From positions 96,001 to 160,000 of the forward strand of contig CAWJGT010000023.1 in NCBI GenBank assembly GCA_963842525.1: 64,000 nucleotides of DNA, given 5' to 3'. Shown piece after piece: positions 1 to 64,000 of this stretch. Below the pieces are notes generated by a model that was not told where the DNA came from, did not search any database, and saw only the letters and a program-made list of their open reading frames with translations. Source of the stretch: an uncultured Holophagales bacterium. Lineage in GTDB: Bacteria; Acidobacteriota; Thermoanaerobaculia; Multivoradales; UBA5704. How positions within the stretch are numbered: position 1 is the stretch's first letter; each line of letters begins with the position of its first letter. The position numbers and the translations under genes were made by a program.

Positions 1-2
1 TC

Positions 3-764
3 CTCGCCCACGCCCTTCCGGTGCTCTCCCGCTGGGGGATTCCCGCCACCGTCTTCGTGGTGACCGGCTGCTGCGGCGCCCCCGCGGAGAGCGAGCTGCC
101 GTGGTTTGCCTTCGTCGAAGCGGCGTTCCGGCTGACCCGCCGCACGGAGGTGGACCTCGGCTTCTGGGGTGATCCGCCCCAACCGGTCGCGGACCCTGCG
201 AGCCGCAATCGCGCTCTGAAGCACGTCTCGGAGAAGCTGAAGCTCGCCTCCGAAGAAAACCGCCGGCGCTGGCACGACCAGGTGTTGGCGGCGCTGGAGG
301 TGTCACCCGAGGAGATCCGCGCCTGGGCCGCGACCCAGGAGGAGAGGTTCCGCATGCTGACCTGGGAAGAGATCGGGCAGCTCCTGGACGCCGGCATCGA
401 GATCGGGTCCCACACCCGTTTGCACCGGACCCTGAGCCGGCTGGCGCCGCGCGACCTGGAGGACGAGATCGCCGGCGCCCGCGACGACCTCCGCTCCCGG
501 CTCGGTCTCGAGGAGATCGCCTTCGCCTATCCGTACGGCGGGGCGGAGCACGTCGGCACCGTGGCTCCCGAGGTGGCGCGCCGGGTCGGATACACCTGCG
601 CCCTCTCCACGATCCCGGGCCGCAACACGCCGTCCACGGACCGCTTTCTGCTCCACCGGGTCGACGTGCGGGCGTTCGCGAGCCTTACGGCTGAGTCACC
701 GCGGCAAGGCGGCGACAGTTTCGCGGAAAATGCCGAGCAGGCGGTCGACGACGTAGCCAGGTGA
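3..764 (+). CDS. Polysaccharide deacetylase (NodB/CE4 family), probably 5'-truncated by the window edge
   Basis: Motifs IPATVFV, MLTWEEI, EIGSHTRLH, FAYPYG. The frame is open back to the window start. The 3' end overlaps the convergent GT gene by ~69 bp. Confidence 0.85.
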   Translation, partial: LAHALPVLSRWGIPATVFVVTGCCGAPAESELPWFAFVEAAFRLTRRTEVDLGFWGDPPQPVADPASRNRALKHVSEKLKLASEENRRRWHDQVLAALEVSPEEIRAWAATQEERFRMLTWEEIGQLLDAGIEIGSHTRLHRTLSRLAPRDLEDEIAGARDDLRSRLGLEEIAFAYPYGGAEHVGTVAPEVARRVGYTCALSTIPGRNTPSTDRFLLHRVDVRAFASLTAESPRQGGDSFAENAEQAVDDVAR

Positions 765-1790
765 AAACTCTTCGCGCTCGGCGTTCTCCCGCGCCCCCTG
801 CGCGAAGCGCTCCCGCGCCCGCGGCTCCCGCATGCTCCGGATCGCCTCCGCCCAGGCCTGGGGATTGAGGTAGTCGGAGATCACCAAACCTCCGGTGCCG
901 ACCATCTCCGGCAGCCCGCCGCGTTCGCTGACCAGTGCCGGAATCCCGCTCCACTGGGCTTCGAGGACCACCCGGCCGGCGGCCTCCTCCACGATGGAGG
1001 GGACGAGGAGGAGCCAGCCCTGCTGGTAGACCTGCCGGATGTCGGCGACCCGCGGCAGAAAGCGGACATTGGGCAGGCCTTCCAGGGCTGCACGGACGGC
1101 CGGGAGGTCGTCGTTGAGCGGCCAGCTCTCGACGAGCAGGAAGCGCTCCTCCGGAAGCAGGCGCGCGATGCCGAGAAAGGTTTCGAAACCCTTGAGCGGA
1201 TGCGGATTGATCATGAGGATGGAGCCGTCGGGACTGGGCTCGACCCGGTATTCCTCGGCCGGCACCAGGGGGTAGAGGACCTCCGGCAGGACCCCGGACC
1301 TCTCCTCCACCCAGCGCGCGATGTAGCGCGAGCAGGCGAGGAGCCGGCCGCCGGCAGCGGCCACCGCCTGGACCCCTTCCGATTTGAAGCGGACGTCCTG
1401 GACCAAGCAGACGGTCGGGACGCCGTGGGCCTGGCCCAGGCGCGCGATGGGCACTGGATCGGCGCTCGTGGTGAAGATCACCGACGGCGCGAAGCCCGCG
1501 AAGGCCGACTCCAGGGCCGGATCGATGGCGTCGACGATCCAGATGGGGTAGCCGCAGTCGAAATACCAGCGGTCTCCTTCGTCGCGGAACTCGCGGACGC
1601 CCAGCGTCGCGAAGTCGGCCCGCTTGGGGAAGTACTCGGGACGGGGCGTTCCGATGGCCGACCTGGGAACGATCGTCCGGCACTCGACCCCCCGCTCGAG
1701 GAGGAGCCGGAGCAGCGTATGGACGACGCGGTGCCCCCCGGCGAGGCCCAGGGGGTAGGCCGTGAAGGTGTCCGTGTAGAGGAGCCTCAC
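696..1790 (-). CDS. Glycosyltransferase family 4 (GT-B)
   Basis: GTG start overlaps the upstream stop (GTGA). Motifs AGGHRVV, NPHPLKG and PSIVEEAAGRVVLEAQWSGIPALVSERGGLPE (E-x7-E). Confidence 0.88.
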   Translation of the reverse strand: MRLLYTDTFTAYPLGLAGGHRVVHTLLRLLLERGVECRTIVPRSAIGTPRPEYFPKRADFATLGVREFRDEGDRWYFDCGYPIWIVDAIDPALESAFAGFAPSVIFTTSADPVPIARLGQAHGVPTVCLVQDVRFKSEGVQAVAAAGGRLLACSRYIARWVEERSGVLPEVLYPLVPAEEYRVEPSPDGSILMINPHPLKGFETFLGIARLLPEERFLLVESWPLNDDLPAVRAALEGLPNVRFLPRVADIRQVYQQGWLLLVPSIVEEAAGRVVLEAQWSGIPALVSERGGLPEMVGTGGLVISDYLNPQAWAEAIRSMREPRARERFAQGARENAEREEFSPGYVVDRLLGIFRETVAALPR

Positions 1791-2893
1791 CCGGCGTTCC
1801 CTCCTCCCGCCAGCCAGGAGATCCACCGCGCGTGGGGGTCTCCGGTCGCCAGCGACTCTTCCCGCTCCATCCGCCCGTCCCGCCAGACGGCGGCGGCGAG
1901 CCGGGTATCCCCCTGCGGCTGCTCGGCGCCGATCTGGACGACCTCGCGATCCTCGGACAGCCGGGTGAGCTGCTCCTCCAGGCCGCGGCGGAGCTCCGGG
2001 GTGAGCTGGGTGGTCAGGTAGGTGTGCACCACGCACAGCAGGGTGTCGGAGCGCAGGTCGGCGCAGCAGCGGGCCAGGTCGCGGCACACATCGGCCCGCA
2101 CCACGGGCCAGGGCGCGCGGCGCGCCAGCTCGACCGCGGCGCGGAAACGGGCGATGCGGTCGGGGTGATCGGCCCAGAGAAGGGCGGTGAGCCAGCGCAC
2201 CTCGTCGGGGCTCTCCAGGTTGGGTGGATCGAGCTCCAGGCCCAGCCGTTCGGCGATCGCCGGCGCCTGGGCTCCCCGCTGGCGGGGGATCGTGCCCTCC
2301 CGCACCTCGCAGCGCAGCCGCACCGGCGACGCCGTGTCCCCCGCCCACAGATCGCCGTCCGGAAGGACGAGCTGCATGGCGTACCGGTCCCAACAGAGAT
2401 TGAGACCCGCGCTGGCGCCGATCTCCACCAGGCTAACCGGCTGCGCGCCGTAGCGCAGCCCGAGCCACTCCAGCCCCAGGCGGATATAGACCGAGCGGCC
2501 GACCTCGTTGGTCTGGACGCTGCGGGACTCGACGAGCGGCTGGATCGTCTCCGCGTGCTCGGCGCAAAAGTCGCGGAAGAGGGGGAACGGATCCTCCTCT
2601 GGCGGCCGGCCCGCGGCCAGGTCCGCGTAGACGGCGGAGAGCGGATGGGAGACGCCGCGGAGGATCAGGTCGTGGACCGCCGCGAGCAGCATGAGAGCCG
2701 GGGACTGCCCCGGCCGGGAGCGGGCGGCGAGCCCGAGCAGGAACGGATCGCGGGCCGCCCCGGCGCTCAGCGCGCGGTAGAGCGGCGCGTGGCGGAAGAG
2801 CGCAAGGCTGGCCTCCTCGAAGACCAGCGCGGTCTCTTCCAGGTTCCGGCGCGGGCCGGAGGGGGGGGTGGGAGAGGCGGCGGGCCCGCTCAT
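1787..2893 (-). CDS. DUF2332 family protein (possible SAM-methyltransferase-like fold)
   Basis: Motifs VQTNEVGRS, LVEIGASAGLNL.WDRY, LLWADHPDR and a C-terminal DPHARWISW. Confidence 0.8.
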   Translation of the reverse strand: MSGPAASPTPPSGPRRNLEETALVFEEASLALFRHAPLYRALSAGAARDPFLLGLAARSRPGQSPALMLLAAVHDLILRGVSHPLSAVYADLAAGRPPEEDPFPLFRDFCAEHAETIQPLVESRSVQTNEVGRSVYIRLGLEWLGLRYGAQPVSLVEIGASAGLNLCWDRYAMQLVLPDGDLWAGDTASPVRLRCEVREGTIPRQRGAQAPAIAERLGLELDPPNLESPDEVRWLTALLWADHPDRIARFRAAVELARRAPWPVVRADVCRDLARCCADLRSDTLLCVVHTYLTTQLTPELRRGLEEQLTRLSEDREVVQIGAEQPQGDTRLAAAVWRDGRMEREESLATGDPHARWISWLAGGGNAG

Positions 2894-2895
2894 CC

Positions 2896-4863
2896 TCAGA
2901 GCCCGGGCGCCGTGAGGTCGGCCTCCAGCTCGGTGCCGCGGAGCAGGGCGCCGAGCTCGGAGAAGTTGGCGATCAGGTCCCGCAGGTCCTGGGAGATCTG
3001 CTTGCGGGTCGACTCCCGCAGCGTCACTTCCGGCGTCACGGACAGGAAGTGGAGCAGGCGCAGGCGCTCCTCCTCGGTGGTCAGCTTCTCGTAGGTCAGC
3101 TCCAGCCAGCTCTGGCCCATGGAGCGCAGGGCGTTGCAGATCCGGCTGTAATAGGTCTCGTTGAGCTCGATGTGCCGGCGCAGCGCCGCGAGGTCCACGT
3201 CGACGGAGGGCTTCTCCTCGCTCAGCGGGATCCCCGGATAGCTCTCCCACTCCCCCGTCCGCTCGGCGATGACCTCGGAGACGTAGGTCTTGATCCGGTT
3301 GCGGCGGCGGATGACGATCTTGCGGACGTCCGGATCGGCCAGCACCGCGCGGAAGACCGCTTCGTTCTGCCCGCGGTTGAGCTTGAAGCCGACGGCCCGA
3401 TAGCCGGAGCAGGCATCCCAGACCCGGTCGAGGAAGCCGAGCGGATCGCGGTTGCGCTGCTCCAGCGTCCCCAGGTCCAGCTTGCCGCGGCAGGAAAGCG
3501 AATAAAGAATCCGCTCCGGGTTGAAGATCTCGTGGTGGCAGAGGATCTCCGGGTGGGAGTCGAGCAGCGTGCAGAGCCAGTTGCTGCCGGTCCGCGGCGC
3601 GGCAAGGACCACGAAACGCAGCAGGCCCTGGAAGTCCCGCTTGCGGGACAGGACCGGCCCGATCTCCTCCTCGGTCAGCAGGTGCTCCATCTTCTCCCGC
3701 TTGGTCTGCATGTAGAAGGAGCTCTCCGGCGAGGCGGAGACGACCAGCGGCACGCGCTCGACCACGCGCACCCCCCCGTCCTCCAGGCTCCGGATCTTCT
3801 TGGGGTTGTTGGTGAGGAGGCGGATCTCGCGCACTCCCAGGTCGCGCAGGATCTGGCCGGCGATGCCGTAGTCGCGCAGGTCGGGAGGGAACCCCAGCCG
3901 CTCATTGGCCTCGACCGTGTCGAGCCCCTGCTCCTGGAGCGTGTAGGTCTTGAGCTTGTTGTAGAGACCGATCCCCCGCCCCTCCTGCCGCAGGTAGAGC
4001 AGCACCCCGTGGCCGGACTCGGCGATCCGCTGCAGGGCGAGGTCGAGCTGGGGGCCGCAGTCGCAGCGTAGCGACCCCAGGGCATCGCCGGTGAGGCACT
4101 CGGAGTGGATGCGGGTCAGCACCGGGGTGCCGTTCCCCACCTCGCCCCGCACCAGGACCATGTGCTGCAGGCCGGTCAGGGGCTCTTCGTAGGCCAGCGC
4201 GCTGAAGACCCCGTAGCGGGTAGGCAGGCGCGCCGGCGCCGGCAGGCGCACCAGCTTGCCATGGGCCTGCCGGCGGCAGTGGTCGATCAGGCGGGTCATG
4301 CCGACCACTTTCAGGTGGTGCCGGCCGGCGAATTCGTCGACCGGATGCAGGGAGAGCTTGCAGACGAGGCCCATCGGCCGGAGCCCGGCCAGGCGGGCCA
4401 GGTCGAGCACCGCCTCGACCGGGGTTGGACAGACCAGGATGCCGCCCCACGCCGCCCGCAGCGGGACGATCCCCTCCGGCATCAGGACCTCCTCGCCCGC
4501 GGCGAGCTGGATCAGGTGCTGGAGGGCCACCGCGTGCTGCGCCGCGACCCGGGCCAGGACATCATCCCCATCCTCCTCCGGGGAGACCGGCCCTGCGGCC
4601 GGGGAGAACGGCGCGGCGCTCTGATCGAAGGGCACCGGGATGATGCCCAGGGTGTCGAGGCGCTCGGGGGTCATGGCGAGCCCGAGGACTCCCGGACCGT
4701 GGCGCAGCAGGAAGGCGAGGCTCTCGGCCGACGCCTTCTCGGCCGCGGCGAGCAGATAGCCCTCCGCGGTGTGCTCCTCGTCGCGGACGAGGACGATCTC
4801 CCGCCCGTTGCGGAAATCGGCCAGCGCTTCTTCGATCGGTGCAAGTCTCATGGTCAACCTCAT
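2896..4863 (-). CDS. Fusion: degenerate DHBP synthase (RibB-like) + GTP cyclohydrolase II (RibA/ToxB-like) + Stf0-like sulfotransferase
   Basis: RibA motifs RIHSECLTGD..RCDC, RQEGRGIG, DLRDY and LLTNNPKK are intact. The N-terminal RibB fold has altered catalytic motifs. The C-terminal domain has PAPS motifs APRTGSN and RRRN. Single 655 aa frame. Confidence 0.85.
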   Translation of the reverse strand: MRLTMRLAPIEEALADFRNGREIVLVRDEEHTAEGYLLAAAEKASAESLAFLLRHGPGVLGLAMTPERLDTLGIIPVPFDQSAAPFSPAAGPVSPEEDGDDVLARVAAQHAVALQHLIQLAAGEEVLMPEGIVPLRAAWGGILVCPTPVEAVLDLARLAGLRPMGLVCKLSLHPVDEFAGRHHLKVVGMTRLIDHCRRQAHGKLVRLPAPARLPTRYGVFSALAYEEPLTGLQHMVLVRGEVGNGTPVLTRIHSECLTGDALGSLRCDCGPQLDLALQRIAESGHGVLLYLRQEGRGIGLYNKLKTYTLQEQGLDTVEANERLGFPPDLRDYGIAGQILRDLGVREIRLLTNNPKKIRSLEDGGVRVVERVPLVVSASPESSFYMQTKREKMEHLLTEEEIGPVLSRKRDFQGLLRFVVLAAPRTGSNWLCTLLDSHPEILCHHEIFNPERILYSLSCRGKLDLGTLEQRNRDPLGFLDRVWDACSGYRAVGFKLNRGQNEAVFRAVLADPDVRKIVIRRRNRIKTYVSEVIAERTGEWESYPGIPLSEEKPSVDVDLAALRRHIELNETYYSRICNALRSMGQSWLELTYEKLTTEEERLRLLHFLSVTPEVTLRESTRKQISQDLRDLIANFSELGALLRGTELEADLTAPGL

Positions 4864-4905
4864 CGGCCACCCCCCTCAGGAGGGCGGCGCCAAGCGTCCG
4901 GACCT

Positions 4906-6741
4906 TCAGGCCACCTTGCGGTCGTCGACCCGCTGCTGCATCGCCCGTGCGACCTGGACCACGGACAGGTCACCGGGCGCGACCAGGTAGGCGCCGCCGT
5001 CGTAGGAGGTCGCCACCACGTGATCGCCGCTGCGCGCGAGCGAGCTGATGCCGTTGCCCGCGATCTCCCGGCGCGTCACCTTGCCGCTGGCGAGCTCGAC
5101 GCGGATCACCGTCCCCCAGTAATCGCCGACCACGACCGTGTCCTCGTCCCAGAAGCAGAGCGACTTGAGCGAGCGGCGGCCGAGGGGGATCGAGTGCAGG
5201 AGCTTGCCGTTGTCGAGCTGGAAGACCTTGACCGTGAAGTCGCGCGAGACGCTGGCGAGCCGTTCGCCGCTCGGGTCGAGATCGACGTCGTTGATGATGG
5301 CCGTGTGGCCGAGGTAGCTCTCCAGGAGCTCGCCCTCGAAGCTCCAGCCGAGCAGCAGGCCGTCGGCGCCGCAGCTCACGCCCATCGTCTTCGCCGGGTG
5401 CAGGCGTAGCGACTTGACGGCGCCCTCGTGGACGTGGATCTTGCCGCGCACCTGGCCGTCGGGGCCAACGCGCACGATGGCGCTGCTGTAGCAGCCGACG
5501 AACGACTCGCGCTCGTAGCCCGGGTGATGGGCGATGCGGATGGTGTTGATCGGCCCTTCGCCGAGGAAGACCTCGATGCCGTCGCGCAGGTTGCCGTCCG
5601 CCAGGCGGTAGATGTGGATCTTGTTGTCGTGCGCGCCGCCGACCACCATGCCGTACTCCTCGTCGAGGGTCACGGCGTTCATCAGCATGCGGCCCGAGGC
5701 AGGCTCGATGCGGGCGCTCCAGGAGGCCTCGTCCGGGGTGAGCCGGCCGAGGCGGATGTAGCCGTCGTCGCTCACCAGGGCGACCGTGCCGCCGGAGGAC
5801 GCCGAGGCCTCGTTGAAGCAGGCGTTGCCCGGCTCCTCGTCGATCCGGCCCACTTCCCGCGAAAGCCGGCCCGAGGCGGCATCCCAGACCAGGACCGTGC
5901 CGTCGAAGGTGCCGGCCACGATCTGCGAGCCGTCCGGGGTCCAGCTCAGCGAGCGCTCCCAGACCGAGGGGACGCGCTCCAGGCGGAGCTTTTCTTCGAA
6001 GGTCTCGCCGTCCCAGACGATCAGCTTGCGGTCGTAGGCCGCCGACAGGACGTCCCCCGTGGCCGGCGACACCGTAACTTTCTTGATGCCGGAGGTGTGG
6101 GCAGGGATCTCGCGGACGAGGTCGCCGGTGCCGGTGTCGAAGATGCGGATCGCGCCGTCGTCGCAGCCGAGGATGGCGCGGCCGTGCACCGGGTCGATGG
6201 CGCAGGTGTCGGTCTCGTTCTCGAACGGCCCCCAGACGCTCAGCAGCTCGCCGGTGTCGAGGTCCCAGACCCGCAGCGTCTTGTCGTCGCCCGAGGAGTA
6301 GATCCGGCCGTCCTGGTAGGCGAGCGACAGGACGTCCTTCTCGTGGCCTTCGAGGATGCGGAGGATGGCGCCCGTATTGAGGTCCCAGACGAGCACGCGG
6401 TGGTCGCGCGACGCCGAGACGCCGACCGAGTCGCCGGCAAAGACGAAGTCCTCAACGTCGTCGCTGTGCCCGCGCAGCACACGCAGGGGCCGGCCGGTCT
6501 CCAGGTCCCAGATGCAGGTGGTGTAGTCCGACGAGCAGGAGGCGGCCCGGCGGCCGGACGGATCGACGATCAGGCGGTTGACGAGGTGGCGGTGATAGCC
6601 CAGGAGCTCGACCTCCCCGGTCTTCAGATCGAACCGGGCGACTGCCCCGTCATAGGCCGAGGTCACGGCCTTGTCGGTCCCCGGGACGGCGGCCACACCG
6701 GTGACGGGCCCCCGGTGGCGCAGGAAGCTCAGCGAAACCAT
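4906..6741 (-). CDS. WD40-repeat double beta-propeller protein resembling toxoflavin biosynthesis ToxC
   Basis: Many GH..WD repeats. The N-terminal pattern H.GP..G.AA..TSAYD..H.HLVN..SSDY..GHSDDVE..ASRDHRV matches my recollection of ToxC. Strong RBS (AAAGGAG). Start overlaps the PKS-NRPS stop. Confidence 0.8.
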   Translation of the reverse strand: MVSLSFLRHRGPVTGVAAVPGTDKAVTSAYDGAVARFDLKTGEVELLGYHRHLVNRLIVDPSGRRAASCSSDYTTCIWDLETGRPLRVLRGHSDDVEDFVFAGDSVGVSASRDHRVLVWDLNTGAILRILEGHEKDVLSLAYQDGRIYSSGDDKTLRVWDLDTGELLSVWGPFENETDTCAIDPVHGRAILGCDDGAIRIFDTGTGDLVREIPAHTSGIKKVTVSPATGDVLSAAYDRKLIVWDGETFEEKLRLERVPSVWERSLSWTPDGSQIVAGTFDGTVLVWDAASGRLSREVGRIDEEPGNACFNEASASSGGTVALVSDDGYIRLGRLTPDEASWSARIEPASGRMLMNAVTLDEEYGMVVGGAHDNKIHIYRLADGNLRDGIEVFLGEGPINTIRIAHHPGYERESFVGCYSSAIVRVGPDGQVRGKIHVHEGAVKSLRLHPAKTMGVSCGADGLLLGWSFEGELLESYLGHTAIINDVDLDPSGERLASVSRDFTVKVFQLDNGKLLHSIPLGRRSLKSLCFWDEDTVVVGDYWGTVIRVELASGKVTRREIAGNGISSLARSGDHVVATSYDGGAYLVAPGDLSVVQVARAMQQRVDDRKVA

Positions 6742-9700
6742 CTCTGTTCTCCTTTCTGGATCTCGGAACGAACTTGTTGTCCGCCGCCGGGTGCGAGCAG
6801 GGACCGCAGGGCCTCCCGGCCGTGCTCGGCGAGCTTTTCGATCGTGCTCTGGCGGTGGCAGCTCTCGCTGTAGGTCCAGTCGATCTGCAGCCGGCCGTCG
6901 ACGACCGCGGCGGAGACGTAGACCAGGGCGGGCCGGGTGGTCGACGGATCGGCGAAGGCCCCGAGCGACCCGGCAGACACGCGCAGCAGCGAGTCCGGCC
7001 GCGGCGGCCGGATTCCCTGGTTGCCCCGGTAGTTGAAATGGACCTCGGCCGCGGGAAGCCGGCGTATCGCCGCCGCGATCTCCGGATGGCGGCTCAGGTA
7101 GCGCAGGACGCCATAGCCGAGGCCTTCGCGGGGGACTCTCCGGAGCTGCGCCGCCACCCCCCGCAGGCGCTCGGTGGGGTCGTCCGCCTCGGGCAGCTCC
7201 AGGACGACCGGATGGTCGATGGCGAACCAGCCGATGGTGCGCGTGACGTCGAGGTCCGCGAAGACCGGGTGCCGACCGTGGCCGACGAGACTGAGGAGCT
7301 GCACGGGGCTCCCGGTCCAGCGGGCGAGCGCGTCTGCGATCCCGGTCGCGAGCACCTCCTCGGCGGTGACGCCCAGCTCCCGCGGCAGTTCACGGAGGAG
7401 GGCCTCGGTCTCCCCGGCATTGAAGGCGGTCGACACGGCGCGGCGGGAGCGGGCGGTGTTGTGGCCGCCGGGATGGTCCAGCGGCAGGCGGACGGTGCGC
7501 TCCCAGGGGAGCCCCAGCCACCAGTCCGCCTCCGCCTCGGCTTCGGGCGAGCCGGCCCAGGCCGTGAGCCGCTCGGACCAGGTTTTGAACGAGACGAGCC
7601 GGGGAGGGACGCGGACCTCCTCGCCCGGCCCGCGCTGGACGAGCTGGCGGTAGATCGCCTCCAGGTCCTCGGCGAGGAGGCGGACCGAAACGTGATCGAG
7701 CGACAGGTGGTGTCCCACGAAAAGGAGGCGGTCCGGCACACCGGCGCCGAGCTCGAAGGCGACCAGCCGGAAGAGCGGCCCCTGCGAGAGGTGGAGGCTC
7801 TGCTGCACCTTCGCCGCTGCGGCTTCGACCACCCCCCGCAGACGGCCTCCGACAGGCAGCCCGGAGAGGTCGATCGTGGAGAACGGCATCTCCCCGTCCG
7901 GCTCGGCGGCGACCTGCCGCCACCCCTCCCCCTCTCGGTTATCGCGGAAGAAGCGGAGGCGCAGCGCCTCGTGATAGTTGACCAGGTGCCGCAGAGCCGC
8001 AGCGAGGCGCGCCTTGTCGAGGGGATGATCGAGGAGCTCGTCGACCTCGCAGAGCAGGCTCACGTTCCAGTGGTGCGGGTTGACGAACGGCCGCTGGAAG
8101 AACCAGTGCTGGTTGGGGGTGAGCGGGATCGGGCCGGTCTCCGGGGGCGGCGCGGCGGCGAGCGGCGCGCTCCCCTCGGCGACCGCCGCGAGGTCCCCCA
8201 GGCGGGGGTGCGCGAAGACCTGCCGCAGCTCCAAGGAGAGGCCGCGTTGGCGCGCCTTGCCGAGAAGGCGGATGGCGAGCAGTGAGTCGCCGCCCAGGGC
8301 GAAGAAGTGGTCGTCGCGCCCGATCTCCCGCACGCCGAGGAGGTCCGCCCAGACCTCCGCGAGGGCGATCTCCGCGGGAGTCTGCGGCAGGGCGAGCGCC
8401 GCCGGCCGGCGCAGGCCCTCCCCCTCGGGCCGCGGCAGGGCCTTGCGGTCCACCTTGCCATTGGGTGTCTTCGGCAGGGCGTCCAGGACGACGAAGGCGC
8501 CCGGCACCAGGGCCGCGGGCAGGCGGCCTTGGAGGAAGCCCCGGAGCTGGTCAGGATCAGGCGCGCTCCCCTCCTCCGCCGGCCGCACGGCGACATAGCC
8601 GACCAGGCGCTCGGCCGGTCCGTCATCCGTTCCGCTCCAGGCCACGACCGCGGCCTCGCGAATTCCAGGATGACCGAGCAGGGCGCTCTCGATCTCGCCG
8701 GGCTCGACCCGGATGCCGCGCAGCTTGATCTGCCGGTCGATCCGGCCGAGGATCTCGAGGGTGCCGTCGGGCCGGCGGCGGGCGAGGTCGCCGGTGCGGT
8801 ACATCCTCTCCCCCGGCCGGCCGCTCAGCGGATCGGGCCGGAAGGCCGCGGCCGTCAGGTCCGGGCGGCCGAGGTAGCCGCGGGTCAGCCCGGCGCCCGC
8901 GATCCAGAGCTCGCCGGCCACGCCGAGGGGCATCGGCGCGAGGTCCCGGTCCAGGACATGAAGGCGGACGTTCGCGATCGGCCGCCCTGCCGGGACGGTG
9001 CCGGTGCTGGCGTCCGCGTCCGTGAGCCGGTGGACGGTCGTGGTCAGCGTGCTCTCGGTCGGGCCGTACTGGTTGACGACCTGGACCGCGGGAGAGAAGA
9101 CCCGGCGTGCCCGCTCGCGGGTCGCGGCAGGGAGAGGCTCGCCGCTCGCCAGCACGAGCCTCACGGATTCGCCAGGAGGCCCTTCCGCATCGAGCAGCTC
9201 GGCGAGGAGCGTGGGGACCACGCTCGGCAGGCAGGTCACCCCATGCCTCTCGATCGCCCGGCGGAGTACCTGGGGATCGTGGGCCTCATCCTCCTCGACC
9301 AGCACGACCCGGGCGCCAGCCGAGAGCGGCCCGATCAGGTCGCGCAGGGAGGCGTCGAACGACAGCCCCGCGATCTGGAGGGCCACGTCGGACGGTCCCA
9401 GATCCCACTGCCGGAGTAGGTAGCCCAGGTAGTTGACCACCCCGCCATGCCGGCCGCAGATCCCCTTGGGCGCCCCGGTCGAGCCCGAGGTGTGGACCAC
9501 GTAGGCCAGGCCCTCGGGACCGGCGAGCGGAGGGAGATCGGAGCGGTCCTCGCTTGGCCCGTGGTCGAGCAGCTCCTCCCGGGTCAGCACGAGCCGCGGG
9601 CGGGTCGCTTCGAGGATCGCAGCCCGGCGGAGCGGCGGGGTATCCGGAGCGATCGGCACGTAGGCACCACCCGCCTTGAGCACCCCGAGGAGGCCCTCGA

Positions 9701-12700
9701 CCATTTCGAGCGAACGCCCGGCCTCCAGGGCGACTGTCACCTCCAGCCCGACGCCGAGCCGGCGCAGGTGGCGGGCGAGCTGGTCGGCGCGGCCGTTGAG
9801 CTCGGCGTAGGTGACCGACCGGTCGCCGAGCGTCAGGGCGACCGCGTCCGGGGCCTCGGCCGCCCGGGCCTCGAACGGCTCGTGGATCGCACGCGCGGCG
9901 AGGGTCTCCTCGTCCGTATCGTTGGGCTCGTGGACGACCTGGTGCCGCTCGGCCTCGGTGAGGAGCGGGAGGTCGCCGGGGCGCCGGGCAGGGTCTTCGG
10001 TGATCGCCGCAAGAAGCGTCTCGAGCTGGCCAGCCAGGCGCTGCAGCGCGGCCGTGGAGAACCGGTCCGCGTCGCCGATCAGGTGCAGCACGGTCCGGTC
10101 GGCCGGGAAGACCATGAGGGTCAGCGGATAGCCGGTCCGCCCCTCGGAGCGGAAGAGGTCGCGGATCACGGGACCCTCCCCGGCCCCGACCAAGTCCTCT
10201 CCCTGAGGGAGATTTTCGAAAATCACCAGGCTCTCGAAAAGCGCCTGGCCCGACGGCACCTCGCTGTGCTTCTGGACCTCCAGAAGCGGCACGTGCTCGT
10301 GCTCGCGCGCCGCCGACTGCTCGGCCTGGATCTCGTGCAGCCCGTCGAGGAGGGGCGCGTCGCCGCGCAGCCGGACCCGCACCGGCAGGGTGTTGATGAA
10401 CAGGCCAACCATCTGCTCGACGCCCAGGAGGGACGGGGGGCGGCCCGAGACCACGCCGCCGAAGACCACGTCCTCCTCGCCCGAGGTGCGGCCGAGCAGG
10501 AGCGCCCAGGCCCCCTGGAACAGGGTGTTCAAGGTCAGCCGGTGGCGCCGCGACAGCTCGCGGAGCCCTTCCGAGAGCTCCTGGGAGAGCGCACCCTGGA
10601 ACAGCCGGTAACTCCGCCCGGCCTCCTCGGCGGCCGGCCTCTCCGCGGGGAGCGGGGTCGGCGCGGTGAAGCCCGCGAGAGCGCGGCGCCAGAACGCCTC
10701 GTCCTCGGCGCGGCTGTTGGCCTCCAGCCAGGCTACGTAGTCCCGATAGGGCCTGACGTCCGGCAGCTCGATGCGCCGCCCCTGCCGGATCCCGGCGTAG
10801 AGGGTGAAGATCTCGCGGAACACCAGCGGCACGGACCAGCCGTCGAGCAGCAGGTGGTGGTAGCTCCAGACGATCTGGACGGAGTCGCCTCCAAGGTCGA
10901 AGGCCACGAGGCGCATCAGGGGGGCGAGCCGCAGGTCGAAGCCCCGGCGGCGGTCCTCCTCCAGGAAGGCGCGGAGCCGCTCCCGTTGCGCGGCGGGGCC
11001 CAGGGCGCGCCAGTCGACCCGCGTCCAGGGCAGCCCGGTAGTCCGGCGGACGACCTGGAGCGGCTCGTCGAGCCCCTCCCAGAAAAAGGCCGTGCGCAGG
11101 ATCGGATGGCGGGCGATCACCGCGCGCCAGGCCTGATCGAAGGCCTCGGCGTCGAAGCCGCCCTCGACGGTCCAACCCACCTGGAGCACATAGTCGCCGG
11201 AGCGCGGCGCGTAGAGGCTGTGGAACAGCACTCCTTGCTGGACCGGCGCCAGGCGGTAGGTGTCCTCCATGTCATCGAGAGCTACTTCGGCCAGGAGCGT
11301 GGCGAGCCGCTCCCGGTCGAAGACCGCGAGAGGGCGGCTCTCCGCCGGCCGGTCCGGCTCGGAAACCGTTCCCGCTCCCAGAGCCGCCGCGAGCTGCGCG
11401 ACGGTCTGGAATTCGAAGAGCTGGCCGGGGGCGATCTCCAACCCGGCGCGGCGCGCCCGGGCGACGATCTGGATGCCGAGCACCGAATCGCCTCCCAGCT
11501 CGAAGAAGTTGTCGTGGAGGCCGACCTCGGTGACGCCCAGCATCTCCCGCCAGAGCGCGGCGATCCGGCCCTCCAGCTCCGTGCGGGGCGCGGCATACGG
11601 GGTGCTCAGCGCGGGCCGGGCGTGCCGGGCCGCGGAGCCTGTGGGCTCGATGTCCGCAGCGGTTGCCGCCTTGTCGAGCAGGCTCGAGGAGGTCGCCGCC
11701 GCGGCCTCCGCCAAAGCAGCGTTCAGGTCGGTGGGCGAGATCACGACCTGCGGCGGCACCCGGTGCGCCAGCAGGCGGCGGAAGACCTCGATCCCCTCCT
11801 CGGGTGACACGCCCATTTCGAGGACCCGGGCGAAGGGATCGGCGCCGCTCCCCTTCTCCGCCTCGGCGGGTTGGGATTCGAGGGGCGAGCGGGCCCGGAG
11901 CTGCTCGGTCGGGTTGTTGACCCGCTTCTTGCCGTAGCCGCGGATCTCGACGAGCTCGGTGCCGTCCTCGTCCATCAGGACGACGTCGAACGAGATCGTC
12001 TCCTTGCGGGAGTAGTCCCGGTCCTCCAGCAGGCGGGCGTGGCTCCAGAGCTTCCGCGTCAACGGGGCGCGGATCTTCAGGCTGCGGTAGGCGAGCGGCA
12101 GGTAGAAGCCGTCTGTCAGGTCGACCAGGAACTGCTCCCCCAGGCCCGCGGCGCGGTCGAGCAGCGCCGGGTGAAGATGGCAGGCCGCGAGGTCCCCGGC
12201 GAGCAGCGCGGGCAGCTCGAGCGTGCCCAGCACCTCGCCGTCGCCGAGCCAGGCCTGCTGGACGGTCTGCCAGCGCGGGCCGAGGTCCTCGTACTTCTCG
12301 TCCTCGACCGCGGCGAGGACCCGGCCGCGGTCGCAGCGCGCGAGGATCTCCGGCAGGTCGTGCCGCTTCGGGGGCTCCGGAGCGAGCGGGCGCACCCGGC
12401 CGAGCATGGTCTCGTCCCAGGTCCCCGCGCCCGACCGGCAGGCGACCTTGAAGTCGAAGCCGTCCCCCGAGGCTTCGAGCTCCAGACGTACCTCCTTCTC
12501 CTCGTCCTCGCGCAGCCGGACCGGCGTCAGGAAGAAGACGTCGTGCAGCTCGACCGGACCCGGCCCCTGCCGCAGCGCGAACGCCGCGCGGGCCATCTCC
12601 AGGTAAGTCGTGCCCGGGATCACGGGCTGGCCGGCGATGCGGTGCTCGTCGGCCACCCACTGCCGCGCGGCGCTGAAGCGGGTGTGGAAGACGTCCCGCC

Positions 12701-15700
12701 CCGGCTCGGACCGGCGGCGGTCGAACAGGGGGTGCTCGACCGGCTCACCGTCGTCCAGCTCGGCCGGCTCCTCCGCGGGCCGCGCCTGCCCGGCCGCCGC
12801 GGCGAGCATGCCGACCTGCCGCCAGGCGCACCAGTCGATCGCCAGGGTGAACGGGCCGCCGGCCGACCGGCAGGCGTGCGCCCAGGCGTCGAGGAAGGCG
12901 TTGGCCGCGCAGTAATCGGCGCCGCCGGCCTGGCCGAAGAGGGCGCTGCGCGACGAGCAGACCACCAGGAAATCGGGCTCGTCGCCGAGCACCGCCTCCA
13001 GCACGCGCGTCCCCTGGACCTTCGGCGCCAGGACCGCGGCGGCGGCCTCGGCCGAGCGGAGCTGGAGGAAGGCGCCGGTCGAGACGCCCGCGGCATGGAC
13101 GACGCCATCGATCCGCCCGAACCGTTCGCGCGCAGCACCGACCGCCCGGCGCATCTCCTCTTCGGAGGCGACATCGGCTGCGAGGACCAGGACCTCCGCT
13201 CCCAGGTCCTCCAGTCGGGCCACCTGGCGAACTCGCGAGGCCGGCAACCCGGAGCGTCCGAGCAGGACGAGCTTGGCGCGCACCGTGCGGGCCAGGAGCT
13301 CCGCGATCGACAGGCCGATGCCACCGAGCCCGCCGGTGATCAGGTAGCAGCCGCCGGGGCGGAGCCGCGCCAGGTCTCCGGATTCCCCGGCTTCCCCCAG
13401 GCGGACGGGCTCGAAGGTCTGCACCCAGCGGTGGGAGCCGCGCCAGGCCACGACCTGGTCGTTTGAATCGGCGAGCAGCTCCTCGCAGAGGCGCTCGATC
13501 AGGGCAGTCCGCTCGCGCGGGGAGGCGGCCGGCAGAGTGTCAATGCTGCGGCAGCTCACCCCCGGGATCTCCTTGGGGATCACCTTCAGGGGGCCGAGGA
13601 GGGCCGCCTTCTCCGGCCAGAGCAGGTCGCCGCCCACGACCTCCTGCATCTGGCTCGATACAACGTCGATCCGCAGCGGCTCCGGGCTGCCGCGGCGGCC
13701 CAGAGCCTGAGCGAGCGCGATCAGGCTCTTGTAGCCGCGGCGCAGGTGCTCAGCCGCCAGATCCCGCCGCGGGGTCTCCTCCGCGAGGGATGCGCACCCC
13801 AGGTGGACGATGCGCTGGACGCCCGCGGGGAGAGGCTCCACCTCCTCCTGGATAGCGACCTCCTGCCCCAGCTCGGTGAGGCGCTCGGCGAGAGCGTTCC
13901 ATTCACCTCCTCCGAGGAGCAGCCACCTCTGCCGGGGCCTGTGGTCCGTGCCGAGCCGCTCGGCCAGGGCCGAGCGCCGCCAGCTCGGGACGTAGAACCA
14001 GTCCGCGAGGTCCGGCTTCCGCTCCGTGGCGGACAACCCGCGCTCGCTTGGCGCGGGCTCATACCAGTAGCGCTGGCGCTCGAACGGATAGGTCGGCAGC
14101 GGCACGCGCCGGCGCCGCTCGTGAACGGAAAACCCTTTCCAATCGACCGCGGCCCCCGCGAGCCACAGCCGCCCGAGCGTGGTCAGCAACGCGGCCCGCT
14201 CCGAGCCCCCTTCCTTGGGGTGGCGCAGCGAAGAGAGCACCAGCCGGGCGGACGACCGGGCCGGGTGCTGGCGCACCAGGGCCGCCAGCGTCGTGCCAGG
14301 GCCGACCTCCAGGAAGCCCGCGTCCGTCTCCCGGAGCACCCTCTCCACGGCCTCCGAGAAGCGCACGGTCTGCCGCAGGTGCCGCGCCCAGTAGAGCGGG
14401 TCCGTGGCCTCCCCGGCGGTGATCCAGGTGCCCGTGACGTTCGACAGGAAGGGGATCTCCGGCGGCTTGCGCGCCACCCGCCGCACCCGCTCCGCGAAGG
14501 CCGCGAGGACCGGCTCCATCAAGGGCGAATGGAAGGCGTGGGACGTGAGCAGCCGGCGGCAGACCACCGCCTGCGCCGCGAGGTCCCGCTCCACGCGCTC
14601 GATCGCCTCCGGGGTGCCCGAGAGCACGCAGAGCGAGGGCCGGTTGATGGCCGCCAGTGCGAGCTCCGGGGTCTCCGGACCGACCCGGTCGAGGATCTCC
14701 GCCTCCGAGAGGTGCACCGCCAGCATGGCGCCCGGCGGCAGCTCCTGGACGAGGCGCCCGCGGGCCGCCACCAGGTCCAGGGCGTCCTCCAGGGAAAAGA
14801 CGCCGGCCAGGCAGGCGGCCACGTACTCGCCGATCGAATGGCCGATCATTGCCTTGGGAGCCATCCCCCAGGACATCCAGAGCCGGGCCAGCGCGTGCTC
14901 GATCACGAAGAGCGCCGGCTGCGTGAGGAAAGTCTGGTCGAGCCGCTCGCCGCCCGCGAAGATCTCCTGCCGCAGGTCGCACCCCAGGGGCGCCAGGAGC
15001 CGCTCGGCGCAGCGGTCCACCTCGGCGCGGAACACCGGCTCGGATTCGTAGAGCTCCGCCCCATGCCCGCGTGCTGCGCGCCCTGGCCCGGGAACAGGAA
15101 CACCAGGGGCTGCTCCCGCGGCTCGTGAGTGCTGGTGTGGACCCGCGTCGGATCCAAGCTCGCGAGGTTGGCGGCCGCATCGGTGGCGTCGCGGCAGACC
15201 AGGATCCGGCGGTGGCCGAAGGCGCGGCGCCCCGCCTGGAGAGTGAAGCCAATGTCGGCCAGGTCGGCCTCCGGGCTCTCTTCGAGATGGCGGCGCAGAT
15301 TCTCGGTGGCGGACTCCAGGGCCGTCGCGGTCCGCGCCGACAGCACCAGGAGCTGCCAGGGGCGCGAGGGTCCCGAGGGCGCGGGCCGCGGCGCCTCCTC
15401 CAGGACCACGTGGGCGTTGGTGCCGCCGATGCCGAACGAGCTGACGCCCGCGCGCCGCGGGCCGTCCGTGGCCCAGTCGCGCAATTCGGCATTGACATAG
15501 AAGGGGCTGTCCTCGATCCCCAGGTCCGGGTTGGGCCGCTCGAAGTGGAGGCTGGGAGGGATCTGCCGGTGCTCCAGGGCGAGGACCGTCTTGATCAAAC
15601 CGGCGACGCCCGCGGCGGTGTCGAGGTGGCCGAAGTTGGACTTGATCGAGCCGAGGGCGCAGAAGGACCGCTTACCGGTGCGCGCGAAGACCTTGCGCAG

Positions 15701-16680
15701 GGCGGCCACCTCGATCGGGTCTCCCATCGGGGTGCCCGTGCCGTGACCCTCGATGTAGGTAACCTCGTCCGGGCGCACCCCGGCGGCGCGCTGGGCCACC
15801 GCGATCACCTGGGCCTGGGTGTCGACGCGGGGCGCGGTGTAGCCCACCTTGTTGGAGCCGTCGTTGTTGATCGCCGAGCCCAGGATCACGGCGCGCACCG
15901 GATCGCCGTCCGCCAATGCCTCGGAGAGCCGCTTGAGGACAACGACTCCGGCGCCGCTGCCGCCGATCGTCCCCTGGGCGCGGGCATCGAACGGGCGGCA
16001 GTGGCCGTCCGGCGAGGCGATCCCGCCCTCCGTCCAGAGATAGCCGGCGGTCTGCGGCACCTCGACCGCCACGCCGCCGGCCAGGGCCATGTCGCACTGG
16101 TAGTCGAGGAGCGACTGGCAGGCGAGATGGACCGCCACCAGCGAGGTCGAGCAGGTCGTCTGCACCGTCACGGCGGGCCCGCGCAGGTTCAGCTTGTAGG
16201 CCGTCATCGTGGTGAGGTGGTCGGCGCGGTTGCCGATCGCGGCCTGGAGGCTGCCGACCGAGGCGACGAAGCCCGGCGAGCCGAAATTCGCCAGCAGATA
16301 GGTGCTGAGGCCCGTGCCCGCGAACACGCCGATGGCGCCCGGAGGGCGCTCCGGGTCGCAGCCGGCGCTTTCCAGCGCCTCCCAGGCGCATTCGAGGAAG
16401 AGCCGCTGCTGCGGATCGGTGGCGGCGGCGACCCGCGGGGTCATACCGAAGAAGGGGGCGTCGAACAGCTCGATGCCGTCGAGGACCGCGCGCGCCTTGA
16501 CGTAGCGCGGATCGCGCCGGAGCGCCGGCTCGATTCCCGCCCGCTCCAGCTCCTCGTCGGTGAAGAAGCGGATCGACTCGACGCCGTCGCGCAGGTTGCG
16601 CCAGAGCTCGCCCGCGTCGCGGGCGCCGGGGAAGCGGCACGCCAGGCCGAGGACGGCAATGGCCTCGGGCCGCTCGTCGT

Positions 16681-16684
<4 letters not shown>
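6729..16684 (-). CDS. Hybrid PKS-NRPS: KS-AT(malonyl)-KR[DH inserted]-ACP-C-A-T-E-like; 1-bp frameshift at ~15057 joins ORFs 14903..16684 and 6729..15035
   Basis: KS TTCSTSL, HGTGT and GHLDTAAG. AT GHSIG and HAFHS. KR TGGLGGIG and YCAAN. DH EHRIAGQPVIP. ACP GGDSV. C HHLLLDGWS. A TSGSTGAPKG and YGPTE. T GGDSL. Terminal E-like domain with HHLSLDH and TIGWF. No TE. Confidence 0.92.
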
Positions 16685-20717
<4,033 letters not shown>

Positions 20718-20721
<4 letters not shown>

Positions 20722-21791
20722 GCCGAGGGCTCCAGGCTGCGGTGGGACGGGTCGGTGTACAGCTCGGCCATGGCCACCACGATCCGGCGCGGGCCGGTGA
20801 ACGGCTCGCGGCCATGGGAGGCCAGGAAGTTGTCGAGCAGGAGCACGTCCCCCTGCTGCCAGGGAAAGGTCACCGCTGCGGCGCGGTAGGTGGCGCGGAT
20901 GTGCTCCAGCACGTCGTCCTCGATGCGCGAGCCGTCGCCGTAGAATGCGTTGCGCGGCAGCTCGTCCTCGTCGAACACGGCGAGCAGCCCTTCGCGCACG
21001 GCCGGCTCCAAGTTAGATACGTGGAACATGTGCGCATGGTTGAACCAGACCGTGTCTCCTGTTTTGGGATGGGTGGCCACCACCTGGCGGACCGCGCGCG
21101 TGCGCAGGCGGTCGTGGTCGCGCCACTCGTGCTCCATGCCGGCCTTGCGGCAGTAGGCCTCCACCTCGGCGCGGTCGGTCGTCTGGAAGACCTCCTGCCA
21201 GGGGAGGTCCACGCCGCCGCCGTAGTTGCGGACGTACATCACCTTCTTGTCGAGGAAGCGGCGCCGGACCTCGGGATCGATGCGGCCGATCACCTGGCGG
21301 TCGTCGACCACGGGCGTGGCACCGCCGCTCTGCGCCGGCTGGACGCAGTGGAACCAGATCTTGGTCGGCCAGTTGTGCGAGTAGGACATCTCGTGGTGCA
21401 GCGGGATCGGCTGGTCGGCCGGGTATTCGGTCGAGGTGAAGACATTGCGGGCGACCTCGAAGCGCGGCGCCGCCCGCTCCTGGTAGTCCAGCAGGTCCGG
21501 GGAGACCGCGCGGGCGACCTGCTGAAAACGCTCGACCGAGTCGATGCCGAAGCCGCGGAAGAGGAGGGCGCCGTGCTCCAGGAGCCACCCCTCGACGAGG
21601 TCGCGCTGGCCCTCGGCCCAGGAGGCCAGATTCGTGTCGGCCACCCGCGGACGCACCACCCGGGGGAACTCGCCGCCGCCGTCGAGGGGTCCGGTTTCGA
21701 CCAGCTCCTCGGCGGAGAGGCGGACGGTCTTGCGCCCGCCCGCCCGAAAGCCGGAGCCGAAGGTGGGTGCCCGCTTGTCTTCACCGCTCAT
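20718..21791 (-). CDS. TauD/SyrP-like Fe(II)/2-oxoglutarate beta-hydroxylase (copy 2)
   Basis: Motifs LLFRGF, TSTEYP, IPLHHEMSY, WFNHAHMFH and DN..ASHGREPF. Confidence 0.9.
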
Positions 21792-21831
21792 GGTTCGTCA
21801 TCCCCATGCTCCTTATGTGTCCCCAGTCGGC

Positions 21832-22911
21832 TCAACGGGACAGCTCCGCGGGCCGCACGCTCTCCCAGGCCGTCGGGTCGGCCATGCCCACGACGACCTT
21901 GCGCTCCCCCTGGAAGGGCTCCCGGCCGTGGGCCACCAGCATGTTGTCGAGCAGCAGAATGTCCCCTTCCTGCCAGGTGAACCGCGTCCATTCCCGGCGG
22001 TAGAGGGCATGGAGCCGCTCCATCACCTCCGGCTCGATCGGCGAGCCGTCGCCGTAGTAGGTGTTGTTCGGCAGGTCCTCCTCCGGGATCTGCCCCAGCA
22101 GCCGGTCGCGGACGGCGGCCGGCAGGGTGGAGACGTGGAAGAAGGTGGCGTGGTTGAACCAGGTCAGCTCGCCGCTCCGCGGGTGGGCGGCGATGGCCGG
22201 GCGCACCTGGCGGGTGCGCAGCCGGCCGCCGGGCTTCCACTCCACCTGGATGCCGTTGGCGCGGCAGTACGCCTCCACGGCGTCGCGGTCGGAGGTCTGG
22301 AAGGCGGTCTGCCAGGGGAGTCCGAGCCCGTCGCCGAAGTTGCGGACGTATATGTAGCCCTGGGCGAAAAACCGCTGCCGGATCCCGGGGTCGAGGTCCG
22401 CGAAGACCCGGCGGCAGTCGGCGATGGGCGTGGCGCCCCCTTCGCGGGCCGCGCGCAGGCAGCAGAAGTAGATCTTCCTGGGAAAGGTCAGGTTGTACGA
22501 CTGCTCGTTATGGAGAAAAATTTCCTGGTCGGCCGGATGGTCGGTCGAGGTGTAGATCCCGCCGCCGACCGCGCTGCGCGGGGAGGAGCGTTCGACATAG
22601 GGGAGCGCGCCGCTCGAGCTCGCGGCCACGAAGTCCTCGAAGCGCTCGGCCGAGCCCACGCCGAAGCCGCGGAAGAGCAACCCGCCGTGGCGGGTGAGGA
22701 GGTCGTCGATCCAGCCATGGTGGGCCGCCGCCCAGCTCACCAGGTTGACGCCGTCCACGCGGGGCGAGACGACGAGCGGCAGGGGCCCGCCGGTGTCTGG
22801 AGGGTCCAGGGGTCCGGTCGTGACCAGCTCCTCGGGCGAGAGCTGAAGGGGCTTGCGCTGCATGGGCCGCCCCGCGCCGAACGCGGGCTTGTCGGGTCGT
22901 GGTGCGCTCAA
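21832..22911 (-). CDS. TauD/SyrP-like Fe(II)/2-oxoglutarate beta-hydroxylase (copy 1)
   Basis: TTG start overlaps the NRPS stop, with an AAAGGAG RBS. Motifs IFLHNEQSY, WFNHATFFH and DNMLVAHGREPF. Confidence 0.88.
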   Translation of the reverse strand: MSAPRPDKPAFGAGRPMQRKPLQLSPEELVTTGPLDPPDTGGPLPLVVSPRVDGVNLVSWAAAHHGWIDDLLTRHGGLLFRGFGVGSAERFEDFVAASSSGALPYVERSSPRSAVGGGIYTSTDHPADQEIFLHNEQSYNLTFPRKIYFCCLRAAREGGATPIADCRRVFADLDPGIRQRFFAQGYIYVRNFGDGLGLPWQTAFQTSDRDAVEAYCRANGIQVEWKPGGRLRTRQVRPAIAAHPRSGELTWFNHATFFHVSTLPAAVRDRLLGQIPEEDLPNNTYYGDGSPIEPEVMERLHALYRREWTRFTWQEGDILLLDNMLVAHGREPFQGERKVVVGMADPTAWESVRPAELSR

Positions 22912-25900
22912 GATAAAGGTCTCCTTTGTCTCCGGGCGAACCTCCCGGTTTTGGCCTCCTGCCATTGCCGGAGGCGCTCCGCCTTCCGTTCCTGCTCCGC
23001 GGCCGTGAGCACCTCCAGGGTGGAGAGCCGGGCCGCGGGATCGGCGGCGAGGCGGCCGAGCAGGGCTTCGAAGCGGCCATACAGTCTTTCTACGGTGGCC
23101 GCCGCGAAAAGGTCTGTGCTCCAGGTCCAGGCCGCGGTCAGGCCGCCGGCCTCCTCGGTGATCCAGAGGGTCAGCTCGAAGCGGGCCATGCCGGGGTCCA
23201 GGTCGAGGACCCGGAGGTCCAGGCCCGGCAGCTCGGCCGGGTGGTCCGGCGTGTTCTGCACGCCGAAGGCGACCTGGACGAGGGGCCGGCCGCCGGTCGC
23301 GCGCTCCCAGCGCAGCTCGGAGGCCAGCAGCTCCAGCGGCAGGTCCTGGTGCGCGAAGGCCCCCAGGGTCACCTCCCGTACCCGCGCCAGCAGCTCGCGG
23401 AAGGTGGGGTCGCCGGCGAGCGAGACGCGCAGCGGCAGCAGGTTGATGAAGCAGCCGACGAGCCCCTCGACCTCGCTGTGGTTGCGCCCGGCCACGGCGG
23501 CGCCGACCACGAGGTCGTCCTGGCCCGATGCGCGGTGGAGGAGGACGTCGAATGCGGCCAGGAGGAGCATGAACAGCGTGACCTTCTCGCTGCGGCAGAG
23601 GGAGCGCAACTCGCGGTGGAGCGCGCCCGGGATGCGGAACGACCGGCGCGCGCCCCGGCCGGTCAGCTCTTCTCGGCGAGGACGGTCGGCCGGGAGGTCG
23701 AGCGACGCGGGGCTGCCGGCCAGCGCTCTTCGCCAATAAGAAAGGTGCGTCTCCAGGGCTTCGCCGCGCAGCCAGCCGCGCTGCCAAGCGGCGTAGTCGG
23801 CGTATTGCACCGGCAGGTCCGGCAGCGGCGACGGGCGCCCTTCCGTGAAGGCCGGGTAAAGCGCGGCGACCTCGCGCACCAGGACGCCCATCGACCAGCC
23901 GTCGCCGGCAATGTGATGGATCGTGAAGAGCAGGATGTGGCGGTCCTCGCCGAGGCGCAGGAGGCCGAGGCGCAGCAGGGGCCCGCGCGCCAGATCGAAA
24001 GGGCGCCGCGCCTCCTCTCCGGCCAGGCGCAGCGCCTCCGCCTCGCGCGCCGACTCCGGGAGCGCCGCGAGGTCGACGACCGGCAGCAGCGTGCGCGACT
24101 CCCCCACGACCTGCACGAGCCGGTCGCCGCGCAGGACGAAGCTCGTGCGCAGGGCCTCGTGGCGGCGGACGATCTCGGCGAACGCCGCGGCGAGCGCCGC
24201 CGGCTGGAGGAGGCCCCGCAGCTCGACCGCGGCCGGCTGGTTGTAGAAGGGGCTCTCCCCGCCCGCCGTGCGGTCGACGAGCCAGATCCTCTGCTGCGCG
24301 AAGGAGATCGGCAGCTCACCCCGGCGCGAGGCCGGCGCCAGGGGCAGGATCGGAGGGGCCACGGCAGCCTGCCCTGCCGCGCGCTGGGCCTCCACAGCAG
24401 CGGCCAGTCCGGCAGGGGTCGGGGTCTCGAAGATCCGCCGCAGCGGCAGCTCGACGCCCAGGGCCTCGCGGATCCGCGACACCAGCCGCGTCGCCGCCAG
24501 GGAGTGCCCGCCCAGGGCGAAGAAATCGTCCTCGACCCCGACCCCCTCGAGGCCCAGGACCTCTTCCCAGATCCCGGCCAGCAGCTCCTCGACCGGGCTG
24601 CGCGGCACCCCGGAAGGACTGCCGGAGAGGCTGCCGGCGGCCTCCTCCGGGAGGGGCAGCGCGCGGCGGTCGACCTTGCCGCTCGCGCTGCGGGGCAGGG
24701 CCGGCAGGACGACCCAGGCCGCCGGGATCATGGCGGCCGGGAGCAGCCCCTGGAGGTGCGCGCGGAGGCTGGCCGCCTGCGGGGGCCGCTCGCCGCGCGG
24801 GGTCACATAGGCGACCAGCCGCCGGCCGCCGCGGCCGTCCTCGTGGGCCACGACCGCAGCCTCGCGAACCTCCGGGTGGGCCGCCAGCGCAGCCTCGACC
24901 TCGCCCGGCTCGATGCGGAACCCGCGGACCTTGACTTGGCGGTCGATGCGTCCAAGCACCTCGAAGTCGCCGTCCGGCAGCCGACGTGCCAGGTCGCCCG
25001 TCCGCAGCAGGCGCTCGCCCATCCGCAGAGGGAAAGGATGGGGGACGAACCGCTCGGCCGTGAGCGCGGGATGGCCGAGGTAGCCGAGGGCCAGGCCGGC
25101 GCCGCCGATCGAGAGCTCGCCCGCGATGCCCAGCGGCGCCGGGTTGCCCCAGGGATCGAGGACGAGCATCTCAGCGCCCTCGACCGGCCGGCCGATCGGT
25201 ACCCGGCCCGACGGCGGCAGGCCGGCCATCTCCCAGAGCGACGAGGTGATGGTGGACTCGGTGAGGCCGTAGCCGTTGAGCGTCCGGACCCGCGAGCCCG
25301 CGAGCCCGCGCCAGGCTTCGAGGGCGCGCTCCGGCACCGGCTCACTGCCGACGATCAGCAGGCGCAGCAAGGGGGGTGGCGGCGAGGCCGCCTCGGCGAG
25401 GGTCGACACCCAGCCCTCGAAGAAGGAGGACGGCAGGTTGAGCACCGTGAGCCGCTCGCGCTCCACGAAGCGCCGGAAAGCCTCCGTGGGCGCCGGCACC
25501 TCCTCGGGCTCCAGCACCACGGCGGCACCACGAATCCAGGAGGGGTAGAGCTCCTCGGCCGCGACGTCGAAGGTGAGGGAGGCGAGCTGGAGCACCCGGT
25601 CGTCCGCCGCCAACTCGTACCGGCGGGCCATGGCCAGGGCGTGGCGCGCCAGGGCGCGGTGCGGTACCAGCACCCCCTTGGGCCGGCCAGTCGATCCCGA
25701 GGTGTAGAGGACGTACGCCAGATCGTCCGGTCCCGCCGCGGAGCCCGGGACCGGGGACGGAACCGGATCGAGCACGTCGAGCCGGACCCCGTCCGCCTCC
25801 CCCGCCGCCAGGAGGAAGCGCGGGCGGGCGTCCTCGAGGACCACGTCGAGGCGCTGGCGCGGCGCCGAGGGATCGAGGGGCAGGTACGCGGCTCCGGCCT

Positions 25901-28900
25901 GGAGGATCCCCAGCATCGCAGCGCTGGCCTCGACCGAGCGCCGGAGCTGGATCGCCACGAGGTCTCCGGGTCCCGCGCCCGCGGCGGCCAGCCGGCCGGC
26001 GAGATCGCGGGCGAGGCCGGCCAGCTCTTCGTAGGTCACCTGCCGGTCGCCTGACACCAGCGCCACTGCCCCAGGGGTCCTGGCCGCCTGCTCGGCGAAG
26101 AGATGATGGACGCAGCGGCCTTCCGGAAGGCCCGGATCGTCGCGATCTGCGAGGAGCTGGGCCAGCTCGTTCTCTTCCAGCAGGGGGAGGTCAGACAGGC
26201 GGCAGTCCGGCCCGGCTGCCACGCCCGCCAGCAGGGACCGGAGGTGCCCTGCGAACCGCTCGACGGTCGCGGCGTCGAAGAGATCGGTGGCGTACTCGAA
26301 CGATCCTTCGAGCCCCGCGGGCGTCTCCTCCAGCGTGAGGCTCAGATCGAGCTTCGCCCGCACCTCCCCCGCCGGGACCGGCTGCACCTCCAGCCCGGCC
26401 AGGCGGAGGTCCGGCCGCGGAGCGTTCTGGAGGGCGAACATGACCTGGAACAGCGGGTTGTGCGACAGGTCGCGCGCCGGCAGCAGCTCCTCGACCAGCC
26501 TCTCGAAGGGGAGGTCCTGGTGCGCATAGGCGCCGAGGGAGATCGTCCGCACCCGCGCGAGCAGCTCCCGGTACGGCGGATCGCCCGCCAAGCCGGCGCG
26601 CAGCACCAGGGTGTTGACGAAGAAACCGATCAGGCCTTCCAGCTCAGCCCGGGTGCGGCCCGCGACCGGGGTCCCCACCGGGAGGTCGTCCTCACCGGTC
26701 CAGCGCTGGAGCAGCACGGCGAAGGCGGCGAGGAGTGTCATGAAGAGCGTGGCCCCCTCGCGGCGGCCCAAGGCTGCCAGCTCGCCGGCCAGCTCCGCCG
26801 GCAGCCGCAAGGCCCGGACGGCCCCACGCGAGCTGGGCATGGGCGGGCGCGGGCGGTCGATCGGCAGGGGCAGGGCCGCGGGCGCGTCCGCCAGGCTCTC
26901 GCGCCACCAGGCCAGCTCGGCGGCGAGCCGCTCCCCCCGCAGGCGCTCGCGCTGCCAGACGGCGAAGTCCGCGACCTGGAGAGGCAGCTCCGGAAGGGTT
27001 GAGGGCATGTCTGTGACGCAGGATTCGTAGACGGCGGCGATCTCGCGGACCAGCACGCCCATGGACCAGCCGTCCGCCGCGATGTGGTGGACCGTGACCA
27101 GCGCCGCGTGCTCCTCCGGGTCGAGCCGCACCAGGCGGACCCGGAGGACCGGCCCCCGCGCGAGGTCGAACGGGAGCAAGGCCTCCTCCCGCGCGAGACG
27201 CGCAAGCTCCTCCTCCCGCCGCACCGGAGCCAGCCCGGCGAGGTCGATCCGCGGCACGGCGAGAGGGACATCACGATCGATCACCTGCCGCGGCTCTCCG
27301 CCGCCTTCCGCGAAGCGCGTGCGCAGCACTTCGTGGCGCCGTACGACCTCGCGGAAGGCCGCTTCGAAGGCGCCGGCCGCGAGCCGCCCCGCCAGCCGGA
27401 AGGCCGCGGGGATGTTGTAGACGGGATCGCCGGGCTGGAGGCGGTCCAGGAACCAGAGCCGCTGCTGGGAGAAGGAGAGCGGGAGGTCCCCGTCCCGCGA
27501 GGCCCGCTGCAACGGCGGCTCCCCAGGCCCGGGCGCGGCGCCGAGGGCCTCCTCCACGCGCGCCGCGAAGCCGGCCACGGTCGGCGCCTCGAAGAGGACG
27601 TGCAGGGGGAGGTCGATCCCGAAGACCGTCCGCACCCGCGAGATCGCCCGGGTGGCGAGGAGCGAGTGCCCGCCCATCGCGAAGAAATGGCTGCCGCGGC
27701 CGGCGCTCTCGACACCGAGGAGCTCGACCCAGAGGCCGGCCACGACCTCTTCAAACGGAGTCCGCGGGGCCTCGGCCGTGCCGGCCTCCTCCTCCGGCCC
27801 GGGCGGGGGCAGCGCCCGGCGGTCCACCTTGCCGTTGGGGGTGAGGGGCAGCGCTTCGAGCGCGACCCAGGCCGACGGCACCATGTACGACGGCAGTTGC
27901 GACGCCAGGAGATCGCGCAGGCTCCCGGCGTCCAAAGTCCTCCCCGAACGGACCGCCACGTAGGCCACGAGACGCTTGTCGCCGGGCCGGTCCTCGCGCA
28001 CGATCACCGCCGCCTGCTCGACCGCAGGGCTGCGCAGCAGCGCCGCCTCGATCTCGCCCGGCTCGATGCGGAACCCGCGCACCTTCACCTGCTGATCGAT
28101 CCGCCCCAGGAACTCGATATCGCCGTCTGCCCGGCGGCGCACCAGGTCCCCCGTCCGGTACAGGCGCCCGCCCCCACCCCCGAACGGATCGGGCACGAAG
28201 CGCTCCGCGGTCAGATCGGGACGGGCGAGATAGCCCCGCGCCAGACCGTCGCCGCCGATCCACAGCTCGCCCGGCGCCCCCACCGGCACCGCGCGGCCAC
28301 GCCGGTCCACCAGGCAGATCCGGGTGTTGGCGATCGGCCGGCCGATCGGCACCGAGTACCGGCACGACGTCACGCTCAGCTCCGCGCAGCAGGTGAACGT
28401 CGTCCCTTCCGTCGGACCGTAGCCGTTGATCAGGCGGACTCCGGGAAGCTCCGCCAGAGCCCGGCGCACGTGCGGCAGCGACAGCGCATCGCCGCCCGCC
28501 AGGAGCTGGCGCAGCCCGCGCAGGATCCAAGGGCACGCGTCCATCACTTGGTGAAAGAGTCCCGCAGTCAGCCACAGCGTCGTGACCCCATGGCGCTCGA
28601 GCCCCTGTCCAAGCTCCTCCAGCGAAGGCATCCGCTCGGCCGGCAGCGCCAACCGCGCCCCGTGCAACAGCGCCCCCCAGATCTCGAAGGTCGAGGCGTC
28701 GAAAGAGATCGGCGCAATGTGGAGGAAGACCTCTGCGGGGCCGAACCAGGCGTAGGCGGTCTCCCGCACCAGCCGCACGACGCCGCGGTGAGGCACGGCA
28801 ATGCCCTTCGGCACTCCTGTCGTGCCGGAGGTGAACAGCACGTAAGCCAAGCCGTCGGCGCAGACCGGCACCTCCAGCGCCGTGTCCGGGCAGCCGGCGA

Positions 28901-31900
28901 TCGCCTCCGCCTGAGCCAGATCCAACACCCTGCGGCCGCCCGCCAACACCACCGCCGCCAGGGACCCCCGCGCCACCAGCACTCCCACTTCCGCCGCCAT
29001 CCGCTCCAGCCACTCCAACGGATACGACGGATTGAGAGGCAGGTACGCCCCGCCGGCCTTGAGGATCCCCAGCAGCACCGCCACCAGCTCGACTCCGCTC
29101 TCCAGCAGGACCCCCACCAGCGATTCCGGTCCGACTCCGAGATCCCGCAGACGGTGCGCGATTTGGTTCGACCAGCGGTCCAGTTCCCCGTAGGTGACCG
29201 CCCCTCCGTCCCACACCAGCGCCAGCGCCTCGGGCCTCTCCGCCGCCTGCGCCGCGAACAGCTCGTGGATGCACGCCTCCCGCGGATAGGCCGTGGCCAT
29301 GCCCATCGACAGCACCTGGAGCCGCTCCGCGGGCGGCAGCAAGGGCAGGTCCCCCACCGCCAGCTCCGGACCCGCCGCCACACCGGCCAGCAGAACCGCC
29401 CACTGCTCCGCCAGCCGGACCATCGTCGACGCGTCGAACAGCTCCGTCCGGTACTCGAAGCTGCCCGCCACTCCCGCCTCCGTCTCCGCCAGCGACAGAG
29501 TCAGATCGAACTTCGCCTGCCCCGTCTCCACCGCCACCGGCTCCAGCCGCAGACCTGGCAGCTCCAGGCTCCCCAACGGCGCGTTCTGCAGCACGAACAC
29601 CACCTGGAAGACCGGCGTATGGCTCAACGAACGTTGCGGAGCGATCTCCTCGACCAGCTTCTCGAACGGCAGGTCCTGATGCGCGTAGGCCTCCAGCGTC
29701 GTCTCGCGCACCTGCTTCAACAGACGTAGAAACTCCGGGTCCTCCCTCAGGTCCGCCCGCAGCGCCAGGGTGTTGACGAAAAAGCCGATCAGCGGCTCGG
29801 TCTCCACCCGGTTGCGATTGGCGATCGGCGAGCCCACCACCACGTCCTCGACCCCGCTGAACCGGTGCAGCAGAACGTCGAACGCCGCCAGCAGGGTCAT
29901 GAACAGGGTAACCCCCTGCCGCCGGCTCAGCCGCCCGAGCTCGGCGAGCCGCTCCGCCGGCAGCGCCACCGCCAAACGCCCGCCCTGGAAGCCCTGCACC
30001 GCCGGCCGCGGCCGGTCTGTCGGCAGCTCCAGCAGCGCCGGCGCTCCGGCGAGGCGATGGCGCCAGTGAGCCAGCCGGACCTCCAACGCCTCGCCCGCCA
30101 GCCAGCCACGCTGCCAGACGGCGAAGTCGGCGTACTGGATGGGCAGCTCCAGGAGCGGCGAGGCTCGGCCCGCCGCGAACGTCGGGTAGAGCGCCGTCAG
30201 CTCCCGCACCAGCACACCCATCGACCAGCCATCCGAGACGATGTGATGCAGGGTCAGCAGCGCCAGATGCTCCTCGGGCGCCAGCGCCACCAGCACCACC
30301 CGCACCAGCGGACCGCGCGCCAAATCGAAGGGACGCGCCGCCTCGCTCCGCGCCAGGCCTTGCGCCGCGGCATCGCGCAGGTCCCCGGGAAGAGCGCGCA
30401 GGTCCACCACCGGCACCGCCAGAGAAAGCGGCGGCGCGACCACCTGCACGGGCCGCCCCTGGACGCTGGCGAACGTTGTCCGCAGCGACTCGTGACGCCG
30501 CGCGATCTCATCCAGGGCCGCGGCAAAGACCCGCCCATCCAGCGCCCCCGAGACGCGTACCGCCGCCGGCACGCCATAGGGCGAGCCGCCCGGCTCGAGC
30601 TGGTCGAGAAACCACAACCGCTCCTGGGCGAAGGAAAGCGGCAGCGGCTCCTCTCTCGACACTCGCACCAGGGGCGCCACAGCCACCAACCCCGCCCCCT
30701 CCTCGCCGCCGCGCAGCGCCGCCTCCACTCGCCCGGCCAAGCTCGCCACCGTCGGCGCAGCGAAGAGCTCGCGCAACGCCAGCTCCACGCCGAAGGCGTC
30801 CCGCAGGCGCGAGACCACCTGCGTGGCCAGCAACGAGTGGCCGCCCAGCTCGAAGAAGTTCTCCGCCAACCCCACTCGCTCGACACCCAGCACATCGCAC
30901 CAGATCCCGGCCATCAACTGCTCGGCCGGCGCGCGCGGCGCCACGAATCCTTCACCGCCCCGCGCCGCCTCCGGCGCCGGCAGCGCCTTGCGGTCCACCT
31001 TGCCATTCGGCGTCAGCGGCAGCTTGTCGAGGACGACGAGCTCCCCGGGCACCATGTACTGGGGCAGTTGAGACGCTAGAAGCTCCCGCAGGCGGCCGGC
31101 CTCCAGCGTCGCGCCCGGCCGCATCGCCAGGTAAGCCACCAGCCGCTTGTCGCCCGGGCGGTCCTCCCGCACCGTCACCACCGCCTGCTCGACGGCTGAA
31201 CTGCGCAACAGGATCGTCTCGATCTCCCCCGGCTCGATGCGGAAGCCCCGCACTTTCACCTGCTGGTCGATGCGGCCCAGGATCTCCAGCTCGCCATCGG
31301 CCCGGTAACGCGCCAGGTCCCCCGTCCGGTACAAGCGGCCGCCCCGGCCGCCGAACGGGTCGGGGACGAACCGATCGGCGGTCAGCTCGGCGCGGCCGAG
31401 ATAGCCCCGCGCCAGGCCGTCGCCGCCGATCCACAGCTCCCCCGCCACGCCCATCGGCACCGCGCGGCCGCGCCGGTCCACCAGGTAGATCCGGGTGTTG
31501 GCGATCGGCCGGCCGATCGGCACCGAAACCGGGCATGACGCCGCGCTCAGGTATGCGCAGCAGGTGAAAGTCGTCCCTTCCGTGGGTCCGTAGCCGTTGA
31601 TCAGTCGCACTCCGGGAAGCAGCTCCAGCGCCCGCCGCACGTGCGGCAGCGACAGCGCATCACCACCGGCCAGGAGCTGGCGCAGCCCGCACAGGATCCA
31701 GGGGCAGGTATCCATCACCTGGTGGAAGAGACCCGCCGTCAGCCACAGCGTCGTCACCCCATGGCGCTCGAGGCACCGCCCAAGCTCCTCCAGCGAAGGC
31801 GTTCGCTCGGCCAGCAGCGCCAACTGCCCGCCGTGGAGCAGCGCCCCCCAGATCTCGAGCGTTGACGCATCGAAGGAAATCGGTGCCAGGTGGAGAAAGA

Positions 31901-34011
31901 CCTCCCCGGGGCCGAAACGCGCGTAGTAGACCTCCCGCACCAGGCGCACCACGCCTCGGTGCGGAACCGCGATCCCTTTCGGCTCACCCGTCGTCCCGGA
32001 AGTGAACATCACGTACGCCAAGCCGTCCGCCGAAACCGGTAACCCCAAGGCGCTGTCGGGACAGCGAGCGAACGCCGCCAGATCCAGGTCCACCACCTGC
32101 CGGTGGCCGCTCAGGGCTGCCGCCACGGCCCCGTGCGACACCAGAACCTCCACCTCCGTCGCCATCCGCTTCAGCCGCTCCAGCGGGTACGACGGATCGA
32201 GCGGCAGATACGCCCCGCCGGCCTTGAGAACGCCCAGCAGCACCGCCACCAGCTCAGCGCTCTTCTCCAGCAGTACGCCCACCTGCGATTCGTGCCCCAC
32301 TCCGAGATCCCGCAGATGGTGAGCGATCCGGTTCGAACCAGCGGTCCAGCTCGCCGTAGCTCAGCGCTCCTCCGCCCCACACCAGCGCCACCGCCTCCGG
32401 CCTCGCCGCCGCTTGCACCGCGAACAGCTCGTGGATCACGACGGCGAGAGCCTCGGGAGCTCTCGCCGCCCTGGCTGACACCGACTCATGAACCGGCTGG
32501 ATCCTGTTCACACCGACCGCTGTGTCGTTCCATTCCACCGCGAGCTGGTGGACCTCCTGCGACGACAGCAGGGGCAGGCCGCCGATGGGACAGTCCGGCT
32601 CCGCCACAGCAGCCTCCAGCAAGCGCCGGAAGTGCGTTGCCATCCGCGCCAGAGTGGCGGGATGGAACAGCGCTGTCCGGTATCGGAACCGGCCGCGCAT
32701 CCCATCGGAAGTTTCGGTGAGCTCGAGGGTCAGCTCGAACTGGGCAGCGCTGCCGCCGATCTCCAGCGGCGTCATCGCGACGGCGCCTGCGCGCCGGGCC
32801 GGTAGAGCATTCTGGAGCAGGAGCATCACCTGGAACAGAGGGCTGTGGCTCAGCTCGCGCTCGGGCTGCAGCTCCTCGACCAGCCGTTCGAAGGGCAGAT
32901 CCTGCTGCGCGTAGGCACCCAGAGCGGTCTCCCGCACACGGCCCAGGAGATCGCTGAAGGAAGGATCCCCTGAGAGGTCCAGCCGCAACACCAGGGTATT
33001 GACGAAGAACCCAATGAGGTCCTCGATGTCCCTACGATTCCGGTTGGCCACCGGACTCCCCACAGCGAGATCGGTCCGGCCTGAGTAACGCGACAGCAGC
33101 ACCGCCAACACGGCGAGGAGAGTCATGAACAAGGTCGCCCCGTGCCGTTCGCCGAAAGTCTTCGTGCCATCGACCAGCGACGGGGAAAGAGTCCAGGCCA
33201 GAGCCGAGCCGCGGAAATCGGTCTCTATCGATCGCGGCCGGTCGAGAGGCAGATCGAACGACGGCCTGCTGCCTTCCAGCCGCTGCCGCCAGTAGGCGAT
33301 TTGAGCCTCCAGAACCTCGCCCCTGAGCCACTGGGCCTGCCAGGCGGCGAAGTCGGCGTACTGGATCGGCAACTCGGGGAGGGCGTCGGGCCGGCCCGTG
33401 GAGAAGGCATCGTAGAGGAGTGATAGCTCGCGCAGGAATACCGCGACGGACCAGCCGTCGCAGACGATGTGATGCGCGACCACCGATAATACATGGCGCT
33501 CCCTCCCTAACCGCATGAGCACCGTGCGCAGGAGGGGGCTGCGGGCCAGATCGAACGGCCTCTCCACGAGCTCGGCGGCCAGGCCGAGGGCCCGCCCCTC
33601 GCGCCCGGGCGCGGGCAAAGCCTCAAGATCGATCAGCGGCAGGCTCAGGATCAGCGAGGGCGCCACCGCCTGAACCGGCCTGCCCTCGACGTTAAGGAAA
33701 ACCGCCCTCAGGGTCTCATGGCGAGCGACGATCCGATTCAGGCTGCGAAGGAGCGCCGCGACATCGAAGGGGCCAGACAGGCCAATCGCTGCGGCTGTTG
33801 TGTAGAGCGGTACACTGGGAAGGAGCTGTTCCAGGAACCAGAGGCGCTGCTGAGCGAAGGAGAGCGGATGGTTCGTAGGATCGCTCCGGCGTACGATCTC
33901 CCTTTCCTGAAAGCCTGCCTTGCGCTTGCCGACCAGGAGGAGCTCGAGCCGAGCGCGCTCCTCAAGAGAGAGAGCCGCGACCTGATGAAGGAGCCCGCTC
34001 CTGTCGGCCAT
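22908..34011 (-). CDS. NRPS: C-A(Val)-T-C-A(Val)-T-C-A(Arg-like)-T-C; 1-bp frameshift at ~32336 joins ORFs 32254..34119 and 22908..32300
   Basis: Four HHIxxDGWS C domains and three GGHSL T domains. A codes read manually as DALWLGGTFK, DAFWLGGTFK and DVENIGGITK. The extra base is evident from the paralogous module (TGGTCGAAC versus TGGTTCGAAC). Confidence 0.92.
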
Positions 34012-34015
34012 CACT

Positions 34016-39413
<5,398 letters not shown>

Positions 39414-39430
39414 GTTGCGACCACGTCCGT

Positions 39431-41878
39431 CTATTCGGCTCGCAGGACTTCGACCGCTTCGATGCGGGTGACCCGCCAGGCCGGGATGAAGCTCGCGGCG
39501 AGAGCGACCCCCAGGAGCACCAGACAGGTCGCGGCCAGAACGAGCGGATCGGCGGCGCTCACGCCGTGGAGGAAGCGCGCCAGCACGCGGGCCAGCGCGA
39601 GGGCCGCCGGCACGCCCGCGGCCAGGCCGAGAAGCGCCAGCACCGCGCCCCGGCGCACCATCAGCCGCAGCACGTCCCGGCGCAGCGCGCCCAGGGCCAT
39701 GCGGATGCCGATCTCCCGCCGGCGCTGGGCGACCGCAAAGGAGACCACCCCGTAGATCCCGACCGCGGCCAGGACCAGCGCCAGCAGCGCGAAGAGGCTC
39801 ATGGTGAGGACCAGGAAACGGTCGCGGGCGGTCTGCCGGTCCAGCCGCTGCTCCATGGTCGCGGCATCATACACGGCGAGGTCCGGCGCGATCGCCCGCA
39901 CCTCGCGCCGCAGGGCCTGCACCAGGCCCGGGGCGGACGCGCCGGTCTGGCGGACCAGGAAGTTGAGCGTAGGCGGCGTGCGCGGCGGCGATTGCAGCAG
40001 CGCGAGATAGACATCCGGTGCGGGCCGCTCCTCGCTCCCCAGACCCTGGTGCCGGATGTCGGCGACCACCCCCACCACGGTGAGCCAGGGAGTCATGTCC
40101 GCCGGCTTGAGGCGCAGGCCGATCGGGTTCTGCCCCGGCCAGAACCGCTGCGCCACCGCCTCGCTCACGACCGCCGCCCCGGTCGACCGCTCATCCTCGC
40201 CGGGAAGGAAGTCGCGTCCGCGCAGCATGGGGATGCCGAGGGTCGCGAAATAGCCCGGGCTCACGTGGTGGTAGAGCAACACGACCGGCAGTTGCGTGGC
40301 AGGGGCGCCGCGGCTCTCCAGGACGTAGTCGTAGCCGTGCCAGTCGTCCGTGGGGATGCCGGGACCCGCCAGGGCCACGGCGCCCACGCCGGGCACGTGC
40401 GGCAGGCGCTCCAGGAGCTGGCGCGCGAGCTGCCGGACGATCCCGTCATCGGCATAGCGCTCCCCCTTGAGGTCGATCCGCAGGGTGAGGAGGTTCTCCG
40501 TCCGGAAGCCCAGGTCGGTGCTGCGCAGCCGCTGGAAACCCCGGATCGTCAGACCTGCGCCGAGCAGGAGGACCAAAGCCAGGGCCACCTCGGCGGCGAC
40601 CAGTGAGCCGAGGAACCGGCTGCGGCCCGGCCCCGCCGATCCCCGGCCGCCCTCCTGCAGGGCCGTGCCGAGGTTGACCTCCGAGGCGAGCCAGGCCGGC
40701 GCCAGGCCGAACCCCAGGGCGCAAAGCAGAGACACTGCGAGAATGACGGCGATCACCGGCAGGCCGACCCCGAGCTCGATGAAGCTGCGGAAGTCGACGG
40801 CGCTTGCGGCGACCAGGAGGCCCGTGGACCAGTGGGCGAAGAGCAGGCCCAGGACACCCCCGGCCAGGGCGAGGATCGCGCTCTCGCTCAGGAGCTGCCG
40901 GATCAGCCGGCGCCGGTGGGCTCCCAGCACCGCGCGCAGCGAGATCTCGCGCTGGCGCACCGCGGCCCGGGCGAGGAGCAGCCCCGCGACATTGGTGCAG
41001 GCGATCAGGAGGACGAAGAGGGCGCCCCCCAGCAGCGTGAGCAGGGCGAAGCGCAGGTTGCCGAACCAGGCCTCGCGCACCGGTTTGAGGCGCACGCCGA
41101 TCCCCAGGTTGGCGCGCGGGTTCTGCTGCGCCAGCTCGGCGGTGATGCCGTCCATCTCGGCCTGCGCCTGCTCGATCGAGACCCCGGGCCGCAGGCGCCC
41201 CGCTGCCGCGAGCCAGCGGATGCCACGCCGCTTCAGATAGTCGGGCGAGATGACGCTCGCCGCCGAGGCCACCGGAAGCCAGATCTCCGCCTTGTCCGTC
41301 AGCCCCTGGAAACCGGGCGGCAGGACTCCCACGACCTCGAACCGCTGTCCGTTGAGCAGGAGGGAGGAGCCCACGAAAGACCGCTCCCGGCCGGCGAGGC
41401 GCTGCCAGAGGCCGTGGCTCACGAGCGCGACCGGCAGGGCTCCCGCGACATCATCGTCCTCGACGATCAGCCGCCCTGCGGCGGCCTTGAGCCCCAGCAG
41501 GCGGAAGTACTCCGCCGAGACCATCTCGCCCAGGAGGTGCTCGGGCCGGCCGCCCGCCAGGAGGTTGAAGGAGCGGGGCTCGCTATAGACGGCGAGGGCC
41601 GCGAAGGACTCGCTGGCCTCCTGCCAGTCCAGGAAATCGCGGTAGGAGCTCGGGACCTCGTCCACCTCGGACCCCTCGGTCAGGGTGCCCGCGAGCAGCA
41701 CGAGCCGGTCCGGCTCCGGGTACGGCAGGGCCGACAGCAACACGGCCTGCACCACGATCCAGACCGCGGTCGTGGCCCCCACGCCCAGCGCCAGGGTGAG
41801 GACCGCGACGGCCGTGAAGCCGGGGTGCCGGACCAGGGTCCGCAAGCCGAAACGGAGGTCGCGCCAGACGTTCTCCAT
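39431..41878 (-). CDS. ADOP-type duplicated ABC (MacB/FtsX-like) permease
   Basis: DLRFGLRTL..PGFT..LALGVGATTA, LLIACTNVAGLLLAR and GIYGV..RRREIGIRMALGA. 815 aa with two FtsX repeats. No adjacent ATPase gene. Confidence 0.9.
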   Translation of the reverse strand: MENVWRDLRFGLRTLVRHPGFTAVAVLTLALGVGATTAVWIVVQAVLLSALPYPEPDRLVLLAGTLTEGSEVDEVPSSYRDFLDWQEASESFAALAVYSEPRSFNLLAGGRPEHLLGEMVSAEYFRLLGLKAAAGRLIVEDDDVAGALPVALVSHGLWQRLAGRERSFVGSSLLLNGQRFEVVGVLPPGFQGLTDKAEIWLPVASAASVISPDYLKRRGIRWLAAAGRLRPGVSIEQAQAEMDGITAELAQQNPRANLGIGVRLKPVREAWFGNLRFALLTLLGGALFVLLIACTNVAGLLLARAAVRQREISLRAVLGAHRRRLIRQLLSESAILALAGGVLGLLFAHWSTGLLVAASAVDFRSFIELGVGLPVIAVILAVSLLCALGFGLAPAWLASEVNLGTALQEGGRGSAGPGRSRFLGSLVAAEVALALVLLLGAGLTIRGFQRLRSTDLGFRTENLLTLRIDLKGERYADDGIVRQLARQLLERLPHVPGVGAVALAGPGIPTDDWHGYDYVLESRGAPATQLPVVLLYHHVSPGYFATLGIPMLRGRDFLPGEDERSTGAAVVSEAVAQRFWPGQNPIGLRLKPADMTPWLTVVGVVADIRHQGLGSEERPAPDVYLALLQSPPRTPPTLNFLVRQTGASAPGLVQALRREVRAIAPDLAVYDAATMEQRLDRQTARDRFLVLTMSLFALLALVLAAVGIYGVVSFAVAQRRREIGIRMALGALRRDVLRLMVRRGAVLALLGLAAGVPAALALARVLARFLHGVSAADPLVLAATCLVLLGVALAASFIPAWRVTRIEAVEVLRAE

Positions 41879-41921
41879 GTCCTTAATAGTGCCGAGAAGC
41901 CCCGAAATGAGCCCCGCGGCC

Positions 41922-42737
41922 CTACCTCATCAAGACTGTATACGGTTGGCCGGCGACTTTGTATGACGCGGCCCGGCTTCCGGCGAGAATCGCGGAGGTG
42001 GGATGGGCGCGGGCGCGGGTGTCCCGGGTCGGTAGCCAGACATGGTCCCGCCGCACCACGATCAGCAGACGGTGCTCGTCCCCCACCGGCACCAAAGTGG
42101 CCGACCCCGGCCGGTAGACAGGAAGCCCCAGGCGGTCGCCCAGCGAAGCGACCTCGGCGCCAACGTCGTCCACCACCAGGCCGATCTCGCTGGCATAGAG
42201 GATCTCCTCCTCCGAGAACGGTCCGGAGGTGGCGTTCCGGAGGTTGTGCCGGGCGATGAGCTCGACGATGTTGCCGGCGGGATCGTGGAAGTAGATGGAG
42301 TGGGCGTTCCAGCTCTCGAAGTGAAACACTTCGCGTCCCTCCTTGGTCATGAGCGGAACGGGGGGGACCCGCCGGCTGAGCCACTCCGTGGCCGCCGCGA
42401 GCTTGTTCTCCGGGATGTTGAACGCGAAGTGGTAGATGGGGTGGCCGTGCTCGGGTCCCGCCTGGAGGAAGGTGAGGTGGGTCCCGCCTGCCTGGATCGT
42501 GATCCGGCCGGCGGTCTCCTCCACGACAGGCAGATGGAGCGTCCGAGCATAGAAGTCGCGTTGCCGGTCGAGCTGGCGGGCCAACAGCTCGAGCTCCAGG
42601 ATGCCCCGGGCGCCCCCGGGGCCGGCGGATATCGAGGGTTTCACAAGCTCTCCCAGCACAAGCCCCGGCAGCGCGGCGCCCAGGAGCCGGCATAGCTCAC
42701 GGCGACTAAGATCCCGGAAGCCATCGACTCTCTGCAT
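41922..42737 (-). CDS. Two-domain VOC/glyoxalase protein resembling toxoflavin lyase TflA, with Tat-like signal peptide
   Basis: SRRELC followed by a hydrophobic stretch. YHFAFNIPEN, SIYFHDPAGNIVELIAR and SEIGLV give His/Glu/Glu metal ligands in the spacing I recall for TflA. Confidence 0.75.
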   Translation of the reverse strand: MQRVDGFRDLSRRELCRLLGAALPGLVLGELVKPSISAGPGGARGILELELLARQLDRQRDFYARTLHLPVVEETAGRITIQAGGTHLTFLQAGPEHGHPIYHFAFNIPENKLAAATEWLSRRVPPVPLMTKEGREVFHFESWNAHSIYFHDPAGNIVELIARHNLRNATSGPFSEEEILYASEIGLVVDDVGAEVASLGDRLGLPVYRPGSATLVPVGDEHRLLIVVRRDHVWLPTRDTRARAHPTSAILAGSRAASYKVAGQPYTVLMR

Positions 42738-42750
42738 GACCTGCCCAAGA

Positions 42751-45459
42751 TCAGGAAACCATCGGGTACGCCTTCTCCGCATCGACCCCGAGCTCGCCGA
42801 TCGCCTGCTGCGCCCGGTTGCGGTCCACTGCGCCGAAGCGGGCGAGTTGGAAGAGGGCGGCGATGGCGATGCTCTCGGCGTCGATCTCGAAGAAGCGGCG
42901 CAACGCTTCGCGGGTTTCGCTCCGGCCAAAGCCGTCGGTGCCCAGGGCGAAGAACCGGTGCGGCAGCCAGCGCGCGATCTGGTCGGGGACCAGCTTCATG
43001 TAGTCGGTCACCGCAATGATCGGCGCCTGGTCCCCCTCGAAGAGGGAGGCGACGTAGGGCTTCCGCTCCTCCTGATCGGGATGGAGCATGTTCCAGCGCT
43101 CGGTCTCCAGGGCGTCGGCGCGAAGCTGCTTGTAGCTCGTGGCGCTCCAGACGTCGGCGGCCACGCCGAAGCGCTCGGCGAGGATCTGCTGCGCTCGCAG
43201 GGCCTGGCCGAGGATCGTGCCGCTGCCCAGGAGATGGACCCGCGGGCGCTCCGCCGGGCCGTCCGGCGCCTCCTTGAACTTGTAGAGGCCCTTCAAGATC
43301 CCCTCGTCGATCTCTGCCCCGCCCGGCTTGTGCGGCATCGGATAGTTCTCGTTGTAGAGGGTGATGTAGTAGAAGATGTCCTCCCGGTCCTCGCACATCC
43401 GTTTCAGGCCGTCCTGGATGATGACCGCCAGCTCGTAGGCATAGGCCGGATCGTAGGCCCGCAGGTTCGGCACGACGGCCGCCAGCACGTGGCTGTGGCC
43501 GTCCTCATGCTGCAACCCCTCGCCGTTGAGCGTGGTGCGGCCGGCCGTGGCACCGAGCAGGAAGCCGCGGACGCGCTGGTCCGCGGCGGCCCAAATCAGG
43601 TCGCCGACGCGCTGGAAGCCGAACATCGAGTAGAAGATGAAAAACGGGATGGCGTCGATCCCATGCGTGGCATAGGAGGTCCCGGCGGCGATGAACGAGG
43701 CCATTGAGCCGGCCTCGGTGATCCCCTCCTCCAGGATCTGGCCCTCCTTGGCCTCCCGGTAGTAGAGGAGCATGGTCTTGTCCACCGGCTCGTAGAGTTG
43801 GCCGACGTGCGAGTAGATGCCGAACTGCCGGAAGAGCGACTCCATGCCGAAGGTGCGCGCCTCGTCCGGCACGATCGGCACCACCCGGGAGCCGATCTCC
43901 TTGTCCTTCATGAGCTGGGTCAGCATCTGGACGAAGACCATCGTCGTCGAAACGTCGCGGTCGACCCCTTCGGAGAAGCGCTCCCAGATCCCGGCCTGCG
44001 GCACCGGCAGCGGCTCCTTGCGCACGCGGCGGCTGGGCACGGAGCCGCCCAGGCGGCTGCGGCAGTCCTTCAGGTACTGGACCTCGGGGCTGTCCTCGCC
44101 TGGGTGGTAAAAGGCGGCTTCGGCCACCTGCTGATCGGTCAGCGGCAGCTCGAAGCGGTCGCGGAAGAAGCGCAGCTCGTCCTCGCTGAGCTTCTTCTGC
44201 TGGTGGGTGACGTTGCGTCCCTCCCCCGCCTCGCCCATGCCGTAGCCCTTGACGGTCTTGGCCAGGATCACCGTCGGCGACCCCTGGTGCTCGACGGCTG
44301 CCTTGTAGGCGGCGTTGACCTTGATCGGATCGTGGCCGCCGCGGCGCAGGCTGTGGAGCTGGTCGTCGGCATAGCCCTTGACCAGCTCGAGAAGCTCCGG
44401 GTACTTGCCGAAGAAATGCTGGCGGACATAGGAGCCGGGCTCGACCACGTACTTCTGGTACTCGCCGTCGAGGACCTCGTTCATGCGCTGGATCAGCAGA
44501 CCGGTGTTGTCCGCCTCGATGAGCGGGTCCCAGTCGCCCCCCCAGATGACCTTGAGGACGTTCCAGCCGGCGCCGCGGAAGGCGGTCTCGAGCTCCTGGA
44601 TGATCTTGCCGTTGCCGCGCACCGGGCCGTCGAGCCGTTGCAGGTTGCAGTTGATGACAAAGATCAGGTTGTCGAGCTTCTCGCGGGAGGCCAGGGTGAT
44701 GGCGCCCAAGGCCTCGGGCTCGTCGGTCTCGCCGTCGCCGAGGAAGGCCCAGATCTTGCGCCCCTGGGAATCGCGCAGGCCGCGGTCGCGCAGGTAGCGG
44801 TTGAACTTGGCCTGGTAGATGGCGCAGAGCGGCCCCAGGCCCATGGAGACCGTGGGGAACTCCCAGTAGTCGGGCATCAGCCAGGGATGGGGATACGAGG
44901 AGAGGCCGCCGGCCACGGTGAGCTCGCGCCGGAAGCCCTCCATCTGCTCGCGGCTGATCCGCCCTTCGAGGAAGGAGTAGGCGTAGATGCCGGGCGAGCC
45001 ATGGCCCTGGATGTAGACCATGTCCTGGTCGAAGCCCTGCTCGCCGCGTCCGCGGAAGAAGTGATGGAGACCGACCTGATAGAGGGTGGCCGAGGAGGCG
45101 AAGGTCGAGATGTGTCCGCCCAGGCCGGGGAACTTCTTGTTCGCCTGGACCACCAGGGCCATGGCGTTCCAGCGGACGATGCTCTTGATGCGCCGCTCGA
45201 TGGCCCGGTCGCCCGGATAGGGAGGCTGCTTGGCGGCAGGAATGCTGTTGATGTAGGGCGTATTGCCGGTGAAGGGAAGGATGACGTCCTTTTCGTAACC
45301 CTTCTCCAGCAGCTTCTTCAAGAGGAAGCAGGCCCGCTCGCGCCCCTCGGCCGCGACGACCTGCTCGAAGGCGGTCAGCCACTCCTCGGTCTCGTTCACG
45401 TCCGTATCGCGACCTCCGCCCGTGTACCAGTTGAGCGGAGCGCTGTAGTCGTTGCTCAT
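42751..45459 (-). CDS. aceE: Pyruvate dehydrogenase E1, homodimeric type
   Basis: GGHISTFASSA, SSYPHPWLMPDYWEFPTVSMGLGP, TPP motif GDGETDEPE..N, and GRTTLNGEGLQHEDGHS. Confidence 0.95.
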   Translation of the reverse strand: MSNDYSAPLNWYTGGGRDTDVNETEEWLTAFEQVVAAEGRERACFLLKKLLEKGYEKDVILPFTGNTPYINSIPAAKQPPYPGDRAIERRIKSIVRWNAMALVVQANKKFPGLGGHISTFASSATLYQVGLHHFFRGRGEQGFDQDMVYIQGHGSPGIYAYSFLEGRISREQMEGFRRELTVAGGLSSYPHPWLMPDYWEFPTVSMGLGPLCAIYQAKFNRYLRDRGLRDSQGRKIWAFLGDGETDEPEALGAITLASREKLDNLIFVINCNLQRLDGPVRGNGKIIQELETAFRGAGWNVLKVIWGGDWDPLIEADNTGLLIQRMNEVLDGEYQKYVVEPGSYVRQHFFGKYPELLELVKGYADDQLHSLRRGGHDPIKVNAAYKAAVEHQGSPTVILAKTVKGYGMGEAGEGRNVTHQQKKLSEDELRFFRDRFELPLTDQQVAEAAFYHPGEDSPEVQYLKDCRSRLGGSVPSRRVRKEPLPVPQAGIWERFSEGVDRDVSTTMVFVQMLTQLMKDKEIGSRVVPIVPDEARTFGMESLFRQFGIYSHVGQLYEPVDKTMLLYYREAKEGQILEEGITEAGSMASFIAAGTSYATHGIDAIPFFIFYSMFGFQRVGDLIWAAADQRVRGFLLGATAGRTTLNGEGLQHEDGHSHVLAAVVPNLRAYDPAYAYELAVIIQDGLKRMCEDREDIFYYITLYNENYPMPHKPGGAEIDEGILKGLYKFKEAPDGPAERPRVHLLGSGTILGQALRAQQILAERFGVAADVWSATSYKQLRADALETERWNMLHPDQEERKPYVASLFEGDQAPIIAVTDYMKLVPDQIARWLPHRFFALGTDGFGRSETREALRRFFEIDAESIAIAALFQLARFGAVDRNRAQQAIGELGVDAEKAYPMVS

Positions 45460-45521
45460 GGATCGACCTCCTCACGTCCGGCCGCGGCGGTGTCCCGCGG
45501 GAAGAGGATAGATTGTCACGT

Positions 45522-45568
45522 CTCTCCGCCCCCTGCCAATCGCATCCCGTAGAATCCGGGGCGGAGAG
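45522..45568. promoter_or_regulatory. 11-bp inverted repeat in the divergent promoter region upstream of aceE
   Basis: CTCTCCGCCCC (45522-45532) and GGGGCGGAGAG (45558-45568), with TAGAAT in the loop. Confidence 0.35.
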
Positions 45569-45576
45569 GGGAAGCG

Positions 45577-45967
45577 ATGCTGTTCCTGGAAATCGTCGAC
45601 AAGAAGAACGGCCACTGGATGAACGAGGTCTCCACCGTTCTCGATGAAGAGCTGCTGGACTATTTCGCCCGCTTCAACGAATACCCAGCCTTCCAGGAGC
45701 TGCGCCTCCTCGACCCTTACGACGACACCCTGCTCGGCCCGCCGAGGTGCCGGCAGCTCAAGGCGGAGATCGCGGCGATGGCGCCGCTCGTTCGAACGGC
45801 GGGAGCTCCCCGAGCCGCCGGCCTACGTAGGGCTGGAGGAGACCGGAGACATCCGGGTCGGGGACGAGCTCGGCTGGCCGGGCCTCCAGGAGTTCCTCAC
45901 CCGTCTCCACCGCCTCCTCGCCCTGGCAGAGGATCCGGAGCTGGAGCTCTGGGCGATCGGGGAGTGA
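45577..45967 (+). CDS. Hypothetical acidic protein (~129 aa) with a 1-bp frameshift at ~45791
   Basis: ORFs 45577.. and ..45967 join on removing one T in GTTCGAAC. A purine-rich RBS precedes the ATG. Confidence 0.6.
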
Positions 45968-45971
45968 CCCC

Positions 45972-47363
45972 TTACGCGCTGATGCGCACCGCCGGGTCGC
46001 CGACGACGACGTAGTTGCGTGCGTCGTTGTGGGCCGTCCAGAGTCGGACCAGCTCACGGGGATCGACTACCTTTCCATACCGCTCCCCATCCAGCATCTG
46101 GGTCACCCGCACTGCAAGCTCGGCGTAGCGCTGGTTGAAGACCTCCATGGCGCCACCGACCGGCCAGCCGTCCAGCAGGAGCCCCAGGGTGTGCTCGAAC
46201 ACGTCCACCTGCCCCTCCAGGTTCCTGCCGAGGAACGAATGGCCCCAGGCGCGGTCGATATGGCCGATCACCGCTAGGGCGCCGCCATGCGGGTGCCCCA
46301 GCAACCGGCGCGGCAGCTTGGCGACGAGGTCGTGGGGCGCGATCTGCTTCGGCGGCTCTCCCTCCGTCCGGTGGGCAAAGTCATCGAGCTTCGGCGTCCC
46401 GGCGCCATGACAGGCAAAACAGAAGGCGATCAGGCCGTCGACCCGGGCGTCGTCCCCGACGTCGTCGGCCGAGAAATAGAAGGAGGGCGGGATGGCGCCC
46501 TGCCAAGCTTTGGGCCCGGGCCAATCCTGGCAGAGCAGGGCGCCCTGGTGCTCGAGCTGCCGCGGATCGTCCAGGCGAAAACCCATCCCGTGGCTGGCGG
46601 TGAAGAGCAGGGCCGGCGCATCGTTCCGCAGCATCTCGCCCAGGCGGGCCTTGGTCGCCTCTCCGGCCAGATGGGTCTGGACCTGCCAACCGTCCGCATC
46701 GGCCCCACCATCGGCCAAACGCTCCGCGAGCGGGGTCACCAGGTAGTCCGCGCTCAGCGGGGTCGCTCCGTCGTCCGCGTTGCGGGTCGCGAAGAACGCG
46801 ACCTCGCGGCTGCGGGCCATGCCGTCGGTCTCCGCCCGGACCACCGTCTGGGCATAGCGGGCATACTCCTCGACCGTGTCGAAACAGATGCGCCCAACAG
46901 CGCGCTGGACGTCGAGCTGGATCTGGAACGGATACGGGATCTCTTCCGGTCCGTCGGCGATCAGCAGGTAGTACGGCATCTGGTCGGGGTTGGCCATGCC
47001 TGTAACAACGCCATGGCGGTAGAGGAAGTTGTCCACGTCCTCGCCGGGCCGGTAGACATACTCCTGGTATCGCTGCCCGCGCTTCTTTCCCGCCTCCTGC
47101 CGCCGGTGCGCCAGGAGGGGGGCCAGGGCTTCGCGGATCTGGGGATCGGCGCCGTGCGGGAAGATGACGCCCCAACCGCTTGCCGCCAGGCTCTTGGGGT
47201 CCAGCCCAGGGATCACGCCCCGCGGCATCGGCCCGGCCCGGCGGCGCCGCAGGACACCAAGGATCTCGGTCTGGGTCATCGGCGGCAGCAGGTACTCTCC
47301 TGTCGAGCCGTCGATGCCGTTGAAAACGCAGACCTCCTCGGGTGCGGCTCCGTTCGTGCTCAT
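45972..47363 (-). CDS. Caspase/gingipain (C25-like) fold protease
   Basis: LLFTASHG and FCFACHGAG give a His-Cys dyad. Also VIGHIDRAW and a C-terminal YVVVGDPAV typical of C25-like proteins. Confidence 0.65.
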   Translation of the reverse strand: MSTNGAAPEEVCVFNGIDGSTGEYLLPPMTQTEILGVLRRRRAGPMPRGVIPGLDPKSLAASGWGVIFPHGADPQIREALAPLLAHRRQEAGKKRGQRYQEYVYRPGEDVDNFLYRHGVVTGMANPDQMPYYLLIADGPEEIPYPFQIQLDVQRAVGRICFDTVEEYARYAQTVVRAETDGMARSREVAFFATRNADDGATPLSADYLVTPLAERLADGGADADGWQVQTHLAGEATKARLGEMLRNDAPALLFTASHGMGFRLDDPRQLEHQGALLCQDWPGPKAWQGAIPPSFYFSADDVGDDARVDGLIAFCFACHGAGTPKLDDFAHRTEGEPPKQIAPHDLVAKLPRRLLGHPHGGALAVIGHIDRAWGHSFLGRNLEGQVDVFEHTLGLLLDGWPVGGAMEVFNQRYAELAVRVTQMLDGERYGKVVDPRELVRLWTAHNDARNYVVVGDPAVRISA

Positions 47364-47377
47364 GAGTCTCCTCTCGT

Positions 47378-47746
47378 TCAGCTCCGGGCAGGCAGCGAGT
47401 AGCTCACTCCGAGGGGTCCGCTGATGCGCCATGCGGACTCCCCGGAGGCGGACGGGTTGGGTGATCTCTCGAAGGTGATCTCGAGGTGGACCACCTGGCC
47501 GCGCACCTCGGGAGGTACGTCCTCGCCGTCCAAGAAGGTGTAATTCCACCAGATCCACCGCTCGTCGCCGACCAGGACGCTCTGCCGGGTGTCGGGCTCG
47601 CCCAGCAGGGCCGCGACCTCCGCCGCGCTCTTGCCGGCGACCAGCTCCCGGATCTGGTCGAACGACCGGTCCGAGCGGGCCGACGTCTTGTCGCAGGCGA
47701 ACGCCAGGACAAGCAGCCCCAGCGCGGCGCAGATCAGTTTCTTCAT
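47378..47746 (-). CDS. Small lipoprotein (BamE/SmpA-like fold possible)
   Basis: Lipobox in MKKLICAALGLLVLAFAC. GKSAAEVAALLGEPD..W.W.Y pattern. Confidence 0.7.
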   Translation of the reverse strand: MKKLICAALGLLVLAFACDKTSARSDRSFDQIRELVAGKSAAEVAALLGEPDTRQSVLVGDERWIWWNYTFLDGEDVPPEVRGQVVHLEITFERSPNPSASGESAWRISGPLGVSYSLPARS

Positions 47747-47758
47747 CGACTCTGCTCC

Positions 47759-47926
47759 TCAGCTTTCTTCATCGCCACCGGGGAACGAAGGCGGCTCCAC
47801 GATGGGCGGCGGCGGAGTGGTCGGCTCGGTGGAGGGAGGCGTCGGTGGCTCCCAGTCCCGGTCCCGGGGATCGATTTCAGTATCCGGATTCGTGCCATAG
47901 GTCTGCGGCTGTGGTTGCTGGGCCAT
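47759..47926 (-). CDS. 55-aa Pro/acidic-rich small protein, absent from the ORF track
   Basis: MAQQPQPQTYGTNPDTEIDPRDRDWEPPTPPSTEPTTPPPPIVEPPSFPGGDEES*. Strong RBS GAAAGGAG 6 nt before the ATG. The stop overlaps the RBS of the next gene. Confidence 0.7.
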   Translation of the reverse strand: MAQQPQPQTYGTNPDTEIDPRDRDWEPPTPPSTEPTTPPPPIVEPPSFPGGDEES

Positions 47927-47993
47927 GACGATCTCCTTTCTGAGGAATGTCGTCGACGTTCTCTCGGGAAGACACCCTTAGAGGACAGGATGT

Positions 47994-50703
47994 TTAGGAA
48001 CGAAAGCCTCGCCAGTCGCCCTGAAGCACGAACCCGGACCAGTAGTAGGGATCCTCCCAGCGCTTTTCGCGCCACATCGAGAGCTGAGCCTGGCGGAGGG
48101 CCGCCGGAGGGGGCAGCCCCTTCAGCAGCATGCCTTGATAGAAGCGCTCCATGAGCACGGAGGTCGCGCGATCGTCCACTTTCCAGAGACTGACCAGGAC
48201 CCGGTCCGCGCCGGCCGCAAGAAAGCTCCGGGTCAGCCCCAGCAGCCCTTCGCCGCGGACCGGCCGGCCGAGTGCGGTCTGGCAGGCACTCAGCACCACC
48301 AGGTCCGCTGGAAAATTGAGTTTCTCGATCGTGGCAGGCTGTAGACGGCCATCGAGAGGACGGCCCGCGGCGTCGAAACGCGACAGCACGAGGCCTGACA
48401 TTTCCGGGTGCTGCTCGTCCACCAGCGCGTGCGTGGCGAAGTGGAGGATTCGGTACCGAGCGAGCAGTCCGCTCATGACCAGCTCCCGGCTCGCCTTGAA
48501 ACCGACGGCCGGCAGGGCTCGCTCCGCCGGCACGAGGCGCAGGATGGCTTCGGCCTCACGGCCGGCGAACCAGAGCCGCGGCAGCCCGCCGCCCGGAAGC
48601 GGCTCGGGAGAGGAGGACGCCACCGCGCGGCTCCGGGCCTCGCCTTGCAGACGGGGATCGTCCGGCTGGAAGACGGCATCGCCAAGGAGGGCCAGCAGCC
48701 CTGGCGGTGGAGCACGCCCGGCGTTGCGCCGCTGAAGGGCGTCCAGAGCCGAGGCCGAAGGGAGGACGACGACTTCGTGCCGCAGCAGGAGGGGGTCCAC
48801 GCCGGGAGGCTCCGGAAGAGCGCCAAACGGAACATAGAGGAGCGCCTCATGCGGGATGATGAGCAGCCGCCGGGTCCCCAGGCGGCCGGCCACTGGCCCC
48901 AGGAGCAGGTTGCCGAGGCGCCGCAGCCGGATCTGCGCTGCCACCCGGCTGGTGGCCTGGCGGCTGCGGGAGAGGAGCCGGTGGACCTGCCGGGCCTCGG
49001 CTTCGAGGCGCGCCTGGCCGGGCAGCTCAAAGCTGGCCATGGACATCCCGTCGAGCACCCAGAGGAAACTCTTGGGCTCGGCCAGGTGGTACTCGAGGAC
49101 GATCGTGTCCTGCCCCTGGATTTGCCGCTGGATTTCGGGCAGCGACAGGGGGACCGCCGGGGCGCCCGCGCCGGCGATCGTATCCAGCAGATTGCGCGCC
49201 CGCGCCCGCTCGCTCACCGCCAGCGCGAGGGCGTCATAGTCTCCGGCAGGGCGACGCCGGTGCTCCTCCATCAGGAGGTCGACCAGGAAGTCGTAATAAC
49301 CTTTCCATTGTGAAAAGTACGAGAGCTGGAGGTCACGAGCCGTGATCCCGCCGCGCAGCGACTCGATGATGCCGAGCGCGGCCTCGATTCGCGCCCGCGC
49401 GGTGATCGGGCTGCCTCTCTGCCGTTCGGACCGGGCCGTGCCGTAGAGAGATGCGGCCTCGAGATCCTGATCGCCGAGGGTTCGGGACAGGGACAGGGCA
49501 CGCCGATAGCACTCGAGCGCCTCCCGGATCTGCCCGCGCTCGGAGTAGATCCACCCGAGGTTGTTCCAGACCGTGGCTTCACTCGCCCTATCCCGCAGCT
49601 CCTGGAAGAGGCTCAGGGCCGCCCGATGGTGGCCGAGGGCCGTTGCGTGCTCCAGGAGGTGATAGTGAAGCTTTCCAAGGCTCGTCAGGGTCACGGCCCG
49701 GCCGGCCCGGTCGCCGGCCCTGCGTTGCAGCACCGAGGCGACCGAGAGTAGCAGCAGGGCACGCCGCGTCTCTCCTGCGCCGGCATAGGCGTTGGCGACC
49801 TGCGTCAGGGTCTCCGCCTTGTGGCGGTGGTCAGCGGCAAGGAGCGTCAGAGCTTTCTGGAGGTGGACAGACGAGGTAACCGGTTCGCGCAAGGCAGCAT
49901 AGACGGCACCGATCCCTGTGAGGGCGAACGCTTGGCCGGTCGTGTCCGCTCGTACGAGCCCTCGCAGGCCCCGGCTCGCCCAGCTTTTCCTGCGCCCTGC
50001 CAATATCGTTGAGAGCGATCGCCCGGCTCTTGGGGTCCCCGAGGCGCTGGGATAACGACAGCATCTCCTGGCTGGCGGCGAAGGCCTGCCGGAAGTCACG
50101 CAACTCCAGAAGGATGCTGGCCTTTTGATGCAGAGCACCGGCTTGGCGTCCAGGCTCGCCGGCCTGCTCCCAGAGCGTCGCTGCCTCACCATAGCTGAGA
50201 TTTGCGCTCCTGAGCTCGCCGCGATTCTTCAGCACCCGGGCGCGGCCAAGGGCTTGGATTGCCTGGACCCGGATCCGGTCCTGGGAGCTCGGCCGGCGGA
50301 GCGCCGCAATGCTCGCTGCATATCGGCCGGAGAGGCTCGGCCAGGGGAGCACCTCGGCTCGGTAGGAGCCCGGCCGCTCCGCGATCCAGAAGAGGTCCTC
50401 CGGACCCTGGTCCCCGTTCGGGCTGTCGGCCTCCAGGAGCCGCCCCCCCGCCGGACCGAGCAGCCGGACCACGATGTCCACACCGCGCTGGTCCACGACG
50501 AAATGCAGGTACTGGCCGGCTTCGAGGTGCAGCCGGTAGACATGGACGGTCCCCTGCGCCAACTCGCGTTCGACGGCGCGGCCCGGTCCGAAAGCGAAGC
50601 CCTCGACCCGAGGAGGCGCCGGGGAGGGGACGGCTGCGAAAGCTGCGCACCCTACCGCCAGAGCGCCCGCGGAGAGCAGGAGGACCCTGCGCGACCGAGA
50701 CAT
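47994..50703 (-). CDS. Secreted PPC-TPR-CHAT (caspase HetF-associated) protease; frame disruption at ~49950
   Basis: Signal peptide and PPC-like domain (GQYLHFVVDQRGVD), TPR repeats, CHAT dyad ILHFATHA / VLSACQTALG, and DPYYWSGF. Confidence 0.85.
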
Positions 50704-50759
50704 GACCGCGGCTTCGTACAGCAACATGCCGCGGATATTTTATCTCTTCCGGAGGGGCC

Positions 50760-51572
50760 TCACTGATACAGCAGACGCATCGCGTACTCCTCGACCACCT
50801 TCGCCCCTCCTCCGCCATCGTGGAAAAGGAGGATCCGGTACTCGCCGGCCTTCAGGAATTGGCGCGACAACCCGATGACGAACGTGCCCTCGTCCGTCCT
50901 GGCCAGCCCGCTTCCCGACCAGACCTCTCCTCCGTCGCGAGTCCGGATCTCGAGGCGGTACCCAGTCTCCATCGGCTCCACGAGAGGCGTCAGGACCAGG
51001 AGAAAGGACCGCACGCCGGGGGGTACCACGAAGCTCGACGCCGGCTGATCTCCGCGCGTGGCTTCGGCGAGATGAAGATACGCGATCGGCAGGTTGAGCT
51101 GCGGCTCCTGCAGCCATCCGACCTCCCGTTGCAGAGAGGTCACCCAGAAGGAAAGCCCCACCGAACAGGCGAAAAAGCCGGTCGCGAGGGCGTAGGCCAT
51201 GGGCGCGGAGGGAAATCTCCCGACCAGCCTCGCGACGAAGGAGCGCCATCTGCCCGCGTGCGTTTCGGCGGCCAGACGGGCGCGCAGGGACTCCCACGAC
51301 GCGGCGACCCAACTGTCCGAGAGCCCCGGCACCTCCTGGTCCGCGGCGTCCGGCGCGGTGAAGGTCTTGTAGTCCAGGAGCAGCTCCGGGCAGTCGCGGC
51401 ACTCGAGGAAGTGCTCCTGGATGCGGTCGTCCTGCTCGGGCGTCAGCTCGTCCGCGTCATAGGCGGTCAGCGCCTCGGGCGTCGGATGCTCGGCCAGCGC
51501 CTCCTGGACCGGCGCTCGCCGGCGGCCGAAGCGCCGGAGCCAGCGGACCGGAGATGCATCCTGCCCACTCAC
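50760..51572 (-). CDS. Zinc-finger (zf-HC) anti-sigma factor with TM helix and periplasmic domain
   Basis: HxxxCxxC in EHFLECRDC and a hydrophobic helix MAYALATGFFACSVGLSFWV. GTG start overlaps the upstream stop. Confidence 0.75.
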   Translation of the reverse strand: MSGQDASPVRWLRRFGRRRAPVQEALAEHPTPEALTAYDADELTPEQDDRIQEHFLECRDCPELLLDYKTFTAPDAADQEVPGLSDSWVAASWESLRARLAAETHAGRWRSFVARLVGRFPSAPMAYALATGFFACSVGLSFWVTSLQREVGWLQEPQLNLPIAYLHLAEATRGDQPASSFVVPPGVRSFLLVLTPLVEPMETGYRLEIRTRDGGEVWSGSGLARTDEGTFVIGLSRQFLKAGEYRILLFHDGGGGAKVVEEYAMRLLYQ

Positions 51573-51799
51573 GCCGTTCCTCCGTCGTGCCCTCCCCCTC
51601 TCCCGGTCGCCCGTGCGAGCCAATGCCGCGCCTGGTCCAGATAGAGGCGGACGGTCTCGACCGGAATCTTCATCAACATGGCAATCTCCTCCTCGTCGAA
51701 GCCCTGACCGACGCGCAGCACCCAGCACCGGCGTACCTCATTCGGCAGATCCTCAAGGCCGCGCGACGCCCCCTGTGAATCGAAACGACGAAAATCCAC
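51569..51799 (-). CDS. Sigma-70 region-4-only small protein (ECF-like fragment)
   Basis: LPNEVRRCWVLRVGQGFDEEEIAMLMKIPVETVRLYLDQAR matches an ECF sigma4 HTH. There is no room for region 2 (add ends at 51854). Confidence 0.65.
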   Translation of the reverse strand: MDFRRFDSQGASRGLEDLPNEVRRCWVLRVGQGFDEEEIAMLMKIPVETVRLYLDQARHWLARATGRGGGHDGGTA

Positions 51800-51853
51800 T
51801 ATCCCTATAGACCCTGAATCAGGGGTCCAGGGTGAGGCGGCGCCCCGGCGGCG

Positions 51854-52915
51854 TCAGAGCGAGGCGATCACGGGCGCGCCCAGCAGCTCCTGGCCGAGGG
51901 CGGCGAACTCCTCGTCGAACCGCTGTTCCAGGGCCGTTTTCTCGGGCGCGGGCAGGAAGGACTGGCGCAGGGCGGCCAGGGAGAGGCCGGCCAGCTCGGC
52001 GGCGGTGTAGCCGAAGGCGCGGTGCAGGCGGAGGTACTCGTCCACCAGGGTGGTGTTGAAGAAAGGCGGATCATCGGTGTTGACCGAGACGCGGCAGCCG
52101 CCGCGATAGAGCCGGTCGAAAGGATGACTCGCGAGGTCAGGAGCGACGCCCAGGCGGACGTTCGAGGTCGGGCAGACCTCCAGCGGGATGCCCCGGTCGC
52201 GCAGCTCGGCGACGAGCGACGGATCCTCGACCGCCCGCACGCCGTGGCCGATCCGTTCGGCCTCGCAGACCTCCAGGACAGAGCGGATCGACGCCGGGCC
52301 GGCATGCTCTCCTGCGTGGGCCACCCGGTGGAGCCCCGCACGGCCCGCGGCGGCGAAATGCTCCCGGAAGGGCTCGCTCGGGAAGCGCGACTCGCTGCCC
52401 GAGAGGCCCAGCGCCACCACGCCCCGGTCGCGGCCGGCGAGCGCCCATTCGAGGGTCTGGTCGGCGGGTCCCGGGCCGATGTTGCGGACGATGTCGGGGA
52501 TCCAGCGCACGGTGGTGCCGAAGATCCGCTCGGCCTGCCGCACCGCCTCGTCCAACGCGGACAGGATCTCTTCGCCGTTCCCGCCGTTCGCCAGGTGGGT
52601 GGAGATGGTGAAGTGCACTTCGCTATAAACGACGTTCTGGCGCGCCTGCTCGGCCAGGAAGTCGCTCGCCAGCAGCCGGAAGTCCTCCGGCCGGCGCAAG
52701 GCCCGGGAGCAGGTGAGGTAGACCTCGACGAAATGCTCGAAGTCGCGGAAGCGGAACCACTCCCGCAGCCCCGCCTCGGTGTCCTCCGGCAGGGCGGGCA
52801 GCTCGACGCCGTTGCGGCGCGCCAGCTCCAGCAGCACGGCCGGACGCATGGCCCCCTCCAGGTGGACATGGAGCTCCACCTTCGGCATGCGGAGCAGGAA
52901 GAGCTCGAGGCTCAT
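51854..52915 (-). CDS. add: Adenosine deaminase
   Basis: MPKVELHVHLEG, HAGE, RIGHG, EVCPTSN and NTDDP. Confidence 0.92.
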   Translation of the reverse strand: MSLELFLLRMPKVELHVHLEGAMRPAVLLELARRNGVELPALPEDTEAGLREWFRFRDFEHFVEVYLTCSRALRRPEDFRLLASDFLAEQARQNVVYSEVHFTISTHLANGGNGEEILSALDEAVRQAERIFGTTVRWIPDIVRNIGPGPADQTLEWALAGRDRGVVALGLSGSESRFPSEPFREHFAAAGRAGLHRVAHAGEHAGPASIRSVLEVCEAERIGHGVRAVEDPSLVAELRDRGIPLEVCPTSNVRLGVAPDLASHPFDRLYRGGCRVSVNTDDPPFFNTTLVDEYLRLHRAFGYTAAELAGLSLAALRQSFLPAPEKTALEQRFDEEFAALGQELLGAPVIASL

Positions 52916-53433
52916 GCGGGGACCGGGGTGACCGGATCGAGCGGAGCGGGGGCACGGAGGCGGTCGTGCAGCCGGGCGAGAACCGGCTCCGGGACCAGGC
53001 CGGTCAGGTCTCCACCAAAGGAGAAGACCTCCTTGACCAGCCGGCTCGAGAGATAGATGTAGTCCTCTCGCGGCATCAGGAAGGCCGTCTCGGTCCGCGG
53101 GTTGAGACGCCGGTTCATCAGCGCCATCTGGAACTCGTACTCGAAGTCCGAGACGGCGCGCAGGCCGCGGATGACCGTGCGCGCCCCGATGCGGTCCATG
53201 TAGTGGACGAGAAGGCCGGAGAAGCTCTCCACCCGGCACTCGGGACGGTCGCGCAGCAGGTCGCGGATGGTCTCGACCCGCTCCTCGACGCTGAACAGCG
53301 GCTTTTTGGCCTCGTTGAACAGCACGGCCACGACCACCTCGTCGAAGATCGGCCGGCAACGGTCGATGATGTCCAGGTGGCCGTTGTGAATCGGGTCGAA
53401 GGACCCCGGATAGACGGCGATCCGCTTGGTCAT
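52912..53433 (-). CDS. coaD: Phosphopantetheine adenylyltransferase
   Basis: AVYPGSFDPIHNGH, IRGLRAVSDFEYE and SSRLVKE. Confidence 0.96.
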   Translation of the reverse strand: MTKRIAVYPGSFDPIHNGHLDIIDRCRPIFDEVVVAVLFNEAKKPLFSVEERVETIRDLLRDRPECRVESFSGLLVHYMDRIGARTVIRGLRAVSDFEYEFQMALMNRRLNPRTETAFLMPREDYIYLSSRLVKEVFSFGGDLTGLVPEPVLARLHDRLRAPAPLDPVTPVPA

Positions 53434-55607
53434 CGGTTCTTGGAGAGGTCGAAGGTGATCACGTTGTAGGCGGCGTCGGTGACCCGCAGGAGGAGCAGGG
53501 CGCCGTTCTTTCCGGGTTCGAGGAGCAACGTCTCGGTCCGCCCGTCGAGCAGACCATCCACCGCCTCGACCGGCTTCCACTCCTCGGCGTCGAGGCTGTA
53601 GACCGCCTCGCGCAACGGGCTCGCCGAGTCGCGGACGGTGACGCGCAACTGGTCGCTGTCCTTCTCGACCTTGCCCAGGACGGGGGAGGTATGGTCGACC
53701 ACGACCGGATCGCTCACCTGCTCGGCCTGCAGAGCGTCCTCCCGGTCGTTGGAAGGCTGGTCCGAGGCGACCAGGCGGAAGCGGTAGACCCCGTCCGGGA
53801 GGACGGTGGCGTCGAAGCTGTAGTAGTCGTCCTTGAGGTCGCCGGCCATCTTGAGCCAGGGCCCGGTGGATTCCGCCGGACGGAAGGAGAGCGCGTAGGC
53901 GAGCTGGTCGCCGTTGGGGTCGGCAGCGCTCCAGCGCAGGGTCCGGAAACCCTTCTTCCACAGCGGCTTGGTGCGCCCGCCGTCGTCCTCCGCGGGGCCG
54001 CCTACGGAGGTGAAGATCCCCTCGCGGTTCGGATGCGCGGGCTCGAAGACCTGGCTCGACGGGTTGAAATTGGCGGGCACCAGGACCTGCCCCGCGTCGA
54101 GCGCCGCCAGCAGGGCGATCCTGGGTTTCAGGTTCTCCTGCCGGTAGGAGAGCTCGGTGCCGTAGATGCGGGGCGACTTGTCGCCGTCGGCGCGGAGCTC
54201 GGTCCGCCACTGGACGTAGCGGCCGAGCGGCACGCCGTCGAGCGGGACTTCCTGGTTTTCCCCGTCACGCCAGTCGGTCCATGGCGACCAGGTGCGGTCC
54301 GGCTCGGAGCTGATGCCGCTGCGGAACGAGAAGCGCGTGTTCCCCCGTCCCGAGGCACCAGGCTCGTCGCCGCGCCAGCGGAAGGTGCCGAAGCGGGCCA
54401 CCTGGCCGGCGTCGAGCGCCGCGCTGGTGTAGGTGCCGGTCTTCTCGATCCCTTCCGTGATGCGGAAGAAGGCGGCTGCGTTGGTGGTGGCGAAGGCCGG
54501 GCCGGACGCGCCGGGCAGCAGGGCCACCACCTGCCGCTCGTCCACGTCCTTCTCCAGGAGCATCTGGGCGTCGCGGTAGCTGTAGAGCTTGCCCTCGAGG
54601 CCGGTGGCCACCCAGAGGCGGTCGTTGGCCCAGAGCAGGTCGTAGGCGGTCTCCTCCGGGAAGGTCCACAGGCTCTCGACGACGCCGGCCGGCGACACGC
54701 TCAGGATTTCGCTGCGCGGGCCCGCGGCCCCCTGGCGGGTGCCCGTGGCCGCAGTGGCAGGCGTCTCCTCGACCACGGTCACCGTCACGGTGGGCTCGCC
54801 GGGCTTTGCCGCGGCGGCGTCCTTGGACAGATCGACCAGGCTCGCCTCGGAGGCGGCCACGGCGGCGTAGAAGCTGCCGTCCGCAGCGACGGCGAGCGCC
54901 ACGACCTCAGGCGACGCGGCATCGTAGAGGGTGCGCACCTGGCGGTCGCGGCCGAGCCGCAGGATCAGCCCCTCGCCGGCCGTGCCGATCAACACGTCGC
55001 CGCCGGGCAGAACCTCCAGCGACCGCAGATGCGTGTCGTCGCTGTCGTAGAGGGTCTCTCCTTTTCCGCCGGCAGCGACCCGGAAGAGCTTGCCCTGGGT
55101 GCCGGTGGCGACCAGCAGGGCGCCGTCCGCGGCCCGGGCGAGGCTCCAGATGTAGGTTTCGCCAGGATCGAAATAGACCTCCCCCGTCTTGCCGCGGGGA
55201 ATCCGGTAGACCTTGCCGCGCGGCGATGTGGCGGCGTACACGGTGCCGTCCGGATCGGCCAGGACGGCGAAGACCTCCGGCTCGGGAGCGGCGAACAGCT
55301 CGGTGACCTTCCCCTTGCGGTCGATCTGGAGCACCTTGCCCGCATTGCCGGTCCCGACGACCCAGCCGTCGGGGTGAACCGCGGTGGAGAGCAGGAAAGG
55401 CTCCACGAGCGAAGCCACCTTCTCGGCCCGCGGGGCGAGCCCCATCCGGCCGAGCGCGTCGATGCTCACACCTTCGAGCGTACCGGCGAGGAAGCCGGCC
55501 TGGCTCTGCGTCTGGAAGATCTTGACCTGGGTGGCGAGCGCCGGCCGCGCTCCTCCCAGGGACACTGCAAGCAACACGGCCGGCAGCACGACGCTCCGCA
55601 ACCTCAT
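53430..55607 (-). CDS. Secreted beta-propeller / Ig-like domain protein
   Basis: Signal peptide MRLRSVVLPAVLL, repeated propeller blades (DGTVYAAT..GKVYRI) and C-terminal LPDGVYRFRLVASD. Confidence 0.75.
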   Translation of the reverse strand: MRLRSVVLPAVLLAVSLGGARPALATQVKIFQTQSQAGFLAGTLEGVSIDALGRMGLAPRAEKVASLVEPFLLSTAVHPDGWVVGTGNAGKVLQIDRKGKVTELFAAPEPEVFAVLADPDGTVYAATSPRGKVYRIPRGKTGEVYFDPGETYIWSLARAADGALLVATGTQGKLFRVAAGGKGETLYDSDDTHLRSLEVLPGGDVLIGTAGEGLILRLGRDRQVRTLYDAASPEVVALAVAADGSFYAAVAASEASLVDLSKDAAAAKPGEPTVTVTVVEETPATAATGTRQGAAGPRSEILSVSPAGVVESLWTFPEETAYDLLWANDRLWVATGLEGKLYSYRDAQMLLEKDVDERQVVALLPGASGPAFATTNAAAFFRITEGIEKTGTYTSAALDAGQVARFGTFRWRGDEPGASGRGNTRFSFRSGISSEPDRTWSPWTDWRDGENQEVPLDGVPLGRYVQWRTELRADGDKSPRIYGTELSYRQENLKPRIALLAALDAGQVLVPANFNPSSQVFEPAHPNREGIFTSVGGPAEDDGGRTKPLWKKGFRTLRWSAADPNGDQLAYALSFRPAESTGPWLKMAGDLKDDYYSFDATVLPDGVYRFRLVASDQPSNDREDALQAEQVSDPVVVDHTSPVLGKVEKDSDQLRVTVRDSASPLREAVYSLDAEEWKPVEAVDGLLDGRTETLLLEPGKNGALLLLRVTDAAYNVITFDLSKNR

Positions 55608-57517
55608 CGCCCCCCCTTGCCTCCATTCGTCTGCGCGGCGGCGTCCTTCGCCGTCCCGCCCCCTGTCTTGCCCTCGCCGCTTTCGCCGCTTTCGCCAGAC
55701 ACCGGCTCCAGCCGCCGCACCTCCAGGTCGACCCGCACCATGCCGTCCACAGGGACGTCCATCTCCTGGCGGATCTGCTGGGCGACGGTCGAGCGCAACG
55801 CCGTTGCGCTCCCCGAAGCCGCCGCGTTCCACAGCGAGCGGATCGAGGCCGGCAGGCGCGGCATCACCTCGCCCGCCACCGACAGGCCGGGGCCGCCATA
55901 AACGCCCAGCACCATCAGGTCGCGCCGGGAGTGCAGCGAGCGGATCAGCTCCAGGGCCTGCGGGAAGCTCACCGGCTCCGCCGGCTCGAGAGCCAGGCGG
56001 GCGGCGTCGACGCTCGATCCGTCGCCCACGATGAGCGAGTAGCGGCCGGCCGGCAGGTCCTCCGGCAAGTCGACCACCAGCGAGCGGCGGAAGCGTTCGC
56101 CACGCCACGCCACCAGGTCGAGGTTCAGGTCGACGCTCTCGCCCGGATAGACGACGGTGCGCCCGGCGTTGGCTCCGACCAGGGTGGCGGAGCGCGGCTC
56201 GACCGACTGCTTGACGTCGACCTCGATACTGTCGAACACGACCCTCTCGAAGGGGTTCTGGACCAGGTAGGCGGCGAAGACGAGCACGAACGCCGCCGCC
56301 TGAGTGGCTGCTCCGTCGCCGTCGAAGCTCTGCTTGATCTCGAGCTCGCCGTAGCGGGCGAGCCGGAAGCGGGCTGTCAGGTCGAGCGCCGGCTGGCCCC
56401 CCGTGTAGGCGGCCGACTCGATGCCGGCGAGCACGCTGCTGCCGACGAGCATGGGCGTGAAGAGGGGGAGGTCCGCCACGCGCACGTGGTACTCGCGCGG
56501 CTTCTCCCCGGCTCCCCCGGCGATGCGCACCACCATCGGCGTCATGACCGCCGATTCGCCGATCCGTCCGTGGATGCCCACCTGGCGGTCCTGCTCGAAG
56601 GCGCCGATGATCTCCCCGATGTTGGAGATCTTGAACGAGGAGTACTGGTTCGAGAGGAGCATCACCGTCTCGGCCTTGGCCATCGGGATCCGCATCGGGC
56701 CCAGCCCCCCCAGAAAGGGGTGGCCGAAGGCGAGGACGTGATCGCCATAGCGGTCCGTGACGGTGCCGGTCGCGGCCATCAGGAAGTCGCCGTCGACGAG
56801 CACCGCGGCCACGGCGCCGCCGAGCGGGAGGTCCTTGTCGGTCGAGGGAGCCGCCCTGCCCGCAGAGGAGACGTTGCCCAGCGCGCGCCGCAGCACCCCC
56901 TGCGACATGTCGCCGAAGCCCACGGTCGTCCACTGGAGGCTCGCCTGGGCGCCCAAAGCGACCTTCGGCTGCAGCCGCGCAAGCTCTCGCTCCAGGAGGT
57001 CCTTGGGGATCCGCCCGGCCTGGAGGTCGGCCAGGCCGACCGGCGGCAGCGGCGTGACCGCGGGCATGCCCTTGAAGGTCGAGAGCTGTCGCATCGACTC
57101 GATGGGCGTGATGCCGGCGATCGCCTCGTGCGAGAACGGCCAACTGAAGGCCACCGCGCCGGCCAGGCGGCCATCGAGGAACACCGGGCTGCCGCTCATG
57201 CCGTTGGCAACGCCGCTGCGTTCGAGGTCGTGGCCGGTCAGGCGGGCCAGGATGTAATTGGTGTCCGGCGTGACCTTCCGCATCACCCCGATGACCTCGA
57301 CCTCGAAGCGCTCCGGCTGGGTGCCCGAGAAGACGGACAGGCCGTAACCCTTCTGCCCTGCCTGGACCTCGTCGATGCCGATGGTCGGCAGGGTGCCGAC
57401 CTCGCCCAGCGCAGGCACGGCGGACGGCGGAATTTCGTTCGACGCCTTCAACTCTCCGGCCGCCAACGGTGCGGCCAGGAGCGCCAGGAGCATGGTCGTC
57501 ATCCATTGCTGTTTCAT
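55604..57517 (-). CDS. SpoIVB-like peptidase S55 domain protein
   Basis: GMSGSPV, LAFGHPF and an N-terminal signal peptide. Confidence 0.85.
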   Translation of the reverse strand: MKQQWMTTMLLALLAAPLAAGELKASNEIPPSAVPALGEVGTLPTIGIDEVQAGQKGYGLSVFSGTQPERFEVEVIGVMRKVTPDTNYILARLTGHDLERSGVANGMSGSPVFLDGRLAGAVAFSWPFSHEAIAGITPIESMRQLSTFKGMPAVTPLPPVGLADLQAGRIPKDLLERELARLQPKVALGAQASLQWTTVGFGDMSQGVLRRALGNVSSAGRAAPSTDKDLPLGGAVAAVLVDGDFLMAATGTVTDRYGDHVLAFGHPFLGGLGPMRIPMAKAETVMLLSNQYSSFKISNIGEIIGAFEQDRQVGIHGRIGESAVMTPMVVRIAGGAGEKPREYHVRVADLPLFTPMLVGSSVLAGIESAAYTGGQPALDLTARFRLARYGELEIKQSFDGDGAATQAAAFVLVFAAYLVQNPFERVVFDSIEVDVKQSVEPRSATLVGANAGRTVVYPGESVDLNLDLVAWRGERFRRSLVVDLPEDLPAGRYSLIVGDGSSVDAARLALEPAEPVSFPQALELIRSLHSRRDLMVLGVYGGPGLSVAGEVMPRLPASIRSLWNAAASGSATALRSTVAQQIRQEMDVPVDGMVRVDLEVRRLEPVSGESGESGEGKTGGGTAKDAAAQTNGGKGGR

Positions 57518-57533
57518 ACTCGTTCTCCGTGGG

Positions 57534-58154
57534 CTACCGGCGCCGCCACAGATCGAGCTGTGCACGCAGCCGTTCGACAGGGAAACTCCCTGATCGTAGA
57601 ACCACCGGACCCGGCTCCTCTATTGCCACCAGCGTCGACGGCGGACCGCCGGGCAGGACTCCGCCGTCCACCACCACCGCATTCTCGCCTGCCAGAAGCG
57701 CGGCAGCCTCCTCTGGATCGAGGACCGGCGCGCCGCCGCTCCGGTTGGCGCTGGTGGCGGTCAGGCCGTGCCCGAGCTCTGCAAGCAACCGCCGCAGGCC
57801 GTCGTGCCGGGGGATGCGGACCGCGAGGGTCGGCTCCCCGGCGGCGGCCGGCACCGGCCGCGCGAGCGGCAGGAGCACGGTGAGGGGCCCTGGCCAACAC
57901 GCCGAAAGAGGCTCCAGTATAGGGAGGTCGGGATCGATTCCCAAATCCGCGAGCTGCGCGAGATCCGCGACCACCACGGGGAGCGCCTTGCCCCGTTCCC
58001 GCTCCTTGATCCTGTAGATCGTCTCAACCCCGATCGGGTTCCATGGATCGGCGCCGAGGCCGTAGCTCGACTCGGTGGGAATGGCGAGCACACCGCCGCG
58101 GGTGAGGACCGCGCGCAAGGGGGCGACGGGGTCGCCGGGACGAAAGATCCTCAC
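57534..58154 (-). CDS. tsaC: L-threonylcarbamoyladenylate synthase (YrdC/Sua5)
   Basis: IPTESSYGLGAD, IKER, WPGPLT, TATSAN and PSTLV. Confidence 0.9.
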   Translation of the reverse strand: MRIFRPGDPVAPLRAVLTRGGVLAIPTESSYGLGADPWNPIGVETIYRIKERERGKALPVVVADLAQLADLGIDPDLPILEPLSACWPGPLTVLLPLARPVPAAAGEPTLAVRIPRHDGLRRLLAELGHGLTATSANRSGGAPVLDPEEAAALLAGENAVVVDGGVLPGGPPSTLVAIEEPGPVVLRSGSFPVERLRAQLDLWRRR

Positions 58155-58161
58155 CCCCTGT

Positions 58162-58201
58162 CCCCCTCTCCCATCGCCCCCCCACCGACCGGGAGAGGGG
58201 G
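58162..58201. repeat. REP-like palindrome
   Basis: CCCCCTCTCCC (58162-58172) pairs with GGGAGAGGGGG (58191-58201). Confidence 0.5.
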
Positions 58202-58317
58202 GATCACCCGATTAGTGATCTCAGCGGTGTTCATGTGATCTCATTGCGGCCTTCCTCGGGGGGAAGAGGTTCCATGTGTTGCCATTTTGGACCAATTCTC
58301 GCCAGAAAGCGTTGAGC

Positions 58318-58353
58318 TGTGTGACCCGTGTGTGACCCAAGTTATGCTATACT
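58318..58353 (+). promoter_or_regulatory. Tandem 10-bp direct repeats (candidate integrase arm sites) and an extended -10 element
   Basis: TGTGTGACCC at 58318 and 58329, then TGCTATACT just before the integrase ATG at 58361. Confidence 0.5.
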
Positions 58354-58360
58354 TACGCCC

Positions 58361-59665
58361 ATGAGCTACAACATCAAATTTGAGGATCGCACCCTGCGCG
58401 GTCTCCGCGTTCCCGATGGCAAGGACAGGCAGGAATGGAGTGACACGGTGGTCCCGGGGCTTCGCTTCCGCAAGAGCGATAGGGGGCATGGCTCCTTCTC
58501 CGTCGTCTACAGGGTCAAGGGTCAGGACAAGCAGGACCGCAGGACCATCGGACCCTTTCCCAGGCTCTCGATCGCTCAGGCCCGGGAGGAGGCTCGACAG
58601 GATCTTAACGCCGCCAGCTCGGGACGGGACCCGAAGAAGCTCCGGATGGCTCCTCCCGAGGCTCCCGAGGAGCGCCCCATTACCTTCGCGGAGCTCTTCG
58701 AGCTCTACATGGAGCGCCACGCTCGCGACCATCTCGCGACTTGGTACGACGTCCAGCGGCGGGTCCGCAAGGATGTGATTCCCGTCATCGGCCAGATGCC
58801 CGCTGGCGAGGTGCGCAAGCGCCATCTCCATCTGGTCATCGACCGGCTCGTCACCGGGGGGCACGCCGTCAGCGCTCGCGGCCTGCTGTTTGTGATCTCG
58901 GCTGTCTTCACCTGGGCCGAGGGGCGCGAGCTCGTCGAGTACAACCCGGTCCGGCGCTTCCCCTACCCCAAGCCGGCCGTGCCTCCGGAACGCAGGAGTC
59001 TTTCCGACGACCAGCTCCGGGCGCTGTGGTTTGCCCTCCTGGAGATCGCCGACCAGCCGGTGCCCGAAAAACAGGAGGAGCTGCACAACGGCCAGTTCAC
59101 TACGACCCGGGATCTGTTCGCTTTGGTGGTGCTGACGCGGCTCCTGCTGGGCCAGCGCACCACCGAAACCGTCGGCATGCGCCGCCAGGATCTGGAGGCT
59201 CAGTGGTGGAACCTGCCTGGCTACATCGGGCGGCGGCGGTACACGAAGACGGGACGGGATCACCGGGTGCCGCTGCTGCCGCTGTGGAGCGAGTATGTGC
59301 TGCCGCGCGTCGAGAGGTTGAGTGCCGGGCGGCCGTATGTCTTCCCCAGCGATCGGCTGCAGGACCAGCACCTCCACGCCGAGAGCATTACGTCGTTCTG
59401 TTCCCGAGTGTCGGCCAAGGTGGGCTTCCCCTTCGTGGCTCGCAACCTGCGGACGACGTTCCTGACTTCCATGGCTCGGCTTGGTGTGCCGCAGGAGGTC
59501 CGGCGGCGTCTGGTCAACCACACTGATGGGACCATCGAAACGATTCACTACAACCTTTATGACTACGACGCCGAAAAGTGGGCGGCCGGGCTGCGTTGGG
59601 ATGCCCATCTTCGGGGCATCTTTTTCGGCGAGACGGCTCAGGTAGCGCCCTCTCAGGCCGCCTAG
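58361..59665 (+). CDS. Tyrosine integrase with N-terminal arm-binding domain
   Basis: WSDTVVPGLRFR..TIGPFPRLSIAQAR. Catalytic R (GQRTTE), K (TKTG), RNLR, H (VNH) and Y (HYN). Confidence 0.92.
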   Translation: MSYNIKFEDRTLRGLRVPDGKDRQEWSDTVVPGLRFRKSDRGHGSFSVVYRVKGQDKQDRRTIGPFPRLSIAQAREEARQDLNAASSGRDPKKLRMAPPEAPEERPITFAELFELYMERHARDHLATWYDVQRRVRKDVIPVIGQMPAGEVRKRHLHLVIDRLVTGGHAVSARGLLFVISAVFTWAEGRELVEYNPVRRFPYPKPAVPPERRSLSDDQLRALWFALLEIADQPVPEKQEELHNGQFTTTRDLFALVVLTRLLLGQRTTETVGMRRQDLEAQWWNLPGYIGRRRYTKTGRDHRVPLLPLWSEYVLPRVERLSAGRPYVFPSDRLQDQHLHAESITSFCSRVSAKVGFPFVARNLRTTFLTSMARLGVPQEVRRRLVNHTDGTIETIHYNLYDYDAEKWAAGLRWDAHLRGIFFGETAQVAPSQAA

Positions 59666-59671
59666 GTGGCT

Positions 59672-59732
59672 AAAACCGGCTGCCTGCTTCCGGTTTTTCA
59701 GCGGAAAACCGGCTGCGGGCAGCCGGTTTTTT
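59672..59732. terminator. Bidirectional intrinsic terminator-like hairpin preceded by an imperfect copy
   Basis: AAAACCGGCTGC-GG-GCAGCCGGTTTTTT between the convergent integrase and AlpA genes. Confidence 0.65.
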
Positions 59733-59984
59733 CTAGGCGGCCCAGTCGCGCCGGCCTTCTTGCCATTCGCGGAGCTTGTCCACGCGAAAGGCTTCCCTGC
59801 CTGGGCTTAGCGTCTCCGGAGCGGGGAATCGGCCGACCGCGATTTCCCGCCGCAATGTGGACCGGGACAGGCTTGACCAGTTGATCACCTCGGGCCAGGT
59901 CATGAACCGGGGGAGCACCTCACGGACGTTGGACAATGTGTGGCGGCTCGGCAAGGGCTGATGCGGTCTGCGGTCGTTTTTCAT
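59733..59984 (-). CDS. AlpA-family regulator/excisionase
   Basis: RFMTWPEVINWSSLSRSTLRREIAVGRFPAPETLSPGREAF..W. Confidence 0.85.
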   Translation of the reverse strand: MKNDRRPHQPLPSRHTLSNVREVLPRFMTWPEVINWSSLSRSTLRREIAVGRFPAPETLSPGREAFRVDKLREWQEGRRDWAA

Positions 59985-60127
59985 TGGTTTTCTCTATTGG
60001 GACCCTGAATGCTACGTTCCGCACAGTGTATGTGTAGAGCGGCATCGATGTCAAGGGAAAGGGCAGGAATTCCGGGTTTTCCGAGAGGGGATTGCTTATG
60101 CGGCTAGCGACACCGTATCATGTTGGT

Positions 60128-60508
60128 ATGGCTGCTAAAGATCCCTTTGAAGGACTTGGACAAGCGCTCGCCCGACTCCGGGAGTGGCGCGGCTTCGCGA
60201 CGCAGACGGATGCGGCAGAGGCCCTTGGCTTCGACAAGGGTCAGTTGTCGCGCTGGGAGAGTGAGAAACCTCGGCCCACTCTCGAGAACCTCGGCCGCCT
60301 GCTTGCGGCCTACGGAGTCGGCCTGGCGGACCTGGTGGCTCTCTTGGAGGAGGTCCGCCGGCCGAAGCGGAAGACACTGGATCGATTGGCCTATGACGCC
60401 GAGATGGCCCGGTTGAGCGAGTTGCTTCGGCAGATGGAGGAGAACCAGGCCGAAGCAAAGAGCCGATTGAAGACGCTCGAGGGGCTGTTGTATGAGAGCA
60501 AGGGATAG
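60128..60508 (+). CDS. XRE-family HTH repressor
   Basis: LARLREWRG..TQTDAAEALG..QLSRWESEKPRPTLENL, a C-terminal coiled coil, and divergent orientation to AlpA. Confidence 0.88.
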   Translation: MAAKDPFEGLGQALARLREWRGFATQTDAAEALGFDKGQLSRWESEKPRPTLENLGRLLAAYGVGLADLVALLEEVRRPKRKTLDRLAYDAEMARLSELLRQMEENQAEAKSRLKTLEGLLYESKG

Positions 60509-60519
60509 CCTGCCGGGCC

Positions 60520-60728
60520 GAAAGGGTGCACTCCGCTGCACCCTTTTCCGAGAAAGGGTGCAATGGGCTGCGCCCTTTTCTGCCGAAAGGGCGCAATGGG
60601 CTGCGCCCTTTTCCCGAGAAAACGCGCGCTTGGCCGCACCTTTTCCGCGAGAAACGCGCGGCGGGCCGCGCTTTTTTCCGCGAGAAAACGCGCAGTGGGC
60701 CGCGCCTTTTTCCACGAGAAACGCGCGG
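60520..60728. repeat. Tandem array of ~6.3 degenerate 32-34 bp palindromic units
   Basis: Units start at 60520, 60552, 60585, 60618, 60651, 60684 and 60718, e.g. GAAAGGGTGCAATGGGCTGCGCCCTTTTC. A related copy lies at ~62482-62509. Confidence 0.85.
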
Positions 60729-60974
60729 CTTATAGGTTGAATGTCGGACAGGGCCAGGCCCTATCTCTACCTGGAAAAGAGCTGGGCGGCTGGGACGGAC
60801 ATGGAGGGTCTTCGGGCGGAGCTTCTATGTGGACCACCGGTGTCAAGCGTCTCAGGGTTGTTCGTCCTCCCCTCCTTTTTGGGTGGTTTCGCCGAGGGCT
60901 TCTGCATCGCGTTGGGGCGTTTGGTCTCCCTTTCAGTTTCTGGCGCTTGCCGGTGTGCCAGGACCTGGTCGTCC

Positions 60975-61140
60975 TTTCCAGCTTCTATCCGTGCTGACCT
61001 CACCTTTGGGTCAGGCACCAAATGCAGCATGCGCTGCGAGCGACTCAGGCAAGCTTTAGGAGCGGCCCCATCTGAGGAAAACGGTTCGGAAGCCCGAACC
61101 AAGCTCCGCCCCGGGCACGCTCCACCAGTCTTTCTCGGAG
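60975..61140 (-). ncRNA. Candidate IS110 bridge/seek RNA (boundaries approximate)
   Basis: Two hairpin-centred loops whose flanking segments match the insertion flanks (11/11 nt and 6-8 nt) and the element ends. Confidence 0.65.
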
Positions 61141-61182
61141 ACCTCCCCTCTTGTCCCTCCTTACCTGGAATTCTGTTCCAGA

Positions 61183-62310
61183 CTACTTGGTCTTCAGCTC
61201 AGCACCATCAGGAATCACTCCGTAGTCCAGATAGCGCCACAGCGCGATCAGCAGCTTGCGGGCCAGGGCCACGATCCCCACCCGCCGAGAACGGCGACTC
61301 CCAGGGCCATAGCGCTCCCGAAACCACAAGCTCAGGCGGCTCTGCGGTTGGAAGCGCAACCATCCCCAAGCGATCTCGATCGCCATCACCCGGATCCGGC
61401 GATTCCCCGCCTTGCTGATCCCCTGTTCGATGTTGACCGTGTCACCACTCTGATAAGGCATCGGCGCCAGACCCGCCAAACCGGCCACCTCTCGACGGTT
61501 GCGGAACTGCCGCCAACCGAAGAATTCCACCACGAACAGCCAACCACTGCTGTCCCCAATCCCCTTGAGCTTTTGCAGCCGCTGCACCTTTTCCGTCGCT
61601 TCCACTGTGGCCTTCTGGCGAAATCGTTCGACCGCTGCAATCTGACTCTCCAGAAGAGCCAGCCGCTCGCCCTCTCGCCTCAGACGCTCCCGCAAGCTCG
61701 AAAGCAGCCTCTCGCCGTTCCACTGCGTCGCCTGATCCAACTGCTGCAGGAAGCCCTTGCCGACCTTCACTCCCCGAGCCCCCACGCTGGCCAGCAGGCC
61801 CTTGATCCGATTCGTGTGGGCCGTCCGCTCCTGCTTCAGCGACTCAAGCTCCCGGGCCAGGTGACGCTCATCCTCCTGCTCGGGCGTCGGCGCGTGCGCC
61901 ACCCCGAACACCTTCTTCTCCCCGCGCTCGTAACGGATCAACAATGACAGCAACTTCTCCACGTCCACCCCATCCGTCTTGGCCCGCCGATGCCGCCGAT
62001 TCACCTCGATGCTCGAGGAGTCCATGACGACGTTTTCCACTCCTTCCGACAGCAGGAACCGATGCAACCAGAACCCATCCCGCCCGGCCTCGTAGCAACT
62101 CACCACCCGAGCCGACTCCGGCACGCCGAGGCGATGCTTGGCCCGAGCGATCTCCAGCATCAGCCCGTTCAGATCGCCGGCCGCAACCGTCCGCTGACTC
62201 GCCTTGCGTCCAGCCTCCACACCAAACCCCAGCCTCCACTCGCTGGCGCCGAGCTCCAGGGCCATGTGCAACACCGCCTCCGTTCGCGTAGACTCGGTCG
62301 TCTGGTTCAT
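61183..62310 (-). CDS. IS110-family DEDD transposase/recombinase
   Basis: ALELG, CYEAGRDGF, RAKTDGVD, GLAPMPYQSG, GISKAGN and VALARKL. RBS GAAAGGAG. Confidence 0.95.
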   Translation of the reverse strand: MNQTTESTRTEAVLHMALELGASEWRLGFGVEAGRKASQRTVAAGDLNGLMLEIARAKHRLGVPESARVVSCYEAGRDGFWLHRFLLSEGVENVVMDSSSIEVNRRHRRAKTDGVDVEKLLSLLIRYERGEKKVFGVAHAPTPEQEDERHLARELESLKQERTAHTNRIKGLLASVGARGVKVGKGFLQQLDQATQWNGERLLSSLRERLRREGERLALLESQIAAVERFRQKATVEATEKVQRLQKLKGIGDSSGWLFVVEFFGWRQFRNRREVAGLAGLAPMPYQSGDTVNIEQGISKAGNRRIRVMAIEIAWGWLRFQPQSRLSLWFRERYGPGSRRSRRVGIVALARKLLIALWRYLDYGVIPDGAELKTK

Positions 62311-62559
62311 CGGGGTTCTCCTTTCTAACCCGTTAAAGTTCCCCGAAACATACAACCGGCGACCCGCTTTTGCATCCCCCCTCGCCCTGCATAGCATCTG
62401 AGATGGACCGGCGTAGCGGTAGGGCCTCAACTGCCCGCCTGGATACTCCCAAAAAACGTGCACTCGGCTTCCCCTTTTCTTGAAAAGGTGCAATGGGCTT
62501 CACCTTTTCCTGGGGTGCTTGCAAGAGAGCGCCGGCCTCTCTAGGCTGAGCGGCTCAGA

Positions 62560-63993
62560 ATGAACGTTGATCTCTGGCCGCATCGGCTCTTCTGGATGGG
62601 GGATCCTCGGGCGGTGGCGTTTTTCAGTGTGAAAGTCCCGGTTGACGAGCTGGGACCCTGGCCCTGGGAGGAGTGGCGCCCCTGGCAGCAACGCTCGACA
62701 TCCACGAAGCTGCTCGATGGATGGTTCGGGAACAACAAGCAGCACCTCCGCCGCGACTCCTTCGCCGCTAGCAACCGCTTCTATGGCTGGCACCGCGCCC
62801 AGGAGTATGTCGTCCGCCTGGGTGCGACTTTTGTGGACATCGATTGTGGCCGCAGCGCCTTCGACCTTTCGGCCCTGGAGGCCGCGGACATTCTGGTCGG
62901 GCTCGTGGATCTCGGCTTGCTGGTGCAGCCTTCGATGTTCCAGTTCTCTGGCCGGGGCTTGTGGGCCTTCTGGCTCCTCCGCGACGAGGAAGACTCGAGC
63001 ACGACTCCTTTCGCGAACGCCCACAACCGGGAGCTGTGGACGTCGCTCCAGCAGCACACGGCCGACACGATCGCGGAGGCTTTCCCGAGCCTGAAGCTGG
63101 ACCGGCCGGCGGGCGAGCTCACCCGCGTGACTCGGCTGCATGGAAGTGTGAATCCCGCGGCTGGCCGGCGAGTGCGTTACGAGCTGCTCCCGAATGCGGC
63201 CGGCGAGCCGGTCCGCTACAGCCTGGAGGAGCTGGCCGATTTCTACGGCCTGTGGCGGCCTGGCCGTCTCCGGCCTCTCGACGAAGCCGAGGAGGACCGG
63301 CGAGATCTGGCGCTCGAAGCCCACCGCAGGCGAGAGGACGCGCGGGAGGAGGAACGCCAGCGGAAGGAGGCCGTCCAAGCAGGGGGCGGTCCGAGCCACT
63401 CGGAGCGGGGACGGCAGGGACACGTGAAGCTCTGGCGAAATCGGTTGCGCTTCCTCGATCGGGTGCGGGACGAAATCTATGGCGGTGTGATCCCCTGCGG
63501 CCACCGGTACCACATGCTCTCCGCCTATGCCTACTGCTACGCGAAGCTGATGCAGGATTTTTCGGAGCTGGCGGGCAAGGTGGCGACGATCGGCCGCAAG
63601 TACTGCGCGCAGCCGGCGGGAGACTTGATCACGGACGCCGAGCTGCGGCGGATCACGGCGCACGCCCTGGGATGGGCTCGGAGCGGGCACCAGATCACGA
63701 ATCGGAAGCTCGCGGCCTTTGCGGGCCTCGATCCGGTGGCGGACCGGGAACGGATTGAGCGGCTCGGCTTGAACCTCTCGACCGGCCCCAAAGGTCGGAA
63801 CGAGCGAACGCAGGCGCGGCGCGAGTTGGCGCGGGAGATTCTTCGGGCGGCGCTCGATCGCGGCGAAGATCCGCCAAGCGCGCGGAAGCTCGCGCAGGTT
63901 CTCACGGATCAGGGGTGCGCCACCGGGCGATCGACTGCGCATGCGCTCCTGGTGGAGCTTTCGGCGGAGCTCGGGCGCGGAGATGGCCCGTAG
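62560..63993 (+). CDS. Replication protein, AEP/RepB'-primase-like N-terminal domain with C-terminal HTH
   Basis: FVDID, QPS..FSGRGLWAFWLL, RVTRLHGSVN and a C-terminal PSARKLAQ..GRSTA helix-turn-helix. Confidence 0.6.
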   Translation: MNVDLWPHRLFWMGDPRAVAFFSVKVPVDELGPWPWEEWRPWQQRSTSTKLLDGWFGNNKQHLRRDSFAASNRFYGWHRAQEYVVRLGATFVDIDCGRSAFDLSALEAADILVGLVDLGLLVQPSMFQFSGRGLWAFWLLRDEEDSSTTPFANAHNRELWTSLQQHTADTIAEAFPSLKLDRPAGELTRVTRLHGSVNPAAGRRVRYELLPNAAGEPVRYSLEELADFYGLWRPGRLRPLDEAEEDRRDLALEAHRRREDAREEERQRKEAVQAGGGPSHSERGRQGHVKLWRNRLRFLDRVRDEIYGGVIPCGHRYHMLSAYAYCYAKLMQDFSELAGKVATIGRKYCAQPAGDLITDAELRRITAHALGWARSGHQITNRKLAAFAGLDPVADRERIERLGLNLSTGPKGRNERTQARRELAREILRAALDRGEDPPSARKLAQVLTDQGCATGRSTAHALLVELSAELGRGDGP

Positions 63994-64000
63994 ACGCGGC

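Follow-up and report, generated by a model that had tools for sequence, protein, structure and literature searches.

The gene on the minus strand at 2896..4863 of the window (the whole 64,000-nucleotide stretch analyzed here, from an uncultured Holophagales bacterium) codes for one predicted polypeptide of 655 amino acids that unites two enzyme families normally found on separate genes, and two of its three domains are predicted to be catalytic. These are a GTP cyclohydrolase II (GCH II) and a PAPS sulfotransferase, which follow a DHBP-synthase-like (DHBPS-like) domain probably retained as a scaffold. We lean slightly toward an overall reading in which this fusion acts within a conserved module that also includes a ToxC-like WD40 protein, and in which a GTP-derived heterocycle bearing a ribityl chain is sulfated; the steps after the opening of GTP are those that we infer.

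The ORF (P0001) is free of stops throughout its three domains. Its ATG at 4863 is preceded by a Shine-Dalgarno-like GAGGGGG, and a second in-frame ATG at 4851 corresponds to the position at which the homologues start. On the minus strand, Pfam and alignments place the DHBPS-like domain at amino acids (aa) 11-194 (4282..4833), and the alignment to PDB 2bz0 together with TIGR00505 places GCH II at aa 208-397 (3673..4242). A linker of aa 398-412 (3628..3672) is delimited by alignment and by an in-frame 6-nt gap in the contigs of relatives, and the match to PDB 9vki and a structure model define a NodH/Stf0-type sulfotransferase domain of aa 413-655 plus the stop codon (2896..3627). Every motif quoted in the initial annotation of this DNA is found in the 655-aa ORF: RDEEHTAEGY (aa 27-36), MPEG (128-131), PTPVE (146-150), Cys256/267/269, D328-x-R330, PRTGSN (423-428), and RRRN (519-522).

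The GCH II domain is, as far as its sequence tells, complete and intact in its catalytic residues. It scores 230.4 bits against GTP_cyclohydro2 (PF00925; aa 211-372; cut-off 23.3) and 250.9 bits against TIGR00505, above the cut-off of 205.85, and it aligns with E. coli RibA (2bz0) with an E-value of 4e-68. In this alignment C256/C267/C269, Y307, D328, and R330 correspond to E. coli C54/C65/C67, Y105, D126, and R128, which bears out the earlier observation that the RibA half keeps its three zinc cysteines and the DxR motif. A canonical ribBA gene of 413 aa is present on contig C9 of the genome (301 bits for DHBP_synthase and 257 bits for GCH II), so that the separate housekeeping copy, of which the fusion had been called a paralogue, does exist.

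The C-terminal domain is predicted, from its sequence and structure model, to be a complete PAPS sulfotransferase of the NodH/Stf0 type. In Pfam the fusion protein reaches 19.3 bits with Sulfotransfer_3, below the cut-off of 27, and has no match to Stf0 (PF09037); in the gathering-score test with Sulfotransfer_3 or Stf0, a stand-alone relative scores 22.3 bits versus 22. The domain matches 9vki, an “LPS sulfotransferase NodH,” over aa 14-241 of its 256 aa (E 6e-20; approximately 30% identity, as estimated by eye). Its model (pLDDT 94.5) matches 34 PDB chains at E<=0.001, the matches listed being sulfotransferases, Stf0 (1tex, TM 0.54/0.56) among them. The PRTGS loop (aa 423-427) and an R520...S529 motif are in place, and across 80 family members R25 and G27 are invariant and S28, R121, and S130 nearly so (domain numbering). 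The genome also encodes an APS kinase. The initial annotation had named this an Stf0-like PAPS domain; the PAPS-type fold and motifs stand, and the affiliation is better given as NodH/Stf0-like, the domain being no clear member of Stf0 proper. The family is large, with 4334 representatives at E<=0.001. A search of 200 other sampled genomes of the same class did not find the domain at E<=1e-20, which leaves close kin uninformative.

Immediately ahead of the fusion, at a distance of 42 nt, is a gene for a 611-aa WD40 protein (4906..6741, minus strand), which alignment and a ToxC HMM assign as a full-length relative of ToxC with no more than 28% identity to ToxC-family proteins. Its aa 6-587 align end to end with positions 11-565 of another WD40 protein (28% identity, E 4e-43) that belongs to a GCHII-WD40-RibD-FGE-glyoxalase-FMN reductase-MT operon and whose close homologues carry the JGI name “toxoflavin biosynthesis protein ToxC”; this operon and this naming are the basis here for regarding ToxC as a WD40 protein. 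Among the best 12 of 20,389 ORFs, it is the sole protein matched by the ToxC HMM as one domain (positions 2-559 of 563). Contig C10 gave a second strong WD40 match, but this 1167-aa protein turned out to be of the generic WD40 kind and not ToxC-like, and an Atlas search with the window protein returned generic WD40 clusters only. ToxC itself was reportedly annotated at first, by Suzuki et al. in 2004, as a WD-repeat protein.

The pairing of a ToxB-type enzyme (GCH II) with a ToxC-family protein is present at the window locus. The window cluster has no ToxE-type RibD (deaminase-reductase), and neither RibD_C nor a deaminase occurs in the window itself, the genome's RibD_C matches, three in all, being on C3, C12, and C34; likewise, the cluster has no ToxD-like gene, and where the genome has FGE-type matches, these are at other places on C23 and C28. 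Three sources (PMC13755311, PMC13684122, bioRxiv 10.1101/2025.05.27.656397) present ToxC as the proposed builder of the triazine ring of toxoflavin, its chemistry (N-N bond and triazine formation) still being described there as “proposed.”

On the other side of the fusion, with its ATG 2 nt past the fusion's stop codon, is a gene for a DUF2332 protein of 368 aa (1787..2893, minus strand), the C-terminal part of which has a class-I SAM-methyltransferase-like fold in its structure model. As for resemblance to a ToxA-type N-methyltransferase, this model gives VIA Z scores of 8-9 to methyltransferase folds (5ufm, at Z 8.1, is tied with many other matches) and no Foldseek match at E<=0.001; a sequence search of the PDB found no match, and a literature search found no publication on DUF2332. 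The next gene encodes a GT4-family glycosyltransferase (696..1865, minus strand; its start is not fixed).

The same constellation recurs when 45 loci with this sulfotransferase family, 44 from genome contigs of many phyla and the window region, are compared. A ToxC-like gene is present in 37/45, GCH II in 28/45, and RibD_C, as the reductase only, in 23/45, while a ToxD-like gene (E<=1e-10, >=50% coverage) is found in 0/45. The fetched stretches, some of them short, have no GCH II in 17/45 loci and no ToxC-like gene in 8/45. Read from gene content, the GCH II/sulfotransferase pair is part of a conserved module, which the ToxC-family WD40 protein completes as third core component, and a literature search found no published description of a GCH II, sulfotransferase, and ToxC-like module. 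The most conserved unknown cassette families of the other loci, c3 and c5, are not found in this genome, and the Thermoanaerobaculia-type version of the module, without them, may work differently. An Atlas search with c3 returned unnamed clusters only, mostly labeled Uroviricota, and a PDB sequence search gave nothing for c3 and only repeat-protein noise for c5; NCBIfam had no useful match for the sulfotransferase domain, the WD40 protein, DUF2332, c3, c5, or c11. A membrane glycoconjugate pathway was considered separately and set aside on the weak evidence that hydrophobic segments are absent from c3 and, in c5, limited to a signal-like one.

The initial annotation had linked the GTP-opening chemistry with sulfation, and this link gains support from the gene neighborhoods of the 45 loci and from members of the same sulfotransferase family that are fused to RibD_C (P0136, P0154) or to a RibD-type deaminase (P0151). 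That annotation had the ring-opened GTP product, or its sugar, as what may be channeled to sulfation. The adjacent ToxC-like gene, which it did not include, suggests that sulfate is instead accepted by an intermediate further along the route, already ring-closed and bearing the ribityl chain. Most likely, the module would convert GTP to a ribityl-bearing N-heterocycle that is sulfated by the sulfotransferase domain. GCH II would first convert GTP to 2,5-diamino-6-ribosylamino-4(3H)-pyrimidinone 5'-phosphate, the side chain of which would be reduced to ribityl, by the cassette RibD_C at other loci and in the window lineage by the housekeeping RibD or by two Zn-dehydrogenases encoded outside the window. 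Dephosphorylation of the intermediate would follow, after which the ToxC-like protein, in the manner proposed for ToxC in toxoflavin synthesis, may build one more N-heterocycle onto the aminopyrimidine by ring closure. As there is no ToxD-like ribityl-cleaving enzyme, the ribityl chain would stay, and the sulfotransferase would move sulfate from PAPS onto a ribityl hydroxyl or onto a sugar added by a cluster glycosyltransferase. Tailoring of the product may then fall to the GT4 enzyme and to DUF2332, the methyltransferase-like protein.

The glycosyltransferases also lend themselves to a different account, which we judge unlikely: the acceptor of the sulfotransferase would be a glycan or a glycolipid, for instance LPS, exopolysaccharide, or a Nod-factor-like molecule, and the enzyme's fusion to GCH II would reflect mere co-regulation in a surface-polysaccharide locus. 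Its closest solved relative, 9vki, is after all labeled an LPS sulfotransferase, members of the family are also fused to GT2 glycosyltransferases (P0121, P0131), and the loci include genes for GT4 (in the window and several others), GT8 (8/45), GINT1_N (11/45), and polysaccharide deacetylase. However, the family is fused to three enzymes of the route from GTP to ribitylaminopyrimidine (GCH II, RibD_C, and deaminase), and the sulfotransferase gene adjoins the ToxC-like gene, within 300 nt and on the same strand, in 25/37 loci; a glycan acceptor by itself leaves the presence of GCH II and RibD_C at so many of the loci unexplained. Were the GTP-derived unit to be glycosylated, the glycan reading and that of a GTP-derived acceptor would become one.

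The setting of the gene agrees with the earlier proposal that it was recruited to secondary metabolism, as it lies at the 3' end of a specialized-metabolism (NRPS-PKS) operon. The last megasynthase gene ahead of the ToxC-like gene is a PKS-NRPS ORF with the order AT-KR-DH-ACP-C-A-PCP (6729..15035, minus strand). The remainder of the operon (14903..39413, minus strand) includes a KS, a C-A-MT-PCP unit, two TauD dioxygenases, a 3-module NRPS, a C-domain protein, and a FAAL-like loading protein with PCP-C-A; the two Zn-dehydrogenase genes are just beyond the window edge. Because the module forms the 3' end of this operon, a lipopeptide may be coupled to its product or be formed alongside it. A stronger version, which we regard as improbable, has the module serving the NRPS-PKS line outright: the lipopeptide would take up the GTP-derived heterocycle as a building block or as its cap, or a carrier-bound amino acid would replace free glycine as the substrate of the ToxC-like protein, and the sulfotransferase would sulfate the assembled hybrid. 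The 13-nt overlap of the ToxC-like gene with the end of the last NRPS-PKS gene and the shared strand of all the genes are consistent with this, as is the recurrence of the order TauD-TauD-NRPS-ToxC-like-fusion in L005, a MAG labeled Thermoanaerobaculaceae. Yet, when 46 loci were clustered, megasynthase-type ORFs (c27) were confined to the window, L005, and L024, and therefore the module elsewhere works without a megasynthase; nor was a step found, by condensation or by a ligase, to couple the two parts.

The DHBPS-like domain has lost the residues that define DHBP synthase. It scores 78.5 bits with the DHBP_synthase Pfam model (aa 11-194) versus the 301 bits of the housekeeping ribBA, relative to which it has an 11-residue deletion, and it reaches 67.6 bits with TIGR00506 (NCBIfam ribB), under the cut-off of 177.45. 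The RibBA equivalog NF006803 gives 394.2 bits against a cut-off of 569, and the remaining NCBIfam RibBA equivalogs are likewise below theirs. Compared with E. coli RibB, the replacements are E38>T, D42>Y, C67>G, H136>G, R150>C, H153>P, T154>V, and E174>K; among these are positions of the acidic loop, Cys67, His136, His153, and Glu174, which we take to be the DHBPS catalytic residues. The RibB half is thus degenerate, in line with the initial annotation, and the loss of activity that was claimed along with this may be deduced from the residues.

What this domain now does could conceivably go beyond a scaffold: it may now bind the phosphoribosyl or ribityl side chain, isomerize it, or act on it like a phosphatase, a new function by which it would replace RibD_C in concert with the Zn-dehydrogenases. 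The distribution of RibD_C, in 0/8 GCH II loci with the degenerate domain versus 17/20 other GCH II loci, and that of the Zn-dehydrogenases c15/c16, in 5/8 of the former, would fit such a role, as would the retention of the degenerate domain across Acidobacteriota, Proteobacteria, and Planctomycetes with invariant (such as G149 and D162) and nearly invariant (E158/A159) columns. Conservation between the lineages is weak, however, with no new common motif in place of the lost ones, and c15/c16 co-occur with RibD_C in L021, L026, and L043. Moreover, the DHBPS domain builds the oligomer in RibBA enzymes. We hold a new function to be quite improbable and the domain to be probably a retained scaffold, which makes it a clean case of a catalytic domain kept after loss of its active site.

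That the sulfotransferase follows RibA in frame, as was claimed at the outset, with no stop or indel to part them, is evident from several lines of data. GC3 is 0.85-0.98 in one phase throughout 2881-4860, which leaves no room for a hidden frameshift. A search of about 5.8 billion clusters retrieved 7 more full-length fusions of 640-667 aa (57-81% identity, 99% coverage). Two studies other than the source supply contigs that bridge the junction at about 92% identity, one from run X1 (window 2806-4074) and one from run X4 (3550-3998); their listed indels within the ORF sum to multiples of three, the linker gap of 6 nt being in frame. Given the single unbroken high-GC3 frame, the independent full-length homologues, and the bridging contigs, the notion that two separate genes were joined by an assembly or frameshift artifact, for which no evidence was found, has a negligible probability.

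These findings connect ToxC relatives and the chemistry of GTP-derived pyrimidines with a large and hitherto unnamed sulfotransferase family. They also point to cultured strains (Pseudoalteromonas, Sphingomonas, Caulobacter, Ferruginivarius) as putative sources of an undescribed group of sulfated natural products and to a second, widespread ToxC subfamily, with other partners, no ToxD, and the ribityl chain probably retained, as an independent system for ToxC chemistry. A bolder and decidedly tentative extension is that the metabolites of the cassette form a new class, sulfated, azapteridine-like (N-N bonded), and still bearing their ribityl chain, and that the cassette has spread by transfer between bacteria of soils and of the sea in at least 5 phyla, having been wired as a whole into lipopeptide assembly in the Thermoanaerobaculia-type lineage, where the fusion would combine the entry and the exit enzyme.

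Parallels can be drawn with three known systems. With the NodH/LPS sulfotransferase (9vki) and Stf0 (1tex), the fusion's domain shares the PAPS-type fold, the PRxGS P-loop-like and R...S motifs, and a size of about 250 aa. The known acceptors of those enzymes are carbohydrate hydroxyls, whereas the family considered here is genomically tied to GCH II, RibD, and ToxC-like genes, not to nod or LPS genes. Bifunctional RibBA, as represented by M. tuberculosis RibA2 (PDB 4i14), has the same two-domain N-terminal layout, aligned over aa 6-396 of the fusion; in contrast, the fusion has every checked DHBPS catalytic position replaced and a loop deleted, adds the sulfotransferase as a third domain, and sits in a secondary-metabolite operon. 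Plant RIBA2 and RIBA3, RibBA paralogues with one inactive half, offer a precedent for such inactivation after duplication.

The third parallel is with the toxoflavin operon toxABCDE of Burkholderia glumae and Pseudomonas protegens, in which a dedicated GCH II (ToxB) is encoded beside a ToxC-family WD40 protein, as at the fusion locus. Like the route proposed for the module, toxoflavin synthesis begins with GTP and has a ribityl-aminopyrimidine among its intermediates, and the tox operon has a methyltransferase-like tailoring gene, of which DUF2332 would be the counterpart by fold only. Beyond this, the two systems differ: the ToxC-like protein is a distant relative, the GCH II carries a dead DHBPS domain, the window has no cluster-encoded deaminase, and the module loci have no gene of the ToxD (FGE-sulfatase) type. 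Conversely, the sulfotransferase, absent from tox clusters, is a core member here.

The fusion occupies a single open frame of 655 codons (window 2896-4863 (-)), and because GC3 stays at 0.85-0.98 in one phase across window 2881-4860, a single coding frame runs through the entire stretch, uninterrupted where the junction was proposed. A search of ~5.8 billion protein clusters recovered seven more full-length homologues (P0002-P0008; 640-667 aa, 57-81% identity, 99% query coverage); the next relatives, P0009 (419 aa) and P0010 (405 aa), end after the GTP cyclohydrolase II (GCH II) domain but have the same degenerate N-terminal domain as the fusion. The junction between GCH II and the sulfotransferase (ST) domain is also bridged at ~92% identity by contigs from two different studies (run X1 record 1, window 2806-4074; run X4 record 25, window 3550-3998), which belong to relatives rather than to the source sample. 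Both carry an in-frame 6-nt gap at 3670, within the linker (aa 398-412), and of the other indels listed, those inside the ORF add up to multiples of three. Together, the ORF, the continuous GC3 phase, the homologues, and the bridging contigs bear out the in-frame joining of RibA and ST proposed in the initial annotation, all of whose quoted motifs lie where it had placed them. In Pfam, the match to DHBP_synthase is weak (78.5 bits, aa 11-194), that to GTP_cyclohydro2 strong (230.4 bits, aa 211-372), and that to Sulfotransfer_3 below threshold (19.3 bits; cut-off, 27). The first 400 residues fall under all NCBIfam RibBA equivalog cut-offs, the best score being 394 bits where 569 are required; of the single-domain models, ribA exceeds its cut-off of 205.85 with 250.9 bits, and ribB, at 67.6 bits, falls short of 177.45.

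In the N-terminal DHBPS-like domain, alignment to Escherichia coli RibB (1iez/1g57) reveals eight replacements (E38>T, D42>Y, C67>G, H136>G, R150>C, H153>P, T154>V, and E174>K) at positions that we take, from the DHBPS literature, to be catalytic or metal ligands. The degeneracy of the RibB motifs originally noted is thus real. The canonical motifs are kept in the housekeeping RibBA of the same genome, relative to which the fusion also lacks 11 residues from the loop after the motifs. That 413-aa protein, encoded on contig C9 (DHBP_synthase, 301.4 bits; GCH II, 256.6 bits), establishes the fusion as a paralogue of a separate ribBA, as had been surmised; no third DHBP_synthase or GCH II match was found in the genome. 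RibD (deaminase plus reductase) and APS kinase are encoded on contigs C3 and C24, respectively. The DHBPS-like domain attached to GCH II is degenerate in all cassette cases that were aligned (loci L017, L022, L024, L025, and L041, plus the fusions), with Pfam scores of 86 bits in L022 and 45 bits in L025, and is most simply viewed as a retained oligomerisation scaffold. A RibD_C reductase was present in the fetched stretch of none of the 8 loci with a degenerate DHBPS-GCH II protein (L005, L006, L017, L022, L024, L025, L041, and the window), compared with 17 of the remaining 20 loci with GCH II; Zn-dehydrogenases of families c15/c16 occur in five of the eight.

The middle domain aligns to E. 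coli RibA (2bz0; E 4e-68), with C54/C65/C67, Y105, D126, and R128 of the latter corresponding to C256/C267/C269, Y307, D328, and R330 of the fusion; these residues are invariant in a 13-sequence alignment (A1), and the Zn cysteines and catalytic DxR are accordingly intact, as first described. The C-terminal 256 residues matched one solved protein by sequence, the "LPS sulfotransferase NodH" (9vki; E 6e-20, residues 14-241). An AlphaFold2 model built with 80 family members as input (mean pLDDT 94.5) matched 34 PDB chains at E<=0.001 in Foldseek, those listed being PAPS sulfotransferases such as TPST, heparan sulfate 3-OST, Stf0 (1tex; TM 0.54/0.56), and the curacin ST. Across the family, R25 and G27 (domain numbering) are invariant and S28 of the PRTGS loop, R121, and S130 near-invariant, a pattern presumably that of the two PAPS-binding motifs expected in this fold. 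When 1.84 billion representatives were searched exhaustively, 4334 relatives of this domain were found at E<=0.001, of which 126 reached E<=1e-30; the best 150 are mostly stand-alone proteins of ~250 aa. A Pfam scan of ten longer members uncovered RibD_C + ST fusions (P0136, P0154), a fusion of ST to a dCMP/RibD-type deaminase (P0151), and proteins combining GT2 with several ST domains (P0121, P0131); the other five gave ST matches alone. The fusions with GCH II, RibD_C, and the deaminase indicate that the ST family has been joined, in separate lineages, to three successive types of enzyme on the route from GTP to ribitylaminopyrimidine. A sample of 200 other genomes from the class of the source organism contained no match to the domain at E<=1e-20, which is consistent with acquisition by transfer.

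Immediately upstream lies a gene for a 611-aa WD40 protein (4906-6741 (-)), whose affinities emerged from the cassette of a Pseudoalteromonas (L028). When the WD40 protein of that locus was searched against 400 sampled genomes of its class, one orthologue was found (in G215, 53% identity), along with weaker matches including one in genome G271. The latter belongs to an operon (L072, G271:C18:4000-20000, 6502-12966) encoding GCH II, the WD40 protein (576 aa), a RibD deaminase-reductase, FGE-sulfatase-like and YycE/glyoxalase-like proteins, an FMN reductase, and a methyltransferase. This gene content is as reported for toxoflavin clusters, with ToxB as GCH II, ToxE as deaminase-reductase, and ToxA as methyltransferase in PMC13755311 and PMC13684122; PMC5851621 mentions the glyoxalase ToxM and a kinase annotation for ToxD. 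L072 is a complete toxoflavin-type operon in a genome of the Pseudoalteromonas class; the identical protein in NCBI carries a Gammaproteobacteria MAG label. Relatives that JGI calls "toxoflavin biosynthesis protein ToxC" (P0293, P0298, P0331, P0335, P0382) share 49-51% identity with the G271 protein over 96-98% of its length, and two members of the family (P0274, P0278; 892-894 aa) have a fused FGE-sulfatase domain (PF03781) and look like natural ToxC-ToxD-type fusions. A single colinear alignment covers aa 6-587 of the window protein and aa 11-565 of the G271 protein (28% identity, 150 bits, E 4e-43); an ordinary WD40 protein gave only repeated local matches, nearly all within the first ~330 residues. 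An HMM of 118 relatives of the G271 protein (563 positions) was run on the 20,389 stop-to-stop ORFs of >=200 aa in the source genome. Among the 12 best-scoring ORFs, the window protein was the only full-length single-domain match (positions 2-559, domain score 217.9), the best domains of the other eleven being confined to positions ~4-170 with scores <=107.5. On these sequence criteria the window protein is ToxC-like, the relationship being a distant one.

A scan for the ST domain with one genome per species gave 45 loci spanning Acidobacteriota, Gamma- and Alphaproteobacteria, Planctomycetota, Gemmatimonadota, Cyanobacteria, "Entotheonella," and others. Gene presence was scored by local tblastn with representatives (E<=1e-10, >=50% query coverage) in 44 of these (L047 was dropped on coverage) plus the window region; the counts are floors because several loci are short. 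Apart from ST (45/45, by construction), the most frequent members are the ToxC-like WD40 protein (37/45), the unnamed family c3 (29), GCH II (28), and the RibD_C reductase (23), followed by the unnamed family c5 (14), methyltransferase (12), GINT1_N (11), GT8 (8), c15 and c16 (7 each), and a PLP decarboxylase (6). With the same thresholds and short loci included, no ToxD-like FGE-sulfatase was found in any of the 45. In 25 of the 37 loci with a ToxC-like gene, ST lies <=300 nt from it on the same strand. The Pseudoalteromonas order is GCHII-RibD_C fusion, c3, WD40, and ST, with overlapping ends. GCH II itself occurs alone, fused to RibD_C (L028, L012), or with the N-terminal DHBPS-like domain. 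In Caulobacter sp. BP25 (L038, genome G003), the sole PF00925 match genome-wide is a divergently transcribed gene beside the cassette, and one enzyme may supply the cassette as well as riboflavin synthesis. Family c3 (L028:6692-8155 and relatives) comprises soluble proteins of ~490 aa encoded between GCHII-RibD_C and the ToxC-like gene; it has no Pfam, NCBIfam, or PDB match, and its nearest Atlas clusters are for the most part labelled Uroviricota. Family c5 has a signal-peptide-like N-terminus. Neither of these conserved members was found in the source genome.

In the source lineage, as in L005, the module closes an NRPS(-PKS) operon that includes two TauD genes. All on the minus strand, these genes encode a FAAL-like loading protein with PCP-C-A (34281-39413), a C-domain protein (32254-34119), a three-module NRPS (22908-32300), two TauD dioxygenases, C-A-MT-PCP (16681-20721), KS (14903-16684), and AT-KR-DH-ACP-C-A-PCP (6729-15035), the last overlapping the WD40 gene by 13 nt. 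The KS-plus-linker and AT-KR-DH-ACP-C-A-PCP ORFs share 133 nt, which they read in different frames, and the AT match of the latter starts with profile position 25 at residue 2. Either the PKS module is split naturally or there is a frameshift. Directly upstream of the loading gene is a MacB/FtsX-type ABC transporter (39431-41878 (-)), a likely exporter, and beyond it a pyruvate dehydrogenase E1 gene (42751-45459 (-)). At the downstream end of the operon, a DUF2332 gene (-) has its ATG 2 nt past the stop codon of the fusion and is followed by a GT4 glycosyltransferase (-). Residues 127-355 of the DUF2332 model (pLDDT 80) fall among class-I SAM methyltransferases in VIA-align (Z 8-9), which make up nearly all of the 50 matches listed and include didemethyltoxoflavin N1-methyltransferase (5ufm; Z 8.1, tied with others), but Foldseek gave no match at E<=0.001, and the protein is therefore termed methyltransferase-like only. 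In a Sedimenticolaceae MAG, a homologue with 44% identity (L022:12037-13122) is encoded 1.3 kb downstream of ST; the family is otherwise rare (8/301 genomes of the phylum sample, the source genome included). Just outside the window are two Zn-dehydrogenases homologous to c15/c16 (G000:C23:90367-92510); the stretch before it (G000:C23:82001-96000) also encodes a multicopper oxidase, an ECF sigma factor with a zf-HC2 anti-sigma protein, and a 1037-aa TPR-CHAT protein.

These associations suggest a pathway in which GCH II would convert GTP to the ring-opened diaminopyrimidinone phosphate, and a reductase would then generate the ribityl form, this role falling to RibD_C in most loci and to the housekeeping RibD or the Zn-dehydrogenases in the source genome. 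After dephosphorylation, the ToxC-like protein would build a further ring. With no ToxD, the ribityl chain would remain, and it would most likely be the acceptor of the carbohydrate-type ST domain. As an alternative, the sulfate could be placed on a sugar attached by the glycosyltransferases of the cluster, or a glycan may be the acceptor; NodH being the nearest solved relative of the ST domain, the existence of GT2-ST fusions, and the many glycosyltransferases in the loci speak for the glycan. Since the module stands last in such an operon in the source lineage and in L005, a hybrid product is possible there.

Full-text searches of the mostly open-access literature, main texts only, returned nothing relevant on the combination of GCH II, ToxC-like, and ST proteins. 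Song et al. (Org Lett, 2023) is said to be the primary paper on the proposed ToxC reaction. In PMC13755311 and PMC13684122, ToxC is proposed to combine glycine with dephosphorylated 5-amino-6-ribitylaminouracil to give 1-ribityl-dedimethyltoxoflavin, from which ToxD then takes off the ribityl chain; a preprint (bioRxiv 10.1101/2025.05.27.656397) describes ToxC as "an additional new oxidase family" with a proposed role in forming the N-N bond. The chemistry of ToxC itself is at present a proposal. Set beside the toxoflavin system, the fusion locus probably represents a tox-like GTP-derived pathway, of which the three-domain fusion is the most informative single gene.

Follow-up and report, generated by a model that had tools for sequence, protein, structure and literature searches.

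A terminal epimerization-derived domain lacking the E4 glutamate, a candidate off-loading domain of a thioesterase-less hybrid assembly line in an uncultured Holophagales bacterium

The window, a 64,000-nucleotide stretch of a contig from an uncultured Holophagales bacterium, carries on its minus strand a hybrid assembly line together with accessory genes. Its features are listed below; domains marked Pfam were assigned by Pfam search.

696..3250, minus strand: DUF2332 protein (frame 1787-3250) and GT4 glycosyltransferase (696-2393)
2896..4863, minus strand: fusion of RibB-like, GTP cyclohydrolase II (GCHII) and NodH-like sulfotransferase parts
4906..6741, minus strand: ToxC-like WD40 protein, with a 13-nt overlap between its ATG and the stop of the synthetase gene
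6732..8150, minus strand: terminal E-derived domain, residues 2296-2768 of P0001, 473 aa
7269..7286, minus strand: VGHGRH, replacing the E4 motif EGHGRE
7686..7712, minus strand: HHLSLDHVS, His motif of the terminal domain
8166..8372, minus strand: last carrier (T) domain, GGDSL type (Pfam)
8454..9875, minus strand: last adenylation domain, specificity code not recognized (Pfam)
9939..11267, minus strand: condensation domain with HHLLLDGWS (Pfam)
11379..15035, minus strand: PKS part AT-KR-DH-ACP, frame open on to 15671 (Pfam)
14903..16684, minus strand: KS, in a frame other than that of the AT, break at about 15055
16681..20721, minus strand: C-like (no HHxxxDG)-A-MT(FkbM)-T module
20718..22905, minus strand: two TauD-type dioxygenase genes (20718-21791 and 21835-22905)
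22908..39413, minus strand: upstream FAAL-T-C-A, C, and A-T-C-A-T-C-A-T-C genes, with frame breaks
39431..41878, minus strand: MacB/FtsX-type exporter

The open reading frame 6729..15035 (minus strand) ends with a T domain, a 473-residue domain of the condensation fold and a stop codon at 6729-6731. The T domain, FFALGGDSLLAI, carries GGDSLLAI at 8271-8294. Pfam searches of this protein and of the window's other scanned open reading frames yielded neither a thioesterase (TE) nor a terminal reductase, in agreement with the first-pass annotation, which had described a line ending in a T(GGDSL)-E-like pair.

As assembled, the cluster contains several frame breaks, and these count against a release function of its last domain. 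The assembled synthetase gene starts within the AT because the KS sits in another frame; a run of G near 15055 lacks one base relative to the homologue of genome G056. Since the breaks lie in homopolymer runs and affect further NRPS genes of the assembly as well, they are probably assembly indels. A frame at 21788-22240 ('orf150') was rejected as a gene, since it overlies the second TauD gene in an alternative frame.

By sequence and fold, the terminal domain is a member of the E subfamily. Its top phmmer matches in the PDB are E domains (2.4e-82 to 2.7e-47), with C and Cy chains at 2.1e-5 or weaker; it scores 84.1 bits against TIGR01720 (cut-off 74.2), and the phylogeny places it inside the E radiation and outside the CT or LCL-type clades. 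The AF2 model (pLDDT 88.2) has Foldseek TM-scores of 0.82-0.86 to E domains (TycA-E, GrsA-E, TycB3-E and PvdL-E2 among the canonical ones) and of about 0.70 to C domains. A predicted fold nearer to E than to C domains suggests that the acceptor side may be closed, which again counts against release. The domain shares with canonical E domains the motifs E1, E2 (HHxxxD), E5, E6 and E7, retaining PLTPNQHWFF, RTIGWFAIDHP, PREGLGYG and HFNYRGN, and it follows a carrier of the GGDS type, the type that partners E domains.

The domain departs from the motifs HHxxxDGxSW and EGHGRE of E domains. In its His motif, HHLSLDHVS as first annotated, both His and the Asp are intact, while His occupies the position of Gly and Val that of the Trp following Ser. 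The E4 motif reads VGHGRH, found one base away from its earlier approximate position (about 7270-7287): the first Glu has become Val and the last Glu His. Further fixed changes accompany the loss of Glu: Val or Leu stands for Trp, and Ala for Thr (GWFA instead of GWFT). The placement also differs from that of canonical E domains: the domain does not lie between an aminoacyl or peptidyl PCP and a D-specific C domain but ends the line, and most of its relatives stand behind a PKS ACP.

These relatives form, with the window's domain, a clade of nine (window, G056, P0152, P0154, L020, L021 = P0487, L024, P0476 and P0488), with SH-aLRT support of 100 for six rows and 98 for eight. Every member that extends to the end of its protein is C-terminal; five directly follow KS-AT-KR-DH-ACP and two follow C-A-T. 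The first Glu is absent from 9/9 members (Val in eight, Thr in one), HHxxxD is retained in all eight that cover the motif, and FNY is present throughout. The C-terminal tails are unconserved, and no shared docking helix was seen in them. In a sample of 401 genomes of the phylum no additional member was found, the single other match (G129) being 43% identical. A genome-contig scan with two narrow peptide patterns recovered only L019, a duplicate of the G056 locus. Among the best 150 hits of a representative search, only the window's own protein was a close match; this ranking was dominated by the summed scores of multi-E proteins and is uninformative for the clade.

The terminal domain is under purifying selection, with dN/dS of 0.33 and 0.49 compared with 0.29 for KS, 0.37 for AT and 0.38 for KR. 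Values above that of the KS indicate a partly relaxed constraint, which counts against release, as does the contrast between the 48-52% identity of the window's domain to the other members and the 73-87% identity of its neighboring genes to those of G056. The domain is a conserved offshoot of the epimerization domains and no one-off decay product. A functionless leftover of a cluster that is degenerating or was wrongly assembled would agree with the frame breaks and with the window's copy being the most divergent of the clade, but 473 codons are open without interruption, the model is confident, the same substitutions occur in nine sequences from different assemblies, dN/dS lies well below 1, and the breaks themselves look like assembly indels; we consider decay very improbable. 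The first-pass view that the domain was repurposed rather than decayed thus gains from the conserved terminal clade, the kept HHxxxD and the dN/dS values.

The loss of Glu stands out against the background of E domains. The 13 remaining E-type domains of this genome all carry E.HGRE and HHLxxD[G/A]VSWR, and across 118 canonical E domains, counted after removal of 8 odd rows, the position of the first Glu is occupied by Glu in 98%; the deviation is therefore more than chance. An inactive E domain following glycine was considered and rejected: the code of the last A domain, DARSLSQLTK in GrsA numbering, differs from the glycine code, and this is weak evidence. His, Asp and the FNY motif were reportedly found important in GrsA by Stachelhaus and Walsh in 2000. 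The most common His-to-Glu spacing in the canonical domains is 138, close to the 139 of the catalytic pairs H743/E882 of TycA and H753/E892 of GrsA given in PMC8905534; thus the catalytic Glu is the first position of EGHGRE, and the Glu missing here is the catalytic one. The earlier statement that epimerization needs this Glu is too strong, since GrsA E892A is said there to retain about one sixth of its activity, and loss of Glu leaves epimerization possible.

The domain could accordingly still be a proton-transfer enzyme, either a slower, His-only epimerase of the last residue or, in the PKS-linked members, an isomerase acting on enoyl or alpha-substituted acyl-ACP, with release by another route. 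The kept His, Asp and FNY, the importance of His and Glu in GrsA (PMC8905534), the residual activity of E892A, the GGDS-type carrier and the occurrence of E-type domains with intact motifs at the end of other PKS modules are all consistent with this. We find it doubtful, because the near-invariant Glu is retained by none of the nine members and gives way to a non-ionizable Val in eight; the five members acting directly after a PKS ACP meet no amino-acid alpha-carbon to epimerize; no DCL-type domain that would use a D-residue follows on the contig; and the line would be left without a release function.

The shape in which a nonribosomal peptide or polyketide ends up is decided by chain release, for which thioesterases, reductases and some condensation-type domains are the known solutions. 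A continuing NRPS with a DCL domain and a TE to the left of the window, which the first-pass annotation had named as the finding that would speak against its reading, was looked for from base 1 of the contig up to the terminal domain (C23:1-102,731), and no TE, NRPS or PKS domain was found there. The nearest TE on the contig belongs to a different cluster, about 116 kb past the window's opposite end, and the G056 cluster has no TE within about 70 kb. With 14 TE matches and over 100 C domains in the genome, the release enzyme may be encoded elsewhere, which counts against release by the terminal domain. A related line in genome G005, KS-AT-KR-DH-ACP-C-A-T-C-A-T-C, also lacks a TE within about 90 kb; its last domain is an ordinary HHxxxDG C domain, followed by genes for MacB, GCHII, ADH, WD40 and sulfotransferase.

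The accessory genes beside the terminal domain form a recurrent group. Of the 120 homologues listed for the WD40 protein, four (60-72% identity) are named ToxC by JGI, and no NCBIfam match was obtained for it. The gene earlier called RibA is actually a fusion of RibB-like, GCHII and sulfotransferase parts. The ToxC-like WD40 and RibB-GCHII-sulfotransferase module accompanies the terminal domain in 3/4 assessable loci, in support of the proposed link between them. At L021 no WD40 or GCHII gene lies within 10 kb on either side; the module is therefore no obligate neighbor, a point against release. The proposed translational coupling fits the 13-nt overlap in the window, but in G056 the WD40 gene comes after a different synthetase gene, so the coupling is not conserved.

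The terminal domain is the last of a line without TE or reductase and retains the catalytic His. We propose, with a probability of roughly 0.45, that it is a neofunctionalized, E-derived off-loading domain of a TE-less hybrid lipopeptide-polyketide line. We infer the release chemistry and the nucleophile as follows: (i) the completed chain, bound to the last carrier as an acyl or peptidyl thioester, would enter the donor side in the fashion of E domains, (ii) the retained second His of HHxxxD would activate a nucleophile that is not carrier-bound, (iii) the activated nucleophile would attack the thioester, and (iv) Val in place of Glu would remove the second acid/base of the epimerase, so that the alpha-proton would no longer be shuttled efficiently. 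That the nucleophile is a small amine or hydroxyl compound made by the co-inherited accessory module appears unlikely, if less so than the other candidates; an internal hydroxyl or amine, in a cyclization by analogy with CT domains, appears more doubtful, and water more improbable again. Off-loading onto a product of the neighboring enzymes agrees with the data about equally well as internal cyclization, hydrolysis or a role without catalysis. A more specific version, in which the module would supply either a diaminopyrimidine derived from GTP or a sulfated heterocycle processed by ToxC, to whose amino group the domain would join the lipopeptide-polyketide thioester, ranks in our estimate between the internal nucleophile and water.

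The main competitor of off-loading, rather unlikely in our judgment yet ahead of every other alternative, is a catalytically silent domain serving as a structural or recruiting platform that holds the last carrier for a trans-acting WD40 protein, hydroxylase or free-standing hydrolase, comparable to the X domain of glycopeptide synthetases, interface domains or the inactive E-like end of LgrA. It would explain the absence of the catalytic Glu from the whole clade, the predicted E-like fold and the somewhat relaxed constraint; in the window the end of the synthetase gene and the start of the WD40 gene overlap, a second C-like domain without a His motif is present in the same cluster, and non-catalytic domains of the C superfamily have precedent (PMC11546977 and PMC10510592). 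On the other hand, the WD40 gene of G056 does not adjoin the domain, and no downstream synthetase on the contig needs a docking partner. The X domain of glycopeptide synthetases stands before a TE. It resembles the terminal domain in being a repurposed C/E-fold domain of the last module, but recruits P450s and has lost its His motif (HRxxxDD), like the known recruiting domains (PMC11546977), whereas HHxxxD is kept by the terminal domain, which is itself the last of the line. LgrA likewise ends in an E-like domain, thought not to epimerize (PMC10510592), and its persistence shows that such a domain can survive at a protein end, which counts against release. LgrA passes its chain on to LgrB, whose C domain takes it up; in the present line no synthetase follows on the contig, and the altered motifs are conserved across the clade.

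Two condensation-type release systems offer the closest parallels to the proposed off-loading. The fungal CT domain (TqaA-CT) also belongs to the C superfamily, ends a TE-less line and retains its catalytic His; its acceptor channel is described as blocked, as in E domains (PMC11546977), but it is not E-derived and carries SHxxxD (PMC10510592), whereas the terminal domain lies inside the E radiation. GdnB C13, a terminal C domain, is reported to release its chain by adding putrescine and, like the VibH-type amide synthases, combines a condensation-family domain with a soluble nucleophile (PMC10587159); the terminal C domain of G005 lies beside the same accessory genes. These are ordinary HHxxxDG C domains, to which the terminal domain is similar only at about 1e-5.

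No description of an E-derived release domain was found in the open-access texts searched. If the terminal domain releases chains, it would represent a new way for such assembly lines to end synthesis, the epimerase-derived Glu-to-Val clade would be a new entry in the condensation-domain superfamily, and LLFxGHHLxLD, V[GV]HGR and GWFA would provide a new terminator signature for genome mining. If coupling to a diaminopyrimidine or heterocycle were true, it would imply a class of natural products whose head group is a pyrimidine or of azapteridine type, and the first epimerase-derived amide-forming release catalyst. The domain is a marker for a group of clusters without TE in bacteria that have received little study, and the ToxC-like/GCHII/sulfotransferase module that recurs beside it is itself uncharacterized.

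Two further candidate members of the accessory unit were rejected. A LanB-N-like gene adjoins the domain in G056, L020 and L021, but its G000 orthologue lies on another contig. The DUF2332 protein has no homologue in the G056 cluster, its apparent matches in G056 and L020 being alternative-frame echoes of the RibB-GCHII-sulfotransferase gene; the GT4 homologue in the G056 cluster is 72% identical.

The E* domain, the E-derived domain that terminates the last synthetase of the window, belongs to a hybrid assembly line in the Holophagales genome (G000; 9.95 Mb in 34 contigs, with a G+C content of about 70% in the window). Every gene of this line lies on the minus strand, from 39413 to 6729. The line and its neighbors comprise the following features:

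upstream of the assembly line: MacB-type exporter
34281-39413, minus strand: FAAL-T-C-A
32254-34119, minus strand: C
22908-32300, minus strand: A-T-C-A-T-C-A-T-C
21835-22905 and 20718-21791, minus strand: two TauD-type dioxygenases
16681-20721, minus strand: C'-A-MT(FkbM)-T module, with C' lacking HHxxxDG
14903-16684, minus strand: KS
6729-15035, minus strand: AT-KR-DH-ACP-C-A-T-E*
4906-6741, downstream of the synthetase: WD40 protein
2896-4863, minus strand, downstream: RibB-like/GTP cyclohydrolase II (GCHII) protein
downstream, beyond the cyclohydrolase gene: DUF2332 protein and GT4 glycosyltransferase

The assembled cluster contains frame breaks at about 15055, 32280, and 34300-34500. The first, at a G-run within 15040-15100 (minus strand) that is one base short relative to its homolog in genome G056, parts KS from AT, and two A domains are broken as well. 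These breaks may represent real pseudogenization; they are probably assembly indels, because other NRPS genes of the G000 assembly are split in the same way.

The E* domain occupies the last 473 residues of the synthetase (6732-8150) and possesses E-domain motifs. Of the 15 matches in a PDB sequence search, 10 contain E domains (PvdL, TycB3, GrsA, BacC, and TycA; 2.4e-82 to 2.7e-47), and five C/Cy chains score 2.1e-5 to 6.1e-4. E* scores 84.1 bits with the E-specific model TIGR01720, above the cut-off of 74.2. By its sequence, E* is an E domain and not an ordinary C domain. The AlphaFold2 model (pLDDT 88.2, pTM 0.86) superimposes on E domains with TM 0.82-0.86 and on C domains with about 0.70; it was built from a 17-row alignment including canonical E domains, which may pull it towards the E fold.

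The His motif of E* reads HHLSLDHVS (7686-7712) and the E4 motif reads VGHGRH (7269-7286) in place of EGHGRE, which bears out the first-pass annotation of a terminal E-like domain lacking the E4 Glu. All 13 other E-type domains found in G000 contain E.HGRE and HHLxxD[G/A]VSWR. Of 118 aligned canonical E domains, counted after removal of eight rows (seven actinobacterial ones with TTGHGRE/AVAGHGRE and the aberrant P0252), 98% have the first Glu; the six E* relatives in the alignment all have Val instead. Other fixed differences between the two sets are (i) Val or Leu in place of the Trp that follows the His-motif Ser, (ii) Thr of GWFT replaced by Ala, and (iii) loss of the last Glu. The second His and the first Glu are most often 138 residues apart in canonical domains, which fits the spacing of 139 reported for TycA (H743/E882) and GrsA (H753/E892) (PMC8905534); thus, the residue missing in E* is the catalytic Glu. 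According to the same source, activity drops only about six-fold in GrsA E892A. The premise that epimerization needs this Glu therefore has to be softened: by analogy with GrsA, its loss would weaken epimerization and would not alone abolish it.

Of 92 genomes from the same family, G056 alone has a close relative of E* (51% identity, 4.7e-130; the next match scores 3.5e-107). Protein and metagenome searches added the proteins P0152, P0154, P0476, and P0488 and the loci L020, L021, and L024; the search yielding these three loci gave seven confirmed loci in total, three of the E* type, three canonical, and one divergent. P0487 has the same domain sequence as L021. The E* clade thus includes at least nine distinct sequences, L024 being partial and L020 truncated at the N-terminus, and it is surely larger, since these were obtained by word-based database searches. 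The first Glu is missing in all nine members (Val in eight, Thr in P0488), HHxxxD is retained in the eight that span the motif, and FNY is present in all. Blocks specific to the family, such as WL.LPWE, VQLL, and GWFA, recur among members. The proposed phylogenetic check, with ordinary C domains as the outgroup, places the members as one clade inside the E radiation, with SH-aLRT of 100 (six rows, stem 0.52) and 98 (eight rows), values that concern the clade itself and not its branching point among E domains. E* is C-terminal wherever the end of a member's protein can be seen; the short tails beyond it are not conserved. Its dN/dS is 0.33 (G056 versus L020) and 0.49 (G056 versus L021), as compared with 0.29 for KS, 0.37 for AT, and 0.38 for KR; the domain is constrained, though to a somewhat lesser degree than the core PKS domains, and it is highly improbable that E* is a product of decay.

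A second clade of C-terminal E-like domains lacking the first Glu (motifs TTGHGRE and HHLVVDAISRD; SH-aLRT 100) was observed in actinobacterial proteins containing C and T domains only (P0208, P0215, P0231, P0232, P0237, P0256, and P0262).

In five members (G056, P0152, P0154, L021/P0487, and P0488), E* directly follows KS-AT-KR-DH-ACP; a C-A-T module intervenes only in the window and P0476. Since a reducing PKS module leaves no amino-acid alpha-centre to invert, this context argues against epimerization. An epimerase or isomerase relying on the His only, an activity with which the residual function of GrsA E892A would agree, is accordingly quite unlikely. E-type domains behind PKS carriers are not confined to the E* clade, because P0162, P0187, P0193, and P0233 have KS-AT-KR-ACP modules ending in E-type domains with E.H.RE intact.

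A continuing NRPS with a TE to the left of the window, the case set against the off-loading proposal, was not found on contig C23, which argues against a continuing line. In a domain search of this contig (sound queries: C-A-MT-T, KS, AT, KR-DH-ACP, E*, and TE), synthetase and TE domains were confined to the E* cluster (102,732-135,866) and to another cluster (276,284 onwards); there are none left of the window. The G056 locus is a rearranged homolog of the window cluster: one strand encodes the FAAL-NRPS, both TauD proteins, C'-A-MT-T (77% identity), WD40 (87%), and the RibB-GCHII-sulfotransferase protein (77%), and the other encodes MacB and KS-AT-KR-DH-ACP-E*. No TE occurs within about 70 kb of this cluster. 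A related line in G005 (C4:4378-27464; L041, L040) has the order KS-AT-KR-DH-ACP-C-A-T-C-A-T-C, and its final domain is an ordinary C domain with the motif HHVLTDGWS. It is followed by genes for MacB, GCHII, a Zn-dependent alcohol dehydrogenase, the WD40 protein, and a sulfotransferase, with no TE within about 90 kb. Therefore, the place expected for a release domain is taken in these clusters by a domain of the condensation family.

We tentatively propose, with a probability of about 45%, that E* is an E-derived off-loading domain. In this reading, the His base and the docking of the carrier on the donor side would be inherited from E domains, the second base would be swapped for an apolar residue, and the thioester would be attacked by a nucleophile without a carrier. 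Fungal CT domains, with a condensation fold and a closed acceptor channel, are reported to release the chain via an internal nucleophile (PMC11546977), and GdnB C13 is reported to release it onto a free amine (PMC10587159). For E*, an amine-bearing pyrimidine derivative is an attractive candidate nucleophile, because the GCHII/ToxC-like/sulfotransferase module recurs; an internal hydroxyl is equally plausible, because the cluster encodes two TauD hydroxylases; and release may occur by hydrolysis. That E* is instead a silent docking or recruiting domain, we consider rather unlikely.

The cyclohydrolase protein, annotated at first as RibA, is a three-part fusion of a weak RibB-like part (78 bits), an intact GTP cyclohydrolase II, and a sulfotransferase; its C-terminal 255 residues match the NodH-type sulfotransferase structure PDB 9vki (6.2e-20). 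At least 786 relatives of the WD40 protein were found at E <= 1e-20 among 8000 candidates scored. Its designation as ToxC-like is shared by four of the 120 listed relatives (60-100% identical), named 'toxoflavin biosynthesis protein ToxC' by JGI, but has no counterpart in NCBIfam. A proposed step of toxoflavin biosynthesis is the attachment by ToxC of glycine to the pyrimidine that ToxB and ToxE make from GTP (PMC13755311; bioRxiv 10.1101/2025.05.27.656397). The WD40 gene occurs in seven of the 92 family genomes, with a sulfotransferase beside it in five of six contexts examined (none was found in the short G035 contig) and a GCHII gene nearby in the window, G056, G061, G044, and G005; in some genomes with the module, the sulfotransferase is a separate gene. 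Of the four loci whose flanks are long enough, the window, G056, and L020 have the module together with E*; in L021 it is absent from the 10 kb to each side of the E* match. The WD40 homologs P0271 and P0288 suggest two more cases, since their contigs match those of P0152 and P0488 in length.

Several other features were observed. Three relatives have, next to the E-like domain, a gene resembling the N-terminal part of lantibiotic dehydratases (L017:5426-8116, L020:2654-5257, and L021:12713-15418); its G000 ortholog is on another contig (C9:1525392-1528112). In C' of the C-A-MT-T protein, LPALAADAATL stands in place of HHxxxDG; the gene directly follows the two TauD-type hydroxylase genes and a protein ending in a normal C domain, and C' presumably resembles a hydroxylase-recruiting interface domain. 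In the PKS module AT-KR-DH(PS-DH type)-ACP (11907-15035, minus strand), KR precedes DH, the usual order being DH-KR. The A-domain codes, taken with GrsA numbering and code tables, presumably read Asp, Val, Val, ?, Glu, ?. A weak glyoxalase/bleomycin-resistance-like ORF (41922-42929, minus strand) adjoins MacB and is also found beside the WD40 gene in G061. The window further contains genes for a TPR-CHAT protein (47994-50192, minus strand) and an IS110-family transposase (61183-62493, minus strand).

Follow-up and report, generated by a model that had tools for sequence, protein, structure and literature searches.

Insertion sequences of the IS1111 type carry a short left end, a long right end and subterminal inverted repeats, and their bridge RNA or seekRNA is encoded downstream of the gene, with the top-strand match located 5′ of the bottom-strand match (Durrant 2024; Siddiquee 2024). 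For IS1111 transposases, the latter study gives a length of 330–350 aa and a GL-P----S(t)G motif; the RNAs recovered there were mainly short (82–96 nt) and held both target matches (Siddiquee 2024). In IS621, the active site is composed of D11, E60, D102, D105 and S241, and the guides of the bridge RNA are LTG A50–U58, RTG G77–G80 and HSG 81–82. Bridge recombinases are under development as programmable DNA-insertion tools, and work so far has mostly concerned IS621-like enzymes.

The window analyzed here, a stretch of 64,000 nucleotides from an uncultured Holophagales bacterium (G000:C23:96001-160000 of a 9.95 Mb genome), contains what is very probably an IS110-family insertion sequence with an IS1111-type layout, the right end of which appears from its sequence to encode a two-loop bridge (seek) RNA. 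The clade to which the element belongs is deep-branching and widespread in soil bacteria. The element and its gene are arranged as follows.

60824..62397, minus strand: insertion sequence body, 1574 bp (1576 bp including one core copy), defined by the empty sites L013, L015 and L020 and by ends common to 11 own-genome copies
60822..60823: core dinucleotide CT (AG in gene orientation) at the right-end junction
62398..62399: core dinucleotide CT at the left-end junction
62390..62394: left-end arm of the subterminal inverted repeat, CTATG in gene orientation
60825..60829: right-end arm of the subterminal inverted repeat, CATAG in gene orientation
60842..60847, minus strand: −35-like hexamer TTGACA close to the right end, which may supply half of a junction promoter when the element is circular
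61183..62310, minus strand: recombinase gene, 375 aa plus stop (open reading frame 62310-61186, stop codon 61185-61183)

In gene orientation, the left end opens with ATGCTATGCAGGGCG and the right end closes with CCACATAGA. The non-coding ends measure 87 nt upstream and 362 nt downstream of the recombinase gene, and the longer of the two is thus downstream of the transposase gene, as is characteristic of the IS1111 group. The subterminal inverted repeat (CTATG/CATAG) is perfect over 5 bp, and its extension (CTATGCAGGGC versus CTATGTGGACC) agrees at 7 of 11 positions, to be compared with the 7–17 bp of the IS1111 group. In relatives, the corresponding repeat reads CTATGnAGGG versus CCCTCATAG.

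The boundaries are defined by sites with and without the element. Three empty paralogous sites of the same genome (L013, L015 and L020) read GGGCGGAG-CT-GAG, and the filled site reads GGGCGGAG-CT-[TCTATGTGG...GCATAGCAT]-CT-GAGATGG, which places the body at 60824-62397 with one CT on each side. Filled and empty sites differ by the element and one CT, with no target duplication beyond the shared core. The original prediction had given the empty site as GGGCGGAGCT-TCT-GAGATGG and had proposed a 3-nt core; this was a misreading, as the comparison identifies the core as CT and assigns TCT to the end of the element, and the empty sites of all three sublineages described below contain the dinucleotide. 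One paralogous site, L017, reads GGAGCTTCTGAG.

Further copies in the same genome fall into three sublineages. Sublineage A has two copies, that of the window and a second one 99% identical to it at the DNA level; B has five full copies and one partial copy (∼88% DNA identity), and C has four (∼76%). The ends of the 11 full copies are identical (AG/ATGCTATGCAGGGCG ... CCACATAGA/AG), and the host repeats in which they reside differ. Empty sites of B and C, present in 13 copies for B and 19+22 for C in the own genome, carry the dinucleotide only, and the uninterrupted B and C targets sit within palindromic REP-like repeats. Comparison of the flanks of other copies had been suggested as a check on the original prediction, and it bears out the central idea of the prediction, in that the full copies share their ends and the target guides follow the flanks in A, B and C.

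The recombinase is recognized by the NCBIfam model NF033542 ('IS110 family RNA-guided transposase') with a score of 179.6 bits against a cutoff of 140, the alignment beginning only at residue 57. The C-terminal Pfam domain PF02371 (Transposase_20) scores 61.4 bits against a cutoff of 21.3, and the N-terminal PF01548 scores 22.2 bits, below its cutoff of 29. Residues 280–289 (GLAPMPYQSG) constitute the GL-P----SG motif. An alignment of 43 sequences, extending down to 46% identity, shows that Ser288, Glu74, Asp113 and Asp116 are invariant and that Gly289 and Glu19 are conserved in at least 90%. Of 12 close homologues, 11 have Glu and one has Asp at position 19, within the motif ALELG, and a motif search recovered Glu in 60 of 62 loci; the two 'D' matches in that search arose from misplacement of the search pattern.

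In an AlphaFold2 model of the protein (pLDDT 84.9), the strands follow the RNase H order, with Glu19 near the end of β1 and Glu74 at the end of β4. In an RNase H fold, the first two acidic residues occupy these positions. The best whole-length matches among solved structures (Foldseek) are the IS621 and ISCro4 bridge recombinases, with E values of 4e-11 and 6e-11, respectively. By position, the active-site residues would be Glu19, Glu74, Asp113, Asp116 and Ser288-Gly289. Glu19 probably corresponds to the first Asp of the DEDD motif, given its place on β1 and its conservation and not a residue-level alignment: the equivalence is drawn from secondary structure, as Foldseek does not pair individual residues, and the profile comparison with IS5075 (hhalign, probability 98.3) aligns only from residue 73, that is, from YEAG on, so that Glu19 is not placeable against the first Asp of that protein. 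The Glu at the first DEDD position had been put forward as a sign of a new recombinase; the residue itself is real and clade-wide, and the change from Asp to Glu, a conservative one, does not mark a new type. A literature search for 'EEDD' together with 'IS110', in that one spelling, found no mention in the papers covered.

The non-coding end downstream of the gene contains the following features, which together describe a predicted RNA with a target loop and a donor loop.

60939..61126, minus strand: bridge RNA, 188 nt; its bounds are set by the covariance model, and the true 5′ and 3′ ends may differ
61113..61123, minus strand: 5′ arm of the outer stem that closes the target loop, pairing with 61059-61068 (helices 1 and 2, with 94.7% and 98.5% of cells paired)
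61102..61111, minus strand: long target guide GGGCGGAG-CU on the 5′ side of the target loop, comprising 8 flank nucleotides and the core
61083..61100, minus strand: inner hairpin of the target loop, 7 bp with a 4-nt loop (helix 3)
61069..61076, minus strand: short target guide CUC-AG followed by AUG on the 3′ side of the target loop, with CUC for the other flank, AG for the core and AUG for the first 3 nt of the left end (handshake-like)
61059..61068, minus strand: 3′ arm of the outer stem that closes the target loop, from the pair counts on the alignment fitted to the covariance model
61048..61054, minus strand: 5′ strand (GCUUGCC) of the stem closing the donor module, pairing with 60945-60951 (helix 4, both-side changes in 7 of 7 pairs)
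61022..61024, minus strand: donor guide CAU, which complements ATG, nucleotides 1–3 of the left end
60991..61018, minus strand: hairpin inside the donor loop (helix 8)
60982..60988, minus strand: donor guide AUAGA-AG, the same sequence as the final 5 nt of the right end and the core
60945..60951, minus strand: 3′ strand (GGCAAGC) of the stem closing the donor module, from the pair counts

An alignment of the downstream non-coding ends of the 11 full own-genome copies reveals a conserved scaffold with two hypervariable patches, which are the two strands of one internal loop. In the first patch, which occupies 61111-61102 in A, the sequences are GGGCGGAG-CT (A), GCCCAGGG-CT (B) and GCGCCAGG-CT (C); each is, without mismatch, the reverse complement of the core together with the 8 flank nucleotides beside the right end. 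The second patch (61076-61069) is CTC-AG-ATG in sublineages A and B, and TAA-AG-ATG in C, and tracks the flank of the left end.

The matches on which the original prediction was built are all present in the A copy, with differing weight. Positions 61101-61111 are the exact reverse complement of 60814-60824, and the window has three occurrences of this 11-mer (0.08 expected), of which the one at 36420-36430 is unrelated. With CT as the core, T at 61101, the eleventh base of the match, corresponds to the first base of the element itself and not to the target. The 8-mer CATCTGAG is found at 61069-61076 and 62395-62402, yet its two occurrences are within chance (2.29 expected). The repeat AGCTTCTAT at 60820-60828 and 60980-60988 occurs twice against 0.05 expected. 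Both hairpins (one of 7 bp at 61083-61100, the other at 60991-61018) exist as described, as does ATGC at 61022-61025.

A natural compensatory variant affects the long guide. Soil metagenome contigs (90–99% likeness) carry a C>T change at 61106 in the long guide and a G>A change at 60819 in the flank, and these two positions face each other when guide and target are matched. Run X3 has both changes at a depth of 15.6, which is also the depth of the one joint contig connecting the flank with the RNA region, so that the two most likely lie on one contig, with the flank change just 7 nt from the contig end; in run X1, the guide and flank changes are on two overlapping contigs of similar depth. The sequencing runs listed number 24, all consisting of contigs, and none has half or more of the sampled words. 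Contigs of two RNA libraries (X15 and X16) span parts of the non-coding end and the gene, which is no proof of transcription, RNA ends or strand.

The recombinase family is very large, with E values below 1e-10 for all 8000 candidates scored in the protein database. Among species-representative genomes, 586 of 605 candidate stretches encode relatives, and 80 loci that are 48–62% identical were kept, from Chloroflexota, Acidobacteriota, Planctomycetota, Gemmatimonadota, Burkholderiaceae and others. A covariance model (187 positions, 39 pairs) was constructed from four own-genome sequences with a hand-set structure; an alifold consensus of the four sequences was discarded because it mis-paired the donor hairpin through an alignment gap. 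The model yields 75 matches (E ≤ 1) in 73 of the 80 loci, all on the gene strand and all directly 3′ of the gene, except for a weak outlier (L089:564-641, E 0.73). A covariance model of the non-coding end was another of the checks named at the outset, and the finding of the RNA in relatives, with compensatory changes in its helices, agrees with what had been predicted. In the alignment of 75 rows (69 distinct), 89.0% of cells form standard pairs, as compared to 63.8% in shuffles and ∼39–45% in slid controls, and 37 of the 39 RNA pairs have changes on both sides; this alignment was fitted to the covariance model and so favors the structure. The many G-U pairs that form when the gene-sense strand is folded point to an RNA of this strand. 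An Rfam scan of 58000-64000 (E ≤ 1) found no family for the RNA, the sole match being a sub-threshold ar14 elsewhere.

In order to compare guides with flanks among these relatives, element ends were located by end motifs alone, with the guides unused. The long guide in the 5′ strand of the loop complements the right flank over at least 7 nt in 31 of 57 loci, compared with 18 of 3178 cross-pairs, and over at least 8 nt in 22 of 57, compared with 4 of 3178, controls that overstate independence because the loci are mutually related. The short guide in the 3′ strand matches the left flank directly upstream of the core over at least 4 nt in 27 of 55 loci (47 of 2950 cross-pairs, with the same overstatement). 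The long-guide match is shorter than 6 nt in 17 of 57 loci and the short-guide match only 0–1 nt in 11 of 55; many of these low values, not all, reflect a match interrupted by a single mismatch. Covariation within the sublineages and in distant relatives thus supports the central claim of the original prediction, namely a bridge RNA encoded by the non-coding end, with guides that correspond to the insertion site and to the ends of the element.

The donor loop can be assessed in the same manner. The donor triplet is the reverse complement of nucleotides 1–3 of the left end in 45 of 61 loci, a count that none of 10000 permutations reached (maximum 29), again with independence overstated among related loci. 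Rare triplet pairs are included among the matches (ACA/TGT and AGG/CCT); the remaining 16 loci are mismatched. The two nucleotides following the donor triplet are not complementary to the core. At the other end, 64 loci with a single right-end motif were compared, and RNA and right end read ATAGA and ATAGA in 56, ATAGG and ATAGG in 6, and CTGGA (RNA) and ATGGA (end) in 2. The RNA therefore carries a matching change in 8 of 8 loci with variant right ends (6 ATAGG, 2 ATGGA).

A simpler arrangement would be one in which the target loop works alone, as a short seekRNA, and the protein reads the ends through the subterminal inverted repeats, in which case the donor guides would be conserved sequence and nothing more. 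The short RNAs recovered by Siddiquee 2024, which hold both target matches, are in line with this arrangement, as are the brevity of the donor guides (3 nt, and 5 nt plus core) and the near-invariance of the ends, which leaves little variation with which to examine them. Where the ends do vary, however, the RNA follows them, in every variant right end and in roughly three-quarters of the left-end triplets (45/61), and the stem that closes the donor module has both-side changes in all seven of its pairs. We therefore regard a target loop acting without donor guides as unlikely, and favor the bridge RNA with two guiding loops.

Two other accounts dispense with a guide RNA. The guide-like stretches could act as DNA, for example, in the manner of the single-stranded hairpin guides of IS200/IS605, and the sequencing runs indeed consist of contigs. 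This account is very improbable given that the gene-sense strand forms G-U pairs (10 UG cells each at pairs 49/88 and 50/86) where the other strand would have C-A, and that the protein fold resembles those of IS621 and ISCro4, both of which were solved with bridge RNA. Alternatively, the matches in the A copy might be due to chance or might be a functionless insertion scar. The 8-mer CATCTGAG, taken alone, would allow this, but the 11-mer and the 9-mer are far above chance, and these positions covary with the flanks both among the three sublineages and across distant phyla; such an explanation is scarcely credible. The reading that best accommodates these observations is that of an IS110-family element with a two-loop bridge RNA 3′ of its recombinase gene.

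The element boundaries, the 2-nt core, the covariation of guides with flanks and with ends, the covariation of the RNA helices and, as a model, the recombinase fold are direct observations, and they are compatible with the following mechanism. The RNA is probably transcribed and bound by the protein, judging by its sequence. In the target loop, the 5′ strand GGGCGGAG-CU would pair with one target strand (8 nt plus core), and the 3′ strand CUC-AG would pair with the other (3 nt plus core). The AUG that comes after the short guide could pair with the incoming left end after strand exchange, in a handshake-like manner. In the donor loop, AUAGA-AG would read the right end and CAU the left end. A recombinase tetramer, with a RuvC-like site composed of Glu19, Glu74, Asp113 and Asp116 and with Ser288 as the nucleophile, may then join the circular element to the target at CT, which would leave no target duplication.

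The predicted junction of the circle reads ...CCACATAGA-AG-ATGCTATGC..., and both the circular intermediate and a promoter at its junction are putative features of this scheme. The putative function of TTGACA is to provide one half of that promoter in the circular form. CTTGAC precedes the right end in relatives, and in 67 of 79 rows the right end could be placed with TTGAC no farther than 35 nt from it on the upstream side, the motif itself being part of the locating rule. The spacer of the putative junction promoter of the A copy would be long, at ∼20 nt. A promoter scan found no sigma-70-type promoter in the integrated element, and a terminator-like match at 61101-61082 is merely the inner hairpin of the target loop. 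Among the contigs of the four sequencing runs compared, neither circle-junction nor empty-site joints were found; the joints found in those four runs are replacements or derive from other relatives.

The locus and its relatives provide a cleanly annotated case of the layout with the RNA 3′ of the gene, in which four guides are assigned and the core is defined. Natural retargeting is seen three times within one genome, which offers a starting point for work on a divergent enzyme. For genome annotation, the analysis accounts for the long 'non-coding' tail of a common insertion sequence of soil bacteria and shows why its copies occupy specific repeats. The known working of such systems is unchanged by this locus.

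The IS1111-type elements (ISEc11, ISPa11, ISKpn4 and ISPst6; Siddiquee 2024; Durrant 2024, Figure 6) resemble the present one in the long non-coding end 3′ of the gene, the subterminal inverted repeats, the order of the guides (top-strand guide 5′ of bottom-strand guide), the GL-P----SG motif and the use of repeated extragenic sequences as targets. They differ in protein length (330–350 aa against 375 aa here), and the element described here has a perfect inverted repeat of just 5 bp and Glu as its first acidic residue. Identity to IS5075/IS4321 is ∼27% over residues 111–358, with the N-terminal 70 residues unaligned. With IS621 and ISCro4 (8WT6-9, 9T56), the element shares the overall fold, the CT core and the SG nucleophile motif. 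Read in the CT orientation, its RNA also resembles that of IS621, with two loops, a long guide in the 5′ strand, a short guide in the 3′ strand and 2–3 handshake-like nucleotides thereafter. In contrast to IS621 and ISCro4, the RNA is located 3′ rather than 5′ of the gene, the element is reversed relative to the target as the guides read it, and the left-end donor guide spans 3 nt and leaves the core uncovered; sequence similarity to these two proteins is confined to the C-terminal domain (E 1e-6 to 3e-5). ISPpu9 of Pseudomonas putida, placed in the IS110 group, differs in that its downstream Ssr9 RNA is dispensable for transposition and is not a bridge RNA.

Because the recombinase is far from both the IS1111 and the IS621 references and is longer than the IS1111 transposases, we file the element under the IS110 family with an IS1111-type layout. 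The original prediction was correct in placing the RNA 3′ of the recombinase gene and mistaken in treating this as novel, as the arrangement is published for IS1111-type elements (Durrant 2024; Siddiquee 2024), and the element is not a new kind of system. The supplementary ISfinder lists published with both studies may already include members of the clade, of which the copy in Paraburkholderia xenovorans LB400 (L077) is one. The distinctive traits of the element are modest, consisting of its first acidic residue (Glu), the lengths of its guides and the presence of three retargeted sublineages in one genome. Whether these traits set apart a separate deep branch, neither IS621-like nor classical IS1111-like, is a matter on which we are tentative, at slightly less than an even chance. 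Such a branch would be defined by a Glu-Glu-Asp-Asp site, by a guide geometry of its own (target guides of 10 and 5 nt, the latter with a 2–3-nt handshake, and a minimal left-end guide of 3 nt that skips the core), by its occurrence in soil phyla (Acidobacteriota, Chloroflexota, Planctomycetota and Burkholderiaceae), and by three co-resident sublineages retargeted to three repeats by guide changes alone. If it exists, it would supply a naturally reprogrammed and possibly orthogonal set of recombinases.

The insertion sequence (window 60824-62397, minus strand) sits among tandem repeats built on a unit of about 33 nt, like GAAAGGGTGCAATGGGCTGCGCCCTTTTCC, and the following features surround it.

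58328-59665, tyrosine integrase, neighbour of the arrays
60092-60508, HTH protein, neighbour of the arrays
60517-60726, tandem-repeat array on one side of the insertion site
62453-62509, tandem-repeat array on the other side
62560-63993, ORF of 477 aa, neighbour of the arrays, with no Pfam match

The arrays are placed between the tyrosine integrase and HTH protein and the 477-aa ORF, and the surroundings of the insertion site look like part of an integrative element, namely its iteron-type region. The sequence that hosts the insertion is itself a repeat of about 100 nt, which recurs in the genome near similar arrays at two empty sites of sublineage A, the sublineage of the window copy (L013 and L015).

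A paralogue of the A target on another contig (L017, G000:C4, about 6285-6372) reads GGGCGGAGCT-TCT-GAGG and is longer than the other empty sites by exactly 3 nt. A second CT lies 3 nt inside the right end of the element (window 60825-60826), and excision at this inner CT would leave the L017 sequence behind. The paralogue may be an excision footprint, or it may simply be a variant of the repeat. The 13-nt A target (CTC-AG-CTCCGCCC) has two more matches, at G000:C9:1311755 and C9:1335773, both unoccupied and outside the repeat family.

A genome-wide count places the left-end motif AGATGCTATGCAGGGCG at 13 positions, compared with 11 full copies recovered by DNA search; by this count, additional diverged or solo ends may be present. 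Among the copies of sublineage B, in L007 (G000:C11:201264-202825) the recombinase frame ends after 48 codons despite an intact bridge-RNA region, and L012 (G000:C9:1835723-1836563) is partial, retaining only the right-end half (query 42-910).

In a distant relative on a Burkholderia ambifaria scaffold (L081), the bridge-RNA covariance model, built from four sequences of the Holophagales genome, gives two tandem hits 3' of one gene (1600-1782 and 2002-2198). The second hit has a target loop whose two strands are complementary to each other: the 5' one, ATCTAGGTAAAC, reads as the reverse complement of the 3' one, and this loop would therefore close on itself.
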